A stretch of 63,975 nt of DNA, the filler included, from Basidiobolus ranarum (lineage: Eukaryota): assembly GCA_040143965.1 (NCBI GenBank). It is 3 parts of 3 records of this genome, joined end to end, with 100 filler letters (N's around TTAATTAATTAA, not from the genome) between each part and the next. Parts side by side here need not be neighbours in the genome. Positions count along the whole stretch, not along the records: positions 21,931 to 43,733 come from JASJQH010000197.1; 2 more parts are not named here. The stretch is one strand, 5' to 3'. The notes below the pieces were generated by a model. It did not search any database. It was not told the DNA's origin and saw only the letters and a list, made by a program, of their open reading frames with translations. Shown in pieces: positions 1 through 63,975 of this stretch (position 1 is the first letter of the stretch; the number at the start of each line of letters is the position of its first letter). Both the position numbers and the translations under genes were made by a program.

Positions 1-207
1 TACAAATCTAAGGGATACTACAAGACACCTCTTACCATTCCAGTACTTGCTGTAGTTGATACTGTTGTTGGTGCGCTCATTGCCTCAACTACGAAAGACT
101 ATGCCTCCAACATCACATTACAGACTTACCATGGTGGTCATTATATTTGGGAGGAGGTCCCAAAAGATACAACAAAGGGACTGGTCAGCTTCTTAAGTCA
201 TACATGA
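1..207 (+). CDS. 3' end of an alpha/beta-hydrolase (epoxide hydrolase/dehalogenase-like), truncated by window edge
   Basis: Frame 1 is open from base 1 to TGA at 205-207: ...LTIPVLAV...GGHYIWEEVPKDTTKGLVSFLSHT*. This fits the typical 'L.IPVL...GH...EE.P......FL' C-terminus containing the catalytic His. Confidence 0.7.
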   Translation, partial: YKSKGYYKTPLTIPVLAVVDTVVGALIASTTKDYASNITLQTYHGGHYIWEEVPKDTTKGLVSFLSHT

Positions 208-1969
208 ACATGTAATAATTATTATTTCTTGCTTCGAAACCATAACGTACAGTACAAAATATTGTATAGAATTTACTTTGAATATTAAGATAAATGCACC
301 TTTTATTCATTCGGGGCTTATTAAGTTTCAGATCACTCGCCAGTATTGTATTTATAGTTACCATTTATGGGAATATTGACGGACCAGAATTTGATGGCAG
401 GTGTGAGCAAATGGCGAACATGAAGTTCTTGAATTTTAATGGAAACCGCTCGAGAATATTTATACCAAAGCTTAGATCCATTTTAGTGATGTTTTCCGAT
501 ATAAAATAACTGATAAGCTTAGTTAATTGTTGTTTTTTACCTTGCTATCTTTAATACACATGCTAGTTCTTCTATCTGATGCTGCACCTCACTTGTCCAT
601 TTAGATAACTTCATTGCCTTGCAAAGTGTTGAACGGTTGAAATGTGGAAGCACTAAGATATTACGTTGATTACTTACTAACTTGATAACGGTCAAATACT
701 TTTCAGAACCTATGACAGTGATTGCTGGAGCTCGTAGGTCTTGCAAGGCGCTCCTAACTGCAGTACCTATTCGAAGTGAGATCCACCGTGAGACTCTCGG
801 GCTTGCTGATAATGCACTAAAGCAGGGAGAACTAGCTATGGAGTTTATACTATATGTCGGCTTAAACTAGAGTAGAGAAGCAGTTGAACGCTAACTCTAA
901 ATTTGTTCAGATTGAAGCACTGGATTATTAATCAAGAAACAATGTGAGATGGTATTAGTATATATGATGGCTACTATTGATAACTGTGGGGATCAGTGAA
1001 TTGAAATGGTCGAGCCCTATGCTGGGTATTCTTACGATGGGGTGGTCTACAAATTTTTCCCTTTTCTTCACACTTTGACTCACAGAACAGATCAATTATG
1101 TTTGGTCCAAGGCTTTCTCTGATAGGATCAAGGATTGAAGATTGATCAGATTCAGCTTGAAAAATGGATTGATATCATCTTTGGTATCCCATGAATATAG
1201 CACTAAATATGCAAAGATTATCGAGTTTTATTGTACTAATGACCATTTACACATGCGTTGCTCTTTCCAGGATCACCACCACTTTCATTTCTTTAACCAT
1301 CACTCAGAACGGAGCGGCAGTGGGAAGGCATTCAGTATGACTCTTCAACTACCCTATGCAAGTCATTACTACAAATAGAGTAGCATTTAGAATCTACGAG
1401 ATATATTGCATAAGACAGTTGCGAGTATAGAAGTGAGCATGACCTATAAGGCTATCGAGAATACGATATATATTACGTTTGTAGGTATTGTAACACAAAG
1501 TGTGACTACAAATACAGTTTCAATAGGTGTTAATTGTGCTAGGTATCTACGCCACTGCTTCATGACTTAGAATAATAGAACTCTCGTGGTACATATGGCT
1601 ATCATTACTTAATTAGTATACTTTAAGCCACCCAAAAATTGAGTAGGTACTGTTGTATCCTAGTACTCCAAACGCAATAGATTGACCAAAAATAACGTAG
1701 TAGTAGATTGTTGTATCTCAGTACACCAACATCAAGTTCGGATAAGATGATTCCTTTTAACATTCGTAGTAATATATATGTCAGGATTGTCAACCAGCTC
1801 ACTCAAGCTATTTGTTATACATGGATCCTTCTGAGAAAATCTTGATTTGCAATCTCTCAAGGAAAAAGTATAAATGTTAGTGATTTCAATGTTTAGAAAG
1901 AATAAGACGCACTTGAGCTCTATCTCTCAGGGACTAAATACTCGGTACCAATTACTCTTCTCAACTATC

Positions 1970-2701
1970 ATGTCCGTGGAATCTACCAAAGTGAAGTTCG
2001 CTTATGAACTGAACATGCAAGGCAGCGAATTTGAGACCTACGAAAAAGGTCAAACCGTCCGCTTCAATTATGGAGACCCATATAATGACAAGTTCCGCTC
2101 GGTAGTTGTCGGTGCTTCGGTCAGATTAAATATCTGGGAGCACAATGAATTTGACACTCCTGTCCCGGGCAAATATGATGAATTAGCTGCAGGCACTTAT
2201 AATGACTTGGACTATTTAAATGGGGTCTCCAAATTTCAGGTTATTGGTGCTGAGTTCCAATACGGTATCGATGTTAAATTGGTTGATCAATTAAACAAGC
2301 CTAAGGGTGCCTATGAATTTACCATCATTCCGTACCAGGTTGAAGCTGTCAAAACCAATTCTGGTGATGACTTCGTTCAAGTCCCAATCCCTAAATTAAC
2401 TCCGCCTGACTCGGAAATCGTAGTTCAGATTTCAGTTCGTGCAACTGAATGGCCCGGGGCTACTGTTGCAAACGGTTCCATTTATTTTAAATACAATCCA
2501 TCTACTGGAGTTCTTTCTTACAGAAAAACCGAAGGTTTCCCGACTAACATGAGTGTGACCCAAGGTAAGAATTTGATTATATTTATTGGATGCAGACCAT
2601 ACGATTTAGACCATAACTAACCTTATTTTATTATTATCTCGATTCTCCAAAAAGATGATAATACCTCCTTCATCTTTAGTTTGGACAGCGTTTCAAGCTA
2701 A
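1970..2701 (+). CDS. cadA-like: DdCAD-1/CadA-like calcium-dependent cell adhesion protein (beta/gamma-crystallin-like N-domain + Ig-like C-domain), 213 aa
   Basis: join(1970..2564,2655..2701); intron GTAAGA...CTAAC...AAAG. Product [10 protein letters not shown]...[14 protein letters not shown]...[15 protein letters not shown]...[13 protein letters not shown]...NGSIYFKY...[24 protein letters not shown]. It matches the Dictyostelium DdCAD-1 sequence end to end as I recall it. No signal peptide. Confidence 0.92.
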
Positions 2702-5659
2702 ACTGCTTTGCAAATGCCAAGTTATTGGACCCATTCTGATACCAGATTATTGATTAATACAGTATAATTGATCTCGGTTCAAATAAACTCTGCTTGGGAA
2801 TATTTACTATTTTACTTGAGTTTTGAGTCAATTTAGCTAGTATATTATTAAGATATAACAGTATCATTCTTGTTGTTTCTGTAACACTGATTACAAACAG
2901 ATATACCATTGTTCTAGTAAAATGTGTAGTAGGTATCAACATATTCGTTTTGTATTCTTAGATCTTTAGTGTGGACTGATTAGTTGATATTACGCGTCGA
3001 TATGTGAAGATAAAGAACCTTCAGTTTAATTGAAGTTCAGATCTCAAGCCCCGCGCAAGCAAGACGGAAAATGTTGGGAGGATTACTCATTTTGGTCTTA
3101 TATTACACTTTATCTTTATAACCGTCTTCAAAAGAAACAAGGTATCAACAAAAATAAGGTATCGGAACTGCTTACTATGTAAGATATATGATATGTGATT
3201 GGCTGTGCGGAAACAAATAAGATATAATAGAAGCAGCATATGTGTCTCTATATACCCCAAGCAAATACTCAGTTATAGTGTTGCCTTCTAAGCTACAGGC
3301 CCAAAATCCGGGCAATCAAATCATGATAATAATAGCACTCTGACCTTATCTATAAGCACTATCTCTTTTTTGTACTTTTTTGACCGATTGACCATTTCAA
3401 AATATTTAAAATCAAATAGGGATTTTAGATATTGTGAAATGGAAAGGTCAACCAAAACACTGGGTGAGCTACTTTCTATACTGCCAAATATAGAGAACAA
3501 ACAATTTATAGAGAACAAACAATTCCAAGATGTGCATGATCACTTCAACCTTACCAAACGCAAAAAGTGTGTGCTCCATCGATGCAGATGTCTACCTCCA
3601 AGTACATCAGGATGATTCATTCCAGATAGATGGTATTCCAGATAGGTAGAATTAGATGGAATTCTTTCTTCAACAAACAACCACACTGCTATTTCTTCTC
3701 TTCTTAGGATTAGGGCTGAGTGGTTCAATGACTTAGAGTTGGCATATGAATGAGTGGCGGGTTATTGCAATACATGTCTTCACTATGAATGTGACCCTTG
3801 GTAAATATTTTTCCAGTGGTTTCGAGGCTTATTCGTAGAAGAAAATTTCATTATCAAGATCGCCATTTCCAATTGGCTACCACCGTAAGGTTTCGAACGA
3901 TCACTGGTTACCAGGCACCAACTTGAAAAGCAATTTGGGATATTACATATACAGATTGATAACATAATACTTGCGCATCAAGCCACTTTTTATGATACGA
4001 GACCAACCTATCAAAGATATTATATGGTTATTTATCTAAACCTTACTATGCTGAACCAGCTCAAAATGGTACTCCTACCATTGCGATGGATTCTTCAGAT
4101 TGTAATAAGTATAAAATCTGTACTATTCCCATATGTATCCCAAACTCAGGTTCTGCTATTCCTGTCCCTGTTAATCATTGACTGAGTAATATCTCATGTG
4201 GTCCAATTCATCGTCGAAGCATCATTCTTCCGGCCCATCTCCAAGTAGCCCAACTGATTGTAAATCAGAAGATATTCCAGTATCAAAGAGAACCACACTC
4301 CCCAGTACTCGTTCCGATAAGTATGAAAGATCTCTCAATGAACTTGAAACATTCCTCGATGCGTCAAGCTTAAGTAAATGTACGTTGGAACAGAAGGTAG
4401 AATATGCTAAGATCGCCTTTCTTCTAGATCAAAGCTTGCTGGCATTCTTTAAAAATGATTCGACGTTGTAGTGGTTCAATACCTTCTTTACCCTACAACA
4501 AATTAGGATATTCCATGTAAAAAATACAACCACGATAGAATACAAATAGATTCCTTGCAATTCCGATGCCACTTGATGTGTATATAATGCTTAACGTAAC
4601 AAATATGAATGCTGAATAAATTACTTAATAGATTCCTAGTACTACTAGATGTACATGTAAAACCTTATTAACTTCTATTTTATCTTGAAAGCTATAGGCT
4701 TTCGCTGAAAAAAAGGCATAAACAAAAGTGCAGCAGTTTCTAGCCTTTGTGAATCCTGAAAGTAGATACAATATGTTCAGGATGAAACATTGTATTTCGC
4801 AATTCAGGTCATTTGGTATTAACATTTGTCACATATGAATGCTCCAGAATTATATCCACCTCGCTAACTCTTAGTGAAATGACTCAAGCATGATTAGGGT
4901 AAAATTCAGCTGTGCAGAAGCCATGCTAATTCTCATTATACCATTCTAATTAATAGAAGCCTGTACGATTATATATCGATGGAAGTACACCTTATTTTTG
5001 CCATTCGACATTTGCGTAGTACAGATAGATATTCTACACTGAATACACTAAACAGAGACTTAGCCAATGAGTAAGGTACTACTCAGGGTTAGGGTTAACA
5101 CTCTAGCAAGCCCTGTTGGAGATATATTTCTTCTCAAGTTGCTGAATAACTTGGAGTTGAGATATATCATGCTATAATAATCAATGTAAGTACTTGTAGA
5201 GCATATTCATGCGAGATAACACTCATGTTCTGAACAACTAAGATCAAATGGGTGCAATATATTGTGGTGTTACTGAACTCTGTTTTAACAAGGTAAAATA
5301 TAAATCTATGCCAAACTCTTCAACTCTTTCCTCTATTGAGAGTTTAGCAAATACTTTCTTCGATAGACGAATCAACCACCTAAACACTTCATTAGAATAC
5401 AAATCACTTTTATTTCTTCTTATCATCCCAGATACCTCGACATAGAGCATATTCCAAACAACTCTTCATTATGTTTTTAGTAAAGTTGACGTCTCTTACT
5501 TCTGCGCTAGTAGTCTAGGCATACCAGATTTCAATGGATTTCAACTAACATGTTACAAAGTCAATCTTTGACTGTGCTACTTGACTTTCATCTCGTTCTT
5601 AACTGTGATATGTCTAAGATAGAGCACTTACCTATTTTTGGGGTTCAGTGTAATTCAAA

Positions 5660-5990
5660 TGTTGAAATTAACACAGCCTAAGCATCTATATAGTCATTAG
5701 TAGCTTCGCATTTAGTTATTCCATATTTCATTACGATAGCACTCACTATTCTCAAGAGGAATTTACTTAGAAGTTTGAAGATATATAGATTTTTTCAAAC
5801 TCGTCGTAGCAGCCTCAGACTTTGCACACATATTTATGAGACCTTCCTTAACACATAGTATACGTTTGCTTGTTTACCTCTTGACAAGACTATAAATGTC
5901 AACTTTCCACTCGATTAATCAATAAGTGAAATCCACAAATTCTTCTAACCTTCCAAACCACTTCCAATAACTCCCAAAATCCTTTTGAGA
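5660..5990 (+). mobile_element. Solo LTR-like repeat, family A, diverged copy
   Basis: Starts TGTTGAAATTA and is colinear with the copies at 45188 and 56960; 3' terminus is degenerate, so the end is approximate. Confidence 0.75.
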
Positions 5991-6221
5991 TTTCAAATCT
6001 AAAATGGAAATAAATGCAATATGAGATAACGGGAATATATTTTACAAATTTGGGATGTTTATTTCATAATTATTGAACTTATATCAATGGCCTTGATATG
6101 GATAGCAACGTTAAGAAAAGTATTCAAAGATTCACTTCATAGTTGTTAGATGATGTGTAGAAAAATGAGACAAGTCTTTAATGTCGCAAAATATAATTGG
6201 GCAAGTTATTTAAAATAAACC

Positions 6222-7237
6222 CTATAATACATACTTCTCTACAAATTCTATGATGTGGCTTAAATGTTTGGACCAGGTGCTGTTTAATGGATCAGCGTTA
6301 ACAACTCCATCAAACCCATGCTCTTGTCCTTCCACCAAAATTAGGGAACACTCTACTCCCAATTGATCGAATTTCTCTTTTGCTCTGAGACTTTCTTCCA
6401 GTTTTACGGCAGTGTCGGAGGTACCGTGAAGAATAACGATGGGTGGAAAGTCTTTCTGTATGGCAAGTGAGGGAACCATTTTATCTACTCCAGGAGGCAA
6501 ATTATTTACATCAGAGACACCAAGCACATATTTGGCCCATAATCCATTCAAAACGAGGGCGTGGAATAAAAGTGCGCGACCAGTTATATTCACCCCAGTA
6601 ATTGGTAGGTCTGAAATCTCTGGACGACCTTCTTGTAGGTATTCCTTGACTTCGGCAATATCTAGCCATCCAATTCCTATGATTTCGTCATCAGGATGAG
6701 GTTGCGTATATGTAGGAGAAAGGGGCTCATACATTCCATAACAATTGATGACACAAGCTGGCTTGATACTAGCAGCGGCAGATACAATATAGGCGCAATA
6801 TCCTCCTGCACTTGACCCAGCAACAAACGACTTTTTAGGATCCACTTTTATTCCTGAAGAGACAAGCTCGGACTCTAATCCACCGCCAATTACCCAGTTC
6901 CACGCATCGGAAAGATCTGATAGTAGCTCCACTCCTTTGGTTTCTGGAGCAAGTCGATAATCAGCCGACACAAATAGCCATCCTCGAGATACACATGAAT
7001 CAATTAACCATGGAGGAAGGAATGACTTTCGATTACCTACAACCTATTAAAATGTTATATTCCATTAATGCATTTTAGGCCTTGGATAACCATTCTTACC
7101 ATGCCACCACCATGGAAATACAAACACACGGGACGATGCGACAACATGGAGGCTTCATTCGGTATGAACACATCTGCCTTGACTTTCAAAGAGTGTATTG
7201 TCTTAAAGACGTACGTATTGATGGAATAGGAAGTCAT
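6222..7237 (-). CDS. HSL-family (alpha/beta hydrolase_3) esterase/lipase, ~319 aa
   Basis: complement(join(6222..7043,7100..7237)); HGGG oxyanion motif at the end of exon 1, DYRLAPE, GSSAG nucleophile elbow, HGTSD, HGF. Confidence 0.9.
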
Positions 7238-7549
7238 AATTATCTTTGAACGAGCCGAAATCGAAATCATTTCATTTATATCCAATTCTGTTCGTACCAG
7301 CACAATCATTGGGGGCTAAGTTTGTTAGAAATCTTCTGTTACTCATACGTATAAGCTCCTACCACAAATATTATCGAAATATCAACAAGTTGCTTATAAA
7401 GCATCGCTGTATCGATGTGAAACTATTCTCAGTGATACTACTGTCTTTTGTACGCAATTAGCGTCACTAGTGTTGACCCCTCCTAACTTGAAACTATCAT
7501 GAAATAAATTAAAACCAAGGTTCTACATATATGGTTATCCTACAAAATA

Positions 7550-7633
7550 GTCGATTATTACTGACAAACGATAGGCTCTTTATTATCGAGTATTTAGTCT
7601 GTGAGCCTAAGCGCTTTGTCAGTAATAATCGAC
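7550..7633. repeat. 84-bp hairpin / inverted repeat
   Basis: GTCGATTATTACTGACAAA (7550-7568) pairs perfectly with TTTGTCAGTAATAATCGAC (7615-7633); the stem extends inward via TAGGCTC/GAGCCTA. Confidence 0.9.
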
Positions 7634-9602
7634 ACCACATTATGTTTGAGATTACACTAACCAATCCACCGAATTGGTGGACAAATTATGGAGTATGATA
7701 AGCTAGGTAATCAAAGCAACACAATGCTAGATTTGTATTGAATCGCGTGGTATTATTGTCTAGTTTAAGAACATACTTATATATTGTATCAATATTAGTA
7801 ATATCAATGGGAGTTAATCATGAAATGCCATTTAAAGAAGTTCCAAATGTTGCGCCACCACAATTCGAAACACGGTAGTGTGAGGACCTACACCACGACC
7901 TGCGTCATCCACCACCGTCAAAATAGTATGATCAAAATTAGGGAGAACTGTTTCAACTTTTCCATAAACTTTCCCATCATCGAATTTTGAAACTGTATCT
8001 TGAAATTGACTTTTTACTTTCCCATTATAAACTTTAGCCAGTTAGAAAACTACATCACCTTTAGTTACCAAGCAGCACACCAACATAGAAATAATGGGTC
8101 AAACAATTTTACAAGCTAAAGGCCATCCTCAGTCTGGAGCTCGCACTATCCTTTGTTTGTTACAGTCATTGACAACATTTGTCGGAGTGGAACATTCTTC
8201 TAAAAATAGTAATAGCGCGTGATTCTTGTCGTTTTTATGTGAGAGTGAACCTCGAAAAATAACAAACAAGGAATTTACCAATTCAGCAAAGCCCGAAATA
8301 ATGATCACATAAAGCGCTGATTAGTGAAATGAATCTATCACGTTGTTAATAGGAACATTCCGTTTATTGGCAAAAAGATTGGTACAAACCCCCTTAAAAC
8401 ATTTGGGTGGTGCACTTTTAGTATAGTAAAGCATAGGCCAGTAGGTGGACATGAATACATGGAACGATTTGGAATTTTCATCATTGACCGCTTGCTCTCG
8501 GTTTAGCATTAGTAGTCGAAAATTCGGAATAAAAACTACACTAAATGGGCTGGAAATAGCAGAGTGGCACCGTGGCTAGTGAGCAAAATGGCTAAATATG
8601 GCAGCGTGTTACTCAAAATGAGAGTCTACCACGTTATAGAGATATTTACACCTACAGGTTTTCTTAGTCAGTGAATTAGAGGACTTGATTTATTTGGCAT
8701 GGTATGATATATTTGGAACTAAATAAGTTAATTTCCTAACTTGTCTTTCCGTATATTATCCCGGACACCAAGGACAGCTTCAGTGCTAGGGTTAAATTAT
8801 AGGTTAATTTGCGCTGTTATGGTATGGGCCTAAAGAAATTCGATGAATGGGTACTAGTGGATGTTTGGTGAGTGGATACGTATATAGTATACATTTGCTT
8901 ATTTGGTGTACAAATGTTTTTGGTCTATGATTGAAATTCAACTGAGACGCTGGTTTGGTATCTAAAAGAGGGTGATTGCTTAATGTATACACCCGATTCC
9001 ATGCAAACATTAGAGTGCTACTGTTACTCAGACTTCGAAGTAATCCTACTGTTATTCAGACCTGGGAGTAGTTCTATGTATGAGATATATATATACGCTT
9101 TGTACATGATTTGCTCTTTAGTATCGGTATAGTATACCGTTCATTTGGTTGCTACGCGTCTATAAATCGCGTTTGTTCGGAATTTCCTCTTTTGCCTTGC
9201 AAATATAAGAGCCAATGGTTTTCACTGAAAAGAGATATATTTGTTAGTTATTTGCACCTTCTCGGAATACCACTAATTCTGGAAGAGTAAAAATGTTAAG
9301 CTAGTCAAATCAACAGGTCGAGATGAACGTTTACAGTATAGATAATCCTAGGCCTTTGTGAAACACAAACCCTTCAAGGATATGTCCATTAGTGATCCAG
9401 GTAATCATTATGTTAAATGGGAAACATTCTACACAGTCTGAAATGCTTCTCCATTCGTACAACCCTCTATATGGTTCTTACTAGAGTGGGAGCAATCAAA
9501 CTCCGACGGGTATCAAATTCAAGTATAAATATCTCGGTAATAATCTTAAGCTTTCAAAGTTAAATATACATCTCACAGTTCAAACTCAACAGAACAATAA
9601 TC

Positions 9603-11060
9603 ATGTTTGGTCGTTCTGAAAAAGAAGCTAAGGGGTCTACCGATTCACGAGAGGTTGGATTCACCGTCTATACTGTCCTATGTGTTTGCATTGCTTGCCT
9701 TGTATCCTTCAACAATGGTTGGAATACCTCTGACACCAATATTATTCAAGCTTCCATCACCGGTTGCGAAAATCCTCATGAGAAGGTTGACTGATTCCCT
9801 TGTTGCTTCCCTATGGATGACTGGTTGTTAGGTTTCGCTATCAGCAGTTTCTCTATTGGTGGTGCCATGGGTGGTCTTTCTGCTGGTTGGGCTCAAGCTA
9901 AATTCGGTCGTCGCAACTCCCTTCTTTTCAACAATCTCATCTTCATCATCGGTGCTTTACTTATCAGTTTGTCCAAGAACGAAGGTACATGGATTGTTGG
10001 TCGTTTCTTCACAGGTGTTGGCTCAGGCTTCGGAACTGTTGTTCTTCCTACCTATATTGGTGAAGTATCTACTACCAAAGTTCGTGGTGCTTACGGTGCT
10101 ATGACCCAGTTGACATGTGTTGTTGGTCAGTTGGTTACTCAGGCTGCTGGTCTTGGTCTCTCTTCTCGTGCTGGTTGGCGTGTGTGCTTGGGTCTTACCG
10201 GTGCCATTGCTATTCTCCAATTAGTTACCCTGATATTCATTACTGAAACTCCTCGTTACTTCATTTCCAAGGATCGTATTGAAGATGCCGAGAAATCTTT
10301 ACTTAAACTTCGTAAGGGTATGGATATTACCCAAGAACTTCAAACAATGATTGATGCTCGTGCTCAATCCAAGATTTCAGGAGAACAGTCTTCAATCATG
10401 GATGGTTTCAGATTCATCATGCAAGATCCCACCACTCGCAAGCATGCCTTCATTTGTATGTTCCTTTGTATTATCCAGCAGCTTTGCGGTATCAACGGTA
10501 TCATGTACTACTCAACCGCTATCTTCACTTCCATCTATGGTGGTCAAACTGCTCAGTATCTTACCGTCGGTGTCGGTGCTATCAATCTTCTTGCCACTCT
10601 TGTTACTATCGCTTTGATTGATCGTGTTGGAAGAAAGTTCCTTGTGCTTGTTAGTCTTGCTGGTATGGCTGCTTTCAATGTTCTCATGATCATTGGTATT
10701 CAGTGTGATGATTCTGGTCTGGTCATTCTTGGTCTATTCGCATTCGTTGTCGCCTTCGCTTTGGGTATGGGTCCCATTCCTTTTTTGTTGATTTCCGAGC
10801 TTATTCCTACCAGAGCTGTCTCTACTGTTGCATCTAGCGCTCTCGGTCTCAATTGGCTCGGTAACTTTGTTGTTGGTTTCTTCTTCCCATCATTGAAGAA
10901 CACCATGCAAGGTTATGTATTCTTGATCTTCGTCTGTTGCTGTATTGTTGGTTTCATTGGTGTTCTCTTCATCTTACCTGAAACCAAGGGACGTAGTATT
11001 AAAGATATTACTGGTCATGGTAAAGCACCCGATGCTGTTTGCACCATCAGATCCGAATGA
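9603..11060 (+). pseudogene. MFS sugar porter (GLUT-like) interrupted by a single in-frame TGA at 9792-9794
   Basis: ORFs 9603..9794 and 9813..11060 are in the same frame (…EKVD*FPCCFPMDDWLLG…). Motifs FGRR, ETPRY, QQLCGIN, DRVGRK, GPIP and PETKG are intact. No frame-preserving GT-AG intron spanning the stop was found. Confidence 0.8.
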
Positions 11061-11910
11061 GCATTAAGAAATAGAACATTCATTCCATCGTTGTTTACAT
11101 TACTTAGAACATATCCATACATAATAATCTTTATTTCCATATTATAATCAATTTTACCCATTAGAATATACTTCATTTTCTTTGAGTTGTCCTTGGCGAA
11201 ATTTATCCGTTATTTTTAAACATAGAAATATTCTATCGAAATCATTGACTTTGAAATTATCCGTTGTTTGCTCATTCACCCATGTCTTAAACTCAAAGAC
11301 CACTTAAAAAGTAGACTATCTCAATTTAGAGTAAAATAAGTACCGTAATTATGATTTTCACTAATTTTGGAGAATAGATATATGGTCAATCTCTTGTTAA
11401 TATACTATATATAGTCAAATGCTTTGACTTTTATAGCCACTATAAATAAATTCATCAATATATAGAAGTTCATTGAATTTAAACAGTTACTTGAACTAGT
11501 TTAGATATGATGTCATTTAGGGAAACTTGACAGCTTGTGATTGCGTTTAGTTGTCTTGTAGAATATACAATGAATATAGAAAGTTCCTTAACAAGAATCG
11601 AATGTACAGCAAAGAATCTTGGAATAGTTCGCTATTGGAAGAATAGTTAACAGGTAACATAATATTTTGGATTAAAGTTACAAAAATCTAAATCAAATAT
11701 GAATAAGTGACTAAAGTAATGCTTAAATATACACAAGTATTTATACTCGTGTTAGAAATTAAAAAGAGTAATGACTAGGATGTGTTTCTAGATTGCTGAG
11801 AAAGTTGGTGTTAAAGTTTAGGGTGATTTTACAAGTATGAAGAATGCATGGATATGTGACCGCAGTATGAAATTGCATTATTTTCTAATTTCTTTTTGAT
11901 GAAACTTAAT

Positions 11911-12046
11911 AACTTTGCATACATGTTCTTGGGACCTTCTTTAACATATTCTACATGTTTATATACTCAATAAATCAATAAGTGAAGTCCACCAATTCTT
12001 CTAGTTCTCCAAACCACTTCCAACAAACTCTCAAAACACTTTAACA
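11911..12046 (+). mobile_element. Partial (3' half) solo LTR family A
   Basis: AACTTTGCATACATGTTC...CAAACCACTTCCAACAAACTC...CTTTAACA matches the 3' part of the other copies, with an internal deletion. Confidence 0.75.
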
Positions 12047-12737
12047 GTATGAAAATGGTGCACTCACTATCTTTCACCATATATGGTGAGCATTATTGCG
12101 AAAAATTGAATTGCATGAAAGTAGTTTTAAGAATTGGAGTTGCTATGGACTTTACTTATGTGATTAACAACAAACAAAGATAAGATATTGGTACTCTTTG
12201 GTGGAAATACACAAAATAGACAGGGAGTTGTGTTCAGAACTTATTATCCTGGGGTCAATTTGAAGGTCTTTGTAATAGTACATTTGATTTTGCTAATTTT
12301 TGGATCTTACACATATGTACCAAATATATGATCCAGTTACAGCTAATTGATGTATGAAAAGTCAAGTTTCCTAACTTGACTGTGATATGAGATTGTTAGA
12401 TGCATAAAGATAAGGATAAGAAATATGATAAAGACTATAAACTTCAACAAACATGTAACAAGTTTATGGGTTTATTCAGGGCTCAGCATCTCCTGCAAGA
12501 ACCAAGTACCAATGCGATGTTCAATAGAGGAGAATATGCTTCTTCAACTTGAAAAAATACCAAGATACATATTGGAATGTACCTAAACAGGTAGCGCTCT
12601 GAAATATAGAACAATCTGAATGGAAAAGTAACAACTTCAAATCTAAAACCGATTATTGTGTAAAACTAGCTGAAACACATATAAGAGGTGTGAGTCATTA
12701 TTATGACAGACCATAACACTATGTCACATAAGGTATA

Positions 12738-12857
12738 AATGAGAAACCAATTCTACTTTATGGAAAAATATCTCAAAAGAGAGATTCACAGGTACTAAGA
12801 ACAGATCAATGAGACCAATTCTACTTTATGGAAAAATATCTCAAAAGAAGATTCACA
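12738..12857. repeat. Imperfect direct repeat (~50-bp unit, two copies)
   Basis: AATGAGA(A)ACCAATTCTACTTTATGGAAAAATATCTCAAAAGA..ATTCACA at about 12738 and 12808. Confidence 0.85.
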
Positions 12858-13349
12858 TGTAAGAAACATTATATGAAACAAAATTTGGCATAGTGATGTT
12901 GCAACGGGCGGGAAATACTAATTAGAACAATATTACAAATATATATAGAATTCTTGCGAGTGATTGCATTAAACATTCTAAAATTCACTACAATGCATCT
13001 ACAACCCAAACCCTAACCCTACAACGATTCAGCTCTATGATTTGTTACTAGTTTCCAGTAAGAAGAATGGCTGATTTAATTCTATAGTGGAAGTAACAGT
13101 TGGAAACAAACAATAGATTCCACCAGAAAACTCTTACTGCTTGAAATATGCCATAATTGGCTGGTTTACGAATCAAAGGAATGAGAAGTGTAACGTTGAT
13201 ATATTTGATAGGAATACAAAATGTTATTTATTTTAGTATCTAAACAATGGCCATGCATGAAATTTAATTACATAAGTTTGGAATTGTAATATCGTGGGAA
13301 ATGTCGGGAATTAAATTATGATAATAAAAAATACCGTACAAACTTTTGC

Positions 13350-16300
13350 TTAGTTTGTGCCTAGATCTTGTTGAACAACAAGTCCGTAATATTGTCCTCT
13401 CAGTGCCATTAGTTCATCGTGTGTGCCCTTCTCGTTAACAACACCGTTCTTGAATACATAGATTACATCAGCTCTTTGAATAGTCGATAGACGATGGGCC
13501 ACAGCAATAGTTGTACGTCCCTGAGAAGCATTATCTAAGGCAGTCTGGACCACCTTTTCGGAGGCTGCATCAAGTGCAGATGTTGCTTCATCGAGTAATA
13601 GAATTTTTGGTTGACGGATCAATGCACGAGCAATAGCAATACGTTGCTTCTGACCACCAGAAAGTTGAGATCCCTTACCACCAAGAGGAGTATTGTATCC
13701 TTGTGGAAGAGTCATAATGAAGTCATGGATGTTAGAATCACGGGCTGCTTTCTCGACCTCCGCATCAGAAGGAACACGATCCACAAGACCAAAGCAAATA
13801 TTTTCCTTAATTGACATATCATAAAGAGTAGGTTCTTGACCAACCAATGCAATATGCTTACGCATATCGTTGATGTTCATCTGTCGTACGTCTTTACCGT
13901 CGATCATGACACTACCAGAAAGGACATCATAGAAACGCTCGGTTAGACCAATGACGGTACTTTTACCACAACCTGAAGGTCCCACTAGTGCAGCAAATTG
14001 TCCAGGTTTGATATCAAGGTTTAAGCCACGAAGAACTGGAACACCGGGGCGAGTAGGGTAGCGGAAATGTACATCCTTATAGGTAATATGTCCTTCGACG
14101 GATTCTACTTTATCTCCTTCGGCGTTAACGACATCAATGATAGGTTTACGATCTAATAGAGTGATAATACTAGCTGCTGCATGCTTTGCTTTGCTGATAT
14201 CGGGAACGAATGAAAACACGTTACCAGCACTTTGAGAACCGAAAACAATAGCAATGAACACGGTGAAGAATTGAGTCTGGTCGTACTCTGTAGCACCACT
14301 AGAGATTCTGGTAGACAACAATCTTCCTCCATACCAAAATCCAAGTGCATTAACCAAGAAAACAATAGCTTGTGATAGAGCAAAGATGAATGAGGATCCG
14401 AATGCGTTCTGTTTACCGGCTCTAACAGGCTCTTCTAACTCATCATGATACATTTTACAAACATCTTTCTCTCGTGTAAGCGAAGCCACAGTACGAATAG
14501 ATGAAGCTGCTTCACAAGCAAGTTGTGCAGAATGTTCATAGGCAGCCTTGGTCTTGGCTTGATAACCATTCATCATTCTCATACGAATAACACCAGCACC
14601 AATTAAGAGAGGAACACAAGTCATGACTACAAGAGTAAGTTTCCAACCGTATGCCAAACCTACAATGAATCCACCAAGGATAGTAATAACTACTTGCAAA
14701 ATAGTACCAAATGTAGAGCCGCTGACTCCTTGTACGTGTGTGGCATCAGTAGAGAGAGCCGATACCAAAGCACCAGTATTATTGCTATCACGATCAAACC
14801 AGCCGATCTCTTGGTTAAGCATAGTAGCAAAGGTCTTGGAACGGATTCTCTCGGTTAGTCTTTCTCCGGAAATACCAAAGAAGGTACCTTGAGCAGTTTG
14901 AGCGATAAAGGAGACTATAGCAATAATCAAAAACATCAAAGCCCAGAAGTTGACTTCATGGGTACGTTTAGCGATATCCTGAATAGAAAGGGAACTGATC
15001 ACTCGGGCGAAAATAATGGCGAAAACAGGGTAAATGGCACCTGTGACAATGGCACCACATAACCCACCGAACATAAACTTCAATTCGGGTTTGTTAAGAG
15101 AGAAAACACGATAACAAAGATAAAGGAAGGAGAACTTAGTTTCTACTTCTCCCTCGATATCGTTTTTACTGCCAACTGAAAGGATGGAATGTTTGGTAGT
15201 TTGGCGTCTTAATTCGGAATCTACGGTTCTCATGGCAGCGACATTCTGGTCTTCAGGTGGTGGAATAGCTTCTAACTCGTCATCTTGGTTTCCAATCTTT
15301 TGAAGCTCAACTAATTTGAAGTAAGCACCCTTTTCCGCGAGTAAAGAGTTGTGAGTGCCGGATTCGATGATTTGACCACGCTCCATAACAACAATCTGAT
15401 CAGCATTACGAATTGTAGAAAGACGATGGGCAATAACGATGGTGGTTCTACCGGAACTAGCACGATCTAAAGCTTGTTGAACAATACCCTCAGATTGAGT
15501 ATCAAGGGCCGATGTAGCCTCGTCTAATAAAAGAATTCGGGGATCCTTAACGATAGCTCTAGCGATAGCAATACGTTGCTTTTGTCCACCTGAAAGGAGA
15601 AATCCTCTTTCACCAACATGCGTATTATACTTTTCAGGTAAGGTCATTATGAAATCATGAGCATTGGACATTTTACAAGCATTTTCGATTAGTTCCATTC
15701 TTTTCTCTAGACTGGCATTCTCGTAGGGGGTACCGATTAATCCGTGAGCGACATTTTCCGCGATTGTGCATTTGAACAAGGTAGGCTCTTGCGATACCAA
15801 ACCGATTTGACGTCTGAGCCAATGAACATTGAGTGATTTAATAGGACGACCATCAAGTAGGACTTCACCATCTAGTGGATCGTAAAATCTCTCCAATAAC
15901 TGAATAATAGTCGATTTTCCAGACCCACTTGTTCCAACCAAAGCCACAGTTTGGCCTGGTGCTACGGTTAAATTAATTCCCTTCAAGATAGGAACATCTG
16001 GACGGGAAGGATAAGTGAAATGAATATCACGAACTTCAATTAGACCTGCAATTGCTTCAGTGGGTTTAACGCCTTCTTCAGAAGAGGAGTCAATGGGAGG
16101 GACTCGATAAATGGCATCGTATAGTTTCGCTGCAGCACCCTGTGCAAACGAAAAGGCTTGAAGATTTGGAGCGACGTGACCAAGAGAAAAGGCACCAATA
16201 ATGACAGCGAAAAATACATTGAAAACATCACCAACGTTCAATTCGTGATCAGTCAACAATTTACCTCCATACCAAAAGGCAAGAGAATAAGCAGAATAAA

Positions 16301-17317
16301 TGATAAGGAATATTACACCGATACCTGCACCAGTGGTAAATGCCTTTTTCATTCCCTCCGTTTTGGCCTTTGAAATGTTGACGTTGTACATTTCTGAAAG
16401 TTTCTTTTGCTGTCCAAAGGCAGTGGCAGTTCGGATAGAGGAGATGACTTCTTCAGCTAACGTACCAGATATGGAATAGTGGTCAAGCGCTCTTTTGACA
16501 AACTTGCTAGTGAACTTGTTCAAAGAACCAACAGAAATGGCAATCATTGGGATAATGCAGGAAAGCACCAAGGTAAGTTTCCAATTTCTGATGAAGGCAA
16601 TAATGAAGGCGGAGATAAAAGTAGCAACATAGGAGCAACTTTGAGGAAATTTCTCGGAAATACCGTCTTGAATCAAGTGAGTATCGCTAGTAATTCTGGT
16701 AGTGACCTCACCAGCACCTAATTTATCAAACCAAGCAATATCCTGACGAAGTACAGCAGCCAAATAGGCCTCTCGAATCTTTCTCGTTTGACGTTCACCA
16801 GCATATACCCAGGTAGACATGTAAGCGTAAGTGGTTACTAAAATACCGATAGCGAGGTAGACGTAGTAAAGGGTGTATTTATTAATTTCGGATCTGAAAC
16901 TGGAAATCATATCGTCAGTTAATCCATTTGGCACACTGGCTTGCCGACTGAAAGATGAAAACATAGTGGTCATTTGACCAAAGATAACACTAAAGTAATA
17001 GAAAGAATTTAGGTTAGAGAGTTATAACGACAGAAAATGATATATTTGAATACTAACGTCATTAAGGGCATACCAGCACCAGCTATAATGGCAGCAAAAA
17101 GGCCAATAGACATCAAAACCCAGTCATAGGTGGTTGCAAAGTTGAATAATTCGATCATACTTGCTTTTGGTTCAACATCTTTCTTTTCGTCTTTGGCAGG
17201 CTCGCTGATATTGATTGTGTTTTCGGCTGCTACCTTCTTCTTCTCGTCCATGACAGCGTCATTTTGTATTGTGGATTCGCTTTGGATACTATCCTGTTTT
17301 TCAGGAATCGAGCTCAT
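13350..17317 (-). CDS. Full-size ABCB1/MDR1 (P-glycoprotein-type) transporter, ~1299 aa
   Basis: complement(join(13350..16989,17058..17317)); TMD-NBD-TMD-NBD; Walker A GTSGSGKS and GPSGCGKS, two LSGGQ signatures, two LLDEATSALD. Confidence 0.96.
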
Positions 17318-18874
17318 GGTCGTGTGTAAAAATATTTGATGAAAAAACCAAGAAAAGCGATCGCTATTTATTTAAAACTCACAAGATAAAAAATACTATA
17401 TTTGGTAACTCCAACTAGAGCCAATGGACAGAAAGTTTTCGTTTATCTAATCATTGCCTCTAGTTAGAGTTACCAATCACGACGTTGATCTTCTTAATGG
17501 TCCGCAGAATAAACTTTCATCTTCTCTTGGATGACTATGACTGTCTATGGATCGCTAATCTTACAAGAGAATCATCCCTAGGTATGCGCAATTCAGCGGG
17601 TCTCTTGAATTATATTTTATATTATACCTACCTTTTTACTAATAATATTGATTTTACTATCTCCGATATCAGATCTGGAATACTCTATCCAATCAAATAT
17701 ATACTGGAATAAGCATAAATTTCCCATTTCTCCGGAGGCTCTCCGCAAAAACGGAATCCGTGAAAGATATTCCGAGAGAGTAAATGAGAAGCAAAGTATT
17801 GGCCAGAATCCAAAAATAAGTGATATTCTGGTTGACCAATCCATGTCTTCCTTAACTCTTCCATATATGATCTAAACAGGAGTATTTATTGTTCACGATC
17901 ACAACAATACGCGATTGGTTGGACTTTAAATAATTCCATATCTCCAGAACATGTAGAGTTCTACTGTTTTTGGCATTGTGTTATTAAATTAATTTAGGTA
18001 ATAATTGCGGACGAAGCACACCTTGTGAGATGCTTAGATAGCCCTAGGAATTAGACACAACAAAGGAGTATATGACCGTTAGTTTTTGCTATCGAGGATA
18101 AAGTTTTCTTCTATATTTACATTTCTGGCTCTCTTTTGCGCAGCAATAATAATATCACAAACCTATATAGGTATTCAATCTGATTATATAATGGCATGAT
18201 TGGAGGTTTGGTGAGTCTTTTTTAATCAACCGAAGATGGAGAGTGCCATCTAAAACGTGCATGTGATGTAACAGATAAATGAAACACTAGAAAGCTTGGG
18301 GATTTGTGGTACTACTAGCCAGGTATTATCATACTGTGTCACCGACAGCCCTAAAGCAGAGCTGTACTTTAGGATATAATGAGGATTGCGGACTTGGGAG
18401 TTAATGAAAATCAATTAGCAACTATCATCTTAGTAGGGTAGAGTATCTAGAAGGGTTAGCATAATACACTCACCGAGAAAAAGGAAATTTAAAAAGTCCT
18501 GTAGCACACGAGTACTCTCACAGCTCTCAGTGAGTTGGTGTGACTCAAAATTCGTGTAATTGGCGTCCATCTTCAATTAGTAATAATATCATAGGTATGA
18601 ATGAATGACACAACACTATGCACTATTTAATCTGGTAATGATCCAAGTTTGCACCTTCAACGATTGTTTAGAGTGTGATATTGATACTTCTAAACTTGTG
18701 TACGGTGCCCAAGTTATTGGATTTTTGGACAACAGCATTAAAACAACATAACCATCAAATGACAAACTCTTATAAATGTTCTGGAAAAGCTGTCTTTCCA
18801 ACAGTTTATATAATCTAATAAAATTTGGACAGTATGTCAGATCATATGTAGTGCTTGAAAATACCAGTGTATCT

Positions 18875-19021
18875 TGTTGAAATTAGCATTGTAGTCATAT
18901 CTGAGAACTTCTAAGTAAATTCCTTATGAGAATAATGGATAATATCTTAGTGAAATATAAGATAACTAAGTACTAAGCTACATATGACTATATAGGTGTT
19001 TAGGCAATGCTAATTTCAACA
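18875..19021. mobile_element. Fold-back derivative of solo LTR family A with 17-bp terminal inverted repeats
   Basis: Begins TGTTGAAATTAGCATTG and ends CAATGCTAATTTCAACA; the interior is the reverse complement of the LTR 5' part. Confidence 0.8.
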
Positions 19022-19226
19022 ATAATAGGCACATGTTTCGGTAGATATTGACTGGACCCAGTAAAAAAACAGGTGTCAAGTTATGCCATTAGGCTTTCAT
19101 ATTTAAATATACTCTTCCATCACTTCTGTACCAATCCTATGATATAGAACAGGATTAGTGCTAGAGAAAATACCAAATCAAAACTCAGGTTTAGTTATTG
19201 TAATATTCCATTTTAACAGCAAGATT

Positions 19227-19552
19227 TGTTGAAGTATTTTGGGAGTTTGTTAGAAGTGGTTTGGAGAATTTGAAGAATTGATATTTCTCACTTATTGATT
19301 TATTGAGTAGAAAGTTGCTATTCATAGTTTTGTCTAGATATATATAAAAAAGCGTATCAAATGTGTTAAAGAAAGTCCCAGGAACATGTGTGCACAGAGC
19401 AAAATCTAAAAAATCTATATATATGAGAACTTCTAAGTTGGTAAGAATATTCCAGGTAAATGACCAATGAGAATGGTGGGTAGTATCTTAGTGAGATGCA
19501 GAGTAACTAAATACTAAACTATATAGGTGTTTAAGCTATGCCAATTTCAACT
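19227..19552 (-). mobile_element. Solo LTR family A with 5-bp target-site duplication
   Basis: Reverse-oriented full copy flanked by AGATT (19222-19226) and AGATT (19553-19557). Confidence 0.88.
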
Positions 19553-20505
19553 AGATTAACTCTGAAAGTCAGAAAAATAGGAATGAGTCAGATTTTGAAT
19601 ATTTCCATAGTACCACATTAATTGGTACCAACATGTCATAGATTAGCTATATCCAAGTTTCCTTCCTATGTAGTAGTATAATTGAACTGAGATAATAGTC
19701 GCTGAACTTTTTTATATTTAATTTGCATGCATCAAAATCCCATTTACATTTTGAATTTGGTTAAACCGGCCTTTTGTTTGCACTATACATATTGAATTTC
19801 AATTTGTTAGCGCCAACCATACTGTTAACCATATTATTTTAGTGAAGACCTTGACCAACTTGCAAGTAGGCTACATTTTCTTGAATGAAATCCCCAAGGT
19901 AGCTTACCAAAGACAAACGCTTGACTTATGCATCCAAACAGAATATCCAATTTAATGAATTTGATATGGTATCAGTTAGTGTTAGAAATGGCAACAGTTT
20001 AAGATAAATTTTCCGCCTGTTAATAACTGTATGGTATGGTTGAAAGTAAATTGAAGTGATATAGTATATATTCTATAAAATTTAACTTAACTCTATGTTG
20101 ATAGCAATAACATGACCTTCAACATAAGACCCTAATTGTCTCACTGCTATTTCACACCAAGTTTGTTAATATTGCCACATCTAACCACGTTATACATTAC
20201 ACTATCATTCACTATACTGATCCATTGATGTCTCGATTTCTCATAGAAATTATTCCATAACCAATCAGGTGTAGGATTAGCTGATAGGGGTAATTTTCTT
20301 CTCAGATTAGTAATGGTGAGTGCTACTTCCAACTGCTTACAAATTGGGAAATCTCTTCATCCTCCCTAGCTAACGCTTTTCTGAGTAAGACAAAAGAAAA
20401 ACACCAGTCCTGTTGTACACAATCGTCAGTGCATCAAGGTGTAAGGGATAGGGTTGAATTTTTTAATTTACAAACCAGTAATTCAATATATGACCATGAC
20501 CGTGA

Positions 20506-20578
20506 TTAGGTGGGAAAAGGGAGATAGGTGGGTAGGAGTTAGGTGGGAAAAGGGAGATAGGTGGGTAGGAGTTAGGTG
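20506..20578. repeat. 33-bp G-rich tandem duplication
   Basis: (TTAGGTGGGAAAAGGGAGATAGGTGGGTAGGAG)x2 plus TTAGGTG; six GGG tracts. Confidence 0.9.
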
Positions 20579-20582
20579 ATAT

Positions 20583-21629
20583 TTACTGATTCTTAATCTT
20601 TTTACTGAATTGAAGTCTACTCTGTACTGACATGATCATCTTTCTGAACCAAAACACGTTCAGAATATTCAACGCACTAAATGCCAATGCGAACGCGGTG
20701 GTGACCACCCAGGGTACTTCATGAACGTGAGGAATTACCGTAACTAGTAGAAGGAAGGTTTAGTCGTATATTCCAATATTTCTATCACTTGAACAGTTCA
20801 CTTACTGGTTAAATCGTACATGGTCCAAAAGCCCCAAATTAAACGCGCACAAAAGAATACGATAATCAGAATTACTCCATTAATGATCTGTAGAATGCTA
20901 CCAGTGTAGCCAAGTTTATCCTGCCAGGGAAAGGTTAGTATCGTTGATGCAAGTACATTCAAAATAACCATGACCTAAACTGAGCCATACCATAAACCAG
21001 TGGAAGTTTAAGAATGGTGTGCTTAGTTCGAACATTAAGAAGTTACACCCAAAGTACATCAAATATGGTCGCTATAAAGGTTCAATATAGATTTAGTATA
21101 GTTGTAACATACGAGTTTCGGGGATATGACTTACGTATGAACTGATCCCTAAGCAGAAGGAAGCGATCCCGTGAATTGCAAAACCGAGGCCAAAATCTTT
21201 CAAATGCGAAAGGTGGAAAATAGTGTCCCACAAGAAATACCTAGATAATATAGCGTCTTAGTAAGTCAGTCACGGGTAAAGCCTGTTGAATAATACCCAC
21301 CCCGAGGCAACTGCATAAGTTTCACCAGTGGCATTGCTGTAACCAAATAGTTTATCTTGGGCGACGACTGGGTCCCAGTGAAGTGGGTAGGCCAACACAC
21401 AAATTACAATACAATTTACTAAAGAGACAACGTGTATGTTCCAATTAAGGCGTTTAGCTCCTTTCAAGTTCTCAAAAGTCTTTGGAAATAATAGAGGAGA
21501 AACTATATTTGAGACATAAAAAATGACTTGGCAGGTCAAAGCGGATATCAATAAAGTTGGCCAGTGGTAGGCCAACTTGGGAAGTCCAAACTGGCCAAAA
21601 AAAGCTTCCGAAGCGAAATGGTGCTCCAT
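20583..21629 (-). CDS. TLC-domain (TRAM/LAG1/CLN8; TMEM56/Tda4-like) membrane protein, about 5 exons
   Basis: Spliced exons give WNIHVVS, GYFLWD, FAIHG, RPYLMY..FLMFELSTPFLNFHWFM|DKLGYTGS..NG....FF.AR, LNILNVFWFRKMI; GT-AG introns. Confidence 0.88.
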
Positions 21630-21830
21630 TACCAATATTCAACAAAGAGAAACCAGACAAGTGTATGTAGCGAGGGGTTAAGAGAAGAGTTAACCAACCG
21701 ATATGTTCTAATAAAGGTACTGATACCGGGTCGGCTAAAACCCCACTTCGAATGAAATTGTAAACTACTTTCCTTCCCCTGTCCATTCACTCAAAGTCAT
21801 GTTGATTCTTCCAAAAATAGCAATAGCGAA

Positions 21831-21930
21831 NNNNNNNNNNNNNNNNNNNNNNNNNNNNNNNNNNNNNNNNNNNNTTAATTAATTAANNNNNNNNNNNNNN
21901 NNNNNNNNNNNNNNNNNNNNNNNNNNNNNN
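21831..21930. other. Assembly gap with synthetic linker
   Basis: N-run containing TTAATTAATTAA (stops in all six frames); same layout as the gap at 43734. Confidence 0.97.
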
Positions 21931-22208
21931 ATGTGTTTTTTCATTGAAATAAGCAATAGTGAAGTTGAATTAATTTGTGGACGTATATGTGACACAGCAT
22001 TAATCAGTTTTCCTGCATTACAAACTTTTCTAAACTAAAGATGAGAATATATAAACCCTTCCTAGTTCTAACCGAACAGATTACTAAAATATCCATTCTG
22101 TGGCAACGCAAGGACCATTTTAATCCCTTCCTTTCCCTCTCCTTTGGTTTTGGAGTCAATTGACGTTTTGAGTCTTTGTGAGACCTCAACGTTTGCAGTT
22201 CACTTAAA

Positions 22209-24617
22209 ATGAGTAACTATCGCCACCAAACTGACGCGGACCATCCCTTAGCTTACGAGTATGAGAACCGCTCAGAGGACCCATTCAAAGATCCCCCAAG
22301 CAGTCAGCATTTGGAAGATCTTTATAATGCAAATATAGCTCCTCCCCAAGGCTCTCGAAGATATCGGCAATATATGGATGATCGTCGTAAAAGTCTTCGA
22401 CATATAGAACTGATTTCTGGTAACTTGGTCATTGAATGTCCAATTGCAGATAAGATCTTAGAGAAAGCACCCAACAGGGGTGAGGAGTTTGAAACGATGA
22501 GATATACCGCGGCTACTTGCGATCCAAACGAATTTTTACAAAACAGGTATACCTTACGTTCGGCGATATACGGCCGTACCACCGAGCTTTTCATTGTGAT
22601 GACGATGTATAATGAAGATGAGCAGCTTTTTGTCAAAACTCTTACTGGTGTAATTAAGAATATTCGTCACCTTTGCAATCGTTCTAAATCTAAAGTTTGG
22701 GGTAACGAAGGGTGGAAGAAATGCGTAGTATGTGTTGTTGCCGATGGTCGCACCAAGGTTCATCCACGAGTCCTCAAAGTCTTGGGAGCTATGGGTGTTT
22801 ATCAGGACGGAATAGCACAAAGCTCTGTCAATGGAAAGGGTGTGACTGCACATATCTACGAATATACCTCTCAGTTATACCTCGATAGTGACATGAAGGT
22901 GCATTCAATCGCCGAGCAGGATTTTGTACCTATACAGGTGGTTTTCTGTTTGAAGGAGAAGAACGCGAAGAAGCTGAATTCGCATCGTTGGTTCTTTAAC
23001 GCATTTGCTCCCCTTCTCAACCCTAACGTATGCATCTTGTTAGATGTGGGTACTCGCCCCAGTGGCACTTCAATATATCACCTATGGAAGGCCTTCGACA
23101 GAAATCCAAATGTAGGTGGCGCATGTGGTGAGATCTGTGTCGAATTAGGCTCTGGTTGTTCTAACCTCTGGAATCCGTTGGTTGCTGCTCAGAATTTTGA
23201 ATACAAAATGAGTAATATCTTGGATAAGCCTTTGGAAAGTGTTTTTGGATATATCAGTGTTCTTCCTGGTGCTTTTTCAGCCTACCGTTATGCTGCCTTG
23301 AAGAATTCCTCTCCTGGAGTTGGTCCTCTTGCTTCTTACTTTAAGGGTGAGACTTTGCATGGTGCAGATGCTACTGGTGGTATTTTTGAAGCGAACATGT
23401 ACCTTGCTGAGGATCGTATTCTTTGTTTCGAGTTGTGTGCCAAGAAAAACTGCAAATGGGTGCTTAAATATGTGAAGTCTGCTAAGGCAGAGACAGATGT
23501 ACCTGACAATTGGCCCGAGTTTATCTCTCAAAGACGTCGTTGGTTAAACGGTTCCCTATTTGCCGCTTTCTTTGCTACCGCCCATTGGTTCCAGATTTGG
23601 AGAACAAAGCACAGCCTTTATCGGAAAGGGTTGTTTATGATTCAGTTTTTTTACAATGTCATCAATTTGTTCTTCTCCTGGTTTGCTCTTGGCAATTTCT
23701 ATCTTACTTTCTACTTCATGGGTCAAGAGAATTCCGGAAATGATAATCAACCAGATCCTTTCTTCAACAAGTCGAAGTATGTGTACGTGATTGTGCGAGA
23801 GGTTTTCTTGTTGGGTATTATTGTGCAATTCGTACTGTCGCTTGGAAATCGTCCACAGGGTTCGAAGATCATTTACATTCTCTGCGTATATATATTTGCC
23901 TTTGTGATGGCTATCATGCTCTATACTATTGGATTTAATCTGACCGTCTACTTCAGTGACCCTGACGTCTACAACAATCTGTTAAAGCAACCATTTACCA
24001 AGGAAACCGTCAACATCTTCATTGCTGTGGCCTCTACTTACGGCTTGTACTTCCTATCGTCATTCCTTTACTTTGAGCCATGGCACATGTTCACCTCCTT
24101 TGTGCAGTATATGTTCATCTTCCCCTCGTACGTTTGTATTCTTATGGTCTATGCCTTCTGTAATACGCATGATGTATCTTGGGGTACTAAAGGAGATAAC
24201 AATGCCTCAGCGAATCTTGGAAATGTCACATCACTCACGAATAAGCAAGGTATCGAAGTAGCGGCAGTAGAAGTGCCTACTGAGAAACAAGATGTCAATT
24301 CATTATATGCGGAATTATTATCCGACCTTCAAGTCAAACCAGAGCCAGAAAAGGAAAAAACCGATGCTGCTACGAAGCGAGAAGATTACTACCGTTTATT
24401 CCGTACACGTACAGTGCTTACATGGATGTTTAGTAATGTAGTATTAATTCTTGCATTCCAGTCGGATATCGTCAATGGTTGGATCAAAAGTATTGCTGGT
24501 GGTTATGTTAGTTCAAGGCCATACTTAGATTTTATTTTTTGGTCTATGGCGGGTATGTCTGCCTTTAAATTCTTAGGTTGTATTACGTATTTATATTTGA
24601 GAATAATGTTCGGTTAA
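22209..24617 (+). CDS. Chitin synthase, division 1 (class I/II-like), 802 aa, intronless
   Basis: [63 protein letters not shown]; short N-terminus. Confidence 0.96.
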
Positions 24618-24804
24618 CGTCGAACATTGAGTCTTCCCTGTTTTATATTCATCCATGTGTAATAATTGGGTAAAAATCGATGTACCAAGAAGTATATGCT
24701 AAGTGCTGGTCACTCATTAATTAAACAACATTTATTGATTATATATTTGCAAAAAAGTGGGTGACAGTATCATGTTAATATGAAAGAGATGAAGGTGCCT
24801 CCGT

Positions 24805-26426
24805 TCATACCGAGAGCGAAGCTTCTGAACTATCCAGAGTGATACGCCAAATTTCACTGGATTCATCCGAGCTTACATAGAGTCGGCCCTGACTGTCAAA
24901 TGCAAGACCAACTGGTCGGAAACAAGCACCTACACAATTCCCTGGATCCTTTTCTCCCCAAACATCAAATAATTCTCCAGAAATACCACCAACAGGTTTT
25001 CCTGTCTCCGAATCAAATGGAATACGAACAATTTTGCGACCATTAGGGTGGTCTCGGTTCCACGATCCATGGAAGCTTACGAAAGCGTCCCAAGTGTGAT
25101 CGCAACTAAATCCACCAGAGTAACCGCACCCACTTCCATCATAAAATTTGATATCTAGAGGTGCACTATATGAGCAGTGGTTAGTCGATGTCAGGATATA
25201 TCATTCAGTGCTATTACACTTTGTTTACCTGTGTGCGGGCATAGCCAATACTGGTGGCTTATTGTTGGTGATATTCCGACACCAAGCGTCAGATATAACC
25301 CTGTATTAAAGTCAGACAACGAAAGGGGACATTGACAGAGCAAAATAGGAATTACCCGTTATTCATAAAGTCTGGCCAAGCCCACTGGTTCCCTAGGTAT
25401 AGTTTTAACATACAATCTGCCATAAGATTCTGAGTAAAATCTGACCTCTTTCAGTAATGTCTGGCCTATATAGTGTGAGGTTGTAATCAGTCCTAAATAA
25501 TAGAATCTTAGTGTTAGGATTTATATGATTACTTCCTAAAACTTCGTAACGCTTTCGAACCAACAATAAGGCCAGCCATAAGCAACATTTATCGCAGTAT
25601 TGGTTCCATTTCCACCAAAGAAATTCAACTCTTCTGCAGGATTCCATTCATGAATATCTCCTCCTAAATCCTGTCTTTTCAACTCGTCTGATCCATTTTC
25701 CACTCCCCATACATTCTCATATTGGTCGATAGCTAGACCACACTCATTCCTTACACCGTCCGCAAGAACTGTACCATTTTGAAAGTCGAATCCATTGGGG
25801 TTATTTTCTAGCCATGAATCACCATCAGCACCAAGATCAAAGTACCTGACCATATAAATTCGCTTAATCCCAAAGAATATCAACATTTCATAATTCTCTC
25901 ACCTGACTCTTGCACGACGCGAATCTGGATCGACGTTGCGATAACTTCCAACATTGACGAATAACCTCCCATCAGACTCTCTAATCAGTAAGGTGCGAGA
26001 AACATGACCACCACCACCGATATTCCAAATCACCCTTTGGGCTTCATTTGGAGCAAGATCAACCTGACCAGGATAATAGGGCCAACGGAAAGTGGTGGTG
26101 TCATTCGATAAATAAAGGTGATTTTGGAAGTAGGCAATCCCGTGGTTCAAGGTAAACTGTGGAGGAAGGTTAGTCTTGTTAATTATGGTATGTTTCGTGA
26201 AGTTCCCTGAATCATCTTCACAAAGTGCGACCACTTCTTGTGACTGAACACTGACAACCAGTAGTGACCCAGCCGGGTCGAAAGTAATCCCTCTTGGCTC
26301 TGACATGTTGGACATCAGTAACTCCCCATTATATACGGCATCCTTAGCTAGGTTCCCTACATTTCTACTCCATACGCTGGACAAGAGAATCCCGAGGATT
26401 AGAAAGAGTCCAAAAAGATGTTGCAT
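24805..26426 (-). CDS. Secreted PQQ-dependent sugar dehydrogenase (AA12 / sorbosone dehydrogenase-like beta-propeller), multi-exon
   Basis: Signal-peptide-like N-terminus MQHLFGLFLILGILLSSVWS; motifs LNHGI, GHVSRTL, GVRNECG, VENGSD..DIHEWNPAEELN, YGWPYC, PLDIKF, SFHGSWNR, RPVGLAFD, SSDES across GT-AG-bounded exons. Confidence 0.85.
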
Positions 26427-27996
26427 AATTGGTATCTGTTAGAGTTATGTTAACTGTCGCGGGAGCTTTTCACCTAATTTATATTTCAAGAATAGAGCCC
26501 GCACCCTCGCCCGCACCCACGCTCACGGACTAATTCCCCTTCTAACCAGGATTTCCGAAGATTTTCCCAGCGATATATTACAAAGAATCCCCAGAGATTC
26601 ACTGTTCACTAAATTCCAGTATTCACTAAAGATCAGCAACATTCTTCCTTTATCAAGGAATGATTTTTTAAGGATTTTTGATAACAAGGTTTGCGCACGC
26701 CATTTAAAGTCAGGTTTCTTGGATTTGGTTAGAATACTCTCATTCTATTAAAATATATGATTTCTTGGTAGCTAAAAATTCGGTTTTCATCATTTTTCGA
26801 GTTGAGAAATCGGGTTTCACAATAATAAACCGGTGATCCGGAAAAGTGGAAATCTTGTATAGATATACATAGATTTAGTACGATTGATTACTAATAAGCG
26901 AACATGAAAAAACGTGTCTAAAGCTATGCGTTAACCCGCAATATGACAAATCCATCCATAGTCGATGATCTATCAAGTACGATCAATCTAGAATTGATCA
27001 AATATATATCGATTAACTTTAGTGACCGCAGAATCGCAGGTGAAGTTACAATAATCCTCAGTCTTATAAGCTTTACATGCTATTTAACGAATATTTTGGA
27101 TGTCAAGAGAAGAGGATAGTTCAATATGGAGTTTTATTTGATTGATGATAAGCTAAATGGTAAACATGAAAGTAAGTGTATTTTATAGTACACTTTTAGA
27201 CAGATGCAATGAGATATTTCGAATATAAAGGAATGTTTCGGTAACGGAATATCTATTTCAAGAAGACCAAAACCCATTTTCTAGAAATCACTTGCTTCTA
27301 ATGAGACAAATATTTACGTCCCTTAAGCTTTCTCCGGTTGAGAATTCTACGACCAGACTTGGTACGGATTCTGGCCAAGAAACCGTGACGTCTTTTACGG
27401 ACCAAATTACTAGGTTGATATTCGTTACCGTAAGTTACACACCGGATTTGCTCCATACCATTCAAACGGAGTGCGGAAGGAACTCTAAATAAATAACGAG
27501 TAATCTGGTTAGAGGTGTTTTGAAATAAACGTATACAACTATATAGTCACTCACTTTAAAACATTAGAAGGTCCAGCAAAACGACTACATTATTATAGAA
27601 ATGGAAGTGACGATTAGTGAAAAGAATGGATAATAGTGGTCGAGAAATAGAAGTACCTAGCGAAATGACCAGCTAAAGATTGAAGTCCAGTAACATTGCT
27701 AAGAGTAGGTTGACGAAGGCTAGTTAACAAACTAATGGGTCTAGTGAGTAGTTGAAACATGCTGGTACTCCACAAACAAGTGCTAAGATATCGTCTAGTC
27801 AAGGTAAGAACTCTTCTCTAGCAAAACTAACAAGATTTTTCCAATTCAATTTTGGGGTCTGGAGATGAAATCAACAAATTTTCAATTTCTTTTTGACTTT
27901 TAAATCTCCATTCGCGATTTTATCTTTCACAATGAGTAGATTTGGTTAATGCTGTGTTTATTAATGGATAATTTATGGAGGTAATAAATGGTGGAT

Positions 27997-29291
27997 TCAA
28001 TAATTTTGAACTAACAAAAGTTTGGATGATGTAGCAGGTTGTCTACACAATGGGCATTCCGGCTATTGAAATCAAAAAGTTAGCAGGCTGTGAAGACAAG
28101 AGAAGAGTGCTTCCAGAACTAACCTTATTTCGACACCATTCACAAATACAAGTCCAGCAGAACAAATGCCCACATGGTGTAGCCGTTGTGTTCTTTCGGG
28201 GAGACAAACATAGTGTGCATGATTGTGCGGACGAGGCTCCGACATCCATAGAAAAGTCCCTATTCATTCGACATGTTAACGAAAATTATACCTAAAGTTA
28301 CCAAAAAACCCCCATATTTACATATCTATATCCGCTTCTTCTTCCTCTTTAGGTTTCTCCACTAGTCTCTCACGATAAGAGAGAAATCCTTTCACCAACA
28401 ATTGGATAACAATCAATACACCAAGAATCTCGTAACCAGCACGCTCTTCACCCTTGCGCAACTGTCGAGTGAAAATCTTGTGGCAAAGTGATGTAAGCAA
28501 AGGATAAGATAAACACTAGTTAACAAACATCCAAAATACTTACGTAGCGTACTCCAGTGAATCTTTTAGAAAAATGATAATAAGCTCCAAAGAAATAGAA
28601 GATTGCCATATGAGCTGATCTCACATAAGTAGTGAAGAAACTTTGAACTTTGCTAGAGTTCTCAGTTAGCCAAGTTTGTAACTTCCTTTTTACACTTTGT
28701 TTTTCTTCCTCCACTACGGCAACTAGTAATGATTAATTCTGGACAACAACAACCACATAGAAAAGTGAGGGAAAATGAACCTGTATTTAGTTGTCTTTGA
28801 CGACCATTCTTTCTTAAGTCTGTGAGTCCTCTTGCAACGAGATATGGGGTACAGACATTAAAAAAGACTTGTATAAAACGACGTATAAAGTTTGGATATA
28901 CTCCAGTTTCTTTGGTCACTTGTAAAACATCACAATACTCTTCACCTAAAGTTTGAGAACCCAGCAACGTAGTCAAAGCGAAATAAGTAAACTTTGAGAA
29001 TAAATTGAGTTCGTTCTGAAGTTTTAGCTGTCGTCTAGTTCCCAACCAATCCTGGAATACTCCAACTATTTTTTCTTCCAATACTTTCTGGTAATACACG
29101 TCTTTCTGGTTGGCTCGAATGATGTCGGGTTGAGCGCCAGGTGGTAAAGACAGTTTCAAGGGAATACGAACACGGTCATGGTCGAATCTTTGCTCTAAGG
29201 GTTGACTTTGTGTTGTGGAAGTCATGGAGGGACTATTATCATTGTTAGTGGAAGTCATGGAGGGACTATTATCATTGTTAGTAGAAGTCAT
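27997..29291 (-). CDS. PEX10: Peroxin 10, RING-finger peroxisomal E3 ligase, multi-exon
   Basis: [54 protein letters not shown], and RING CTLC...[16 protein letters not shown]..|PECPLCRQ. Confidence 0.93.
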
Positions 29292-29293
29292 GG
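29215..29293. repeat. 33-bp coding tandem duplication at PEX10 N-terminus ([11 protein letters not shown] x2)
   Basis: (GTGGAAGTCATGGAGGGACTATTATCATTGTTA)x2 plus a partial third unit. Confidence 0.92.
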
Positions 29294-29613
29294 TTAATAT
29301 TGAAAGTGGGGACAACGGACCTTGCAAGTGGCTCATACACTCATCACGCATAATCATGTGATATTTGATTATCAGTTGGATTTCAGCTTACAAATAAATC
29401 AATCTGTGATGAGTAACAATACAGAAATGGTTTATTCTAATATTAGGTTACTCCAAGTGCTCAGAGTTGATTTCATTATGTTCAAATGTTCGCATCAAAA
29501 AATGTACAATGGGAAAGTGTTCAAGATGGTGGAAGGGATTGAGGGAGTGAATTAGGAGAAACTAGGGACAAAATAGGTGGGCAGCAAGAGAGAGAGAGGA
29601 GTAACGTAGATAT

Positions 29614-30462
29614 CTAGAGGGTACATACTCCACGCCAGGGTTCAACTCTTGCGGGGAATGTTTGCTTGTAGATGGAGTCATATTGAGTGGACTTCCATGA
29701 ATCCATTTGCATACGAACAGCACTAATATAATGATCAGTCATCTTTGATTTACTTGAAGTAGAGTTCCAATTATTGCGCTCCAAGGCCCTCTTCTTATGA
29801 TGAGCTACAAGCAAAGCATTTCGAACTTCACTTAGGAGTTCCAAGTTCCAAGATTCATATATTTCCGTAGATACGTGTAGATTATACTTGATACAACCAA
29901 GGAATTCCAATTCTAAGTCGTTCACCTTTGATAATTCCGAGTTAGTGTAACGTGCCCAATCCATATTTAAGGGACTATTCTCCTGATGGTACTTGGAGGC
30001 CGCTATTAAAGCACCAATGAAGGTATTCTTCGCAAAGCATAATCGATCGTCATGATTGACAGTAGAATGTCCGTCGAACTCTAACCCTAACCCGCCATCT
30101 TCAAATAAAGGGGTGGTTAAGCCCATCTCCTCTAGACAATATTCTTGATTGAGCAGGTTACTTCCTATAATCCCACGTAGTTTGTACAGGTAATACAGAG
30201 AGATCATTACTGTTGAATAAAATACTCTAGAGGTTTTCACTGTCTCCCGAACAAATCCTCGAAATATCAAACGTTTCGTACGGGATACTGAGCCAAAGGG
30301 ACTCCAGACCCGATCGATTACGTATTCGACTGCGTCTACAAGGATTAGAGTTAATTGATTTACAATACAGCATATGCCTTGAGAAAGGTGCTTAGAAAGA
30401 TGCTTACCAACAAGGGATTCCAGGCCTCCATTGATATCATTTCCAGTATTGGTGTAGTGCAT
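29614..30462 (-). CDS. Pho80/Pcl/Clg1-type cyclin
   Basis: FRGFVRETVKTSRVFYSTVMISLYYLYKL...FIGALIAASKYHQEN...WARYT...VNDLELEFLGCIKYNLHV cyclin box; first ATG at 30462. Confidence 0.85.
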   Translation of the reverse strand: MHYTNTGNDINGGLESLVGKHLSKHLSQGICCIVNQLTLILVDAVEYVIDRVWSPFGSVSRTKRLIFRGFVRETVKTSRVFYSTVMISLYYLYKLRGIIGSNLLNQEYCLEEMGLTTPLFEDGGLGLEFDGHSTVNHDDRLCFAKNTFIGALIAASKYHQENSPLNMDWARYTNSELSKVNDLELEFLGCIKYNLHVSTEIYESWNLELLSEVRNALLVAHHKKRALERNNWNSTSSKSKMTDHYISAVRMQMDSWKSTQYDSIYKQTFPARVEPWRGVCTL

Positions 30463-30528
30463 ATTAAAATTCAAAATCTATCGCAGACTGCACTTTAAAT
30501 AATGAAACAGCGGGTGGCTTCAAGGTAG

Positions 30529-30598
30529 ATATATGACTAGAAGATGGGTCGATTACTAGCAATATATGACTAGAAGATGGGTCGATTACTAGCAATAT
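30529..30598. repeat. 33-bp tandem duplication upstream of cyclin gene
   Basis: (ATATATGACTAGAAGATGGGTCGATTACTAGCA)x2 plus ATAT. Confidence 0.9.
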
Positions 30599-31548
30599 CG
30601 AAGGATTTAATTTATATATGATACTACCTAAGATACTACCTACCTGAGATGACATATGGTATATATAGTAAACAGCCACACACCCCTGTGACTCTTAGAT
30701 AATGTATGTCTGGAGTGATCGAGGGGAGGTATCAAGGGTTAGGGCTAGTATGAGTAGTGTATTAAACTAGTGTTATGATTGAGATCACATAATTGACTTC
30801 ACCCGATTACATAATTTAAATGTAACAAGTCAGACATAGAGTAGAAATCCAACAAGTCAGACATAAAGCTACTGTTGGGTAGAAATCTAACAAGTCAGAC
30901 ACATCATATAGTAGATGATGATCTCCGTAGTAGGGCTAGGGTAGGGCGCTACTCGTAGATCGACTACTATTTAACCAAGATTTTCATTGTAAGCGCACCG
31001 TTTCATCTTGTATTACAACTCTAGTTGACAATAGCGCTCAGCATCAATGACTAACGAAACAGTTGGCGAAACATTAATGAAACAGTACATCAGTGAAACA
31101 GAACGGGAGTAAGCTTAACAAACCTCTTTGTCGTATTTGATCATCATTATATGGACAGCCTGGATCTTTCAATAGTGATAGTTTGCATGAAGTGGTTACC
31201 GAGATGCGATGAAGAGTTATTACCAAGACGTAGGTGTGGATGGATTGCTAATGCACACAGATACGCACAAATGCAGACAAATCGACGTACACGTATACAC
31301 ACATAGCCAGTCCATTGTATTTTAAAGTTCCAATATGTCCCGGTCTAAACGATCTTTTACCGTGCTTGACCGTACAGAAATTGGGCTGGCTCCGCAAAAG
31401 TTCGGAGTTTAAGCGATGTTGTCAGAGTATCTCAGAAATGGTTTAAATAGATTTCCATTCCCATTTCGATGCTACTATAATTGTCCCTCTATTTAGCCGG
31501 TACTGCTCTATTTAACCAGTATTTATATACCTTTGCTTATTCTTTGGT

Positions 31549-34500
31549 ATGTCACGTATACCAACATGGTATACCATCTCTCCGTCCTCTGATCCGGTCG
31601 TTGAATTCTTCCATGCGATAAACCAAGACGATGTAGATAAAGTCAGTGATCTACTTAACCAGCAGCAGTTTGATCTAAATTATATCCGAGACGAGGATGG
31701 TCGTGCTCCTCTAATGGTGGCTGCCATCCGGAATCGAACCCAAGTGTTGGAATTTCTTGCCAACTGTACCCAAGTTGATCTGGAATTGAGAGGTTTGTAT
31801 TCTTTTCATGACAGCGAAGATTCCATTTTGGATGTTTGCAAAGCAACTTTCTTATCCTCTTCTTTCTTTACGTTTCTATTTCCAAGAAAGATAATGAAGG
31901 AAACACGGCTCTGTACAAAGGATGTGCCACAGGCGCTACAGGTGCCGTAGAATGTTTGCTTAGAGCTGGAGCCAATGTCGATGCCGAGAATAGGGTAAGA
32001 CTGTCGTAGAATTGGTATGTCTTATAAGTGAAGCTAATCCAATGATTTTAGGAGCAAAGCACTCCATTGATTATTGCCGCTTACAACGGCCATTCCTCAC
32101 TTTGTAGCTTTCTAGTAGGTTTTGGTCACGCAAATATCAACCACCGGGATGTTACACATAAGACTGCTTTAAGCTTTGCTAGCTTCGAAGGACACGATGA
32201 AACTGTAGAAGCATTACTGGAAAGAGGTGCTGAAGTGGATTGTGTAGACAAGGTCTTTATTAGTCACAATTTCGTACTGATTAGGATGACATCTAACTAT
32301 TTACTGATTTCCAGTTCGGTTGGTCCGCTCTAATGTTGGCTGCACACGCTGGAAAAGCTTCTGTTGTACAGAAACTTGTAGATTACGGTGCGGATACCAC
32401 TCTTGTAACAGATAATGGTAAAACGGCGGAAGATTTGGCTAGAGAGGCTGGTCGCTTAGCTATAGTACAGATTTTGTCTGAATGTATTGTGCCGAATATC
32501 GCCAGTAAGAGGCCTACAATCCCTACTCCGATACCTTTCAGCGTTCGTCCAAAGTCCCGGATTCTGTCGAGGGAGCATGGTAGCTCGACACTCTCCCCCT
32601 TCTCAAGCGTACTCAGTGAAAATCGATCTACGGTTGTAGGCTCACCTAATTCTTCTGCAACTCTAACTGATCGCCTAACCCCACAACAAAACGAATTGTC
32701 AATCGATTACCTCAAATCACACAACTATCGTTCTTTCTCACAGAAACCAATCTCACCCGAGTATAATGTAGCTAACGAAAGACCAGTGACCACATCTATG
32801 ATGAAACCTATCAAACCCTTGGGTGAGTTTTCTTGGGATCAAAGTCAATGGGAAGATCTTTCCAATGAGAAATCTGACTGGAACATCAAGTCACCAATCC
32901 CTATCAAATTGCACCGACGACAATCACATTCTTCGTTCGAGAATCAGCGACCATTAATAGAACCTGAAATCCGTCGACGACGACCACCACAAGCACATGT
33001 ATCAAACAATATCTCTACAGCTGGTGGTCAAGATAACTCCACAGACTCTCGAAGATTGTGGGAAATAGCTTCCAAACTTCTAACCTGCTGTTGTCTTAAC
33101 CACTGTCTGATAGATTGTGGCAAGTTAACCGATCCTGATGTTCGACAAGCATGGAGAGAAAAAGTCTCTCTTTGTATCATAATATTTCTGATCTCTTCTT
33201 TCCTTGGTTTTTTAACTTTCACTTTCTCCACTGTGGTTTGTCGTCAAGGTCCACCCATTTTTGCTGAAGATGTAGCACATAAATATGGATTTGAAGGTAA
33301 AGGAATGCAACTGATGGTCGTTCGTGGTAGACTGTATAATGTAAAGGATTATTTTCGGTTCGGATATCACCGACCGATACTTCCTTTCGCAGATGAAGAT
33401 CTTGCCTCAGTTGTTAATCCCCTGTTGGGCCAGGATATTAGTGAATTTTTTCCGATTGATAAATTCTCTTCTAAATGTCGAAAGTGGCCCTTAAGACCGA
33501 GTTGTGCTTTTGAAGGAAGTGATAAGCGTTATCACTGTCATAGCAGTCCAATATCTCGAAAGACTTTAGAATCTTTGAGTATTCATAATTTTGTCGCTTT
33601 CTCTTGGGAATCGATACAAGAAAAAGAGAGGAAATTATTTGTTTACAATGATAAGGTTTTTTCCCTCGATCTTTATTTATACAATAATGAGACGTATCTG
33701 GGAGATTCTCACTTTACTTCGAAATTGTTGAAACTCATAGGAAGAGATGCCACTAGAGATATAATAAGGGATCGTACCTTGAAAGCGGTTTTACCCTGCT
33801 TTGAAGATCAACTCTTGGTTGGGATGGTGGAGGGTTCTAGTACCGGTTGCTTCGCTTCAAACTTGTTGATAGTTGTATCAAGTGTTATTTTAGTGGGTAT
33901 CATCCTGATCAAATTTGTTTCTGCTGTAGCATTCGACTGGTTTTTATCAAGACAACTGGGGAAAATCACCAAAAAATCGCATCCGTCGGATCCTATAAAG
34001 CCCATCATACTTCTCGTTACTTGTTACTCCGAAGGGGAACACTCCATACGAACGACTTTGGACTCGTTGGCTCTGACGAGTTATGATGATGAATACAAAT
34101 TACTCTTTGTTATATGTGATGGAGATATTGTGGGCGCTGGAAACGAGAAATCTACACCCAACATTGTACTCGACATTATAGAGCCATTTGACTCAGCTGC
34201 ATCTATTCCCGAGCCTGCCTCATATATTGCGGTGGGAGATGGCGCGAAGCAGCACAACATGGCCCAAGTTTATATTGGATTTTACCGATGTCAAGGTCAC
34301 CGTGTACCAATATTAGTGGTGGTAAAATGCGGCACGCCCAACGAAAAAGACACCTCCAAAGCTGGTAATCGCGGTAAGAGAGATTCTCAGCTGATATTGA
34401 TGCAGTGGCTTAGCAAAATATGTCTAAATGAGAAGATGACTCCGCTTGAATATGAATTGTTTGAGAAAGTCCGAATTTTGATGAACTTTACCCCTGATCA

Positions 34501-36374
34501 ATTCGAAATGGTTCTAATGGTAGATGCTGACACTCTGGTGGAGGAGGAAAGTGTGAGCCGGATGGTGGCTGCTATGGAACGTGATTCTAACGTGATGGGT
34601 CTTTGTGGAGAAACCAAGGTAGCAAACAAGAAGCAAACATGGGTGACTATGATTCAGGTATTTTGCATGTTTTGTTCCAGACTTTGATGGATTCTAAAGG
34701 AGAAAATGCCGTTTATAGGTTTACGAATACTACATATCCCATCACCTCGGTAAAGCCTTCGAATCAATATTTGGAGGTGTTACTTGTTTGCCGGGATGCT
34801 TTTGCATGTATCGGATCAAAGCACCCAAGTGCAACGATTATTCAGTTCCCGTACTAGCCAATCCAGAGATAGTTGAACTCTACTCCTCCAATGATGTCTC
34901 AACTCTCCACCAGAAGAACCTGCTTTTGCTGGGAGAGGATCGATATCTGACCACATTGATGCTGCGTACTTTTCCCAAACGCAAAATGATCTATGTACCA
35001 AAAGCCATTTGTAGAACTGTAGTTCCTGATGAGTTTCGAGTGTTGCTAAGCCAACGTCGTCGCTGGATCAATTCTACAGTTCACAATCTACTCGAACTTA
35101 TTTTGGTTCCACAATTGTGCGGGATCTTCTGTTGCTCAATGCAATTTGTGATTCTCTTGGAGCTTCTAGGAACTGTTATAATGCCGGCATCTTTTGTATT
35201 CTTCCTTTTTTTGATCTTGGCCGCGTTTACGGGAGCTGATGTCTGGTTGCCTCTGATATTTATGTGCATCGTTTTCTTTCTACAGACGCTTTTAATTGCT
35301 ATTACCACCCGAAAGATGGGCTACGTGCTTTGGATGTTTGTTTTCATCTTAGCAATGCCCATCTGGAATTTCGCACTTCCAATCTATGCTTTCTGGCATT
35401 TCGATGACTTTTCTTGGGGGACTACGAGGAAAATTGACGGTTTAGATAGTGGCCACGGAGGTGAAAGAGATTTTGAACAATTTGATCCGAGTGTCATTCC
35501 AACCAAGCATTGGCACGAGTGGAGTGCTGAGAACCGTGATTCCACCAGTGAAGATGACGAAAACCCAGCTAGACCTGACTCTGAGGCGGAGTATTTCAAG
35601 CGTAACATATACAATATACCTCATCAGAATAGAGATCTTGGTGTAATCAATGAGGATGAAATCGTTGAGGATGTGGTGGTTGATCCGACGAACCATTACA
35701 ACAGATATGCCCTGGAATCTACTCTTCGATACCCCACGACTAACATGAATAAACTCCCCAGTCTAAGAGGCTCTAAAAAATACATGTCACAGAGAAAACA
35801 CTTCAGTGAAGGAAGTTACATTTCTGAACAGGGTAAAGCCCGTCGTTACAGTCGACTTTGTGGCCCTCGTCCATATCAAGATTATCATCGTGGAGTTCCC
35901 TACTCTTTTATTTCACCGGCTACCTCACAGGCCAACTACCCTGCGGAACTATATCACTCTCGACAGTCTCATTACTCAAGGCCCATCTCTGCATCACCAT
36001 TTCCTTATCAATTTCACAACCAAGTACGGCAAACAATTACTCCAGGTGAGTACATCCCACGCATGCAGGCTGCACGGTCCCTCGCTATGGAACCTACTTA
36101 TTCGTTCCCCTCTTATAAATATCCTCCTTTTCCACATGCACAGTATCAGAACTCACGATACTCCACACCACTCGGTCGTCCTATAACCTCCAACGGTCGC
36201 CTGTACAGTCAGACACCTTCTTGGAGTGTGCCATACCAATATTACTCCTCACCTCTTTCGAGTAGAACCTCTCTAGCAACCACCGCAATCCCTTTACACC
36301 GGACATCAGTTGAATCAAGACCTCAGGCAAGACTCAATGGTCCCCGAGGGTACACAGTTTTGCAACCATTCTGA
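31549..36374 (+). CDS. Ankyrin-repeat / chitin synthase (division 2, class IV-like) fusion protein, ~1515 aa
   Basis: join(31549..31792,31891..31994,32052..32252,32315..34657,34719..36374); all introns GT-AG and frame-preserving. Ankyrin repeats: GRAPLMVAA, GNTALYKG, STPLIIAAYNGH, KTALSFASFEGH, GWSALMLAAHAG, GKTAEDLA. Then AWREKV, a cyt-b5-like region, VTCYSEG, GNRGKRDSQ, MVDADT, LGEDRYLT, QRRRW, DDFSWG. Confidence 0.92.
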
Positions 36375-36590
36375 ATCAAGTATTTCTTGTAAATAAAACA
36401 AGATACCCATTATTTATCTCAATAAGAATAATCATGCCCTGAATGTCAACCACAAACAAATATTTCATCAACAGTAAGGCCCTTTTTTGAAATAATTTAT
36501 TTAAGAAAGGTACACACATATGTGCCGGTATGACCCAACCCTTCCCACATTCGAGAGTATATGAAAAAGGGGAATAAATTGGACAAAAAG

Positions 36591-37323
36591 TTAACGATTG
36601 CCTAAATGAAGAGAATAGATATTTAGTGGATGTTATTGGAAATATATCAAGATGAAAGAATAACATACTCTTGGCGACACGCTCCAATTCATCCTTCTTC
36701 TTGATGGCGTAACTGTTAGCAGATCCCTTAGCAGCGTTGATAAGCTCATCAGCCAAACATTCAGCAATGGTCTTAACGTTTCTGAAAGCAGATTCACGGG
36801 TACCAGTGGTCAAAAGATGAACGGCTTGGTTGACTCTTCTCAAAGGAGAAACATCCACGGCTTGTCTACGAACAGTACCGGAGCTACCAATACGAGTGGA
36901 ATCTTCACGAGGACCAGAGTTGATGAAAGCATCAATAAGGACTTGAAGAGGGTTTTGGTCGGTAAGAAGGTGGACAATCTCGAAAGCGTGCTTGACGATA
37001 CGAACGGCCATGAGTTTCTTGCCGTTGTTACGTCCGTGCATCATAAGAGAGTTGGTAAGACGTTCAACGATAGGGCACTATAAACAAGATTAGGGTTAGG
37101 GTTGGATTCGAATCCAAAGTAAAAGTATAACTCGGTCACTTACTTGAGCCTTTCTGAACTTCTTGGTAGCATATCTACCAGCAGTATGAGGCAAGTAGAC
37201 AGGAGCTCTGATTTGAAGGTAGTCAGTCAAGGAGATATCCTTGATTTCAAGATCTTCATAAGACCATTTGTTGAAAAGTTGGATGCCTTGAGCCTCAGCG
37301 GTGATTTCAGCAGGAAGAGCCAT
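36591..37323 (-). CDS. RPS5: 40S ribosomal protein S5 (uS7)
   Basis: complement(join(36591..36601,36669..37077,37144..37323)); [49 protein letters not shown]. Probable extra 5'-UTR intron at about 37337-37440. Confidence 0.97.
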
Positions 37324-37809
37324 GTTTTGTTTCCCCTGTAAATAAACATTAATATTGATGATTACGATGGATGGTCACGATGGATGGATGTAAAAAAGGA
37401 TTCTTGCGATATTGCTGCATAGATAATCCCGAAAACTAACCGTAGTACTGCAGGATGACAACCGACAGAAAAGAACGTTCACCTTTCGCTAAGCAGTGAA
37501 TTTTGTTCATTTCTCGATCATACTCATAGCCAATCATCATTGATCAAAATAACAATCTTTCCCTGATCTTGATTTGGGGGTAGAACCGAATAGATTCTCC
37601 TTAAATTATCAATTTTTATCATCGTATTTTGAATGGGATTCTCTTCAAATGAGGGTTTATTTTGAAAATGGTAATTTTTTCTATTCACTTTCAAATCAAC
37701 CATTATGCTTATTGTATTTGACTTAATATCTGGTAATTTAGAAAGAATTTCCTTTAAGTTGGATATATAACTTAAAAGTGGGCCCACGTTTGACTGTAGA
37801 CATATAGCG

Positions 37810-39135
37810 ATGGTAAGTTACTACGTTCGAAAGCTTCAAAACAACCTACTCTATGACTCTAACGTGATAGCTTACCAACATGTCCACTTCCCCATAGAAT
37901 TTTACGAGAAGAGCACAACAGAATGAGAAAGTGAAAACCTTTGTTGGGTTTACCAATTCAAGGTAAATTGAAGGATATTATGAGATTATTTAGGTGAAAT
38001 TTACTTTGAGAAGCCATCGATATTTGTTAATATTCTTCCTTCTTTTTTGCATCTAGTGAGAAAGTTGCTCGTGAAAATTTGGAAGCTTTTAATTGGAACG
38101 TTCAACGTGCGGTCGATGGATATTTCAGTCGTTCCATGACTTCCAACAATAAAAGTGCTTCAAACTCCATCCCCATAAACTATCAACAACTAAGTGATGT
38201 GTTCGAGGTGTATAAAGGTTTGACCTTTCATTCGTAAAAGCTTCAAACACAATCTTAACAGTATATTGATATCGTTATGGTTCTTATTCTAAAGATTCCG
38301 ATGAAGACGCTATTCTAGTGGAGGGTACAGAACAGCTATGTAATGACCTCGAGGTAGATCCTACCGATGTGGTTATGTTGGTGGTAGCTTGGCATCTTAA
38401 TGCTGAACGTATGTGCGAATTCAGTAGAAAGGGATTTGTTGATGGATGGGCTTCTTTAGGGTAAAAGAAATGAAGTAAAATCTATAGAATTGAAAGAATG
38501 TACATAACATCCATACAACCATAGATGCGACGATTTAGAAAAGATGAAAAAGATCATACCAAAATTAAGAGAGGAACTAAACGACGAAGAAAAATTCAAA
38601 CAAGTATACCAGTTCACTTTTAAATTTAGTAGAAGCGAGAATCAAAAAAGTTTACGTATGTATTTTACATATATGCATATCATTTTTATTATATTAACCG
38701 GGATGAATATATTTGGCTCATGTATAGCTCTTGATATCGCTATTTTGCTGTGGCAACTTCTTCTCGAAGGACGTTATGATCATCTTGATGTGTGGATCCA
38801 ATTTTTACAAGAAAAACACGGAAAGGCCATCTCTAAGGATACCTGGAATTTGGTTGGTTTTCAATAAGAAGATTTCATGTGAAGAATGTGTTTAAAGATT
38901 TCTTTAGTTCCTAGATTTTATCAGAAGCTCTCCACACGACTTCAATGGCCACGATATGGAAGGTTTGTATGTCATTTACTACGGATGTGGCTTTCATTTA
39001 CTAAAGTTACATTAATCTACAGGTGCCTGGCCAGTACTTATCGACGAGGTAATTCCAAGCTAATTTAATGTTTAGAGATTGATTTTATTAACATTTGTTC
39101 AGTTTGTGGAGTATGCTCAAGAGCAACAAAAATAA
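37810..39135 (+). CDS. DCN1: DCN1-like cullin neddylation E3 (UBA-like + PONY/Cullin-binding domain), many short exons
   Basis: ATG|GTAAGT first micro-exon; exons give EKVKTFVGFT, LEAFNWNVQRAVDGYF, EGTEQLCNDLEVDPTD..LVVAWHL.A..MCEFSR, FKQVYQFTF, QKSL, KAISKDTWN, GAWPVLIDE|FVEY; stop at 39133-39135. Confidence 0.9.
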
Positions 39136-39509
39136 CCACAACTATTGAATTTGACTTGACTTGCCTTCTGAAACAATAAATCAAAACATCAGCATACGTA
39201 GCTATGAATGACTCCTTTATGTGTACTATCTTGCGTGTGAATTCGGTTTATTTTTGGTTGAACGAATTTGAAATAATAAATAGAATAGAAAGGAGAAAAT
39301 TACGATGATATTTACAGGAAGAGAATAACATCTGGATAATATATTGCATGGTGTTGATATTTTACATTTTGTTTCTATTTCACCACTCTTTCTTTGAATA
39401 AAGGTAAAGGAACCGGTCCAAAGGAAATGATATCTGTACAGACCCCTTACGGATCCAGTCCGAATATGCTCCTGGGTAACGAAGATTGAATCTATAATGC
39501 GAGTGTGAG

Positions 39510-41572
39510 CTATGATACGTAGTCCGTATCTATGACATCTAATCACGGAAACAAACACAAGCAGGTTAATCAAAGGAACAACGCTAAAAGGAAATAGTGA
39601 AAATACCCTTACCCCCAAACACTGACTCCATATTGAAAGGATCAGTGGGCCACTCAAGGTTATCCGAGACTGCACTTGGTAGCATTGAAAAGTCCGTACG
39701 AGGGTCTGTAAAGGAGAAGAAGTGATTCGGATCTTCGCTATTAAAGTCATAAAGACTTTGGGGATCTTCACTATGAGGGATAGAAAAGTTGGGCGCACTA
39801 ATGTATCCAACGGATGATTAGAAATAGTCTAGTTAAGTAGTTATTGTAGAAAACCCTACCTAGCCAACACTGGCGCTTCATATATTTGATGACTAGAAAG
39901 AGGATCATCTGATTGAGGTATGTCAGAAAAAGGGTCTGACATAAACTCGGTAGCCTATACAAATATGTTAGATGAAAACGTCACATTCAAGGCTAGACGA
40001 TCGACTCACCAGAGAATTAAAGTTGTACATCGAGTTGGCTTGATTAGCTCTGTTGTAAACAGTCTGAGGCTTCGAGATAAATTGCTTATAGAGGGATAAG
40101 ATGTTAGAGTAGTGAACTCGTCAAGGAATACTATTAATACATACTCGGTAAGTGTCATCGTACTCCAAGCATGGCTCCGAAATAAAACCATTCACATCGC
40201 TTGAGAGGACATCGCCTCCGTCATACGGTGGCACATCAGAGAATAACATATACATATCGTCATCATTCTCAAATAAAAGTGATTGAAGTTGACCAGTTTC
40301 TGCATTTAAAGCAGCTGCGCTTACATTTTCAAACGCAGGAAGCTCCCCATCCGAATCGAATGGATCAGTAGCCAAATCCGTATGGGACGATTGCAGAGGG
40401 TCAGTGTACATATCATGCACGTCGTCAAAAGGTAAATCTTCAGTAGCTAAGTCTGACGGAGGCAAATAAGATGTAAAAGTAGTCATGGGCATCGATTTCT
40501 TAGAAGCACGGTTGGTGGTCTTAGCCTTTGCTCTAGATGCACATTTAGGGCAAAAGTATTTTTCTGGCAGATCATCTTCAGACATGCCTAGACAGCCAAG
40601 GTGGAGCCAATTACGGCACATATCGCAAAAGATCATTGTACCAATATCTGAGCGATCACGCCCACAGATGCAGTCCACAATATCATCTGCTTTTCGAGAG
40701 CATCTATGGTTTTTGTAACCACGTGAGGTCTTATACTTCTTTCTACACCTTGAACAAGAGAAAGGAACAACAGAAGTCTCTGAAGAAAATGTTGCCTTGC
40801 TTTTGTGATGGGATATGTGTGACTTCTCGTGTTGTCTTCCCACCCGGAACTTTGATATTCCGTATTGAGGAGGGTGTTGATCATCCGTGATCAAGAAGGT
40901 CTCCTGAAAGCTCTTGCTGCTTCGGTTCCTTTTAAAAAGATTATCGCCACTTCCGATGACCAGAGAGCTACGAGAAATAATCATACGTGGTGATTCGATG
41001 ATGGTGACTCTGCGGGAATTAAGAAGTGTTTTTTTAGTCACTGGCTTATAATTCATCTTAATTCTCTTGAAAGCATCCATAAGAGTAAATCTAAGCCCAT
41101 TGATAGCACCGCATGATTCTTTGCTTCTTTCGCTGTTCGGAGAAGGCGTCTGTGAAAATACCGTTATAGGAGATGCATTTGAAGATGATACTTCCGGAGT
41201 TCTATTCGTCGGGCGTTGTGGTAGTATTTTGTTCATTGATATATGAGTAATATTGAGATGTTGATCTATCATATGACTATTATCACTGACGTCAGAGGAG
41301 AGTGCAAATTCCAGGCTGCTAGCTACCCGATTTTTTTTCTCAGCGGGGGGATCTTTGCAGCCCTGAGAGGGCTGTCCTTCACGAGCATACCCTTTATTCT
41401 CTTGGGGTAACGAGCGTTTTCTACTATTGTTAGGGGTAGGTATGACTGGGTACTTCGAGCCATTGTTACTAGACAGTGCAGGTTTCAAAAGGGGTTTAGG
41501 TCTAGGGAGTGTGAAGGAGGCGATCCTTTTAACAGTTTTGAAAGGAGAAGTAACTGGCTCAGCTTTCACCAT
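39510..41572 (-). CDS. PHD-finger nuclear protein with a preceding C2-type zinc-finger-like motif and acidic C-terminal tail, multi-exon
   Basis: CSRCRKKYKTSRGYKNHRC, then VDCICG...MIFCDMCRNWLHLGC...YFCPKC (PHD). Four further short GT-AG-bounded exons end at TAG 39510-39512. Start codon uncertain. Confidence 0.8.
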
Positions 41573-42450
41573 CTTTCTCTCTCTAGTGTTAGTGATGGGA
41601 AATGTATTCTGAAAAAATGTTTGTTCTCGGAAGTTTTCCTGATTTTCAATACTGCTTTGGGCAGGGTTAATATATATATATACATAAGATTCATAAGTTG
41701 AACAAACCTCAAAGATGATGAGAAAGAGTAAGCGTCAGTAAACGGTGGTGTACTCGTGATGTCCATATATTCTCTGAGATGCCTGACACAAGATGGAAAC
41801 GAACAACAATTGATGAATAAGACAACAACTTATTTAAGTTATTGATAAAAAAAGAGTACAAAAGTAAGTAGAACACTGCTCAAAACGAGAACTCAGGATA
41901 CAAAATTCGGTTTAATGTTGACAAGGAAATTTTCAGTAAACAAGAGAATACAGGGCGGGGACGTGACCGTTATGACAACTGTTTTCCAATTTGTTTTTAA
42001 GATTCGAATCTAAATACGCATTTCTAATTGGTGGTTTCTATTATTTACATAACAACTCTCGTTTTGGATGATTAGATGCTACTTTACATACAATTGAATA
42101 AATGCTTACACACTCATGCAAGGAATCTTATTGGTGAAATGATTGAAAAATACGAGGTGATTTGCTCCCAACATTAATCAGAAAGTGGATATCTCGATTA
42201 CATTTTATGGGGATTTTTTGTTAGAATGCAGGCTAAGTTGATTAAAAAATGATGTGAATTCTAAAAAGATAGAAAAGAGATGGGAGAGGGGAAGGGAAAA
42301 AACCAACGACTGTCTCACTTTCAACTAAGCAATATATACAGAAAGCAGTCAGAGCATGTAAGAATGAAAATAAAAATCATTAGGCAGGTAGGTCAGTTGC
42401 ATATGGCCAAAAAAGTTAACAGAAATATAGATCATAAACATAAATGCCCC

Positions 42451-43733
42451 TTAAACTACTGAATATCTACCGGTACCAAGAGAAGATCCTCCAAAACCAC
42501 CACGAGACTCGGACTCGATCGCTGCAAGGGTGGCTTCCGTGAGAATACGTTTGATCTCATTCTTGGCTTTGTCTACAACAATTTCATTCTCACCTTCAAT
42601 GAATAGGTATAATTTTCGTTCACCAGGACCAAGAGTCTTTCCTGGTTCGAAATGACTACCACGAGTGGTAATGGCAGCACCAGAGAGTTCGGAGATACGT
42701 GAGATTTGCTCTTTGTTGGTGACCTTCCATCTGGCTTTCTTCGGATAGTCATTGATTTCAATTTCGTAAGAGAAGGCTGGTGCAGCTGATACAGTTCCAT
42801 CTTGTAGTGGTTGTTGTGAGCTGGTGGCTCCATCTTTAAAGCGGGCATTGATATCGGCAATAATATCTCTAGCCCTGGCAAGCCCTGCACCACCCACAGC
42901 GTTACTATTGTCTGCAGCATTTTGAGCGTTTCTAAGAGCATTGGTGGTTCCGTTTTCGCCTTGTGCTTTAGGCTCTGCGCCTTTCTTAGATTCGGGATCT
43001 TCAGCTTCTTCATCAGAGATGTTATCATCATCATCGGCACCATACGACTTTCTTTGCACACGCTTAACCATAACACGCTCCTGATCCAGTTTTTCCAAAC
43101 CTTTACCACCAAAGCCAGATCCAGAATATTGTGCACTACCAGCCTTAACCTTTTCCTGAAATTCATCTGTCAGGTTGCGGAGATCTGGTGGAATCTCTAA
43201 ACCACTCAATTTAAGTGCTTTGAGAATATCCAACGCATACCTGTCTTGCTCAGGAGTAATAAAAGTATAGGCAGTTCCCTTATTACCAGCTCTACCTGTT
43301 CTGCCAACACGATGAACATAGTCTTCCATGTGGTTTGGACATTCATAATTTACAACCAAGTTCAATCTCTTGACATCTAAACCACGAGCGGCAACTGAGG
43401 TAGCTATCAGGATATTAATAACTCCCGACTTGAAGTCAGCAATCGTTGTATCTCGATCTGATTGATCTTTGCCACCATGTAAAGACATGCAAGGATACCC
43501 TTTTCTGATCAAATCTCGTAGTAAGTTATCTGCAGCTTCTTGACGATCGACAAATATAAGGCATCTAAGGTCCGAATCATCACGATAGTATTGACCTAGA
43601 ATTTCAAGGAGTCTTAGGAACTTGGTGCTGTCCTCCCGAACTTCAACAATCTGCGTAACATCCTCACACACTACACTACGCCCTCCAACAGTGATTTCTT
43701 GAGGTTTCTTGAGAATCTTACGAGCTAAAGCTT
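42451..43733 (-). CDS. PRP5: DEAD-box RNA helicase Prp5/DDX46, C-terminal half (5' part lost in gap)
   Basis: LHGGKDQSDRD, ATSVAARGLDV, EDYVHRVGRTGRAG, SGFGGKGL, EINDYPKKARWKVT, AAITTRG, C-terminal GRYSVV; frame stays open up to the N-run. Confidence 0.95.
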
Positions 43734-43833
43734 NNNNNNNNNNNNNNNNNNNNNNNNNNNNNNNNNNNNNNNNNNNNTTAATTAATTAANNNNNNNNNNN
43801 NNNNNNNNNNNNNNNNNNNNNNNNNNNNNNNNN
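43734..43833. other. Assembly gap with synthetic linker
   Basis: N-run containing TTAATTAATTAA; it interrupts PRP5. Confidence 0.97.
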
Positions 43834-44759
43834 GAAAACAATGACTTGACATCTATTTTTACACTACAGATATAGATAGCTGTCGGGAAACTAGGTTGGA
43901 CTAGTTTATTGACATTAGCTCTCTTGGATGTCTCAGCACCGTTGAGACCTAGCCATCGCATTTCCTAAAGTAAATACCGTTCCTAACACTTACGATGATG
44001 AGTAGAAGTATCCGAATACCACCCACATTATATCCTTTTCATCAGTGAAACCGGCAATTTTTATCAATAGCAGTAGTCAATGCTGCGGTTGCTTGATTTT
44101 CATCTGTCGTTGAATGCTCCTGATTGTTTCTGCGATTCAACTCCAATCCGGGTCTTTGCGTATGTTTGCTGGACATGTGGTCAGAAGACACCCTATGGCT
44201 CCAGGGAGATAACTAATATCAAATATTCTTAGCCGAGTGTATATCCCAGCCTCAGTAAGCAACCATATTGAGATGGGTGAATCATAAAAACTTGCACTTG
44301 GCCTATGAGTAAGCATCTCATACCCAACAAAACAAAGCTACATTGATTAACTCTAATAGTAATCAAACTCTTGGGTTACTTATTACTAGGATTCTTGGTA
44401 AATTTAATGGTTGCATTTCTGCTACTGGGAATACAGTATTAATGTTGGCGTTTGTCCGAAGAAAACCGGAAAGTAGAGATCTTAAGATGTGTGAATGATG
44501 TAACTAAAAATATGGTTGCAATACTTGTCCAAAACTCCCTAAACTACCCACCTCACCTCGTGAAGAGTTCCCAAGTACATATCAACCATCTTTCCTCTCA
44601 AATATGGCATAGTTACATATACTCTATTTCAACATAACAAAGAAACTAGAGGAAAACATATTTCTACTCATTATCCAAAGATATTCTCTATTCCACTCAA
44701 AGATATGAAATATGAGTTGGAGAATCTACCTAATTAATGCCCTACCTTACAGTTGATGG

Positions 44760-44960
44760 TGTTGAGAATATTTGGGAGGAATTGAAAGTGTTTACGATAA
44801 TTTGAAGAAATATGTGATTTGCACTGAATGCTTTATTAAATTAGGCACAAATATTTACTTATGCATATCTTGTAAATAAACAAAAATGACTGCAGATATG
44901 TGTCTCTATGGTGTACCAAAAGTTGGGGAACCTTAGACGAGTTTGAATTCCTATTTTTTC
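44760..44960 (-). mobile_element. Highly diverged LTR-family-A-related fragment
   Basis: TGTTGAGAATATTTGGGAGGAATTGAAAGTG... loosely colinear with the reverse-oriented copies; boundaries approximate. Confidence 0.45.
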
Positions 44961-45187
44961 TGAACAGTTCGGACATTTGTCAAGTATATGCAAAATATAT
45001 GTGACGACTTAGACTTCTGCTTTACATGGAATATAGCAACTACAACCATCAGAGATTGTCCAGTCTAGTGAATGCACAGCATAAAAAGGTCTTGTTTGAT
45101 TACTAATCAATTGCACTGGATCTACAAGTGCTTCAAGTTATAGTGTTTACAAGTGAAGCCACTGATATGCTATTTATACAATTCACC

Positions 45188-45509
45188 TGTTGAAATTAGC
45201 ACAGCCTAGACATCTATATAGTCATATATAGCTTAGTATTCAGTTACTCCATATTGAACTAAGATATCATCCATTATTCTCAAGGGGAATTTTCTTAATA
45301 TTTTGAAGATATATAGATTGTTCACACTTGTCCTAGAGGCGGCAAACTTTGCAGTTCCTGAGACCTTCTTTAACACATTCTACACGTTTTTATCTAACTC
45401 TTAGCAAGACTGTAAATGTCAACTTCCTACTCAATAAATCAATAAGTGAAAAACATCAATTCTTCTAGTTCTCCGAACCACTTCCAACAAACTCCCAAAT
45501 ACTTTAACA
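45188..45509 (+). mobile_element. Solo LTR family A
   Basis: TGTTGAAATTAGC...ACTTTAACA, 322 bp, TG..CA termini; no clear TSD. Confidence 0.85.
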
Positions 45510-46315
45510 AGCAGATGTATGTAGGTAATCTTTTGATAATTGCCATCAAACAGCTACATCTCCCACTTACATCAAAACATCAATTATCACTCATTTCTAT
45601 CAATCCATAGGGCCGTTAAATGACTGCATTACTCAGGTGATTCGTCTTTTAACTCTTTAGGGTTAGGGTTAGGTCGATCGATCAGCATATATATATAATA
45701 ATGTCAAAATATAGCATTATTTGAAAGTGAGTATGAGTGTTTCTGATAAGCAATCAGCATTTGTCGTTCCTCAAGTCGGGATTCGTATAAAGATAGTCAA
45801 GGTCAGCTACGGGTCGCGAATGAATAACCACAATAGCTACCTCAACACTTAGTTGACCTCATTCCATTCAAAAAGCAACAATATACTGGTGTCGTAGTAT
45901 AGTTAACAAAGTTTACATTTATCGCGTAAAACCAGCACTGGTCTTTATTTGTGGCATCGGTTTTTTTTCTGGGTAGGAAGTCACATGAAAATTTTCGCGG
46001 AATTTCGAGATTTATACATTGGAGATCTTAGTGAAGTTAGATCAAGTATAGACCAGAATCAATGACGAATTCACAAGTACAACAAATCAGTGATTTAATC
46101 ACCCTGAAAAAATCGAGAATTGTGTAGAACGTCGAGTAAAATTAAAGTCCATTCTCTGAAAACAAGTAGTGACTCTAACCTTAGTAGAACTGACTTAAAT
46201 CGGTGCCCTTGCTACATCTTTAAATCTTCTTTTGTAGAATTTTTTTAACATCACTTCAACTCATATCAATATTCTCGTGACTTAATATCATCTTTCTTCA
46301 CCTTCGAACTTTACA

Positions 46316-47145
46316 ATGGAAGGTTTTATGCCCGGTCAACTGTTCACTACCTCAGCTAGCTTAGTCGATAGCGTTGATAGTACTGTATTTCATCCATAGT
46401 TCTTCTCACTTATATGTTTGGGTTCTTCAGTTTCCTTTTACCTTATATACTTTTTACTGCCAAGAATTCTTGATATCCATGTTTTTCAGTACATCCCTGT
46501 TTTGAAATTACCTTTTTATTTTGGTCTTTAAATCCCCTCGATCTGAACTATTTTTAATCGAATGTCTTTCGATATAGAAAAACTCTTGGTTATCTTACGT
46601 GACGGACGTAAACTTATTGGTGTACTGAGATCGTACGATCAATTTGGTATTTACTCTATTCCTTTCTCTTTTATCATTGTTAAAGTGTATACATAGTTTG
46701 AGTTCGATATAGACCTTATTTTAACACATCATTCCTTTTTTATTTTATAATTTTAGCCAATTTGGTTCTGCAAGATACTGTGGAGCGGATTTATGTTGGT
46801 GATTGCTACGGAGACATTCCACGTGGTATTTTCATCATTCGTGGAGAAAATGTCGTTTTACTTGGAGAAGTGGTATGTATATAAATTTTCAGCTTGCTCG
46901 ACAAGACTTGTCGGTTATTCCACTTATTGTGAACTTAACTAACTCCTTTCTTAATCAATCGGTATTACTCGTTCTAGGATTTAGAAAAAGAGGATGATAT
47001 CCCATTGCGTCAACTACCCATTGAGGAGATTCTCGTTGCTCAAAAACGTGAAATGGAGGAGCGTCAAAAACGGGAAAAACTTCGCAACAAAGTACTCTAT
47101 GATCAAGGATTTAGTGTAGATTTCGTAGAGACTGATTTGTATTGA
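46316..47145 (+). CDS. LSM1: Sm-like protein Lsm1 (mRNA decapping activator), 4 exons
   Basis: [58 protein letters not shown]...[23 protein letters not shown]...; absent from the ORF track because the exons are short. Confidence 0.95.
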
Positions 47146-49953
47146 GTCTACAAAACAGTATACACTTAGGAATGTATGCCCTAATTTGTATTTCAGAGCA
47201 ATAAATATTAGATACAAGCAGTGAGATTCGTATTATACTGGTGATATTTACTATTTGCTCCATCTATGCTTTCAACTTCTATAAGATGGATTTCAAGCTG
47301 ATCACGGTGTATTCAAGCTTATATGTTTCAATAACTTGCCCTTAATCCCCCAAATGCTCTCTTTAGTCGCGACAGATGATGTTCTATATCCATGGATCTG
47401 TGCTTGCCATGACTTCAATTACTACGACTTTTACTCGAGAGTGGAGCTGATCATCATTTCTATTCAGGCTATCCGAGAATACATGCAACTCTGACTGTTC
47501 AGACTACCAGCAGTTTTCGTATCCAAGATGTTGGCTTCCGAACGTGGAAGTAATATAATCACAAATCGATTCAGATGTTGACTGACAGGGCAGGTCACCA
47601 ACATATAGAGTACTGGGCTGTGGGCTAACCCGAAACTCGATGCAAAGTGCTTATGCTTTGTTGGCCTTTCAGTGGATATTTTGTGCTGGTTATACTTTAG
47701 TGTTTCGGACTCAATACATTCGCTAATAAAGGCCCTGGATATATTGAGCCATTTTCAGTAAATGATTCCATTGTCCGGCTTTCAGAACGGAGCTTATTTT
47801 AATCTAATATATTTGGACCTTTGCTGCTCTCAGCCCATCATCTAAACCATCAAATATTACGTGGTTAGCCTCATCATGGCGTAAACCTGATTACTCAGCA
47901 GTCATCTCTCTTAATTGCCATAAATGAACCAAGGTTTGTTTATTACTCTAGTATCACTTTTATCGCTCGAGGTTAGGTTGTTACCATATACGTTAGCTTT
48001 GGTAAACTACTCTGTCCTCTATCACTTCATGCGAGGCCCTGATCAAAAAGTATTCTCTCGATGCACAGAACACCTTTAGCATTGCCTGATCACTCTAGAA
48101 TATCCTTAACTGCAGATTAGGATGGAGTAACCTTGGTTTCAGGGCTTTCATTGTCCAGGGCTATTGTGTAGGTCACCATAGATGCATGGTTGTTGAGGAT
48201 ACCTAACTATATATATATACCAGCAGCTGCCTAATCTGCTCTCTATCCCCAACATAAGGAGCACTGAATGCTACTATACAGGCCACTTTTCTCAGTGATG
48301 TGTACAAAGTCATATTCAAAAGCAGCAGTTCGAAGTCTTGAGCTATGCTGGCGTCAGAATCCAGACACCAATAGGTAGCCAGATGAAGGTAAGCTACATT
48401 GGACTGCAGTGTTATCGCATGGACTAATGATTGCTAAAATAAGCTACTCTGGTTCAGACAAGTGGGGTTAGTGTGACAAAATGTGGGGGTTCAATGACCA
48501 TATTCATCCCAACATTGAAGTACAGACGTAGATCTATCAAGATTTAGGGCTACTGTATTACACAAGCCCCAGGCCGGGTAAACAGCACACTGAACTCGAT
48601 ATCCTCGTCAAACGTTACATACATAACGGCTTGCTTTCAAATAATACTAGCGCAACAGCCGAGTAAAGATAATGGTGACATTCTGAAATAAGAATCTTCG
48701 GTACAAGCGGCCAGAATATACATTCGAGCTTTTAAGTTTTACTAATGCACTGTACAACATGAAATAAGGAATATTCCAATTGATGAAGGTGTCAGAGATT
48801 CTAACCAAGTTCACCAGAGCAACATACTTTACATTCTTATTCAGATGGCTTTACCTTACTGCTAACGTAGTAGTTGTATACTGATACTACAGAGAGATGA
48901 AGTAGCCGTTATTATCTTTGTTGGAGGGTACCATTATGTCTGTTGCCAGAGGGTTACACACGGGTTGAAAGGGTGCAGCTTATTTTGTAACTTTACCCAG
49001 CGCCGCTCAAAATGTGAATTGATATGCAGGTCAGGGTGAATATTGGTAAGATAAGGTGGAGATTTGGGTGCACCAGCATACACGCCAATAACTGGGTCTA
49101 TCATGCTGTAATTTTTGGCATTGGGTTACTTCGAGGTATGCTGCATACTTATTTAGTGAGAAAATAGTTGAAAGTAGTTTTCATCATAGGCATTCAATTT
49201 GTACACAGCATACATCATCTACATCTCTTTCAGATCATTATGCGGATTGTTGTACCAGTAACAGTAAACATATTTTTTTCTTCAACCTGTGCTATTTGCA
49301 ATCGAGTATGTAGTGGCCGATTAATTAAATGATATCATCACATAAAGCCTGTATACTGAAGTACACAGGTACTTGTTGCTTTCCTGAATAATGTGGCGCT
49401 TCAATACACTATAAACGTCAAGTTGCCCTTGCAAGTATCAGTTCTGATGCGGTGTTGTTGGCCGGCCAGCTAAGCGTTGGGCGGGGGGGGGTCTTGTAGT
49501 AATAATTCCGACTTCTACTGGAGCATGTTACCAAGTCCCTAGAATTATTTCCATCTTTCCATTGGTCCAGATTGGCTATTGTTGTCCCGTAATGATGAAC
49601 TAAGATGCGTACTAGGGATTTGATCTTGGAGCTCGAACACTCATCATATGTTGTGGATCAAGTGCGAATAGGTACCTGAAACCTTTGAAAGCCGTATTGG
49701 CTCGAAGGTACTCCTTTAAGCAGGTAATTCCCTATTTAGCAGTGTGGTATATAATGGATATGGGAATACACTGCAAATCCTCGCATCCCTTCCTCTTCAC
49801 CATCGTTTTTTCCATTGAAAAAGTCAAAATTTTATTTGTAAAAAACAATCGGGTAGCACTGTCAATATGTGTAGATCTGGTTTCACCCCACAGCTGAGGT
49901 AAATTAAGATATAAAAGAAGCATGCAGCAAGGTGGAGATTTACGATTCACCCA

Positions 49954-52900
49954 ATGACTCCAGATTCCAAAGTGAAGATGGGCTCTGTTGATGTTGAGGA
50001 GACGAAGGGGCATGTTGATGCTAAAGAAGAGCAGCCCTTGGACACTTCGAAGGAGGTGAAAGTGGCGTTCTGGAAACTATTCAGATTTGCCACTGTATTC
50101 GATTGTGTTTTGATGGCTATTGGAACCTTTTGTGCTATTGTCGCAGGAACCGGCATTCCCGTATCAACGTACGTATAAATCTCCTTAATTACACGGTTGC
50201 TATTTGATCACCTCGTATTTATATTTCCTCATCGCAGTATTGTATATGGTGACCTGGTGGATGTATTTGGGGACAATGTTACTACCGATCCAGAATACAT
50301 CAAATCGCAAATCAATCAGGGTGCTCTCTACTTCGTATATATTGCGATAGGAGTCCTGGCCACGACTTACGGCAGTATGGGTACCTGGATTTGGGCCGGT
50401 GAGCGTCAAACCAGATTTATTCGCGAGAAATATTTGGCAGCAGTGCTTCGTCAGGATATCCCCTGGTTTGATACTCTTGGCGCCGGTGAAGTAACTACTA
50501 GAATAACCAGTGATACACACTTGATTAGAGATGGGATCACCGAAAAGATCCCTCAAACCATATTTTACGTTTCGACTTTTGTTTCCGCCTTTGTCGTTGC
50601 TTTCACTAAAAACTGGCGACTCACCTTGGTGTTCTGTTGCATTCTTCCATTAATGGTAATCACTGTCGGAGTATTGAACTATTTCAGTACAAAATTTACT
50701 ACACGCACATTGGATTCATACTCAACTGCTGGAACATTGGCCGAAGAAGTATTCTCCTCTATCCGCACAGCTGTAGCATTTGGTCAGCAAAAAAAACTAG
50801 CTCACATGTATAGTGTGAGTATTGCGGCTGCGAAAAAAGAGGCAATGAAGAAAACCGTCATCACTGGCGCTGGAGTGGCATTTTCCTTATCCATCGTTTT
50901 TGCTGGATATGCTTTGGCTTTTTGGTATGGAGGAAAGCTGATTATACAAGGAGAACTGAAATTAGGTGGAGTGATCACTGTGCTATTTGCTATTCTTAGT
51001 GGTGCATTTTCTCTAGGTAACGTAGGACCTAATCTTCAGGCCTTTAGCATGGCTCTAGGCGCTGCACACAAGTTATATGAGGTTATCAATCGTGTACCTG
51101 CTATAGACTCATATTCTACAGAAGGTATAAAACCTTCGGAGAAACCTCGCGGTTTGATTGAGTTGAGTCATGTGTCGTTTCATTATCCTGCTCGTCCTGA
51201 TATTTGTGTCCTTCAAGATATCAGTTTTTCAGTCGAACCAGGAAAGACAGTAGCCTTGGTTGGTTCTAGTGGTTCCGGAAAGTCGACCATTATACAGTTA
51301 TTGGAGAGGTTCTATAACCCTGTTCAGGGTGAAATACTACTCGATGGTATCCCAATTAGCAATTATAATATTTGCTGGCTCAGAAGACAGATTGGCCTAG
51401 TATCACAAGAGCCTACTCTTTTCAAATGCACCATCGCTGAAAATGTTGCACACGGCTTAGTTGGAACACCATTTGAAAATTACGGTGAAAAAGAAAAGAT
51501 GGAGCTTATCATTGAAGCTTGCAAAATGGCAAATGCACACAATTTTATTACTGCTTTACCAGATCAGTATAATACCATGGTTGGAGAGCGCGGATTTCTT
51601 CTTTCTGGCGGACAAAAACAACGAGTTGCAATTGCTAGAGCTATCATTAAAAATCCTTCCATCTTATTGCTAGATGAAGCTACTTCGGCTTTGGATACTC
51701 AGTCAGAGGTCGTTGTGCAAGAAGCTTTAGAACGCGCTAGTGCTGGTAGAACTACCATTGTGATCGCTCATAGACTTTCTACCATCTACAACGCGGACAA
51801 TATCATAGTGATGGATAAAGGAAACGTGGTCGAAGTTGGAACACATAACTCGTTGATTGAGGCCCGTGGAGTTTACTGTAAATTAGTGGAGCTTCAGAAT
51901 GTAAGTGAGGAGGAAAAAGTCGAGAATGCTGATAAAGTGGTGGATGAGCTCACTGAAATAGCTCGCTTTGCAACAAGAGAGTCTAGTTCGTCTACTATCA
52001 CAAAACTCGATATTGAAACTGGTGATGGACAAGCTTACTCCTTCTGGTATGTAATCTATCGAGTATTTAGAATTAATGCACCGGAAATCCCCTTGATGCT
52101 AGGGGGCTTATTAGGAGCAATAATGGCGGGCGCAGTCAATCCCATATTTGCATTCGCAATCTCGAAAATCATGAATGATATTCTGACCCGAGAAAATATG
52201 GACTCTAACCAGCTTTCTGAGCAGATCAATTTTTGGGCTTTAATGATAGTAATAATTGCAGTGATCAATCTTTTCGCTCAAATGGCTCAAATATCCTTCT
52301 TTGGGTTGTCTAGTGAGAAACTGACTGAAAGAATTAGAAATTTAACGTTTTCCAATATACTTCACCAAGAGATCGGATGGTTCGATAGAGATGAAAATAA
52401 CGTCGGAGCTTTAGTGTCTGCCTTATCCACTGACGCCACTCATGTTCAAGGATTGAGCGGCTCAACACTTGGTATCATTCTTCAAGTACTGGCGACCTTC
52501 TTTGTGGGGCTTGTGATAGCCCTAATTTATGGCTGGAAGCTTACTTTGGTCGTTATGGTCAGCTATCCTCTACTGATCGGTGCTGGAATTGTGGAGATGA
52601 AGCTGATGATAAACTATCAAGATGATACCAAGCTGATATACGAACAATCAGCACAATTGGCTTGCGAAGCAACAGGCTCTATAAGAACTGTGGCATCTTT
52701 GACTCGTGAACAAGATATATCTAATATATACCATTCGGAACTTGAGAAACCTATCAAAGCTTGTAAAAAAAATGCAATCGTCATGTCCATCAGTTTCGCA
52801 GCTTCGCAGGCCGTTATTCTACTCGTTGATGCTCTGGCCTTTTGGTATGGAGGAAAGCTGTTTGCCAATAGAGAATACACCGCTGAGCAATTCTTCATCG

Positions 52901-53811
52901 TATATATGGCTGTTGTAATCAGTGCACAGGGGGCGGGAATGGCCTTTGCATTCATTCCTAGTCTTGGTAAAGCTAAATCAGCTGCTGCTTCTATACTCTC
53001 GATGATAGACCGAAAATCTCTAGTGGATACCAGGAAAAAGGAAAAAGATACGGTGGGTGAAATCGAAGGGTATGTTAGGCTGAAAGATGTGCATTTTTCC
53101 TATCCTACTCGTCCAGGAATATCTGTTTTGAAAGGATTGAGCTTGAAGGTTAAGCCTGGACAGTTCATAGCCTTGGTAGGTCCTTCTGGATGCGGAAAGA
53201 GTACCATTGTTGGGCTAATAGAACGTTTCTACGATGTATCATCGGGAAGCATACAAATTGACGGAAAGGAAATTCGACACATGAATATCAATTCCATTCG
53301 TAGAAATATCGCCTTGGTTGGACAGGATGTGGCCTTGTACGATATGACGGTTGGAGAAAACATAGCATTTGGTCTTGTCAATCAGATAGCCAGTCAAACC
53401 GAGATTGAAGAGGCGGCCAAAAACGCGAATATTCATGACTTCATTGAGAGTCTTCCGCAAGGATATAATACACCTTTAGGTAATAAAGGCTCGCAACTTT
53501 CCGGAGGACAAAGGCAACGTATAGCTATTGCTCGTGCGTTAATTCGAGATCCTAAGATTTTACTACTAGATGAGGCAACAAGCGCTTTAGATGCTGAGTC
53601 AGAAAGTGTAGTACAGGCTGCTCTAGATAATGCTACCAAGGGAAGAACTACCATAGCTGTTTCCCATAGATTATCAACCATTCAAAAGGCAGATATTATA
53701 TACGTAGTTAATAATGGAGTAATCGCGGAGCGTGGAACACATACAGAGTTGATGCTTTCGAAGGGCCAATATTATTGTTTGGTTAAAAAGCAAAATGTAG
53801 TTTCACCATAA
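49954..53811 (+). CDS. Full-size ABCB1/MDR1-type transporter, paralogue of 13350..17317, ~1262 aa
   Basis: join(49954..50168,50238..53811); same domain order and same intron position/phase (AC|T) as the first copy; both NBDs retain Walker A/B and LSGGQ. Confidence 0.96.
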
Positions 53812-56800
53812 ACAAACTGTCAGAAGTTTACTCGGTGAGGTACTTCTCATGGCATAAGACTTTACCAAAATAAAGTTTATAGAGTTACTGATTAAGAAGC
53901 TATGTCTTACATTTGTTTGTGCTTAATTATATTTTACAGCTCTCAACTTAGCCTTGACTACATATTAACATACCTGTTGGTGCAGTTAAACAAACAAATA
54001 TGACGTGATTAAGGTGAGTAATATAAGAGCCCTGGGAGTTTACGTAATTCAGTTGAAGTGGTTGTAAGGAGTATGGGGTTCGTGTAACTTAAGAACCGGT
54101 CCTTTGCTTATTAAGTAAGCGACTGAATGAAAGAATTATGAGGATATTACTTGCAAGGACTGGTGTATTGTTAGACAAAGCTACTCAAGTCAAAACCAGC
54201 ATTTAGGGTTACTATGGAGTGTGTTTTCAGCCTGGTGAAGTGCTGTATTACATTACAAATAGGTGCAACAATACTAGTTAAGTCTGACCCTGGTTTTGTA
54301 ACCTCAAGTGTTTGTTCATGTTTAGTAATTAAGCGTTATTAGTACAATCATAACTTGAGGAAATGCGATGAAGTTTGAGTTTAATGATGGTGTGCTTTAC
54401 ACTGGGTCATTATCATGGAATAAGCTAGAATATAGAGGAAATCAAGATTGAGTAAACTTAGTTACGAGGCACTTTGATTAATAGGCCTACCTCTTCCTCT
54501 CCATAGCCTGCGGTTATTGAATAGATCATGAACAACCGCTGGAATCTCTATGTTGATACCAGCTTCCTGGGCTTGCGTTATTAGTTCTACTGACAATGAT
54601 CTTCATGTTTCTGCTTCACTATCTGACCAATCAAAGGTGCATCTCTAGAGATCATAGAACCTTGAGCATACACAAATGGCTTCTGATTCGAAGATACGTG
54701 TGCTACAGATGAACTAGGCATTGATCCTGATATGTAGGAAAAGAACCCTGGATCTCTTGTAGAAACGCCACCCACTGACACCCATGTATTTCGGAAATGA
54801 CAACAGAGCGATCATTCCTTACTACTGGGGTGGATATGACTTGTGTAGAGATAATATGCAGCTTACATACAACATATGCAAACCAGTGCTATTCTTGTAG
54901 CGTATGCATTTGCAACTGCAGCTCATCGTTGAGAAAAACGGATGTTACCTGCCAAAAGTCTGGTAGCAGTAGCGATGTTTATTTATTTGACTACCAACAG
55001 TCAACAATTATCCTTTCATCCAGGCAAATCATGACTTATCTGTTGATAATTTCACAAGCTGATGTCATGAACATTCACGAACTATACTGTATTCACTGAT
55101 CCAGTCGAGTTCGATGACAGCACAGGCAATTTCAAAAGCAGTTGAGTAGTGAGCATCTTGAGTAGCAACCCAAGTAGCAATGCAGATTCTAGTTTATTTT
55201 ACTTGTTAGCACACTACACAGGATAGCCACGATCGTCTGGCCCTAAACCCAACCACATTCTCTGATTGAACATTAAGGTTGATATTTCGAGGTTAGGAGA
55301 GCTAAACTTAAGTACATCCAAGAAAACAGCATCGCCTGTTTCATCTGGTTACGAGTATTAATATAATATCAGTTAAGAAGATCTTGAAGCATGGTGATCC
55401 GACTCCCTTGTTAATATTTTTTCGGGGAACCCCTTCTTCATGGCGTAACTCTGAGAGGCTAGATTTAAGTTCATTACGACCTGTATCCATCCTCTTTTCA
55501 TATTAGTACTAGGTGAGCATAAGGAATAGTTCTCGGTCGTGTAGTGTAGATTAACGATGATATCTCTTATCGAGCACTGACCATTAGCCAATGATGTTAT
55601 GCATTGAGTACTGGCACTGGTACCTGCAGATGAATCCAGATCGCCATAGCTTCTAAATATAATCCCCAGTCAGTTAAACTCTCCATGCCAAGTAGGAATA
55701 TGACTTCGGAAGTAGACATTCTAGTAAGCTTATATATTTGGAAACAATTCGTCATTTGGCTCAGATAGCAAGAGAAGCTGGCCCAATGTGTTCACTTGTC
55801 AATTATATTTTGTCTACCACTTCTCAAATGTTTGAGATTGGCCCTTTGTATATATCAACATTGCAAAATGTTGAAGTACCATTGGTTTGAGTAACTCTGA
55901 CACTGATGTTGCTACTAATGATTGGAATATGGCATCATTTGTCAAGTGCTTTAAACTTGGCTAAGCAAGCCTATATATAAGATTGGTTTATTATTTACTT
56001 GCATCTGGTTGAAATGAAAGTATCACATCAATTAGTTGCTTGCATATAGATTTACAGATTACTAAATGGCACCAATTTGCAAGTTAGTCAAACAAAATTT
56101 CCTAAGGTGCCTAGGACAGATGTATCTATCTCTGAAAGTATTACATCACTTGAGCCTTTCGGCTTCCAAGGGTTGAAATCTTGGATATAGTGAATCTGCT
56201 CTAAGCTCACTTGTTATTTAATGGGGAAGATCATGATGCTTCTTTTTTCCCTCTATTATTTCCTCACAAGTCGAATTTTTTCTGCTGATATCTATCAAGT
56301 AAAGTTATAACTCAAATACATATACTCCCATAGCTCTGTGTTGTTCATATGGCTATAATACATAGATATATTCCTTGATATATGATGGAAACCAATGTAG
56401 CAACTGTCTGTAGGGTAGTGTAACTAAGAGCAAATCTGTGATATTAGAGAGTATTGACACTGCAAAAACTATGATTTTGTGACTTTCAAACTGTCGGTTG
56501 AAACAGCAATAATGCTAGAGAGAATACTTGCACAAATGAATAAAATCCTATTATGGAGCAGAGGATTGTTTCAAGTGCAAACTATGGGTAGTTCATTTAT
56601 AGCAATAAAAATATAATCGATGGAGTATTCTTAAGGATATGATTTTCATGCAAATATTGGCTATAGCCTGCTGACAAACTCTAAATATCATATTTACCGT
56701 GTTGATACAACTCCAATACTCACATATATGAAAGCAACGTTAATGCACATAAGGAAAATTAATTAAACACAGAAGTAGCATGTATTTTAGTTAATATTAG

Positions 56801-56959
56801 TACTTAATCTATATCTTTATGACTGCACAGTCTGACTCCTGTGCAAAAATTACTTAATAATTGCTATACTCAATTAAAAGATAGAAGTGACCATATATAT
56901 ATATAAGTATTTCAGAATTTTAATAGCTGAAAGATTGGAAGTAATCAATGTGATACTTG

Positions 56960-57279
56960 TGTTGAAATTAGCATTGCCTAAGCACCTATATAGTCATATA
57001 TAGCTTAGTACTTAGTTATCTTATATTGAACTAAGATATTACCCATTATTCTCATAAGGAATTTACTTAGAAGTTCTCAGATATATAGATTTTTCAAAGA
57101 AGCCCCAAACTTTGCACACATGTTCCTGGGACCTTCCTTGACACATTCTACACGTTAGTTTGTTTACATCTTGACAAAACTATAAATGTCAACTGAATAC
57201 TCAATAAATCAAAAAGTGAAAACCACCAATTTCTCTAATTCTCCAAACCACTTCCAACAGGCTCCCAAATACTTTAACA
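56960..57279 (+). mobile_element. Solo LTR family A, best-preserved copy
   Basis: TGTTGAAATTAGCATTG...TATAAAT...AATAAA...ACTTTAACA, 320 bp, flanked by ACTTG / ACTTA (4 of 5 TSD match). Confidence 0.88.
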
Positions 57280-57888
57280 ACTTAAAGTATTAATTTCTTA
57301 GAGGTGAATAATGATCTACAAGAAGTTAGAGATCATTTAATCTGGTGATTGTCAAGTTCTTGTGATTTTCAAATTAACAGTACATATATTGAATCGGTTT
57401 TGAGTGCAAGTGTATATATACTTAACAAACACGTTAATGATATGGTTATATATGTGGCACTTAGTACAACCCACAAATGAACGCCTACAAGGCGCTCTGT
57501 ATCAAGTTTCAAGATACGATTGAAACTACAATGGAACATAACACAAAACAAGCTTTGGAGCTTAAATGGTATTCAAACAGTCTTGAGTCCATCAAGAATT
57601 CCATTCCATTGACGATGTATGACTAGAAGATCTCTTTGTCATTCTGATTTGCCCAGTTGCCTGAAAAGTCATGGCAGTCATGGAGAAGATATTTACATGT
57701 ATTGGCTTTAGTTTTAATAAGGACTAATATGACGGTATTATTACGTGGTCTTAATTACCAATAGTTGATTTTTCTAGTTACAATTATACCAACAATACAA
57801 TACCTTTAGGTATCTTTATAGTTACACGTTCACTTAAAGCCCTACTTTAAGCTACTGTTATTTGTTTGTTTATTACCATACAGACTCC

Positions 57889-58879
57889 ATGAAAAAATTG
57901 GATACCAGTTCCATCACGGCTCAAACACTACAAGAAACCAAAGAGGAATTATACTCGAATTTCAAACAAACTATTCAAGAAATATTTCCCAGTTTATGGC
58001 ACTCCTCCTCGACTTTTCAGCAGTATAGTAGTCAACTTGGATAACCATTGTGTATTTCGAATAGCAAGGAATGAAGCTGCATGGCGTGGATACGAGAAAG
58101 AACGTCAATTGTTGCCTTTATTACAGAAATATCTAAGCAACCAAAACAACAGCATTAGGATTCCTGTCCCAATCTATCATTGTCCATCAACCTTACATTT
58201 ACCGCATGGTTTTATGGGGTATACTTTAATCCCTGGAATACCACTGTCATTCGAAGCGATCCAAGCTGAAGGATCTATGAAGATGTTGGCAGAACAATTA
58301 GCACAATTTCTTGCTGAGCTGCATGACTTTCCCACCACCAGCATTGCACGAACAACAACCAGCCTGTCAGAATTTGACCCTGCTCGGCGACGGCAGCAGT
58401 GGCAGCAAATGTATAAAGACGTCTATTCTACACTAGAGATACACCTGACTCCTACAGAATTTCAAAGGATTTGTCAATGGTGGGATACTGTACTTCAGGA
58501 CACCAGTATGAATGACTTCGTATCATCACTAATCCATGGCGACTTCTGGTATGAGAATATTCTTGTGTCATCCAAAGAGCTGCCTAGCATTGTTGGCGTG
58601 ATAGACTTCGAAGCGGCAGAAATTGCGGATCCAGCTCAAGACTTAGCGGTGGTTCAGTACCTGGGTATTGAATTCCAAACCCGTGTATTGAACTCGTACC
58701 GTCGTCATCGTGGCATGGATGAAAAACCCTAGACACTCTTGCTACATCGGATGCAAATTCACTGGGAGATGCGCGAGTGTACCGGGATTCAGTATTCGAT
58801 CCTGTTTAATGATAATGATGAGCTGCTAGAGTCGATTGAGAAGCTACGCGCCAACCCCGCACTGTTGGAACTCTCGTGA
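57889..58879 (+). pseudogene. Aminoglycoside phosphotransferase (APH)/choline-kinase-fold pseudogene, intronless
   Basis: Brenner motif LIHGDFWYENILV and GVIDFE..I.DPAQD. Frameshift near 58015 (MKKLD...SSTF vs FSSIVVNLDNHCVFRIARN). In-frame TAG at 58730-58732 is followed by 48 further plausible codons to TGA 58879. Confidence 0.8.
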
Positions 58880-60026
58880 TGTTATGTTATTCGTTCGCTT
58901 GTTCGGATCCGTGCAAATGGCCATTAAAAAAGATTAATGCTTTCATTCTTTATGGCGACATAGGGTCGCATGAAATGTTCTTTACAGTGGCTTTTATCTA
59001 AGTATCTTTCAAGTCCAAGACAAGGGTATCTTTTCTTTAGTCACGATAGACACAATTCTAATGTCCATCTTGTCATTAAAACGGCAAGTCTAGAATATGA
59101 ATAGGTTATTCATGTCTTAACTATTTTAAGGGGTGGTATACAAAGGATAGTATACATGTTATACACGTGCAGCCAAAACTAGTTAGTTAATCCTTATACA
59201 TACAAGTTGTAGCGGAACCTAGCTTGCTTTGTATCAACAGTCACTGTTGGATATATTGCTCCAACTAGAGTCAACATGTAAAAGTATATTATTGTTCGCC
59301 TCGACTCAGAACTGTGTTTCATAATACAACCTTAATTAACTTTCATCTTCCAGTCAATGATCACTGGAAGCTTCTGTGTATCTGCCTTACCATTTCAACT
59401 GGTAAATCCAACACCAACGTTGGTGAAAGGTCCTCTAGGCTTGCTAAAATCATTTACACTCACACACTCAAAGGATTGGAGCTTGATACAATTCGAATTT
59501 ATTGCCTCTTTTACAACTACCGTTCTCACTCAATAAAGCCAAATATAGTTGTAGGCTCATCAGCGTTTGCCAACTCCTCTTCCAAGTGATTTGAGGGCCT
59601 TGTTCCGTGTATTACTTTGCCATGAATTCATGTCACTTCTCTCCATTTTGTGCTATAAAGATATAATAACAAATCCCGACATACCTTTGACGTGCATGAC
59701 AGTAAATATTTCATATCCAGTACCAGGGTTCTCAGCCATTAATCTTTCAATATCATATTTATACCGACATAACAGCAGTAAGCCTCCTCTTTCCCTTCTA
59801 CCTTAGACTTATGTTTAGTCAAAGGTAAAGTATTGAAGTTATTGTGCACAGACAAGCTTAAGGAAGTGCTGAATAATAAATAGACTAACGTCACTGATAC
59901 TGTAGACAAGTATTCTGAAGGTTCTAGCTATCACTCGATGAACATCACAATCATAAGAGACAAGATCTCATTTATATTACAACCAGAAGATAGATATGGA
60001 TTGCGTGCTATTCGCATTGACATGCT

Positions 60027-60839
60027 CTATAGAGTTTTGTTGACGGTGATCTCAAAACTTCCGTCGGGTAATGATTTCACATCAACATCGGTGAGGTACT
60101 CCACCACACAATTTGCGTTTGCGTCTTTCAATTGCTCCACTGAATGTGTTGTACTACAGGCGACACAGTTCATACCAGCAGCACGTGCAGCACGAACTCC
60201 TGCTGGGGAATCTTCGAATACAATACAATCCTCTGGAGCCATACCTAGTTTCTTGGCTGTCATGAGATATCCCTCGGGGTCCGGCTTTCCTCGTACCACC
60301 TTACAGAATAAAAGATTTCGATCAGTTGGAAAGTTCTACGTAACTTAAATACTCACACAAGCCCCATACCTGATCTCCTCCGGTTAAAATATCAGGCTTT
60401 TCAATACCACATTGACTTAGTCGAGTCTCTGCGTGATATTGAGTACCTCCGGTGCAGATACCAAGCTTCTTTGGAGGGATCTTCGCGAGTAAATTCTTTA
60501 CACCAAGTAAAATGACCAATCCATCAGTCTCGAGACATAGGTCGCGCTCATACTGGTTAGCTATTTCGGGTGTGGCTTTTTCCGGCACCCATAAACCAAT
60601 GGTTTCAATTGTACGGCGTCCATGAGAAGTCTCAAGAATCTAAAGAGATGAAAGGTTAATACCAAGGATAAAGGCACCAATTTGACTTAGGCAAGTACTT
60701 TATCACCATCCAGGCCGTGCTCAAGAGCAAAGTTACGCCAGTGACGTTCAACCAGTGGTGTTGTGTCAATTAGCGTACCATCAAGGTCGAAAATAAAGGC
60801 CTTAGCTCTTAACGTCTTGGGGCTTTGTTGTGGATTCAT
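60027..60839 (-). CDS. HAD-superfamily sugar/glycerol-phosphate phosphatase (Gpp/Dog/YfbT-like), 3 exons
   Basis: FIFDLDGTLIDT motif I, SHGRRT, ICTGG, GKPDPEGY, VFEDSPAGVRAARAAG; two GT-AG introns. Confidence 0.92.
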
Positions 60840-61694
60840 GACAAAATAAGCTGAAGAACTGACTAGAAAATGTTGGAATTGATAACGAATAACGATACAT
60901 ATATATATGGTTTTGGATTCTTCCTATTTTGGAGACATTTGATAAGCAATCGGTGATCGCATTATGAAGGAAGGAATTCTTTTATCTGCAACTAAATATA
61001 GCAGTTGACCTAGGTGGCTACTCTTAATTTGGTGCCATTGGATTCGTATACGACATTACGTTTTGAAACAATTGAGGCCATGAAATTGGGATTCATAATA
61101 GTGGCTTTCCCACTGTAGTTGTCTCGTTTGGATGTCAGATTAGTCTATGGTGTATTTAGATAGCCAGAGAGAATCTAGATATCCCTGTGACTACTTTCTT
61201 ATCGATACTGATCATGGATTAGTCATCTCCTTGTATTGTTCAAAAAGGGGCCCAAGAACATAGTGCCACCAATGCTGATAATGATTGCTGCCCACTGGCC
61301 AACGTGAGCGCTCCAACTCCTACTGCCTAATTAGCTCAGTTACCATTAGGATTGTGGCTGCTTATTTGGTATGCTGTTTTCCTATCTGGTCCTTTCAACG
61401 ATTGACAATATTCTCTTGGTATTAGAATGGCCAATGGCAACAACCCTAACCCATCACCTCTCAAGGTTGCTTTTATTGCATTCCTGATTGCGATGCACTC
61501 ATTTCGATGGCTGGTAGTATTCGATTATAGTTCAATTAGCAAATCTGATGTCATCGACCTGTGCTGAGTAGTGGTGGATAACTGTACAGGATTAATGCAG
61601 TATTCAGGTTTCAGCGTTGATAATACAAAGCTTTTGGTATGGAAATAGTGGTCATTTGCTGCATCCTATCTGATCAGATTGTTGATGAAGATCC

Positions 61695-62023
61695 TGTTAC
61701 AGTATTTTGGGAGCCTGTTGGAAGTGGTTTGGAGAACTAGAGAAATTGTTGGTTTAAACGTATTGATTTATTGAGTAGAAAGTTGACATTTATAGTTTAG
61801 TCAAGATATAAGTAAACTAACATCTAGGATGTGTAAAGGAAGGTTCTAGAAGTATGTGTGCAAAGTTTGTGGCTTCTAGTACAAGTTTGAAAAAATCTGT
61901 ATACCTGAGAACTTCCAAGTAAATTTCTCTTGAGAAAATGGGTAATATCTTAGGGCAATATAGAATAACTAATTATTAGGCTTTACATGACTACATCAAT
62001 GCCTAGGCAATGCTAAGTTAACA
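61695..62023 (-). mobile_element. Solo LTR family A
   Basis: Reverse-oriented full copy TGTTACAGTATTTTGGGAGCC...GCAATGCTAAGTTAACA. Confidence 0.82.
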
Positions 62024-62102
62024 AATAAACTAGTAAGTGAAAATTATTAATTCTATCTATCTCTCAAAACCACTTCAAACTAACACCCAACATGCTTCAA
62101 CA
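62024..62102 (+). mobile_element. Older diverged 3' LTR fragment abutting the previous copy
   Basis: AATAAACTAGTAAGTGAAAA...CAAAACCACTTCAAAC...CTTCAACA resembles the family A 3' end. Confidence 0.55.
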
Positions 62103-63201
62103 CTCTCAGCAACATTAGAAATTTATTTGACCATCCATTATATGACCTAATCTCTTTGAAGGGTTTTGTAGTTCTGCAGGCCTTAGCAATTACAGCCATG
62201 AAATAAGAGCTGTGAATGAGCCTTAGTCTACTTCACTTATTGCAAGATATGTTCTATGCATTATTTGTGCTTTAGGAGTTCTACTGAAGAGTAATCACAA
62301 AGTGCAACATATTTCTTTTATCAATGTCACTCAAGACTCTATTACAAAAACATAATATTTATAGCAATCAATATATACACAGAGTGTTATGCACCAACAT
62401 ATAAAGTTATTTAACTTACAATATCCCTATTCAACTTGTATAAGTATCTGTTTAGTTAATCACTACTGCATATAGGTCATCTGAATCTATCCAGTGATTC
62501 CATCATTTGACCTATCACATGACTAACTATCTATTCTCTTATCTTTTTTATCAGCTCGTTTAATGTATCACATGATCATTGTCCAATCAATATTATCCAC
62601 CAAGTCATCTGCCAAGGCATAAGTCAAGTGAGTCACAAGAATCATTACCAACAATCTTTAACTGCCAAGAGTTCAACTGATGCATGACTCACTTATATAT
62701 CTACACATCTATTCAATCGTATTTCTCTTCTATCAGAATTAGTTATCTTGTTTCTCACTGCCAACTAATTCTCTTTGCTACGAGAAAGTATAAATAAAGC
62801 TAACTGAACCTTTTCAATTGGTGTTCATCTTAATAAATCCAGCAACAGTAGGGAGTGTAATATCACTAATGATACAGGTACTTTCATATTTCTTAGGCTC
62901 TCAGGCAATGTATAAAACTGGCAAAGTGATAGCAAGTTCCATTCTTGATGAGCCAAGTGGTACCAACCACCTTGTATAACTTCACAGGTTGAGATAGTTG
63001 AATATCAATTGGCCAAGTGATATTGGCTTCTTTCCCATTATGTATTCAAACAATTGGTCAGCATGATAATAATCACTCATTCATTAATTACACTATTGAA
63101 AGTCTAGTTCATAGAACAACAACTGCACAATGGAGGTAGGCCAATCCTTTAGGCAAAATGGGTGCAAATGAGTCAGTCAGCAAAAAGTCCAACATGGATG
63201 C

Positions 63202-63540
63202 TGTTAAAGTATTTGAAAGTCTGTTGGAAGTGGTTTGGAGAATCAGAGAAATTGGTGGTTTTTGCTAATTGATTTATTGAGTAGAAAGTGGACATTTATA
63301 GTTTTGTCATGATGTAAGCAAACTAACATATAGAATGTGTTGAGAAAGGTTCCAGGAACATGTGTGCAAAGTTTGGGGCTGCTTTGAAAAATCTATATAT
63401 CTGAGAACTTTTAAGTTGGTGTCAATATTCTAAGCAAATTCCAATTGAGAATAATGGGTAATATCTTGGTGAAATATAAGATAACTAAGTACTAAGCTAT
63501 ATATGACTATATAGATGTTTAGGCAAAGCTAATTTCCACA
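63202..63540 (-). mobile_element. Solo LTR family A (long variant)
   Basis: TGTTAAAGTATTTG...AATTTCCACA; carries an extra GTTGGT...AATATTC segment shared with the 19227 copy. Confidence 0.85.
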
Positions 63541-63907
63541 TATACAAGTATGGAAGAGGGATTTTTGTTGAGTGAAATGAAACAGCTATGATAAGATAAA
63601 TAATTGAGTATTTTTAACTGTCACTGTCACAATAAGGAACTGGACAAGGACTGGAAACAACAACAAGAGGCTGGAAGACAGGAGAGTACTTGGGTGTAGA
63701 CCACAAGACAAGACAAGACTGGACAAGGAAGATACTTTGGCAAGAATTGTTATTGATAACTGGCATTGATCAGACTGAGGTCTGATCAAGGAATACATGT
63801 GGCTTATATAGATATTGCAAGGTGAAACATAATATACCAAATAGGGAATATACTGTGGCAAGTTTGAGAGTTGGGGTGTTAGGGACTACAAGGACCAATA
63901 CAAAGAG

Positions 63908-63970
63908 GGATGATGTAAGGATGATGTAAGGATGATGTAAGGATGATCAGGTGACCTTCCATGGAAGGTC
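63908..63970. repeat. 11-bp tandem repeat followed by an 18-bp perfect palindrome
   Basis: (GGATGATGTAA)x3 plus a partial unit, then GACCTTCCATGGAAGGTC at 63953-63970. Confidence 0.85.
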
Positions 63971-63975
63971 TTGGC

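What the first reader, a model, noticed from the sequence alone, without database searches (positions are those of the whole stretch)
1970..2701. A fungal gene encoding a near full-length match to the social-amoeba adhesin/lectin DdCAD-1 (CadA)
Seen: an intact two-exon ORF of 213 aa with a canonical intron and branch point, no signal peptide and no cysteines, in a sequence that is otherwise clearly fungal. The ORF track misses the true C-terminus ([17 protein letters not shown]). Established: Dictyostelium DdCAD-1 is a leaderless ~213-aa Ca2+-binding protein with a beta/gamma-crystallin-like and an Ig-like domain. It is exported unconventionally, mediates cell-cell adhesion and has been described as a bacteria-agglutinating lectin. 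From my recollection of that sequence, long runs are identical or nearly so ([54 protein letters not shown]). Inference: such colinear similarity in a walled fungus suggests horizontal transfer (amoeba-fungus, or via a shared bacterial donor), followed by domestication. It could represent an undescribed fungal Ca2+-dependent adhesion or bacteria-binding system. It lies in a gene-sparse, repeat-rich flank.
Basis: partly seen in the sequence, partly recalled or inferred. Interest (0 to 1): 0.9.

Follow-up and report, generated by a model that had tools for sequence, protein, structure and literature searches.

The report
Social-amoeba adhesin gene in Basidiobolus fungus
A gut-dwelling fungus (Basidiobolus) carries an intact gene for the calcium-dependent adhesion and bacteria-clumping protein otherwise known from social amoebae, most likely through an old gene transfer between amoeba and fungus.

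Summary
Window 1970-2701 (+) is an intact two-exon gene (exon 1 1970-2564, 90-nt GT..AG intron, exon 2 2655-2701). It encodes a 213-aa, leaderless, cysteine-free protein. Exon 1 matches DdCAD-1 end to end (PDB 1yhp, E 3e-72). It carries both family domains (Crystall_3 + Membrane_bind) and folds onto DdCAD-1 (TM 0.90).

The host is a Basidiobolus: a chitin synthase in the window is 90% identical to B. meristosporus, and a B. ranarum protein fragment is 94% identical to this gene.

The family is tiny (41 clusters among 1.84 billion representatives). Named relatives are dictyostelids (48-62% identity), bacteria (24-31%) and this Basidiobolus. The fungal protein sits inside the amoeba-type clade (100/100). 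It is as close to CadA/Cad2 as the amoeba paralogues are to each other. GC, GC3 and codon usage match the host.

Horizontal transfer between a dictyostelid-like amoeba and Basidiobolus is the best reading. Three caveats apply:
- The tree does not resolve nesting or direction (AU p 0.185).
- The chitin synthases lie beyond an artificial 100-bp spacer.
- No RNA data could be used.

The flank is gene-poor but not repeat-rich. A distant fungal relative, Neurospora APP, is already described. Function as a Ca2+-dependent lectin/adhesin is inferred, not tested.

The parts
1869..1874 (+). TATAAA, a candidate TATA box about 100 nt upstream of the start codon
   Evidence: Pattern search; sequence. The in-frame upstream ATG at 1874 overlaps it and is not supported by any homologue (homologues start at the MSV... 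position). A promoter role is inferred.
1970..2564 (+). Exon 1: start codon, 198 codons plus the first base of codon 199
   Evidence: phmmer E 3e-72 to DdCAD-1. AlphaFold2 model pLDDT 94.5, TM 0.90 to 1yhp.
1982..2245 (+). N-terminal beta/gamma-crystallin-type domain (residues 5-92), including the NDKFxS motif at residues 39-44
   Evidence: Pfam PF08964, 82.6 bits vs cut-off 27.3. N39, D40 and S44 are nearly invariant across 37 family members.
2267..2563 (+). C-terminal immunoglobulin-like 'Membrane_bind' domain (residues 100-198; its last strand continues in exon 2)
   Evidence: Pfam PF14564, 121.2 bits vs cut-off 25. G169 is invariant in 37 sequences.
2565..2654 (+). Intron, 90 nt, GTAAG...AG, GC 0.278, phase 1
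   Evidence: The unspliced frame stops at 2620. Splicing restores the conserved family C-terminus. No RNA evidence.
2615..2621 (+). AACTAAC, a branch-point-like element 34 nt upstream of the 3' AG
   Evidence: Read; its function is inferred.
2655..2701 (+). Exon 2: last 14 full codons plus stop TAA (2699-2701). Supplies the conserved final strand.
   Evidence: The C-terminal stretch is shared with D. discoideum and D. purpureum homologues.
2782..2787 (+). AATAAA, a candidate polyadenylation signal 81 nt after the stop
   Evidence: its role is inferred.

Best explanation
This is a real, intact gene of a Basidiobolus fungus. It encodes a 213-aa, leaderless, cysteine-free member of the DdCAD-1 (CadA) family, with an N-terminal Ca2+-binding-type beta/gamma-crystallin domain and a C-terminal Ig-like domain.

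It belongs to the eukaryotic CAD clade, which is otherwise populated by dictyostelid social amoebae. The most likely reason is horizontal transfer between a dictyostelid-like amoebozoan and the Basidiobolus lineage. Amoeba to fungus is favoured, but the direction is not shown.

The transfer is old. The gene has the host's base composition and codon usage, holds a spliceosomal intron, and is present in at least two Basidiobolus lineages.

Inferred mechanism. By analogy with CadA, the protein binds Ca2+ through the crystallin domain and binds galactose-type glycans. It would then clump bacteria or glue cell surfaces. It would act either after signal-peptide-independent export or as a cytoplasmic defence lectin released on damage.

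Shown: gene structure, family membership, fold, rarity of the family, host-like composition.
Inferred: the transfer, its direction, Ca2+ and glycan binding, localisation.
For: Family membership: E 3e-72 to PDB 1yhp over the full length. Both Pfam domains score well above their cut-offs. The model has pLDDT 94.5 and TM 0.90 to DdCAD-1.

Host:
- The chitin synthase ORF at 22182-24617 is 90% identical to B. meristosporus CBS 931.73 chitin synthase 1, and the next hits are Basidiobolus paralogues and zoopagomycete/mucoromycete fungi.
- A B. ranarum-labelled 109-aa fragment, P0007, is 94% identical to this protein.
- An unnamed 71-aa fragment, P0021, is 92% identical.

Rarity: 41 clusters with E <= 1e-3 among 1,835,955,588 representatives, 6 of them with E <= 1e-30.

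Named hits:
- 9 dictyostelid and 1 Basidiobolus of 17 (7 unnamed).
- 10 dictyostelid, 12 bacterial and 1 Basidiobolus of 44 (21 unnamed).

Phylogeny:
- The eukaryotic CAD clade including the window has 100/100 support (39 rows) and 100/99 (27 rows).
- The window is excluded from the pan-dictyostelid cad3-type clade (97/100 and 99/100).
- The window is 60-62% identical to CadA, Cad2 and D. purpureum 46027. Those are 46-56% identical to cad3-type paralogues.
- Tree path from window to CadA is 0.70-0.76, against 0.93 from CadA to D. purpureum cad3-type.

Domestication:
- CDS GC 0.422 and GC3 0.425, against 0.42-0.45 and 0.32-0.43 for nine host ORFs.
- Codon-usage correlation with host genes is 0.52. 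Same-size host chunks give mean 0.60, sd 0.14, and 31% of them score lower.
- Tetranucleotide r of 1-6000 against the other pieces is 0.91-0.96.

Function of the family: CadA agglutinates K. pneumoniae in a Ca2+-dependent, galactose-inhibitable way, and Cad2 and Cad3 are secreted (PMC6656538, passages). DdCAD-1 lacks a signal peptide and is proposed to reach the surface by a nonclassical route (PMC2138044, title and start of the abstract in the search listing).
Against: - Nesting is not demonstrated. Holding all 22 dictyostelid-type rows as one clade that excludes the window costs only 6.55 lnL (AU p 0.185, not rejected).
- With long branches removed, the base of the clade is a polytomy. Sister-group status, and therefore vertical descent or fungus-to-amoeba transfer, is not excluded by the tree.
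- The chitin synthases that tie the window to Basidiobolus lie beyond an artificial spacer. On its own uninterrupted 21.8-kb piece, the gene is linked only to an alpha/beta-hydrolase, an MFS sugar transporter and an ABCB transporter. None of these is lineage-diagnostic.
- No B. meristosporus-labelled homologue appeared.
- No full-length Basidiobolus CAD protein is in the 5.8-billion-protein set, only two fragments.
- No RNA evidence exists for transcription or for the splice.
- All 4-6 cysteines typical of the named dictyostelid-type proteins are absent.
- The second crystallin-motif region differs from CadA, so Ca2+ stoichiometry may differ.
- Basidiobolus is walled and, from recall, has no contractile vacuole, which is CadA's export route.
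Confidence: 0.65

Rival explanations
1. Vertical inheritance. A CAD gene was present in the common ancestor of fungi and Amoebozoa. It survived only in Dictyostelia and Basidiobolus and evolved unusually slowly in the fungus.
For: The AU test does not reject the window lying outside all dictyostelid-type proteins (p 0.185), and the base of the clade is a polytomy. The fungal protein keeps outgroup-like states at several positions where dictyostelids have Cys, for example S-V as in bacterial rows.
Against: - It needs losses in essentially every other opisthokont and amoebozoan lineage. No other fungus or animal appears among 23 named hits of 44 or 10 named of 17, and there are only 41 clusters in 1.84 billion.
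- The fungal protein is closer to CadA/Cad2 (60-62%) than those are to their own cad3-type paralogues (46-56%). That is unexpected if the fungus-amoeba split predates the paralogue split.
Confidence: 0.12
2. Independent acquisitions. Dictyostelids and Basidiobolus each took the gene from closely related, still unsampled bacteria.
For: The same two-domain architecture is scattered among bacteria: Nonomuraea, Actinomadura, Streptomyces, Serratia, Vibrio, Nostoc, Xenorhabdus, Enterobacter and Pseudomonas syringae, and Haliangium, Photobacterium and Halomonas. From recall of the literature, not read here, Basidiobolus is reported to hold many bacterial genes. Neurospora-APP-like P0046 groups with a Streptomyces protein (98/93), so bacterium-to-fungus movement in this superfamily is plausible.
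Against: Every named bacterial relative is 24-31% identical to this protein. P0028, placed in Haliangium only, is 35-36% identical. The bacterial-type rows are separated from the eukaryotic clade by a branch of about 1.0-1.1 substitutions per site with 100/100 support. Every representative hit of 43% identity or more that was placed in a tree falls inside the eukaryotic clade; the 92%-identical 71-aa fragment P0021 was too short to include.
Confidence: 0.08
3. Contamination or mis-binning. The 21.8-kb piece comes from an unknown amoebozoan that was co-sequenced with the fungus.
For: The gene is not on the same uninterrupted stretch as the diagnostic chitin synthases, because of the spacer at 21831-21930. 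None of the genes on its own piece is fungus-specific. The whole genome is not held and reads were not available.
Against: - A second, independently labelled Basidiobolus (B. ranarum) assembly has a 94%-identical fragment.
- The tetranucleotide profile of piece 1 correlates 0.94 and 0.97 with pieces 2 and 3.
- GC3 and codon usage are host-like.
- The ABCB transporter on piece 1 is a 61%-identical paralogue of the one on piece 3.
- The protein matches no sampled dictyostelid above 62%.
Confidence: 0.05
4. Reverse direction. The CadA/Cad2-type gene of group-4 Dictyostelium came from a Basidiobolus-like fungus.
For: Among named rows, the cad1/2-type is seen only in D. discoideum, D. firmibasis and D. 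purpureum. The cad3-type is seen in Cavenderia, Heterostelium, Acytostelium, Polysphondylium violaceum and D. purpureum. The N-domain of the fungal protein is 57-65% identical to cad1/2-type but 35-51% to cad3-type. The tree does not polarise the event.
Against: With a bacterial outgroup, the cad1/2-type rows form the basal grade of the whole clade rather than a late addition. The family is universal and multi-copy in dictyostelids, but is seen in a single fungal genus.
Confidence: 0.1

Closest known systems
DdCAD-1 / CadA of Dictyostelium discoideum (PDB 1yhp, 2b1o) and its paralogue Cad2 (DDB_G0285817)
   Same: - Same length (213 aa).
- Same two domains in the same order.
- No signal peptide.
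- 60-62% identity over the whole length.
- Shared NDKFxS motif and shared C-terminal strand.
- Predicted fold superposes at TM 0.90.
   Different: - The host is a walled fungus.
- 0 cysteines against 5 in CadA and Cad2.
- One extra residue in the first loop, and changes in the second crystallin-motif region.
- A phase-1 intron lies before the last 14 codons. Its counterpart in the amoeba genes could not be checked.
- Ca2+ binding, lectin activity and export route are untested.
cad3-type CAD proteins found across Dictyostelia (e.g. Heterostelium album cad3, Cavenderia fasciculata cad1, D. purpureum 57459)
   Same: Same architecture. The C-terminal domain is 59-65% identical to the named cad3-type proteins. 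They belong to the same 100/100-supported clade.
   Different: The N-terminal domain is only 35-51% identical. The fungal protein is excluded from this subclade (97/100, 99/100).
Abundant Perithecial Protein (APP, DUF1881) of Neurospora crassa (PDB 5z6d, 5z6e)
   Same: A fungal, leaderless-length protein with the same crystallin + Ig-like two-domain layout. It is detectable by sequence (E 2.1e-12) and by fold (Foldseek E 7.8e-13).
   Different: Only 27% identical. Whole-chain superposition is poor (TMq 0.48, rmsd 10.7), which indicates a different domain arrangement. Its close relative P0046 groups with a Streptomyces protein in the bacterial-type clade (98/93), so it is a separate lineage of the superfamily.
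Bacterial 'beta/gamma crystallin domain-containing proteins' with PF08964 + PF14564 (Haliangium, Photobacterium, Streptomyces, Nonomuraea, Xenorhabdus, Vibrio and others)
   Same: Same two-domain architecture and similar length. A protein (P0028) 91% identical to a Haliangium MAG locus shares a similar C-terminal strand.
   Different: 24-31% identity for the named bacterial proteins and 35-36% for P0028. Some have signal peptides (P0038, P0039). They are separated by a long, fully supported branch.

Membership tests
DdCAD-1 / CAD family (eukaryotic clade) | N-terminal beta/gamma-crystallin-type domain (Pfam PF08964 Crystall_3) | tested here: met
   82.6 bits vs cut-off 27.3, residues 5-92.
DdCAD-1 / CAD family (eukaryotic clade) | C-terminal Ig-like domain (Pfam PF14564 Membrane_bind) directly following the crystallin domain | tested here: met
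   121.2 bits vs cut-off 25, residues 100-198. The last strand is supplied by exon 2.
DdCAD-1 / CAD family (eukaryotic clade) | Full-length colinear sequence and fold match to the solved DdCAD-1 structure | tested here: met
   phmmer E 3e-72, query 2-198 / chain 1-198. Foldseek E 6.1e-20, TMq 0.90, rmsd 2.1 over 199 columns.
DdCAD-1 / CAD family (eukaryotic clade) | Placement inside the clade that holds the dictyostelid CAD proteins, apart from the bacterial and APP-type proteins | tested here: met
   Clade support 100/100 (39 rows) and 100/99 (27 rows).
DdCAD-1 / CAD family (eukaryotic clade) | Small soluble protein of about 210 aa without signal peptide or transmembrane segment | tested here: met
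   213 aa. Maximum 15-residue hydropathy is 0.95, and -0.21 at the N-terminus.
DdCAD-1 / CAD family (eukaryotic clade) | Ca2+ binding by the crystallin domain | not testable with these tools
   The NDKFxS motif (N39, D40, S44) is conserved as in CadA, and the second motif region differs. The exact ligand residues of DdCAD-1 could not be read because Lin et al. 2006 is not held.
DdCAD-1 / CAD family (eukaryotic clade) | Ca2+-dependent cell adhesion and galactose-inhibitable bacterial agglutination | not testable with these tools
   Known for CadA (PMC6656538, passages).
DdCAD-1 / CAD family (eukaryotic clade) | Unconventional export via contractile vacuoles | not testable with these tools
   Known for DdCAD-1 (PMC2138044, title and start of the abstract in the search listing). 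That Basidiobolus has no such organelle is recalled, not tested.
Neurospora APP / DUF1881 subfamily | Close sequence relationship to APP (PDB 5z6d) | tested here: not met
   Only E 2.1e-12 and 27% identity. The APP-like P0046 (E 6.8e-75 to 5z6d) falls in the bacterial-type clade with Streptomyces.
Horizontally acquired gene | Patchy taxonomic distribution that conflicts with species relationships | tested here: met
   41 clusters in 1.84 billion. Named hits are only dictyostelids, bacteria and Basidiobolus.
Horizontally acquired gene | Recipient sequence nested within the donor group with statistical support | tested here: inconclusive
   The ML tree nests it (81/97). The AU test does not reject the non-nested tree (p 0.185), and the reduced set gives a polytomy.
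Horizontally acquired gene | Physical integration in the recipient genome | tested here: inconclusive
   Host-like composition and codon usage, plus an independent B. ranarum fragment. However, the diagnostic fungal genes lie beyond an artificial spacer, and no reads or whole genome were available.

The most novel reading that the evidence does not exclude
A eukaryote-to-eukaryote transfer moved the founding adhesion/lectin gene of social-amoeba multicellularity between Dictyostelium-like amoebae and Basidiobolus, an amphibian-gut fungus. The fungus now uses it as a Ca2+-dependent lectin, either to clump and fence off gut or dung bacteria or to glue its adhesive spores. This would be a barrier-immunity or adhesion module shared across kingdoms. 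In the boldest version the fungus was the donor, and CadA/Cad2 of group-4 Dictyostelium are of fungal origin.
Probability: 0.3. Interest if true: 0.75.

Novelty: new member of a known kind. Interest (0 to 1): 0.6.

Why it matters
CadA is a textbook molecule of aggregative multicellularity and, more recently, an innate-immunity-like lectin of amoebae. A close, intact, domesticated copy in a fungus would be one of the few well-documented transfers of a cell-adhesion/lectin gene between two eukaryotic supergroup lineages that share a habitat (soil, dung).

It would give a natural experiment on three questions:
- How a leaderless adhesin works without contractile vacuoles and behind a cell wall.
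- Whether its five cysteines are dispensable.
- Whether bacterial agglutination is the family's ancestral job.

It also flags a gene that public annotation seems to have only as fragments: a 109-aa 'hypothetical protein, partial' and a 71-aa piece. In four full-text searches (DdCAD-1 + fungi; Basidiobolus + HGT + Dictyostelium; Basidiobolus + 'calcium-dependent cell adhesion'; Basidiobolus + crystallin) no listed title points to a fungal CAD homologue. Subscription journals and supplementary tables were not searchable.

Tried and rejected
- Whole-genome search for paralogues: no genome is held. Within the window, tblastn with 43 family members found no second copy; all other hits had E >= 0.05.
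- Cluster look-up to name the unnamed relatives: the database is switched off.
- Earlier notes of this scan: nothing for this genome, sequence or words.
- ESM Atlas: only one bacterial-type cluster was returned for the CAD protein (score 0.91). For the neighbouring sugar transporter it gave generic eukaryotic clusters, with no lineage signal.
- Metagenome scan for more fungal-type copies or for the origin of P0023: one locus at 34% identity, uninformative.
- Pfam on ten small ORFs in the flanks and at the end of piece 1: no matches.
- Reading the DdCAD-1 structure paper for the Ca2+ ligands: not held. A guessed PMC id for a later paper was also not held, and 'DdCAD-1' + 'Greek key' gave 0 papers.
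- Considered and rejected: the longer ORF from ATG 1874 (248 aa unspliced). No homologue has the N-terminal extension or the unspliced tail.
- Considered and not run: a homodimer prediction, because the report does not rest on self-association.
- Intron position in dictyostelid cad genes could not be compared, because no eukaryotic genomic DNA was available.
Full report
**1. What is there**

The + strand of window 1970-2701 holds a two-exon gene.
- Exon 1 (1970-2564) opens with ATG and reads 198 codons plus one base.
- A 90-nt intron follows (2565-2654). It starts GTAAG, ends AG, has GC 0.278, and carries AACTAAC 34 nt before the AG.
- Exon 2 (2655-2701) completes the split codon, adds 14 codons and ends in TAA.
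- The in-script translation of the two joined exons gives 213 residues and one terminal stop.

The splice therefore rests on homology.
- Exon 2 supplies a C-terminal strand (DNTSFIF) that also ends D. discoideum P0058 and P0004 and D. purpureum P0002.
- Exon 2 also supplies a Phe conserved in at least 90% of 37 family members.
- The unspliced frame runs into unrelated residues and stops at 2620.
- An in-frame upstream ATG at 1874 is not supported by any homologue and overlaps a TATAAA at 1869.

The protein has no cysteine, no hydrophobic N-terminus and no TM-like segment.

**2. Family**

- Exon 1 (P0001, 198 aa) matches the solved DdCAD-1 chain 1yhp_A end to end (E 3e-72).
- It carries Crystall_3 (82.6 bits, cut-off 27.3) followed by Membrane_bind (121.2 bits, cut-off 25).
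- An AlphaFold2 model built on a 37-sequence alignment has mean pLDDT 94.5 and pTM 0.87. It superposes on DdCAD-1 at TMq 0.90, rmsd 2.1.

Across the 198 residues of exon 1, identity is 59% to the D. discoideum protein P0058, which I take to be CadA, and 60% to Cad2 (DDB_G0285817, P0004). In the alignments that include the spliced C-terminus these figures become 60% and 62%.

**3. Whose genome**

- The window's GC is 0.36-0.42.
- It encodes two chitin synthases, an MFS sugar transporter, two ABCB transporters, a PHD protein and a helicase.
- The chitin synthase ORF at 22182-24617 is 90% identical to chitin synthase 1 of Basidiobolus meristosporus CBS 931.73. Next come Basidiobolus paralogues (66-71%) and other early-diverging fungi.
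- For the CAD gene itself, a 'hypothetical protein, partial' of B. ranarum (P0007, 109 aa) is 94% identical. An unnamed 71-aa fragment (P0021) is 92% identical.

The window therefore comes from a Basidiobolus that differs from both of these records.

One caveat was found in passing. The window is three pieces (1-21830, 21931-43733, 43834-63975) joined by identical spacers, N44-TTAATTAATTAA-N44. The gene is on uninterrupted sequence only with an alpha/beta-hydrolase, the sugar transporter and one ABCB transporter. None of these is lineage-diagnostic.

Evidence against a foreign origin of piece 1:
- The tetranucleotide profile of piece 1 correlates 0.94 and 0.97 with the other two pieces.
- Its ABCB transporter is 61% identical to the one on piece 3.
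- The CAD coding sequence has GC 0.422 and GC3 0.425, against 0.42-0.45 and 0.32-0.43 for nine other ORFs.
- Its codon-usage correlation with host genes (0.52) lies within the spread of same-size host chunks (mean 0.60, sd 0.14; 31% lower).

**4. Distribution**

A full HMMER pass over 1.84 billion cluster representatives found only 41 clusters with E <= 1e-3, 21 with E <= 1e-10 and 6 with E <= 1e-30.

The word-indexed searches carry source names.
- One search gave 17 hits: 9 dictyostelid-labelled, 1 Basidiobolus ranarum and 7 unnamed.
-, with a 19-sequence profile, gave 44 hits: 10 dictyostelid, 12 bacterial, 1 Basidiobolus and 21 unnamed.
- The bacterial names are Nonomuraea, Actinomadura, Streptomyces, Serratia, Vibrio, Nostoc x2, Xenorhabdus x2, Enterobacter and the Pseudomonas syringae group x2.
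- No fungus other than Basidiobolus is named, and no B. meristosporus protein appears.

A scan of one genome per prokaryotic species placed the intermediate protein P0028 in a Haliangium MAG (91%). Photobacterium and Halomonas relatives matched P0028 at 39-45%.

PDB 5z6d, titled Abundant Perithecial Protein of Neurospora crassa, is a distant relative (E 2.1e-12, 27% identity). Its close relative P0046 (E 6.8e-75 to 5z6d) groups with a Streptomyces protein (98/93). Fungi thus already have one described member of the wider superfamily, but in a different lineage.

**5. Phylogeny**

- A quick 43-row tree used every hit of at least 150 aa in hand, except three multi-domain proteins. P0019 was cut to 220 residues.
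- A careful 39-row tree followed. Fragments under 150 aa, four very long rows (P0029, P0035, P0047, P0056) and several distant rows were left out.
- Both separate a eukaryotic CAD clade (100/100) from the bacterial/APP-type rows.
- Inside it, a pan-dictyostelid cad3-type clade is strongly supported (97/100) and excludes the window.
- The window pairs with an unnamed long-branch protein, P0023 (96/81). It sits between the D. discoideum/D. firmibasis/D. purpureum cad1/2-type rows and the cad3 clade.

These results count against a firm claim of nesting.
- The split that nests the window has only 81/97 support.
- The AU test does not reject a tree with all 22 dictyostelid-type rows together and the window outside (delta lnL 6.55, p 0.185).
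- A 27-row tree without P0023, P0020, P0024, P0025 and 8 of the 15 outgroup rows gives a basal polytomy of window, D. purpureum 46027, CadA, Cad2+D. firmibasis and the cad3 clade.

What is robust is the following.
- The window belongs to the clade and is not cad3-type.
- It is no more distant from CadA/Cad2 (60-62%, path 0.70-0.84) than those are from the cad3-type paralogues of the same amoebae (46-56%, path 0.93-1.39).
- By domain, the N-terminal half is 57-65% identical to cad1/2-type and 35-51% to cad3-type. The C-terminal half is 56-65% identical to the named proteins of both types.

**6. Interpretation**

Four observations together are best explained by an old horizontal transfer between a dictyostelid-like amoebozoan and the Basidiobolus lineage:
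- The family is extremely rare.
- It is absent from all other named fungi and animals in the hit lists.
- The fungal protein lies within the range of intra-dictyostelid paralogue divergence.
- Composition and codon usage are fully host-like, the gene has an intron, and near-identical fragments occur in other Basidiobolus records.

Amoeba to fungus is favoured, because the family is universal and multi-copy in dictyostelids. The direction is not shown.

Three alternatives are not excluded, and I rate them lower:
- Vertical descent with massive loss.
- Parallel uptake from unsampled bacteria.
- Contamination.

**7. How it probably works**

The following is established for CadA.
- It agglutinates K. 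pneumoniae.
- EGTA abolishes this and Ca2+ restores it.
- Galactose inhibits it.
- Cad2 and Cad3 are found among secreted proteins (all four from PMC6656538, passages).
- DdCAD-1 lacks a signal peptide and is proposed to reach the surface by a nonclassical route; the paper's title names contractile vacuoles (PMC2138044, title and start of the abstract in the search listing).

The fungal protein keeps the NDKFxS crystallin motif (N39, D40 and S44 are nearly invariant in 37 sequences), G169 (invariant in 37 sequences) with its flanking residues as in most eukaryotic rows, and the whole fold.

I infer a Ca2+-dependent glycan-binding protein that clumps bacteria or mediates surface adhesion. It would act either after signal-peptide-independent release or as a cytoplasmic lectin. 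The second option rests on recalled knowledge of leaderless fungal defence lectins.

It differs from CadA in three ways:
- It has no cysteines, against 4-6 in the named dictyostelid-type proteins.
- The second motif region is altered.
- The host has a cell wall.

No functional claim was or could be tested here.

**8. Novelty**

The protein is a new member of a known family in an unexpected host. Four full-text searches found no listed title that points to a fungal CAD homologue:
- DdCAD-1 + fungi: 10 papers, 9 listed.
- Basidiobolus + HGT + Dictyostelium: 3 papers.
- Basidiobolus + 'calcium-dependent cell adhesion': 0 papers.
- Basidiobolus + crystallin: 13 papers, 10 listed.

Subscription journals and supplementary tables were not searchable. 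The public protein set appears to hold only fragments of the Basidiobolus gene.

Noticed in passing
window 21831-21930 and 43734-43833: Two identical 100-bp artificial spacers (44 N, TTAATTAATTAA, 44 N) split the window into three pieces of 21830, 21803 and 20142 bases. Linkage across them is not continuous sequence. A helicase ORF (42451-43785, -) runs into the second spacer and is therefore cut at the piece's end.
   Followed up: yes
window 22182-24617 (+) and 32297-36374 (+): Two chitin synthase genes lie on piece 2. One is of the Chitin_synth_1N/Chitin_synth_1 type and is 90% identical to B. meristosporus chitin synthase 1. The other combines ankyrin repeats, a CHS4-like domain and Chitin_synth_2, and is split by a short intron of roughly 52 nt near 34667-34718.
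   Followed up: partly
window 13350-17021 (-) and 50179-53811 (+): Two full-size ABCB-type transporters (TMD-NBD-TMD-NBD), 61% identical to each other, lie on different pieces. Each reads as a single ORF of more than 1200 aa with almost no introns.
   Followed up: partly
L001 3001-3684 (uncultured Haliangium sp. MAG); P0028: The bacterial-type relative nearest to the eukaryotic CAD clade by tree path among those compared (P0028, 35-36% identical to the window protein) is 91% identical to a locus in a MAG of Haliangium, a social myxobacterium. Its C-terminal strand resembles the CAD one. Photobacterium and Halomonas hold relatives that are 39-45% identical to P0028.
   Followed up: no
protein P0019 (1169 aa, unnamed source): A CAD module (Crystall_3 + Membrane_bind, 46% identical to the window protein) is fused to TIG, EGF and ComC supersandwich domains, with what looks like a C-terminal hydrophobic membrane anchor. 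It is sister to Cavenderia fasciculata cad1 (100/96). This looks like a membrane-tethered form of the adhesin.
   Followed up: partly
protein P0023 (206 aa, unnamed source): The only protein that pairs with the window protein in the tree (96/81, long branch). Its C-terminal domain is 51% identical. Its N-terminal domain is 21% identical, lacks the NDKF motif and is not recognised by Pfam Crystall_3. It has one cysteine. Its organism could not be determined; it may be a second fungal-type paralogue.
   Followed up: partly
protein P0013 (Heterostelium album cad3), alignment A2 columns 77-96: A 20-residue Tyr/Phe/Asn-rich insertion lies exactly between the N and D of the NDKF motif. It looks like an untranslated intron left in the gene model, which suggests that dictyostelid cad genes carry an intron at a site where the fungal gene has none.
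   Followed up: no
window 3489-3524: An 18-nt unit repeated exactly twice. It is the only tandem repeat in window 1-9800, which includes the gene-poor flank.
   Followed up: no

What the first reader, a model, noticed from the sequence alone, without database searches (positions are those of the whole stretch)
31549..36374. Chitin synthase with an N-terminal ankyrin-repeat module
Seen: four apparently separate ORFs join through four canonical introns into one ~1515-aa frame. The last ankyrin repeats and the synthase share a single exon (32315..34657), so the fusion does not depend on splice prediction. Architecture: about 6 ankyrin repeats, S/P-rich linker, TM, cyt-b5-like region, GT2 core (EDR and QRRRW intact), TMs, long low-complexity tail. 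Established: division 2 chitin synthases normally carry a disordered N-terminus (class IV) or a myosin motor (V/VII); ankyrin repeats are not part of the standard classes. Inference: a built-in protein-interaction module may replace a trans-acting activator or targeting factor such as Chs4/Skt5-type partners, or myosin-based delivery.
Basis: partly seen in the sequence, partly recalled or inferred. Interest (0 to 1): 0.75.

Follow-up and report, generated by a model that had tools for sequence, protein, structure and literature searches.

The report
Ancient ankyrin-bearing chitin synthase lineage
This fungal gene encodes an intact cell-wall chitin synthase with a protein-binding ankyrin module at its front end, and it belongs to a very old branch of these enzymes, shared by mycorrhizal and other early-diverging fungi, that the main published classifications I could check do not name.

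Summary
Five exons joined by four GT-AG introns give 1515 aa, identical to the public model P0001 (Basidiobolus ranarum). Ankyrin repeats and the synthase domain share exon 4, and a paralog has the same four intron positions.

It is not a one-off fusion. Ankyrin-bearing division 2 synthases occur in Rozella, Blastocladiomycota, Zoopagomycota, Endogone, Calcarisporiella and many Glomeromycota. They form one clade (96/89) that is sister to all other class IV enzymes sampled. AU tests reject joining it to IVa, IVb or a third class IV clade. None was found in Dikarya, Mucorales or Mortierellales.

The only printed trace I found is one supplementary row noting ankyrin in one Rozella protein (Liu 2017).

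Most likely it is an active chitin synthase whose tethered cytosolic ankyrin module binds a conserved partner that positions or retains the enzyme (inferred, about 0.5). Replacement of Chs4 or myosin delivery is not supported at genome level, since Chs4-like, Chs7-like and myosin-type genes coexist. No RNA or binding evidence was obtained.

The parts
31549..31792 (+). Exon 1: start codon, ankyrin N-cap and repeat 1 (aa 1-81)
31793..31890 (+). Intron 1 (98 nt, phase 1, GT..AAG; in-frame alternative acceptor at 31899)
   Evidence: same position in paralog
31891..31994 (+). Exon 2: ankyrin repeat 2
   Evidence: Ank E 5.8e-5
31995..32051 (+). Intron 2 (57 nt, phase 0, CTAAT branch)
32052..32252 (+). 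Exon 3: ankyrin repeats 3 and 4
   Evidence: Ank E 1.6e-14
32253..32314 (+). Intron 3 (62 nt, phase 0, CTAAC branch)
32315..32485 (+). Exon 4 start: ankyrin repeat 5 (invariant W186, M190) and C-cap (aa 184-240)
32486..33055 (+). S/P/R-rich disordered linker (aa 241-430), 17% mean identity in the family
   Evidence: pLDDT under 50 in the homologue model
33056..33250 (+). Cys-rich juxtamembrane segment, QAWREK motif and first TM segment (aa 431-495)
33251..33835 (+). Predicted lumenal/extracellular region with the cyt-b5-like PF22997 domain (aa 610-686) and conserved cysteines
   Evidence: side of membrane inferred from hydropathy and PMC12653383
33836..33949 (+). Second TM segment (aa 691-728)
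33968..34657 (+). First half of the GT2 Chitin_synth_2 domain, including DADT
34658..34718 (+). Intron 4 (61 nt, phase 0, inside the QVYEY motif)
34719..35528 (+). Second half of Chitin_synth_2: EDR (34935-34943), QRRRW (35052-35066), C-terminal TM helices, SWG motif
35529..36374 (+). S/P/R/Y-rich low-complexity tail and stop codon; not conserved in the family

Best explanation
A catalytically intact division 2 chitin synthase of a fourth, very old class IV lineage. It arose by duplication before Rozella split from other fungi and gained an N-terminal ankyrin module, most likely once. SHOWN: gene structure, domain order, intact motifs, clade and distribution among sampled proteins. INFERRED: the enzyme polymerises UDP-GlcNAc at the plasma membrane like Chs3. 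The ankyrin module sits in the cytosol on a flexible tether and uses the concave face of its last repeats to bind one conserved partner (a trafficking adaptor, or a cortical or septal scaffold). That binding sets where and for how long this isoform works. It would occupy the regulatory slot filled by short sorting signals in Chs3 and by the myosin head in class V/VII, giving a division of labour among coexisting paralogs rather than replacing Chs4.
For: Clade: in a FastTree of 255 of 261 rows, all 56 ankyrin-labelled rows fall in one 68-row clade (support 86). In IQ-TREE with 68 chosen rows the clade has 96/89, and the other class IV rows form a sister clade at 100/99. Rozella has one member in each (P0225, P0199). 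Activity: EDRxL and QxRRW in 61 of 61 clade members checked, QxxEY in 60 of 61. Module maintained: 41% mean identity against 17% in the linker. A family profile scores 25 of 25 held-out members at 163-344 bits, against at most 147 for 117 unrelated short ankyrin proteins. Concave-face positions are more conserved than convex ones in 7 of 7 units. W186 and M190 are invariant in 24 of 24 rows. The last repeats are the part kept in the shortest members (Rozella P0225). Tether: 84-451 residues in 54 of 55 members, 34 in one, and low confidence in the AlphaFold2 model of homologue P0122, which fits a freely moving binding domain. Background: the Chs3 N-terminus mediates oligomerisation and AP-1 sorting, and the class V/VII N-terminus mediates delivery (PMC12653383).
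Against: No partner is identified, and there is no expression, localisation or activity data. The W-x-x-L-M motif also occurs in 37 of 119 short ankyrin hits (51 of 59 in the family), so it is only partly family-specific. My concave/convex position sets come from a recalled ankyrin consensus, and the alignment is rich in Glomeromycota. Two clade members with long N-termini have no ankyrin (P0138, P0006). One metagenomic protein with N-terminal ankyrins (P0334) fell outside the clade in FastTree, so a single origin is not airtight. Sampling is the top hits to the query, which favours close relatives.
Confidence: 0.5

Rival explanations
1. Built-in activator or autoinhibitor: the ankyrin module folds back on the catalytic domain of its own or the partner subunit, standing in for Chs4 or gating activity.
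For: Chs4 is a helical-repeat protein thought to bind the Chs3 catalytic domain (PMC12653383; SEL1 family). The module and the GT2 domain are predicted on the same side of the membrane. The tether is long enough.
Against: Chs4-like genes are kept in the same genome, though the ordinary class IV paralogs could account for them. Tether length varies about fivefold.
Confidence: 0.2
2. The module is an oligomerisation or quality-control element that helps dimer formation and ER exit, perhaps together with a dedicated Chs7-family chaperone.
For: Chs3 oligomerises through its N-terminus and needs Chs7 for ER exit. A Chs7-family gene lies head to head with the paralog on C214.
Against: No Chs7-family hit lies on the window gene's contig C197. 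The linkage was seen once, after the fact, and could not be checked in other genomes.
Confidence: 0.12
3. The clade makes a special product, such as short chito-oligomers for signalling, and the module recruits modifying enzymes.
For: Glomeromycota hold two paralogs, one fast-evolving. The SWG motif is absent in 14 of 61 members, mostly that second paralog or truncated models.
Against: The domain set is that of a wall-polymer class IV synthase. The abstract of PMC7403392 (search listing) reports lipo-chitooligosaccharides in 53 of 59 fungi across most phyla, far wider than this clade.
Confidence: 0.08
4. The module is a neutral passenger, or the fusion is a gene-model artefact.
For: The module is absent in two long-N-terminus members. 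The clade is missing from several lineages. The own paralog is frameshifted in this assembly.
Against: Same-exon fusion, conserved introns, and the same position and order from Rozella to Glomeromycota with conservation far above the linker's.
Confidence: 0.1

Closest known systems
Class IV chitin synthases (S. cerevisiae Chs3 type; classes IVa, IVb, IVc of Goncalves 2016, PMC5122149; IVa, IVb of Li 2016, PMC4734345)
   Same: TM, cyt-b5-like region, TM, Chitin_synth_2, TMs; no myosin head, no DEK_C; inside superclass IV against class V (100/100).
   Different: Folded ankyrin module in place of a disordered N-terminus; a separate clade sister to the rest; joining to IVa, IVb or the third clade is rejected (p-AU 0.006, 0.0006, 4e-6); not found in Dikarya or Mucorales.
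Class V/VII myosin-motor chitin synthases
   Same: Division 2 core with a folded cytosolic N-terminal module that could direct the enzyme.
   Different: No motor, no DEK_C, different clade; the genome keeps both kinds.
Rozella allomycis EPZ33276.1, listed in Liu 2017 (PMC5353729) Table S3 as the only CHS with PF12796/PF13637
   Same: Same architecture and same clade (P0225).
   Different: There it is a singleton filed as CHSIV among domains said to show no clear pattern; here it is an early-branching member of a clade spanning at least four phyla.

Membership tests
Chitin synthase (GT2, Chitin_synth_2) | PF03142 above the curated cut-off | tested here: met
   774 bits against cut-off 27
Chitin synthase (GT2, Chitin_synth_2) | QxxEY, EDRxL and QxRRW motifs (Liu 2017 criterion) | tested here: met
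Chitin synthase (GT2, Chitin_synth_2) | Makes chitin from UDP-GlcNAc | not testable with these tools
   needs an enzyme assay
Division 2, superclass IV | N-terminal TM(s) plus a cyt-b5-like domain before the catalytic domain | tested here: met
   hydropathy; PF22997 E 2.7e-13 in the query; PF00173 itself hit only in some relatives
Division 2, superclass IV | Groups with class IV against class V in a tree | tested here: met
   100/100, rooted on class V rows; same with a more distant outgroup in FastTree, 98
Class V/VII | Myosin head (PF00063) and DEK_C (PF08766) | tested here: not met
   neither found
Class IVa | Member of the clade holding the Ascomycota class IV enzymes | tested here: not met
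   p-AU 0.006; IVa identified here by its three Ascomycota rows, not by the papers' reference sequences
Class IVb | Member of the Basidiomycota-containing, Ascomycota-lacking clade | tested here: not met
   p-AU 0.00055; IVb identified by Rhizoctonia rows and the description
Class IVc (Mucoromycotina, Goncalves 2016) | Member of the clade of the Mucor/Rhizopus/Phycomyces IVc sequences | tested here: inconclusive
   No published IVc sequence was in my trees. By eye, two Mucor IVc excerpts resemble the third clade P0198/P0224/P0036 more than the ankyrin clade. Joining to that third clade is rejected (p-AU 4e-6).
Ankyrin-repeat domain | Tandem 33-residue helix-loop-helix repeats | tested here: met
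   Pfam Ank_2 E 6e-33; seven helix pairs at pLDDT about 90 in the homologue model; 2.0 A to a DARPin over 224 columns
   Chs4-like genes present in the genome; dependence needs genetics

The most novel reading that the evidence does not exclude
The last common ancestor of fungi including Rozella already had a third way of aiming a division 2 chitin synthase, besides Chs3-type sorting signals and the myosin head. An ankyrin adaptor coupled a dedicated synthase to a specific conserved partner. This system was lost in Dikarya, Mucorales and Mortierellales, so model fungi never showed it, and it was duplicated in arbuscular mycorrhizal fungi, where one copy may build a stage-specific or symbiotic wall.
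Probability: 0.35. Interest if true: 0.75.

Novelty: new variant of a known kind. Interest (0 to 1): 0.56.

Why it matters
Chitin synthases are core wall enzymes and antifungal targets, and their classes were drawn mostly from Dikarya and Mucorales. A deep sister lineage of class IV with its own folded regulatory module changes the count of division 2 synthases in the fungal ancestor. It gives a defined, soluble bait (about 225 aa) for finding how early-diverging and mycorrhizal fungi position chitin synthesis. It also flags an annotation problem: many public models are cut before the ankyrin part or named 'ATP-dependent RNA helicase', which probably hid the clade from earlier surveys.

Tried and rejected
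One-off or lineage-specific fusion: rejected.

Splice-prediction artefact: rejected.

Stand-alone form of the module: among the 120 listed of 1525 shorter hits, only P0281, P0382 and P0399 were close. They are contig-end or exon-end fragments of family members. No separate orthologue was seen, but the search is word-limited.

Origin of the ankyrin module: the PDB and ESM Atlas gave only generic ankyrin proteins, so no donor or partner can be named.

Solved class IV structure: none; the best PDB hits are division 1 and oomycete synthases and hyaluronan synthases.

Acidic dileucine sorting motifs: none in the cytosolic N-terminus or tail of the query.

P0297 (Nowakowskiella) has ankyrins at the C-terminus and lies outside the clade. 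I treat it as unrelated or a merged gene model.

Earlier scan findings: none on this architecture.
Full report
Observation. The gene is real at the stated coordinates. Exons 31549-31792, 31891-31994, 32052-32252, 32315-34657 and 34719-36374 join through four GT-AG introns into a 1515-aa frame without internal stops, identical to the public model P0001, which the source names Basidiobolus ranarum and mislabels 'ATP-dependent RNA helicase'. Pfam finds ankyrin repeats in exons 1-4. Exon 4 alone holds the last ankyrin repeat and cap, the PF22997 cyt-b5-like domain and the first half of Chitin_synth_2; EDR and QRRRW lie in exon 5. Intron 1 is the weakest (AAG acceptor, no branch motif found, in-frame alternative 9 nt on). 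A paralog on G000:C214, the only other own-genome match to exon 3 (2 matches among 31 candidates), has introns at the same four positions and phases (by eye). No RNA evidence could be obtained.

Anatomy. Residues 15-240 form five full ankyrin repeats with caps. An AlphaFold2 model of the homologue P0122 shows seven helix pairs at pLDDT about 90, a linker below 50, and overall pTM 0.52. The fold search returns chitin and hyaluronan synthases and DARPins. After the linker come a Cys-rich juxtamembrane stretch, a TM segment (465-492), a region with conserved cysteines and the cyt-b5-like domain, a second TM (691-728), the GT2 core, C-terminal TMs and an unconserved tail. With one crossing on each side of the cyt-b5-like region, the ankyrin module and catalytic domain share the cytosolic side. 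That topology is inferred, and it agrees with the extracellular placement of this region in the review PMC12653383 (passages).

Distribution. Two word-based searches (best 120 of 1142 and of 6902 hits listed) and one full HMMER search (best 150 listed) found the ankyrin plus Chitin_synth_2 architecture in four phyla. These are Rozella (P0225, found through the cluster of a truncated model); Blastocladiella and Sorochytrium; Basidiobolus, Entomophthora, Syncephalis and Coemansia; and Endogone, Calcarisporiella and many Glomeromycota genera. No named Dikarya, Mucorales, Mortierellales or Chytridiomycota protein fell in the clade, although proteins of all four groups were among the hits. These absences are limited by top-hit lists.

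Phylogeny. In a FastTree of the catalytic and TM region (255 of 261 rows; six fragments dropped, P0147 among them), all 56 ankyrin-labelled rows sit in one clade of 68 rows (support 86). Many rows are near-copies (Coemansia, Rhizophagus). Of the 12 rows without ankyrin, ten are short or N-terminally cut models; six of them (P0154 and five Rhizophagus fragments) share a 90% cluster with ankyrin-bearing proteins. Two (P0138, P0006) have 179 and 715 residues of other sequence before the QAWREK motif and may be losses or model errors. An IQ-TREE of 68 hand-picked rows (742 columns, LG+G4, no mixture model) gives the clade 96/89 and its sister, all other class IV rows, 100/99. Rozella has a member in each, so the split predates Rozella. 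AU tests reject joining the clade to IVa (p 0.006), IVb (p 0.00055) or a third class IV clade (p 3.7e-6); these groups were chosen after seeing the tree and identified by taxon content. Adding 119 of 130 new representatives placed six more rows in the clade, all Coemansia or Glomeromycota, and left two ankyrin-bearing synthases outside. P0297 has C-terminal repeats. P0334 is an unnamed metagenomic protein with N-terminal repeats and a cut C-terminus, and it is unresolved. Glomeromycota carry two paralogs, one on longer branches.

How it probably works. The catalytic motifs are intact across the clade (EDRxL and QxRRW 61 of 61, QxxEY 60 of 61), so chitin synthesis is the expected activity. The ankyrin module is under selection: 41% mean identity to the query against 17% for the linker. 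A family profile scores 25 held-out members at 163-344 bits, while of 119 short ankyrin hits only two, both family fragments, exceed 147. Positions on the concave face are more conserved than those on the convex face in all seven units, most clearly in the last repeats (position sets from a recalled consensus), and W186 is invariant in 24 rows. The related motif is also present in 37 of the 119 short hits, so this is suggestive only. The tether varies from 84 to 451 residues (one model 34). In yeast the Chs3 N-terminus handles oligomerisation and AP-1 sorting, Chs4 activates at the membrane, and class V/VII enzymes are delivered through their myosin head (PMC12653383, section 7 read). I therefore favour a tethered adaptor that binds a conserved partner and fixes the place or lifetime of this isoform (0.5). 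Rivals are a built-in activator or inhibitor (0.2), an oligomerisation or ER-exit role (0.12), a special product (0.08) and a neutral passenger (0.1).

The genome has two SEL1-repeat ORFs with a CaaX-type end; the one tested has an Atlas cluster named 'Chitin synthase 4' as first hit (score 0.96; the CaaX trait of Chs4 is recalled). It also has Chs7-family matches on 14 contigs, 11 ordinary class IV loci and 9 class V-type loci among 22 own loci placed in the tree. So the module adds to these systems at genome level. Whether this enzyme needs Chs4 is untested.

What is in print. Six full-text searches listed no paper that describes ankyrin-bearing chitin synthases; I judged most from titles and abstract starts. 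'Ankyrin' does not occur in the main texts of Goncalves 2016 (PMC5122149; passages, one of eight parts of section 3, 12 of 20 supplements searched), Liu 2017 (PMC5353729; passages, section 4, 12 of 13 supplements searched with file 1 cut, Table S3 read whole) or the 2026 chytrid paper (PMC13561034; passages). The listing shows zero occurrences for Li 2016 (PMC4734345; passages, section 5, 8 supplements searched) and for the 2025 review. Li 2016 says only Cyt-b5, myosin and DEK_C accompany division II. [quoted passage not shown] PMC8778642 and PMC4471660 mention ankyrins and chitin synthases separately (passages); PMC6733946 supplements (12 of 19 searched) added nothing. Most subscription journals, figures, unsearched supplements and bioRxiv supplements were not seen, so the clade may be drawn or named somewhere I could not read. 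Automatic domain databases already display the architecture.

Verdict. A real gene and a member of superclass IV, but not of IVa or IVb, and probably not IVc. It is an apparently unnamed ancient variant with a conserved ankyrin module. The evolutionary claim is well supported (about 0.85); the mechanism is inferred. Interest 0.56.

Noticed in passing
L031:2075-3274 (G000:C214:7125-8261, minus strand): A Chs7-family chitin synthase export chaperone gene lies head to head, about 1 kb upstream, of the ankyrin-synthase paralog. Not checked in other genomes.
   Followed up: partly
L031:4238-8540 (G000:C214): The paralog keeps all four intron positions but has a frameshift early in its last exon in this assembly; the public model P0147 stops at 1035 aa without EDR/QRRRW and has an over-long N-terminus. 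Pseudogene or assembly error.
   Followed up: partly
G000, 14 contigs: The Chs7 family is strongly expanded in this genome, with tandem or paired copies on C381, C508 and C7135, alongside 65 Chitin_synth_2 matches.
   Followed up: no
P0227, P0141, P0143 and relatives: Glomeromycota have a second, faster-evolving ankyrin-synthase paralog; several members lack the SWG motif (TWG in P0227).
   Followed up: partly
P0001, P0147, P0130, P0140, P0007 and Coemansia members: Many NCBI models of this clade are named 'ATP-dependent RNA helicase' with no helicase domain, a systematic mislabel.
   Followed up: partly
L027 and L029 (G000:C1215, C796): Two divergent Chitin_synth_2 ORFs (893 and 873 aa) lack exact EDR and QRRRW strings; used only as outgroup.
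   Followed up: no
window 30527-30600: A direct tandem duplication of about 37 bases just upstream of the cyclin-like ORF, seen by eye.
   Followed up: no
window 28043-30477 and 36376-38867: Neighbours are housekeeping genes: Pex2/Pex12-family RING gene, cyclin-like ORF, ribosomal protein S5/S7, cullin-binding DCN1-like gene. No wall-gene cluster around the window gene.
   Followed up: yes
P0297, P0007, P0004: Probable merged gene models: C-terminal ankyrins on a chytrid class IV synthase (P0297), and extra unrelated Pfam domains on P0007 and P0004.
   Followed up: no
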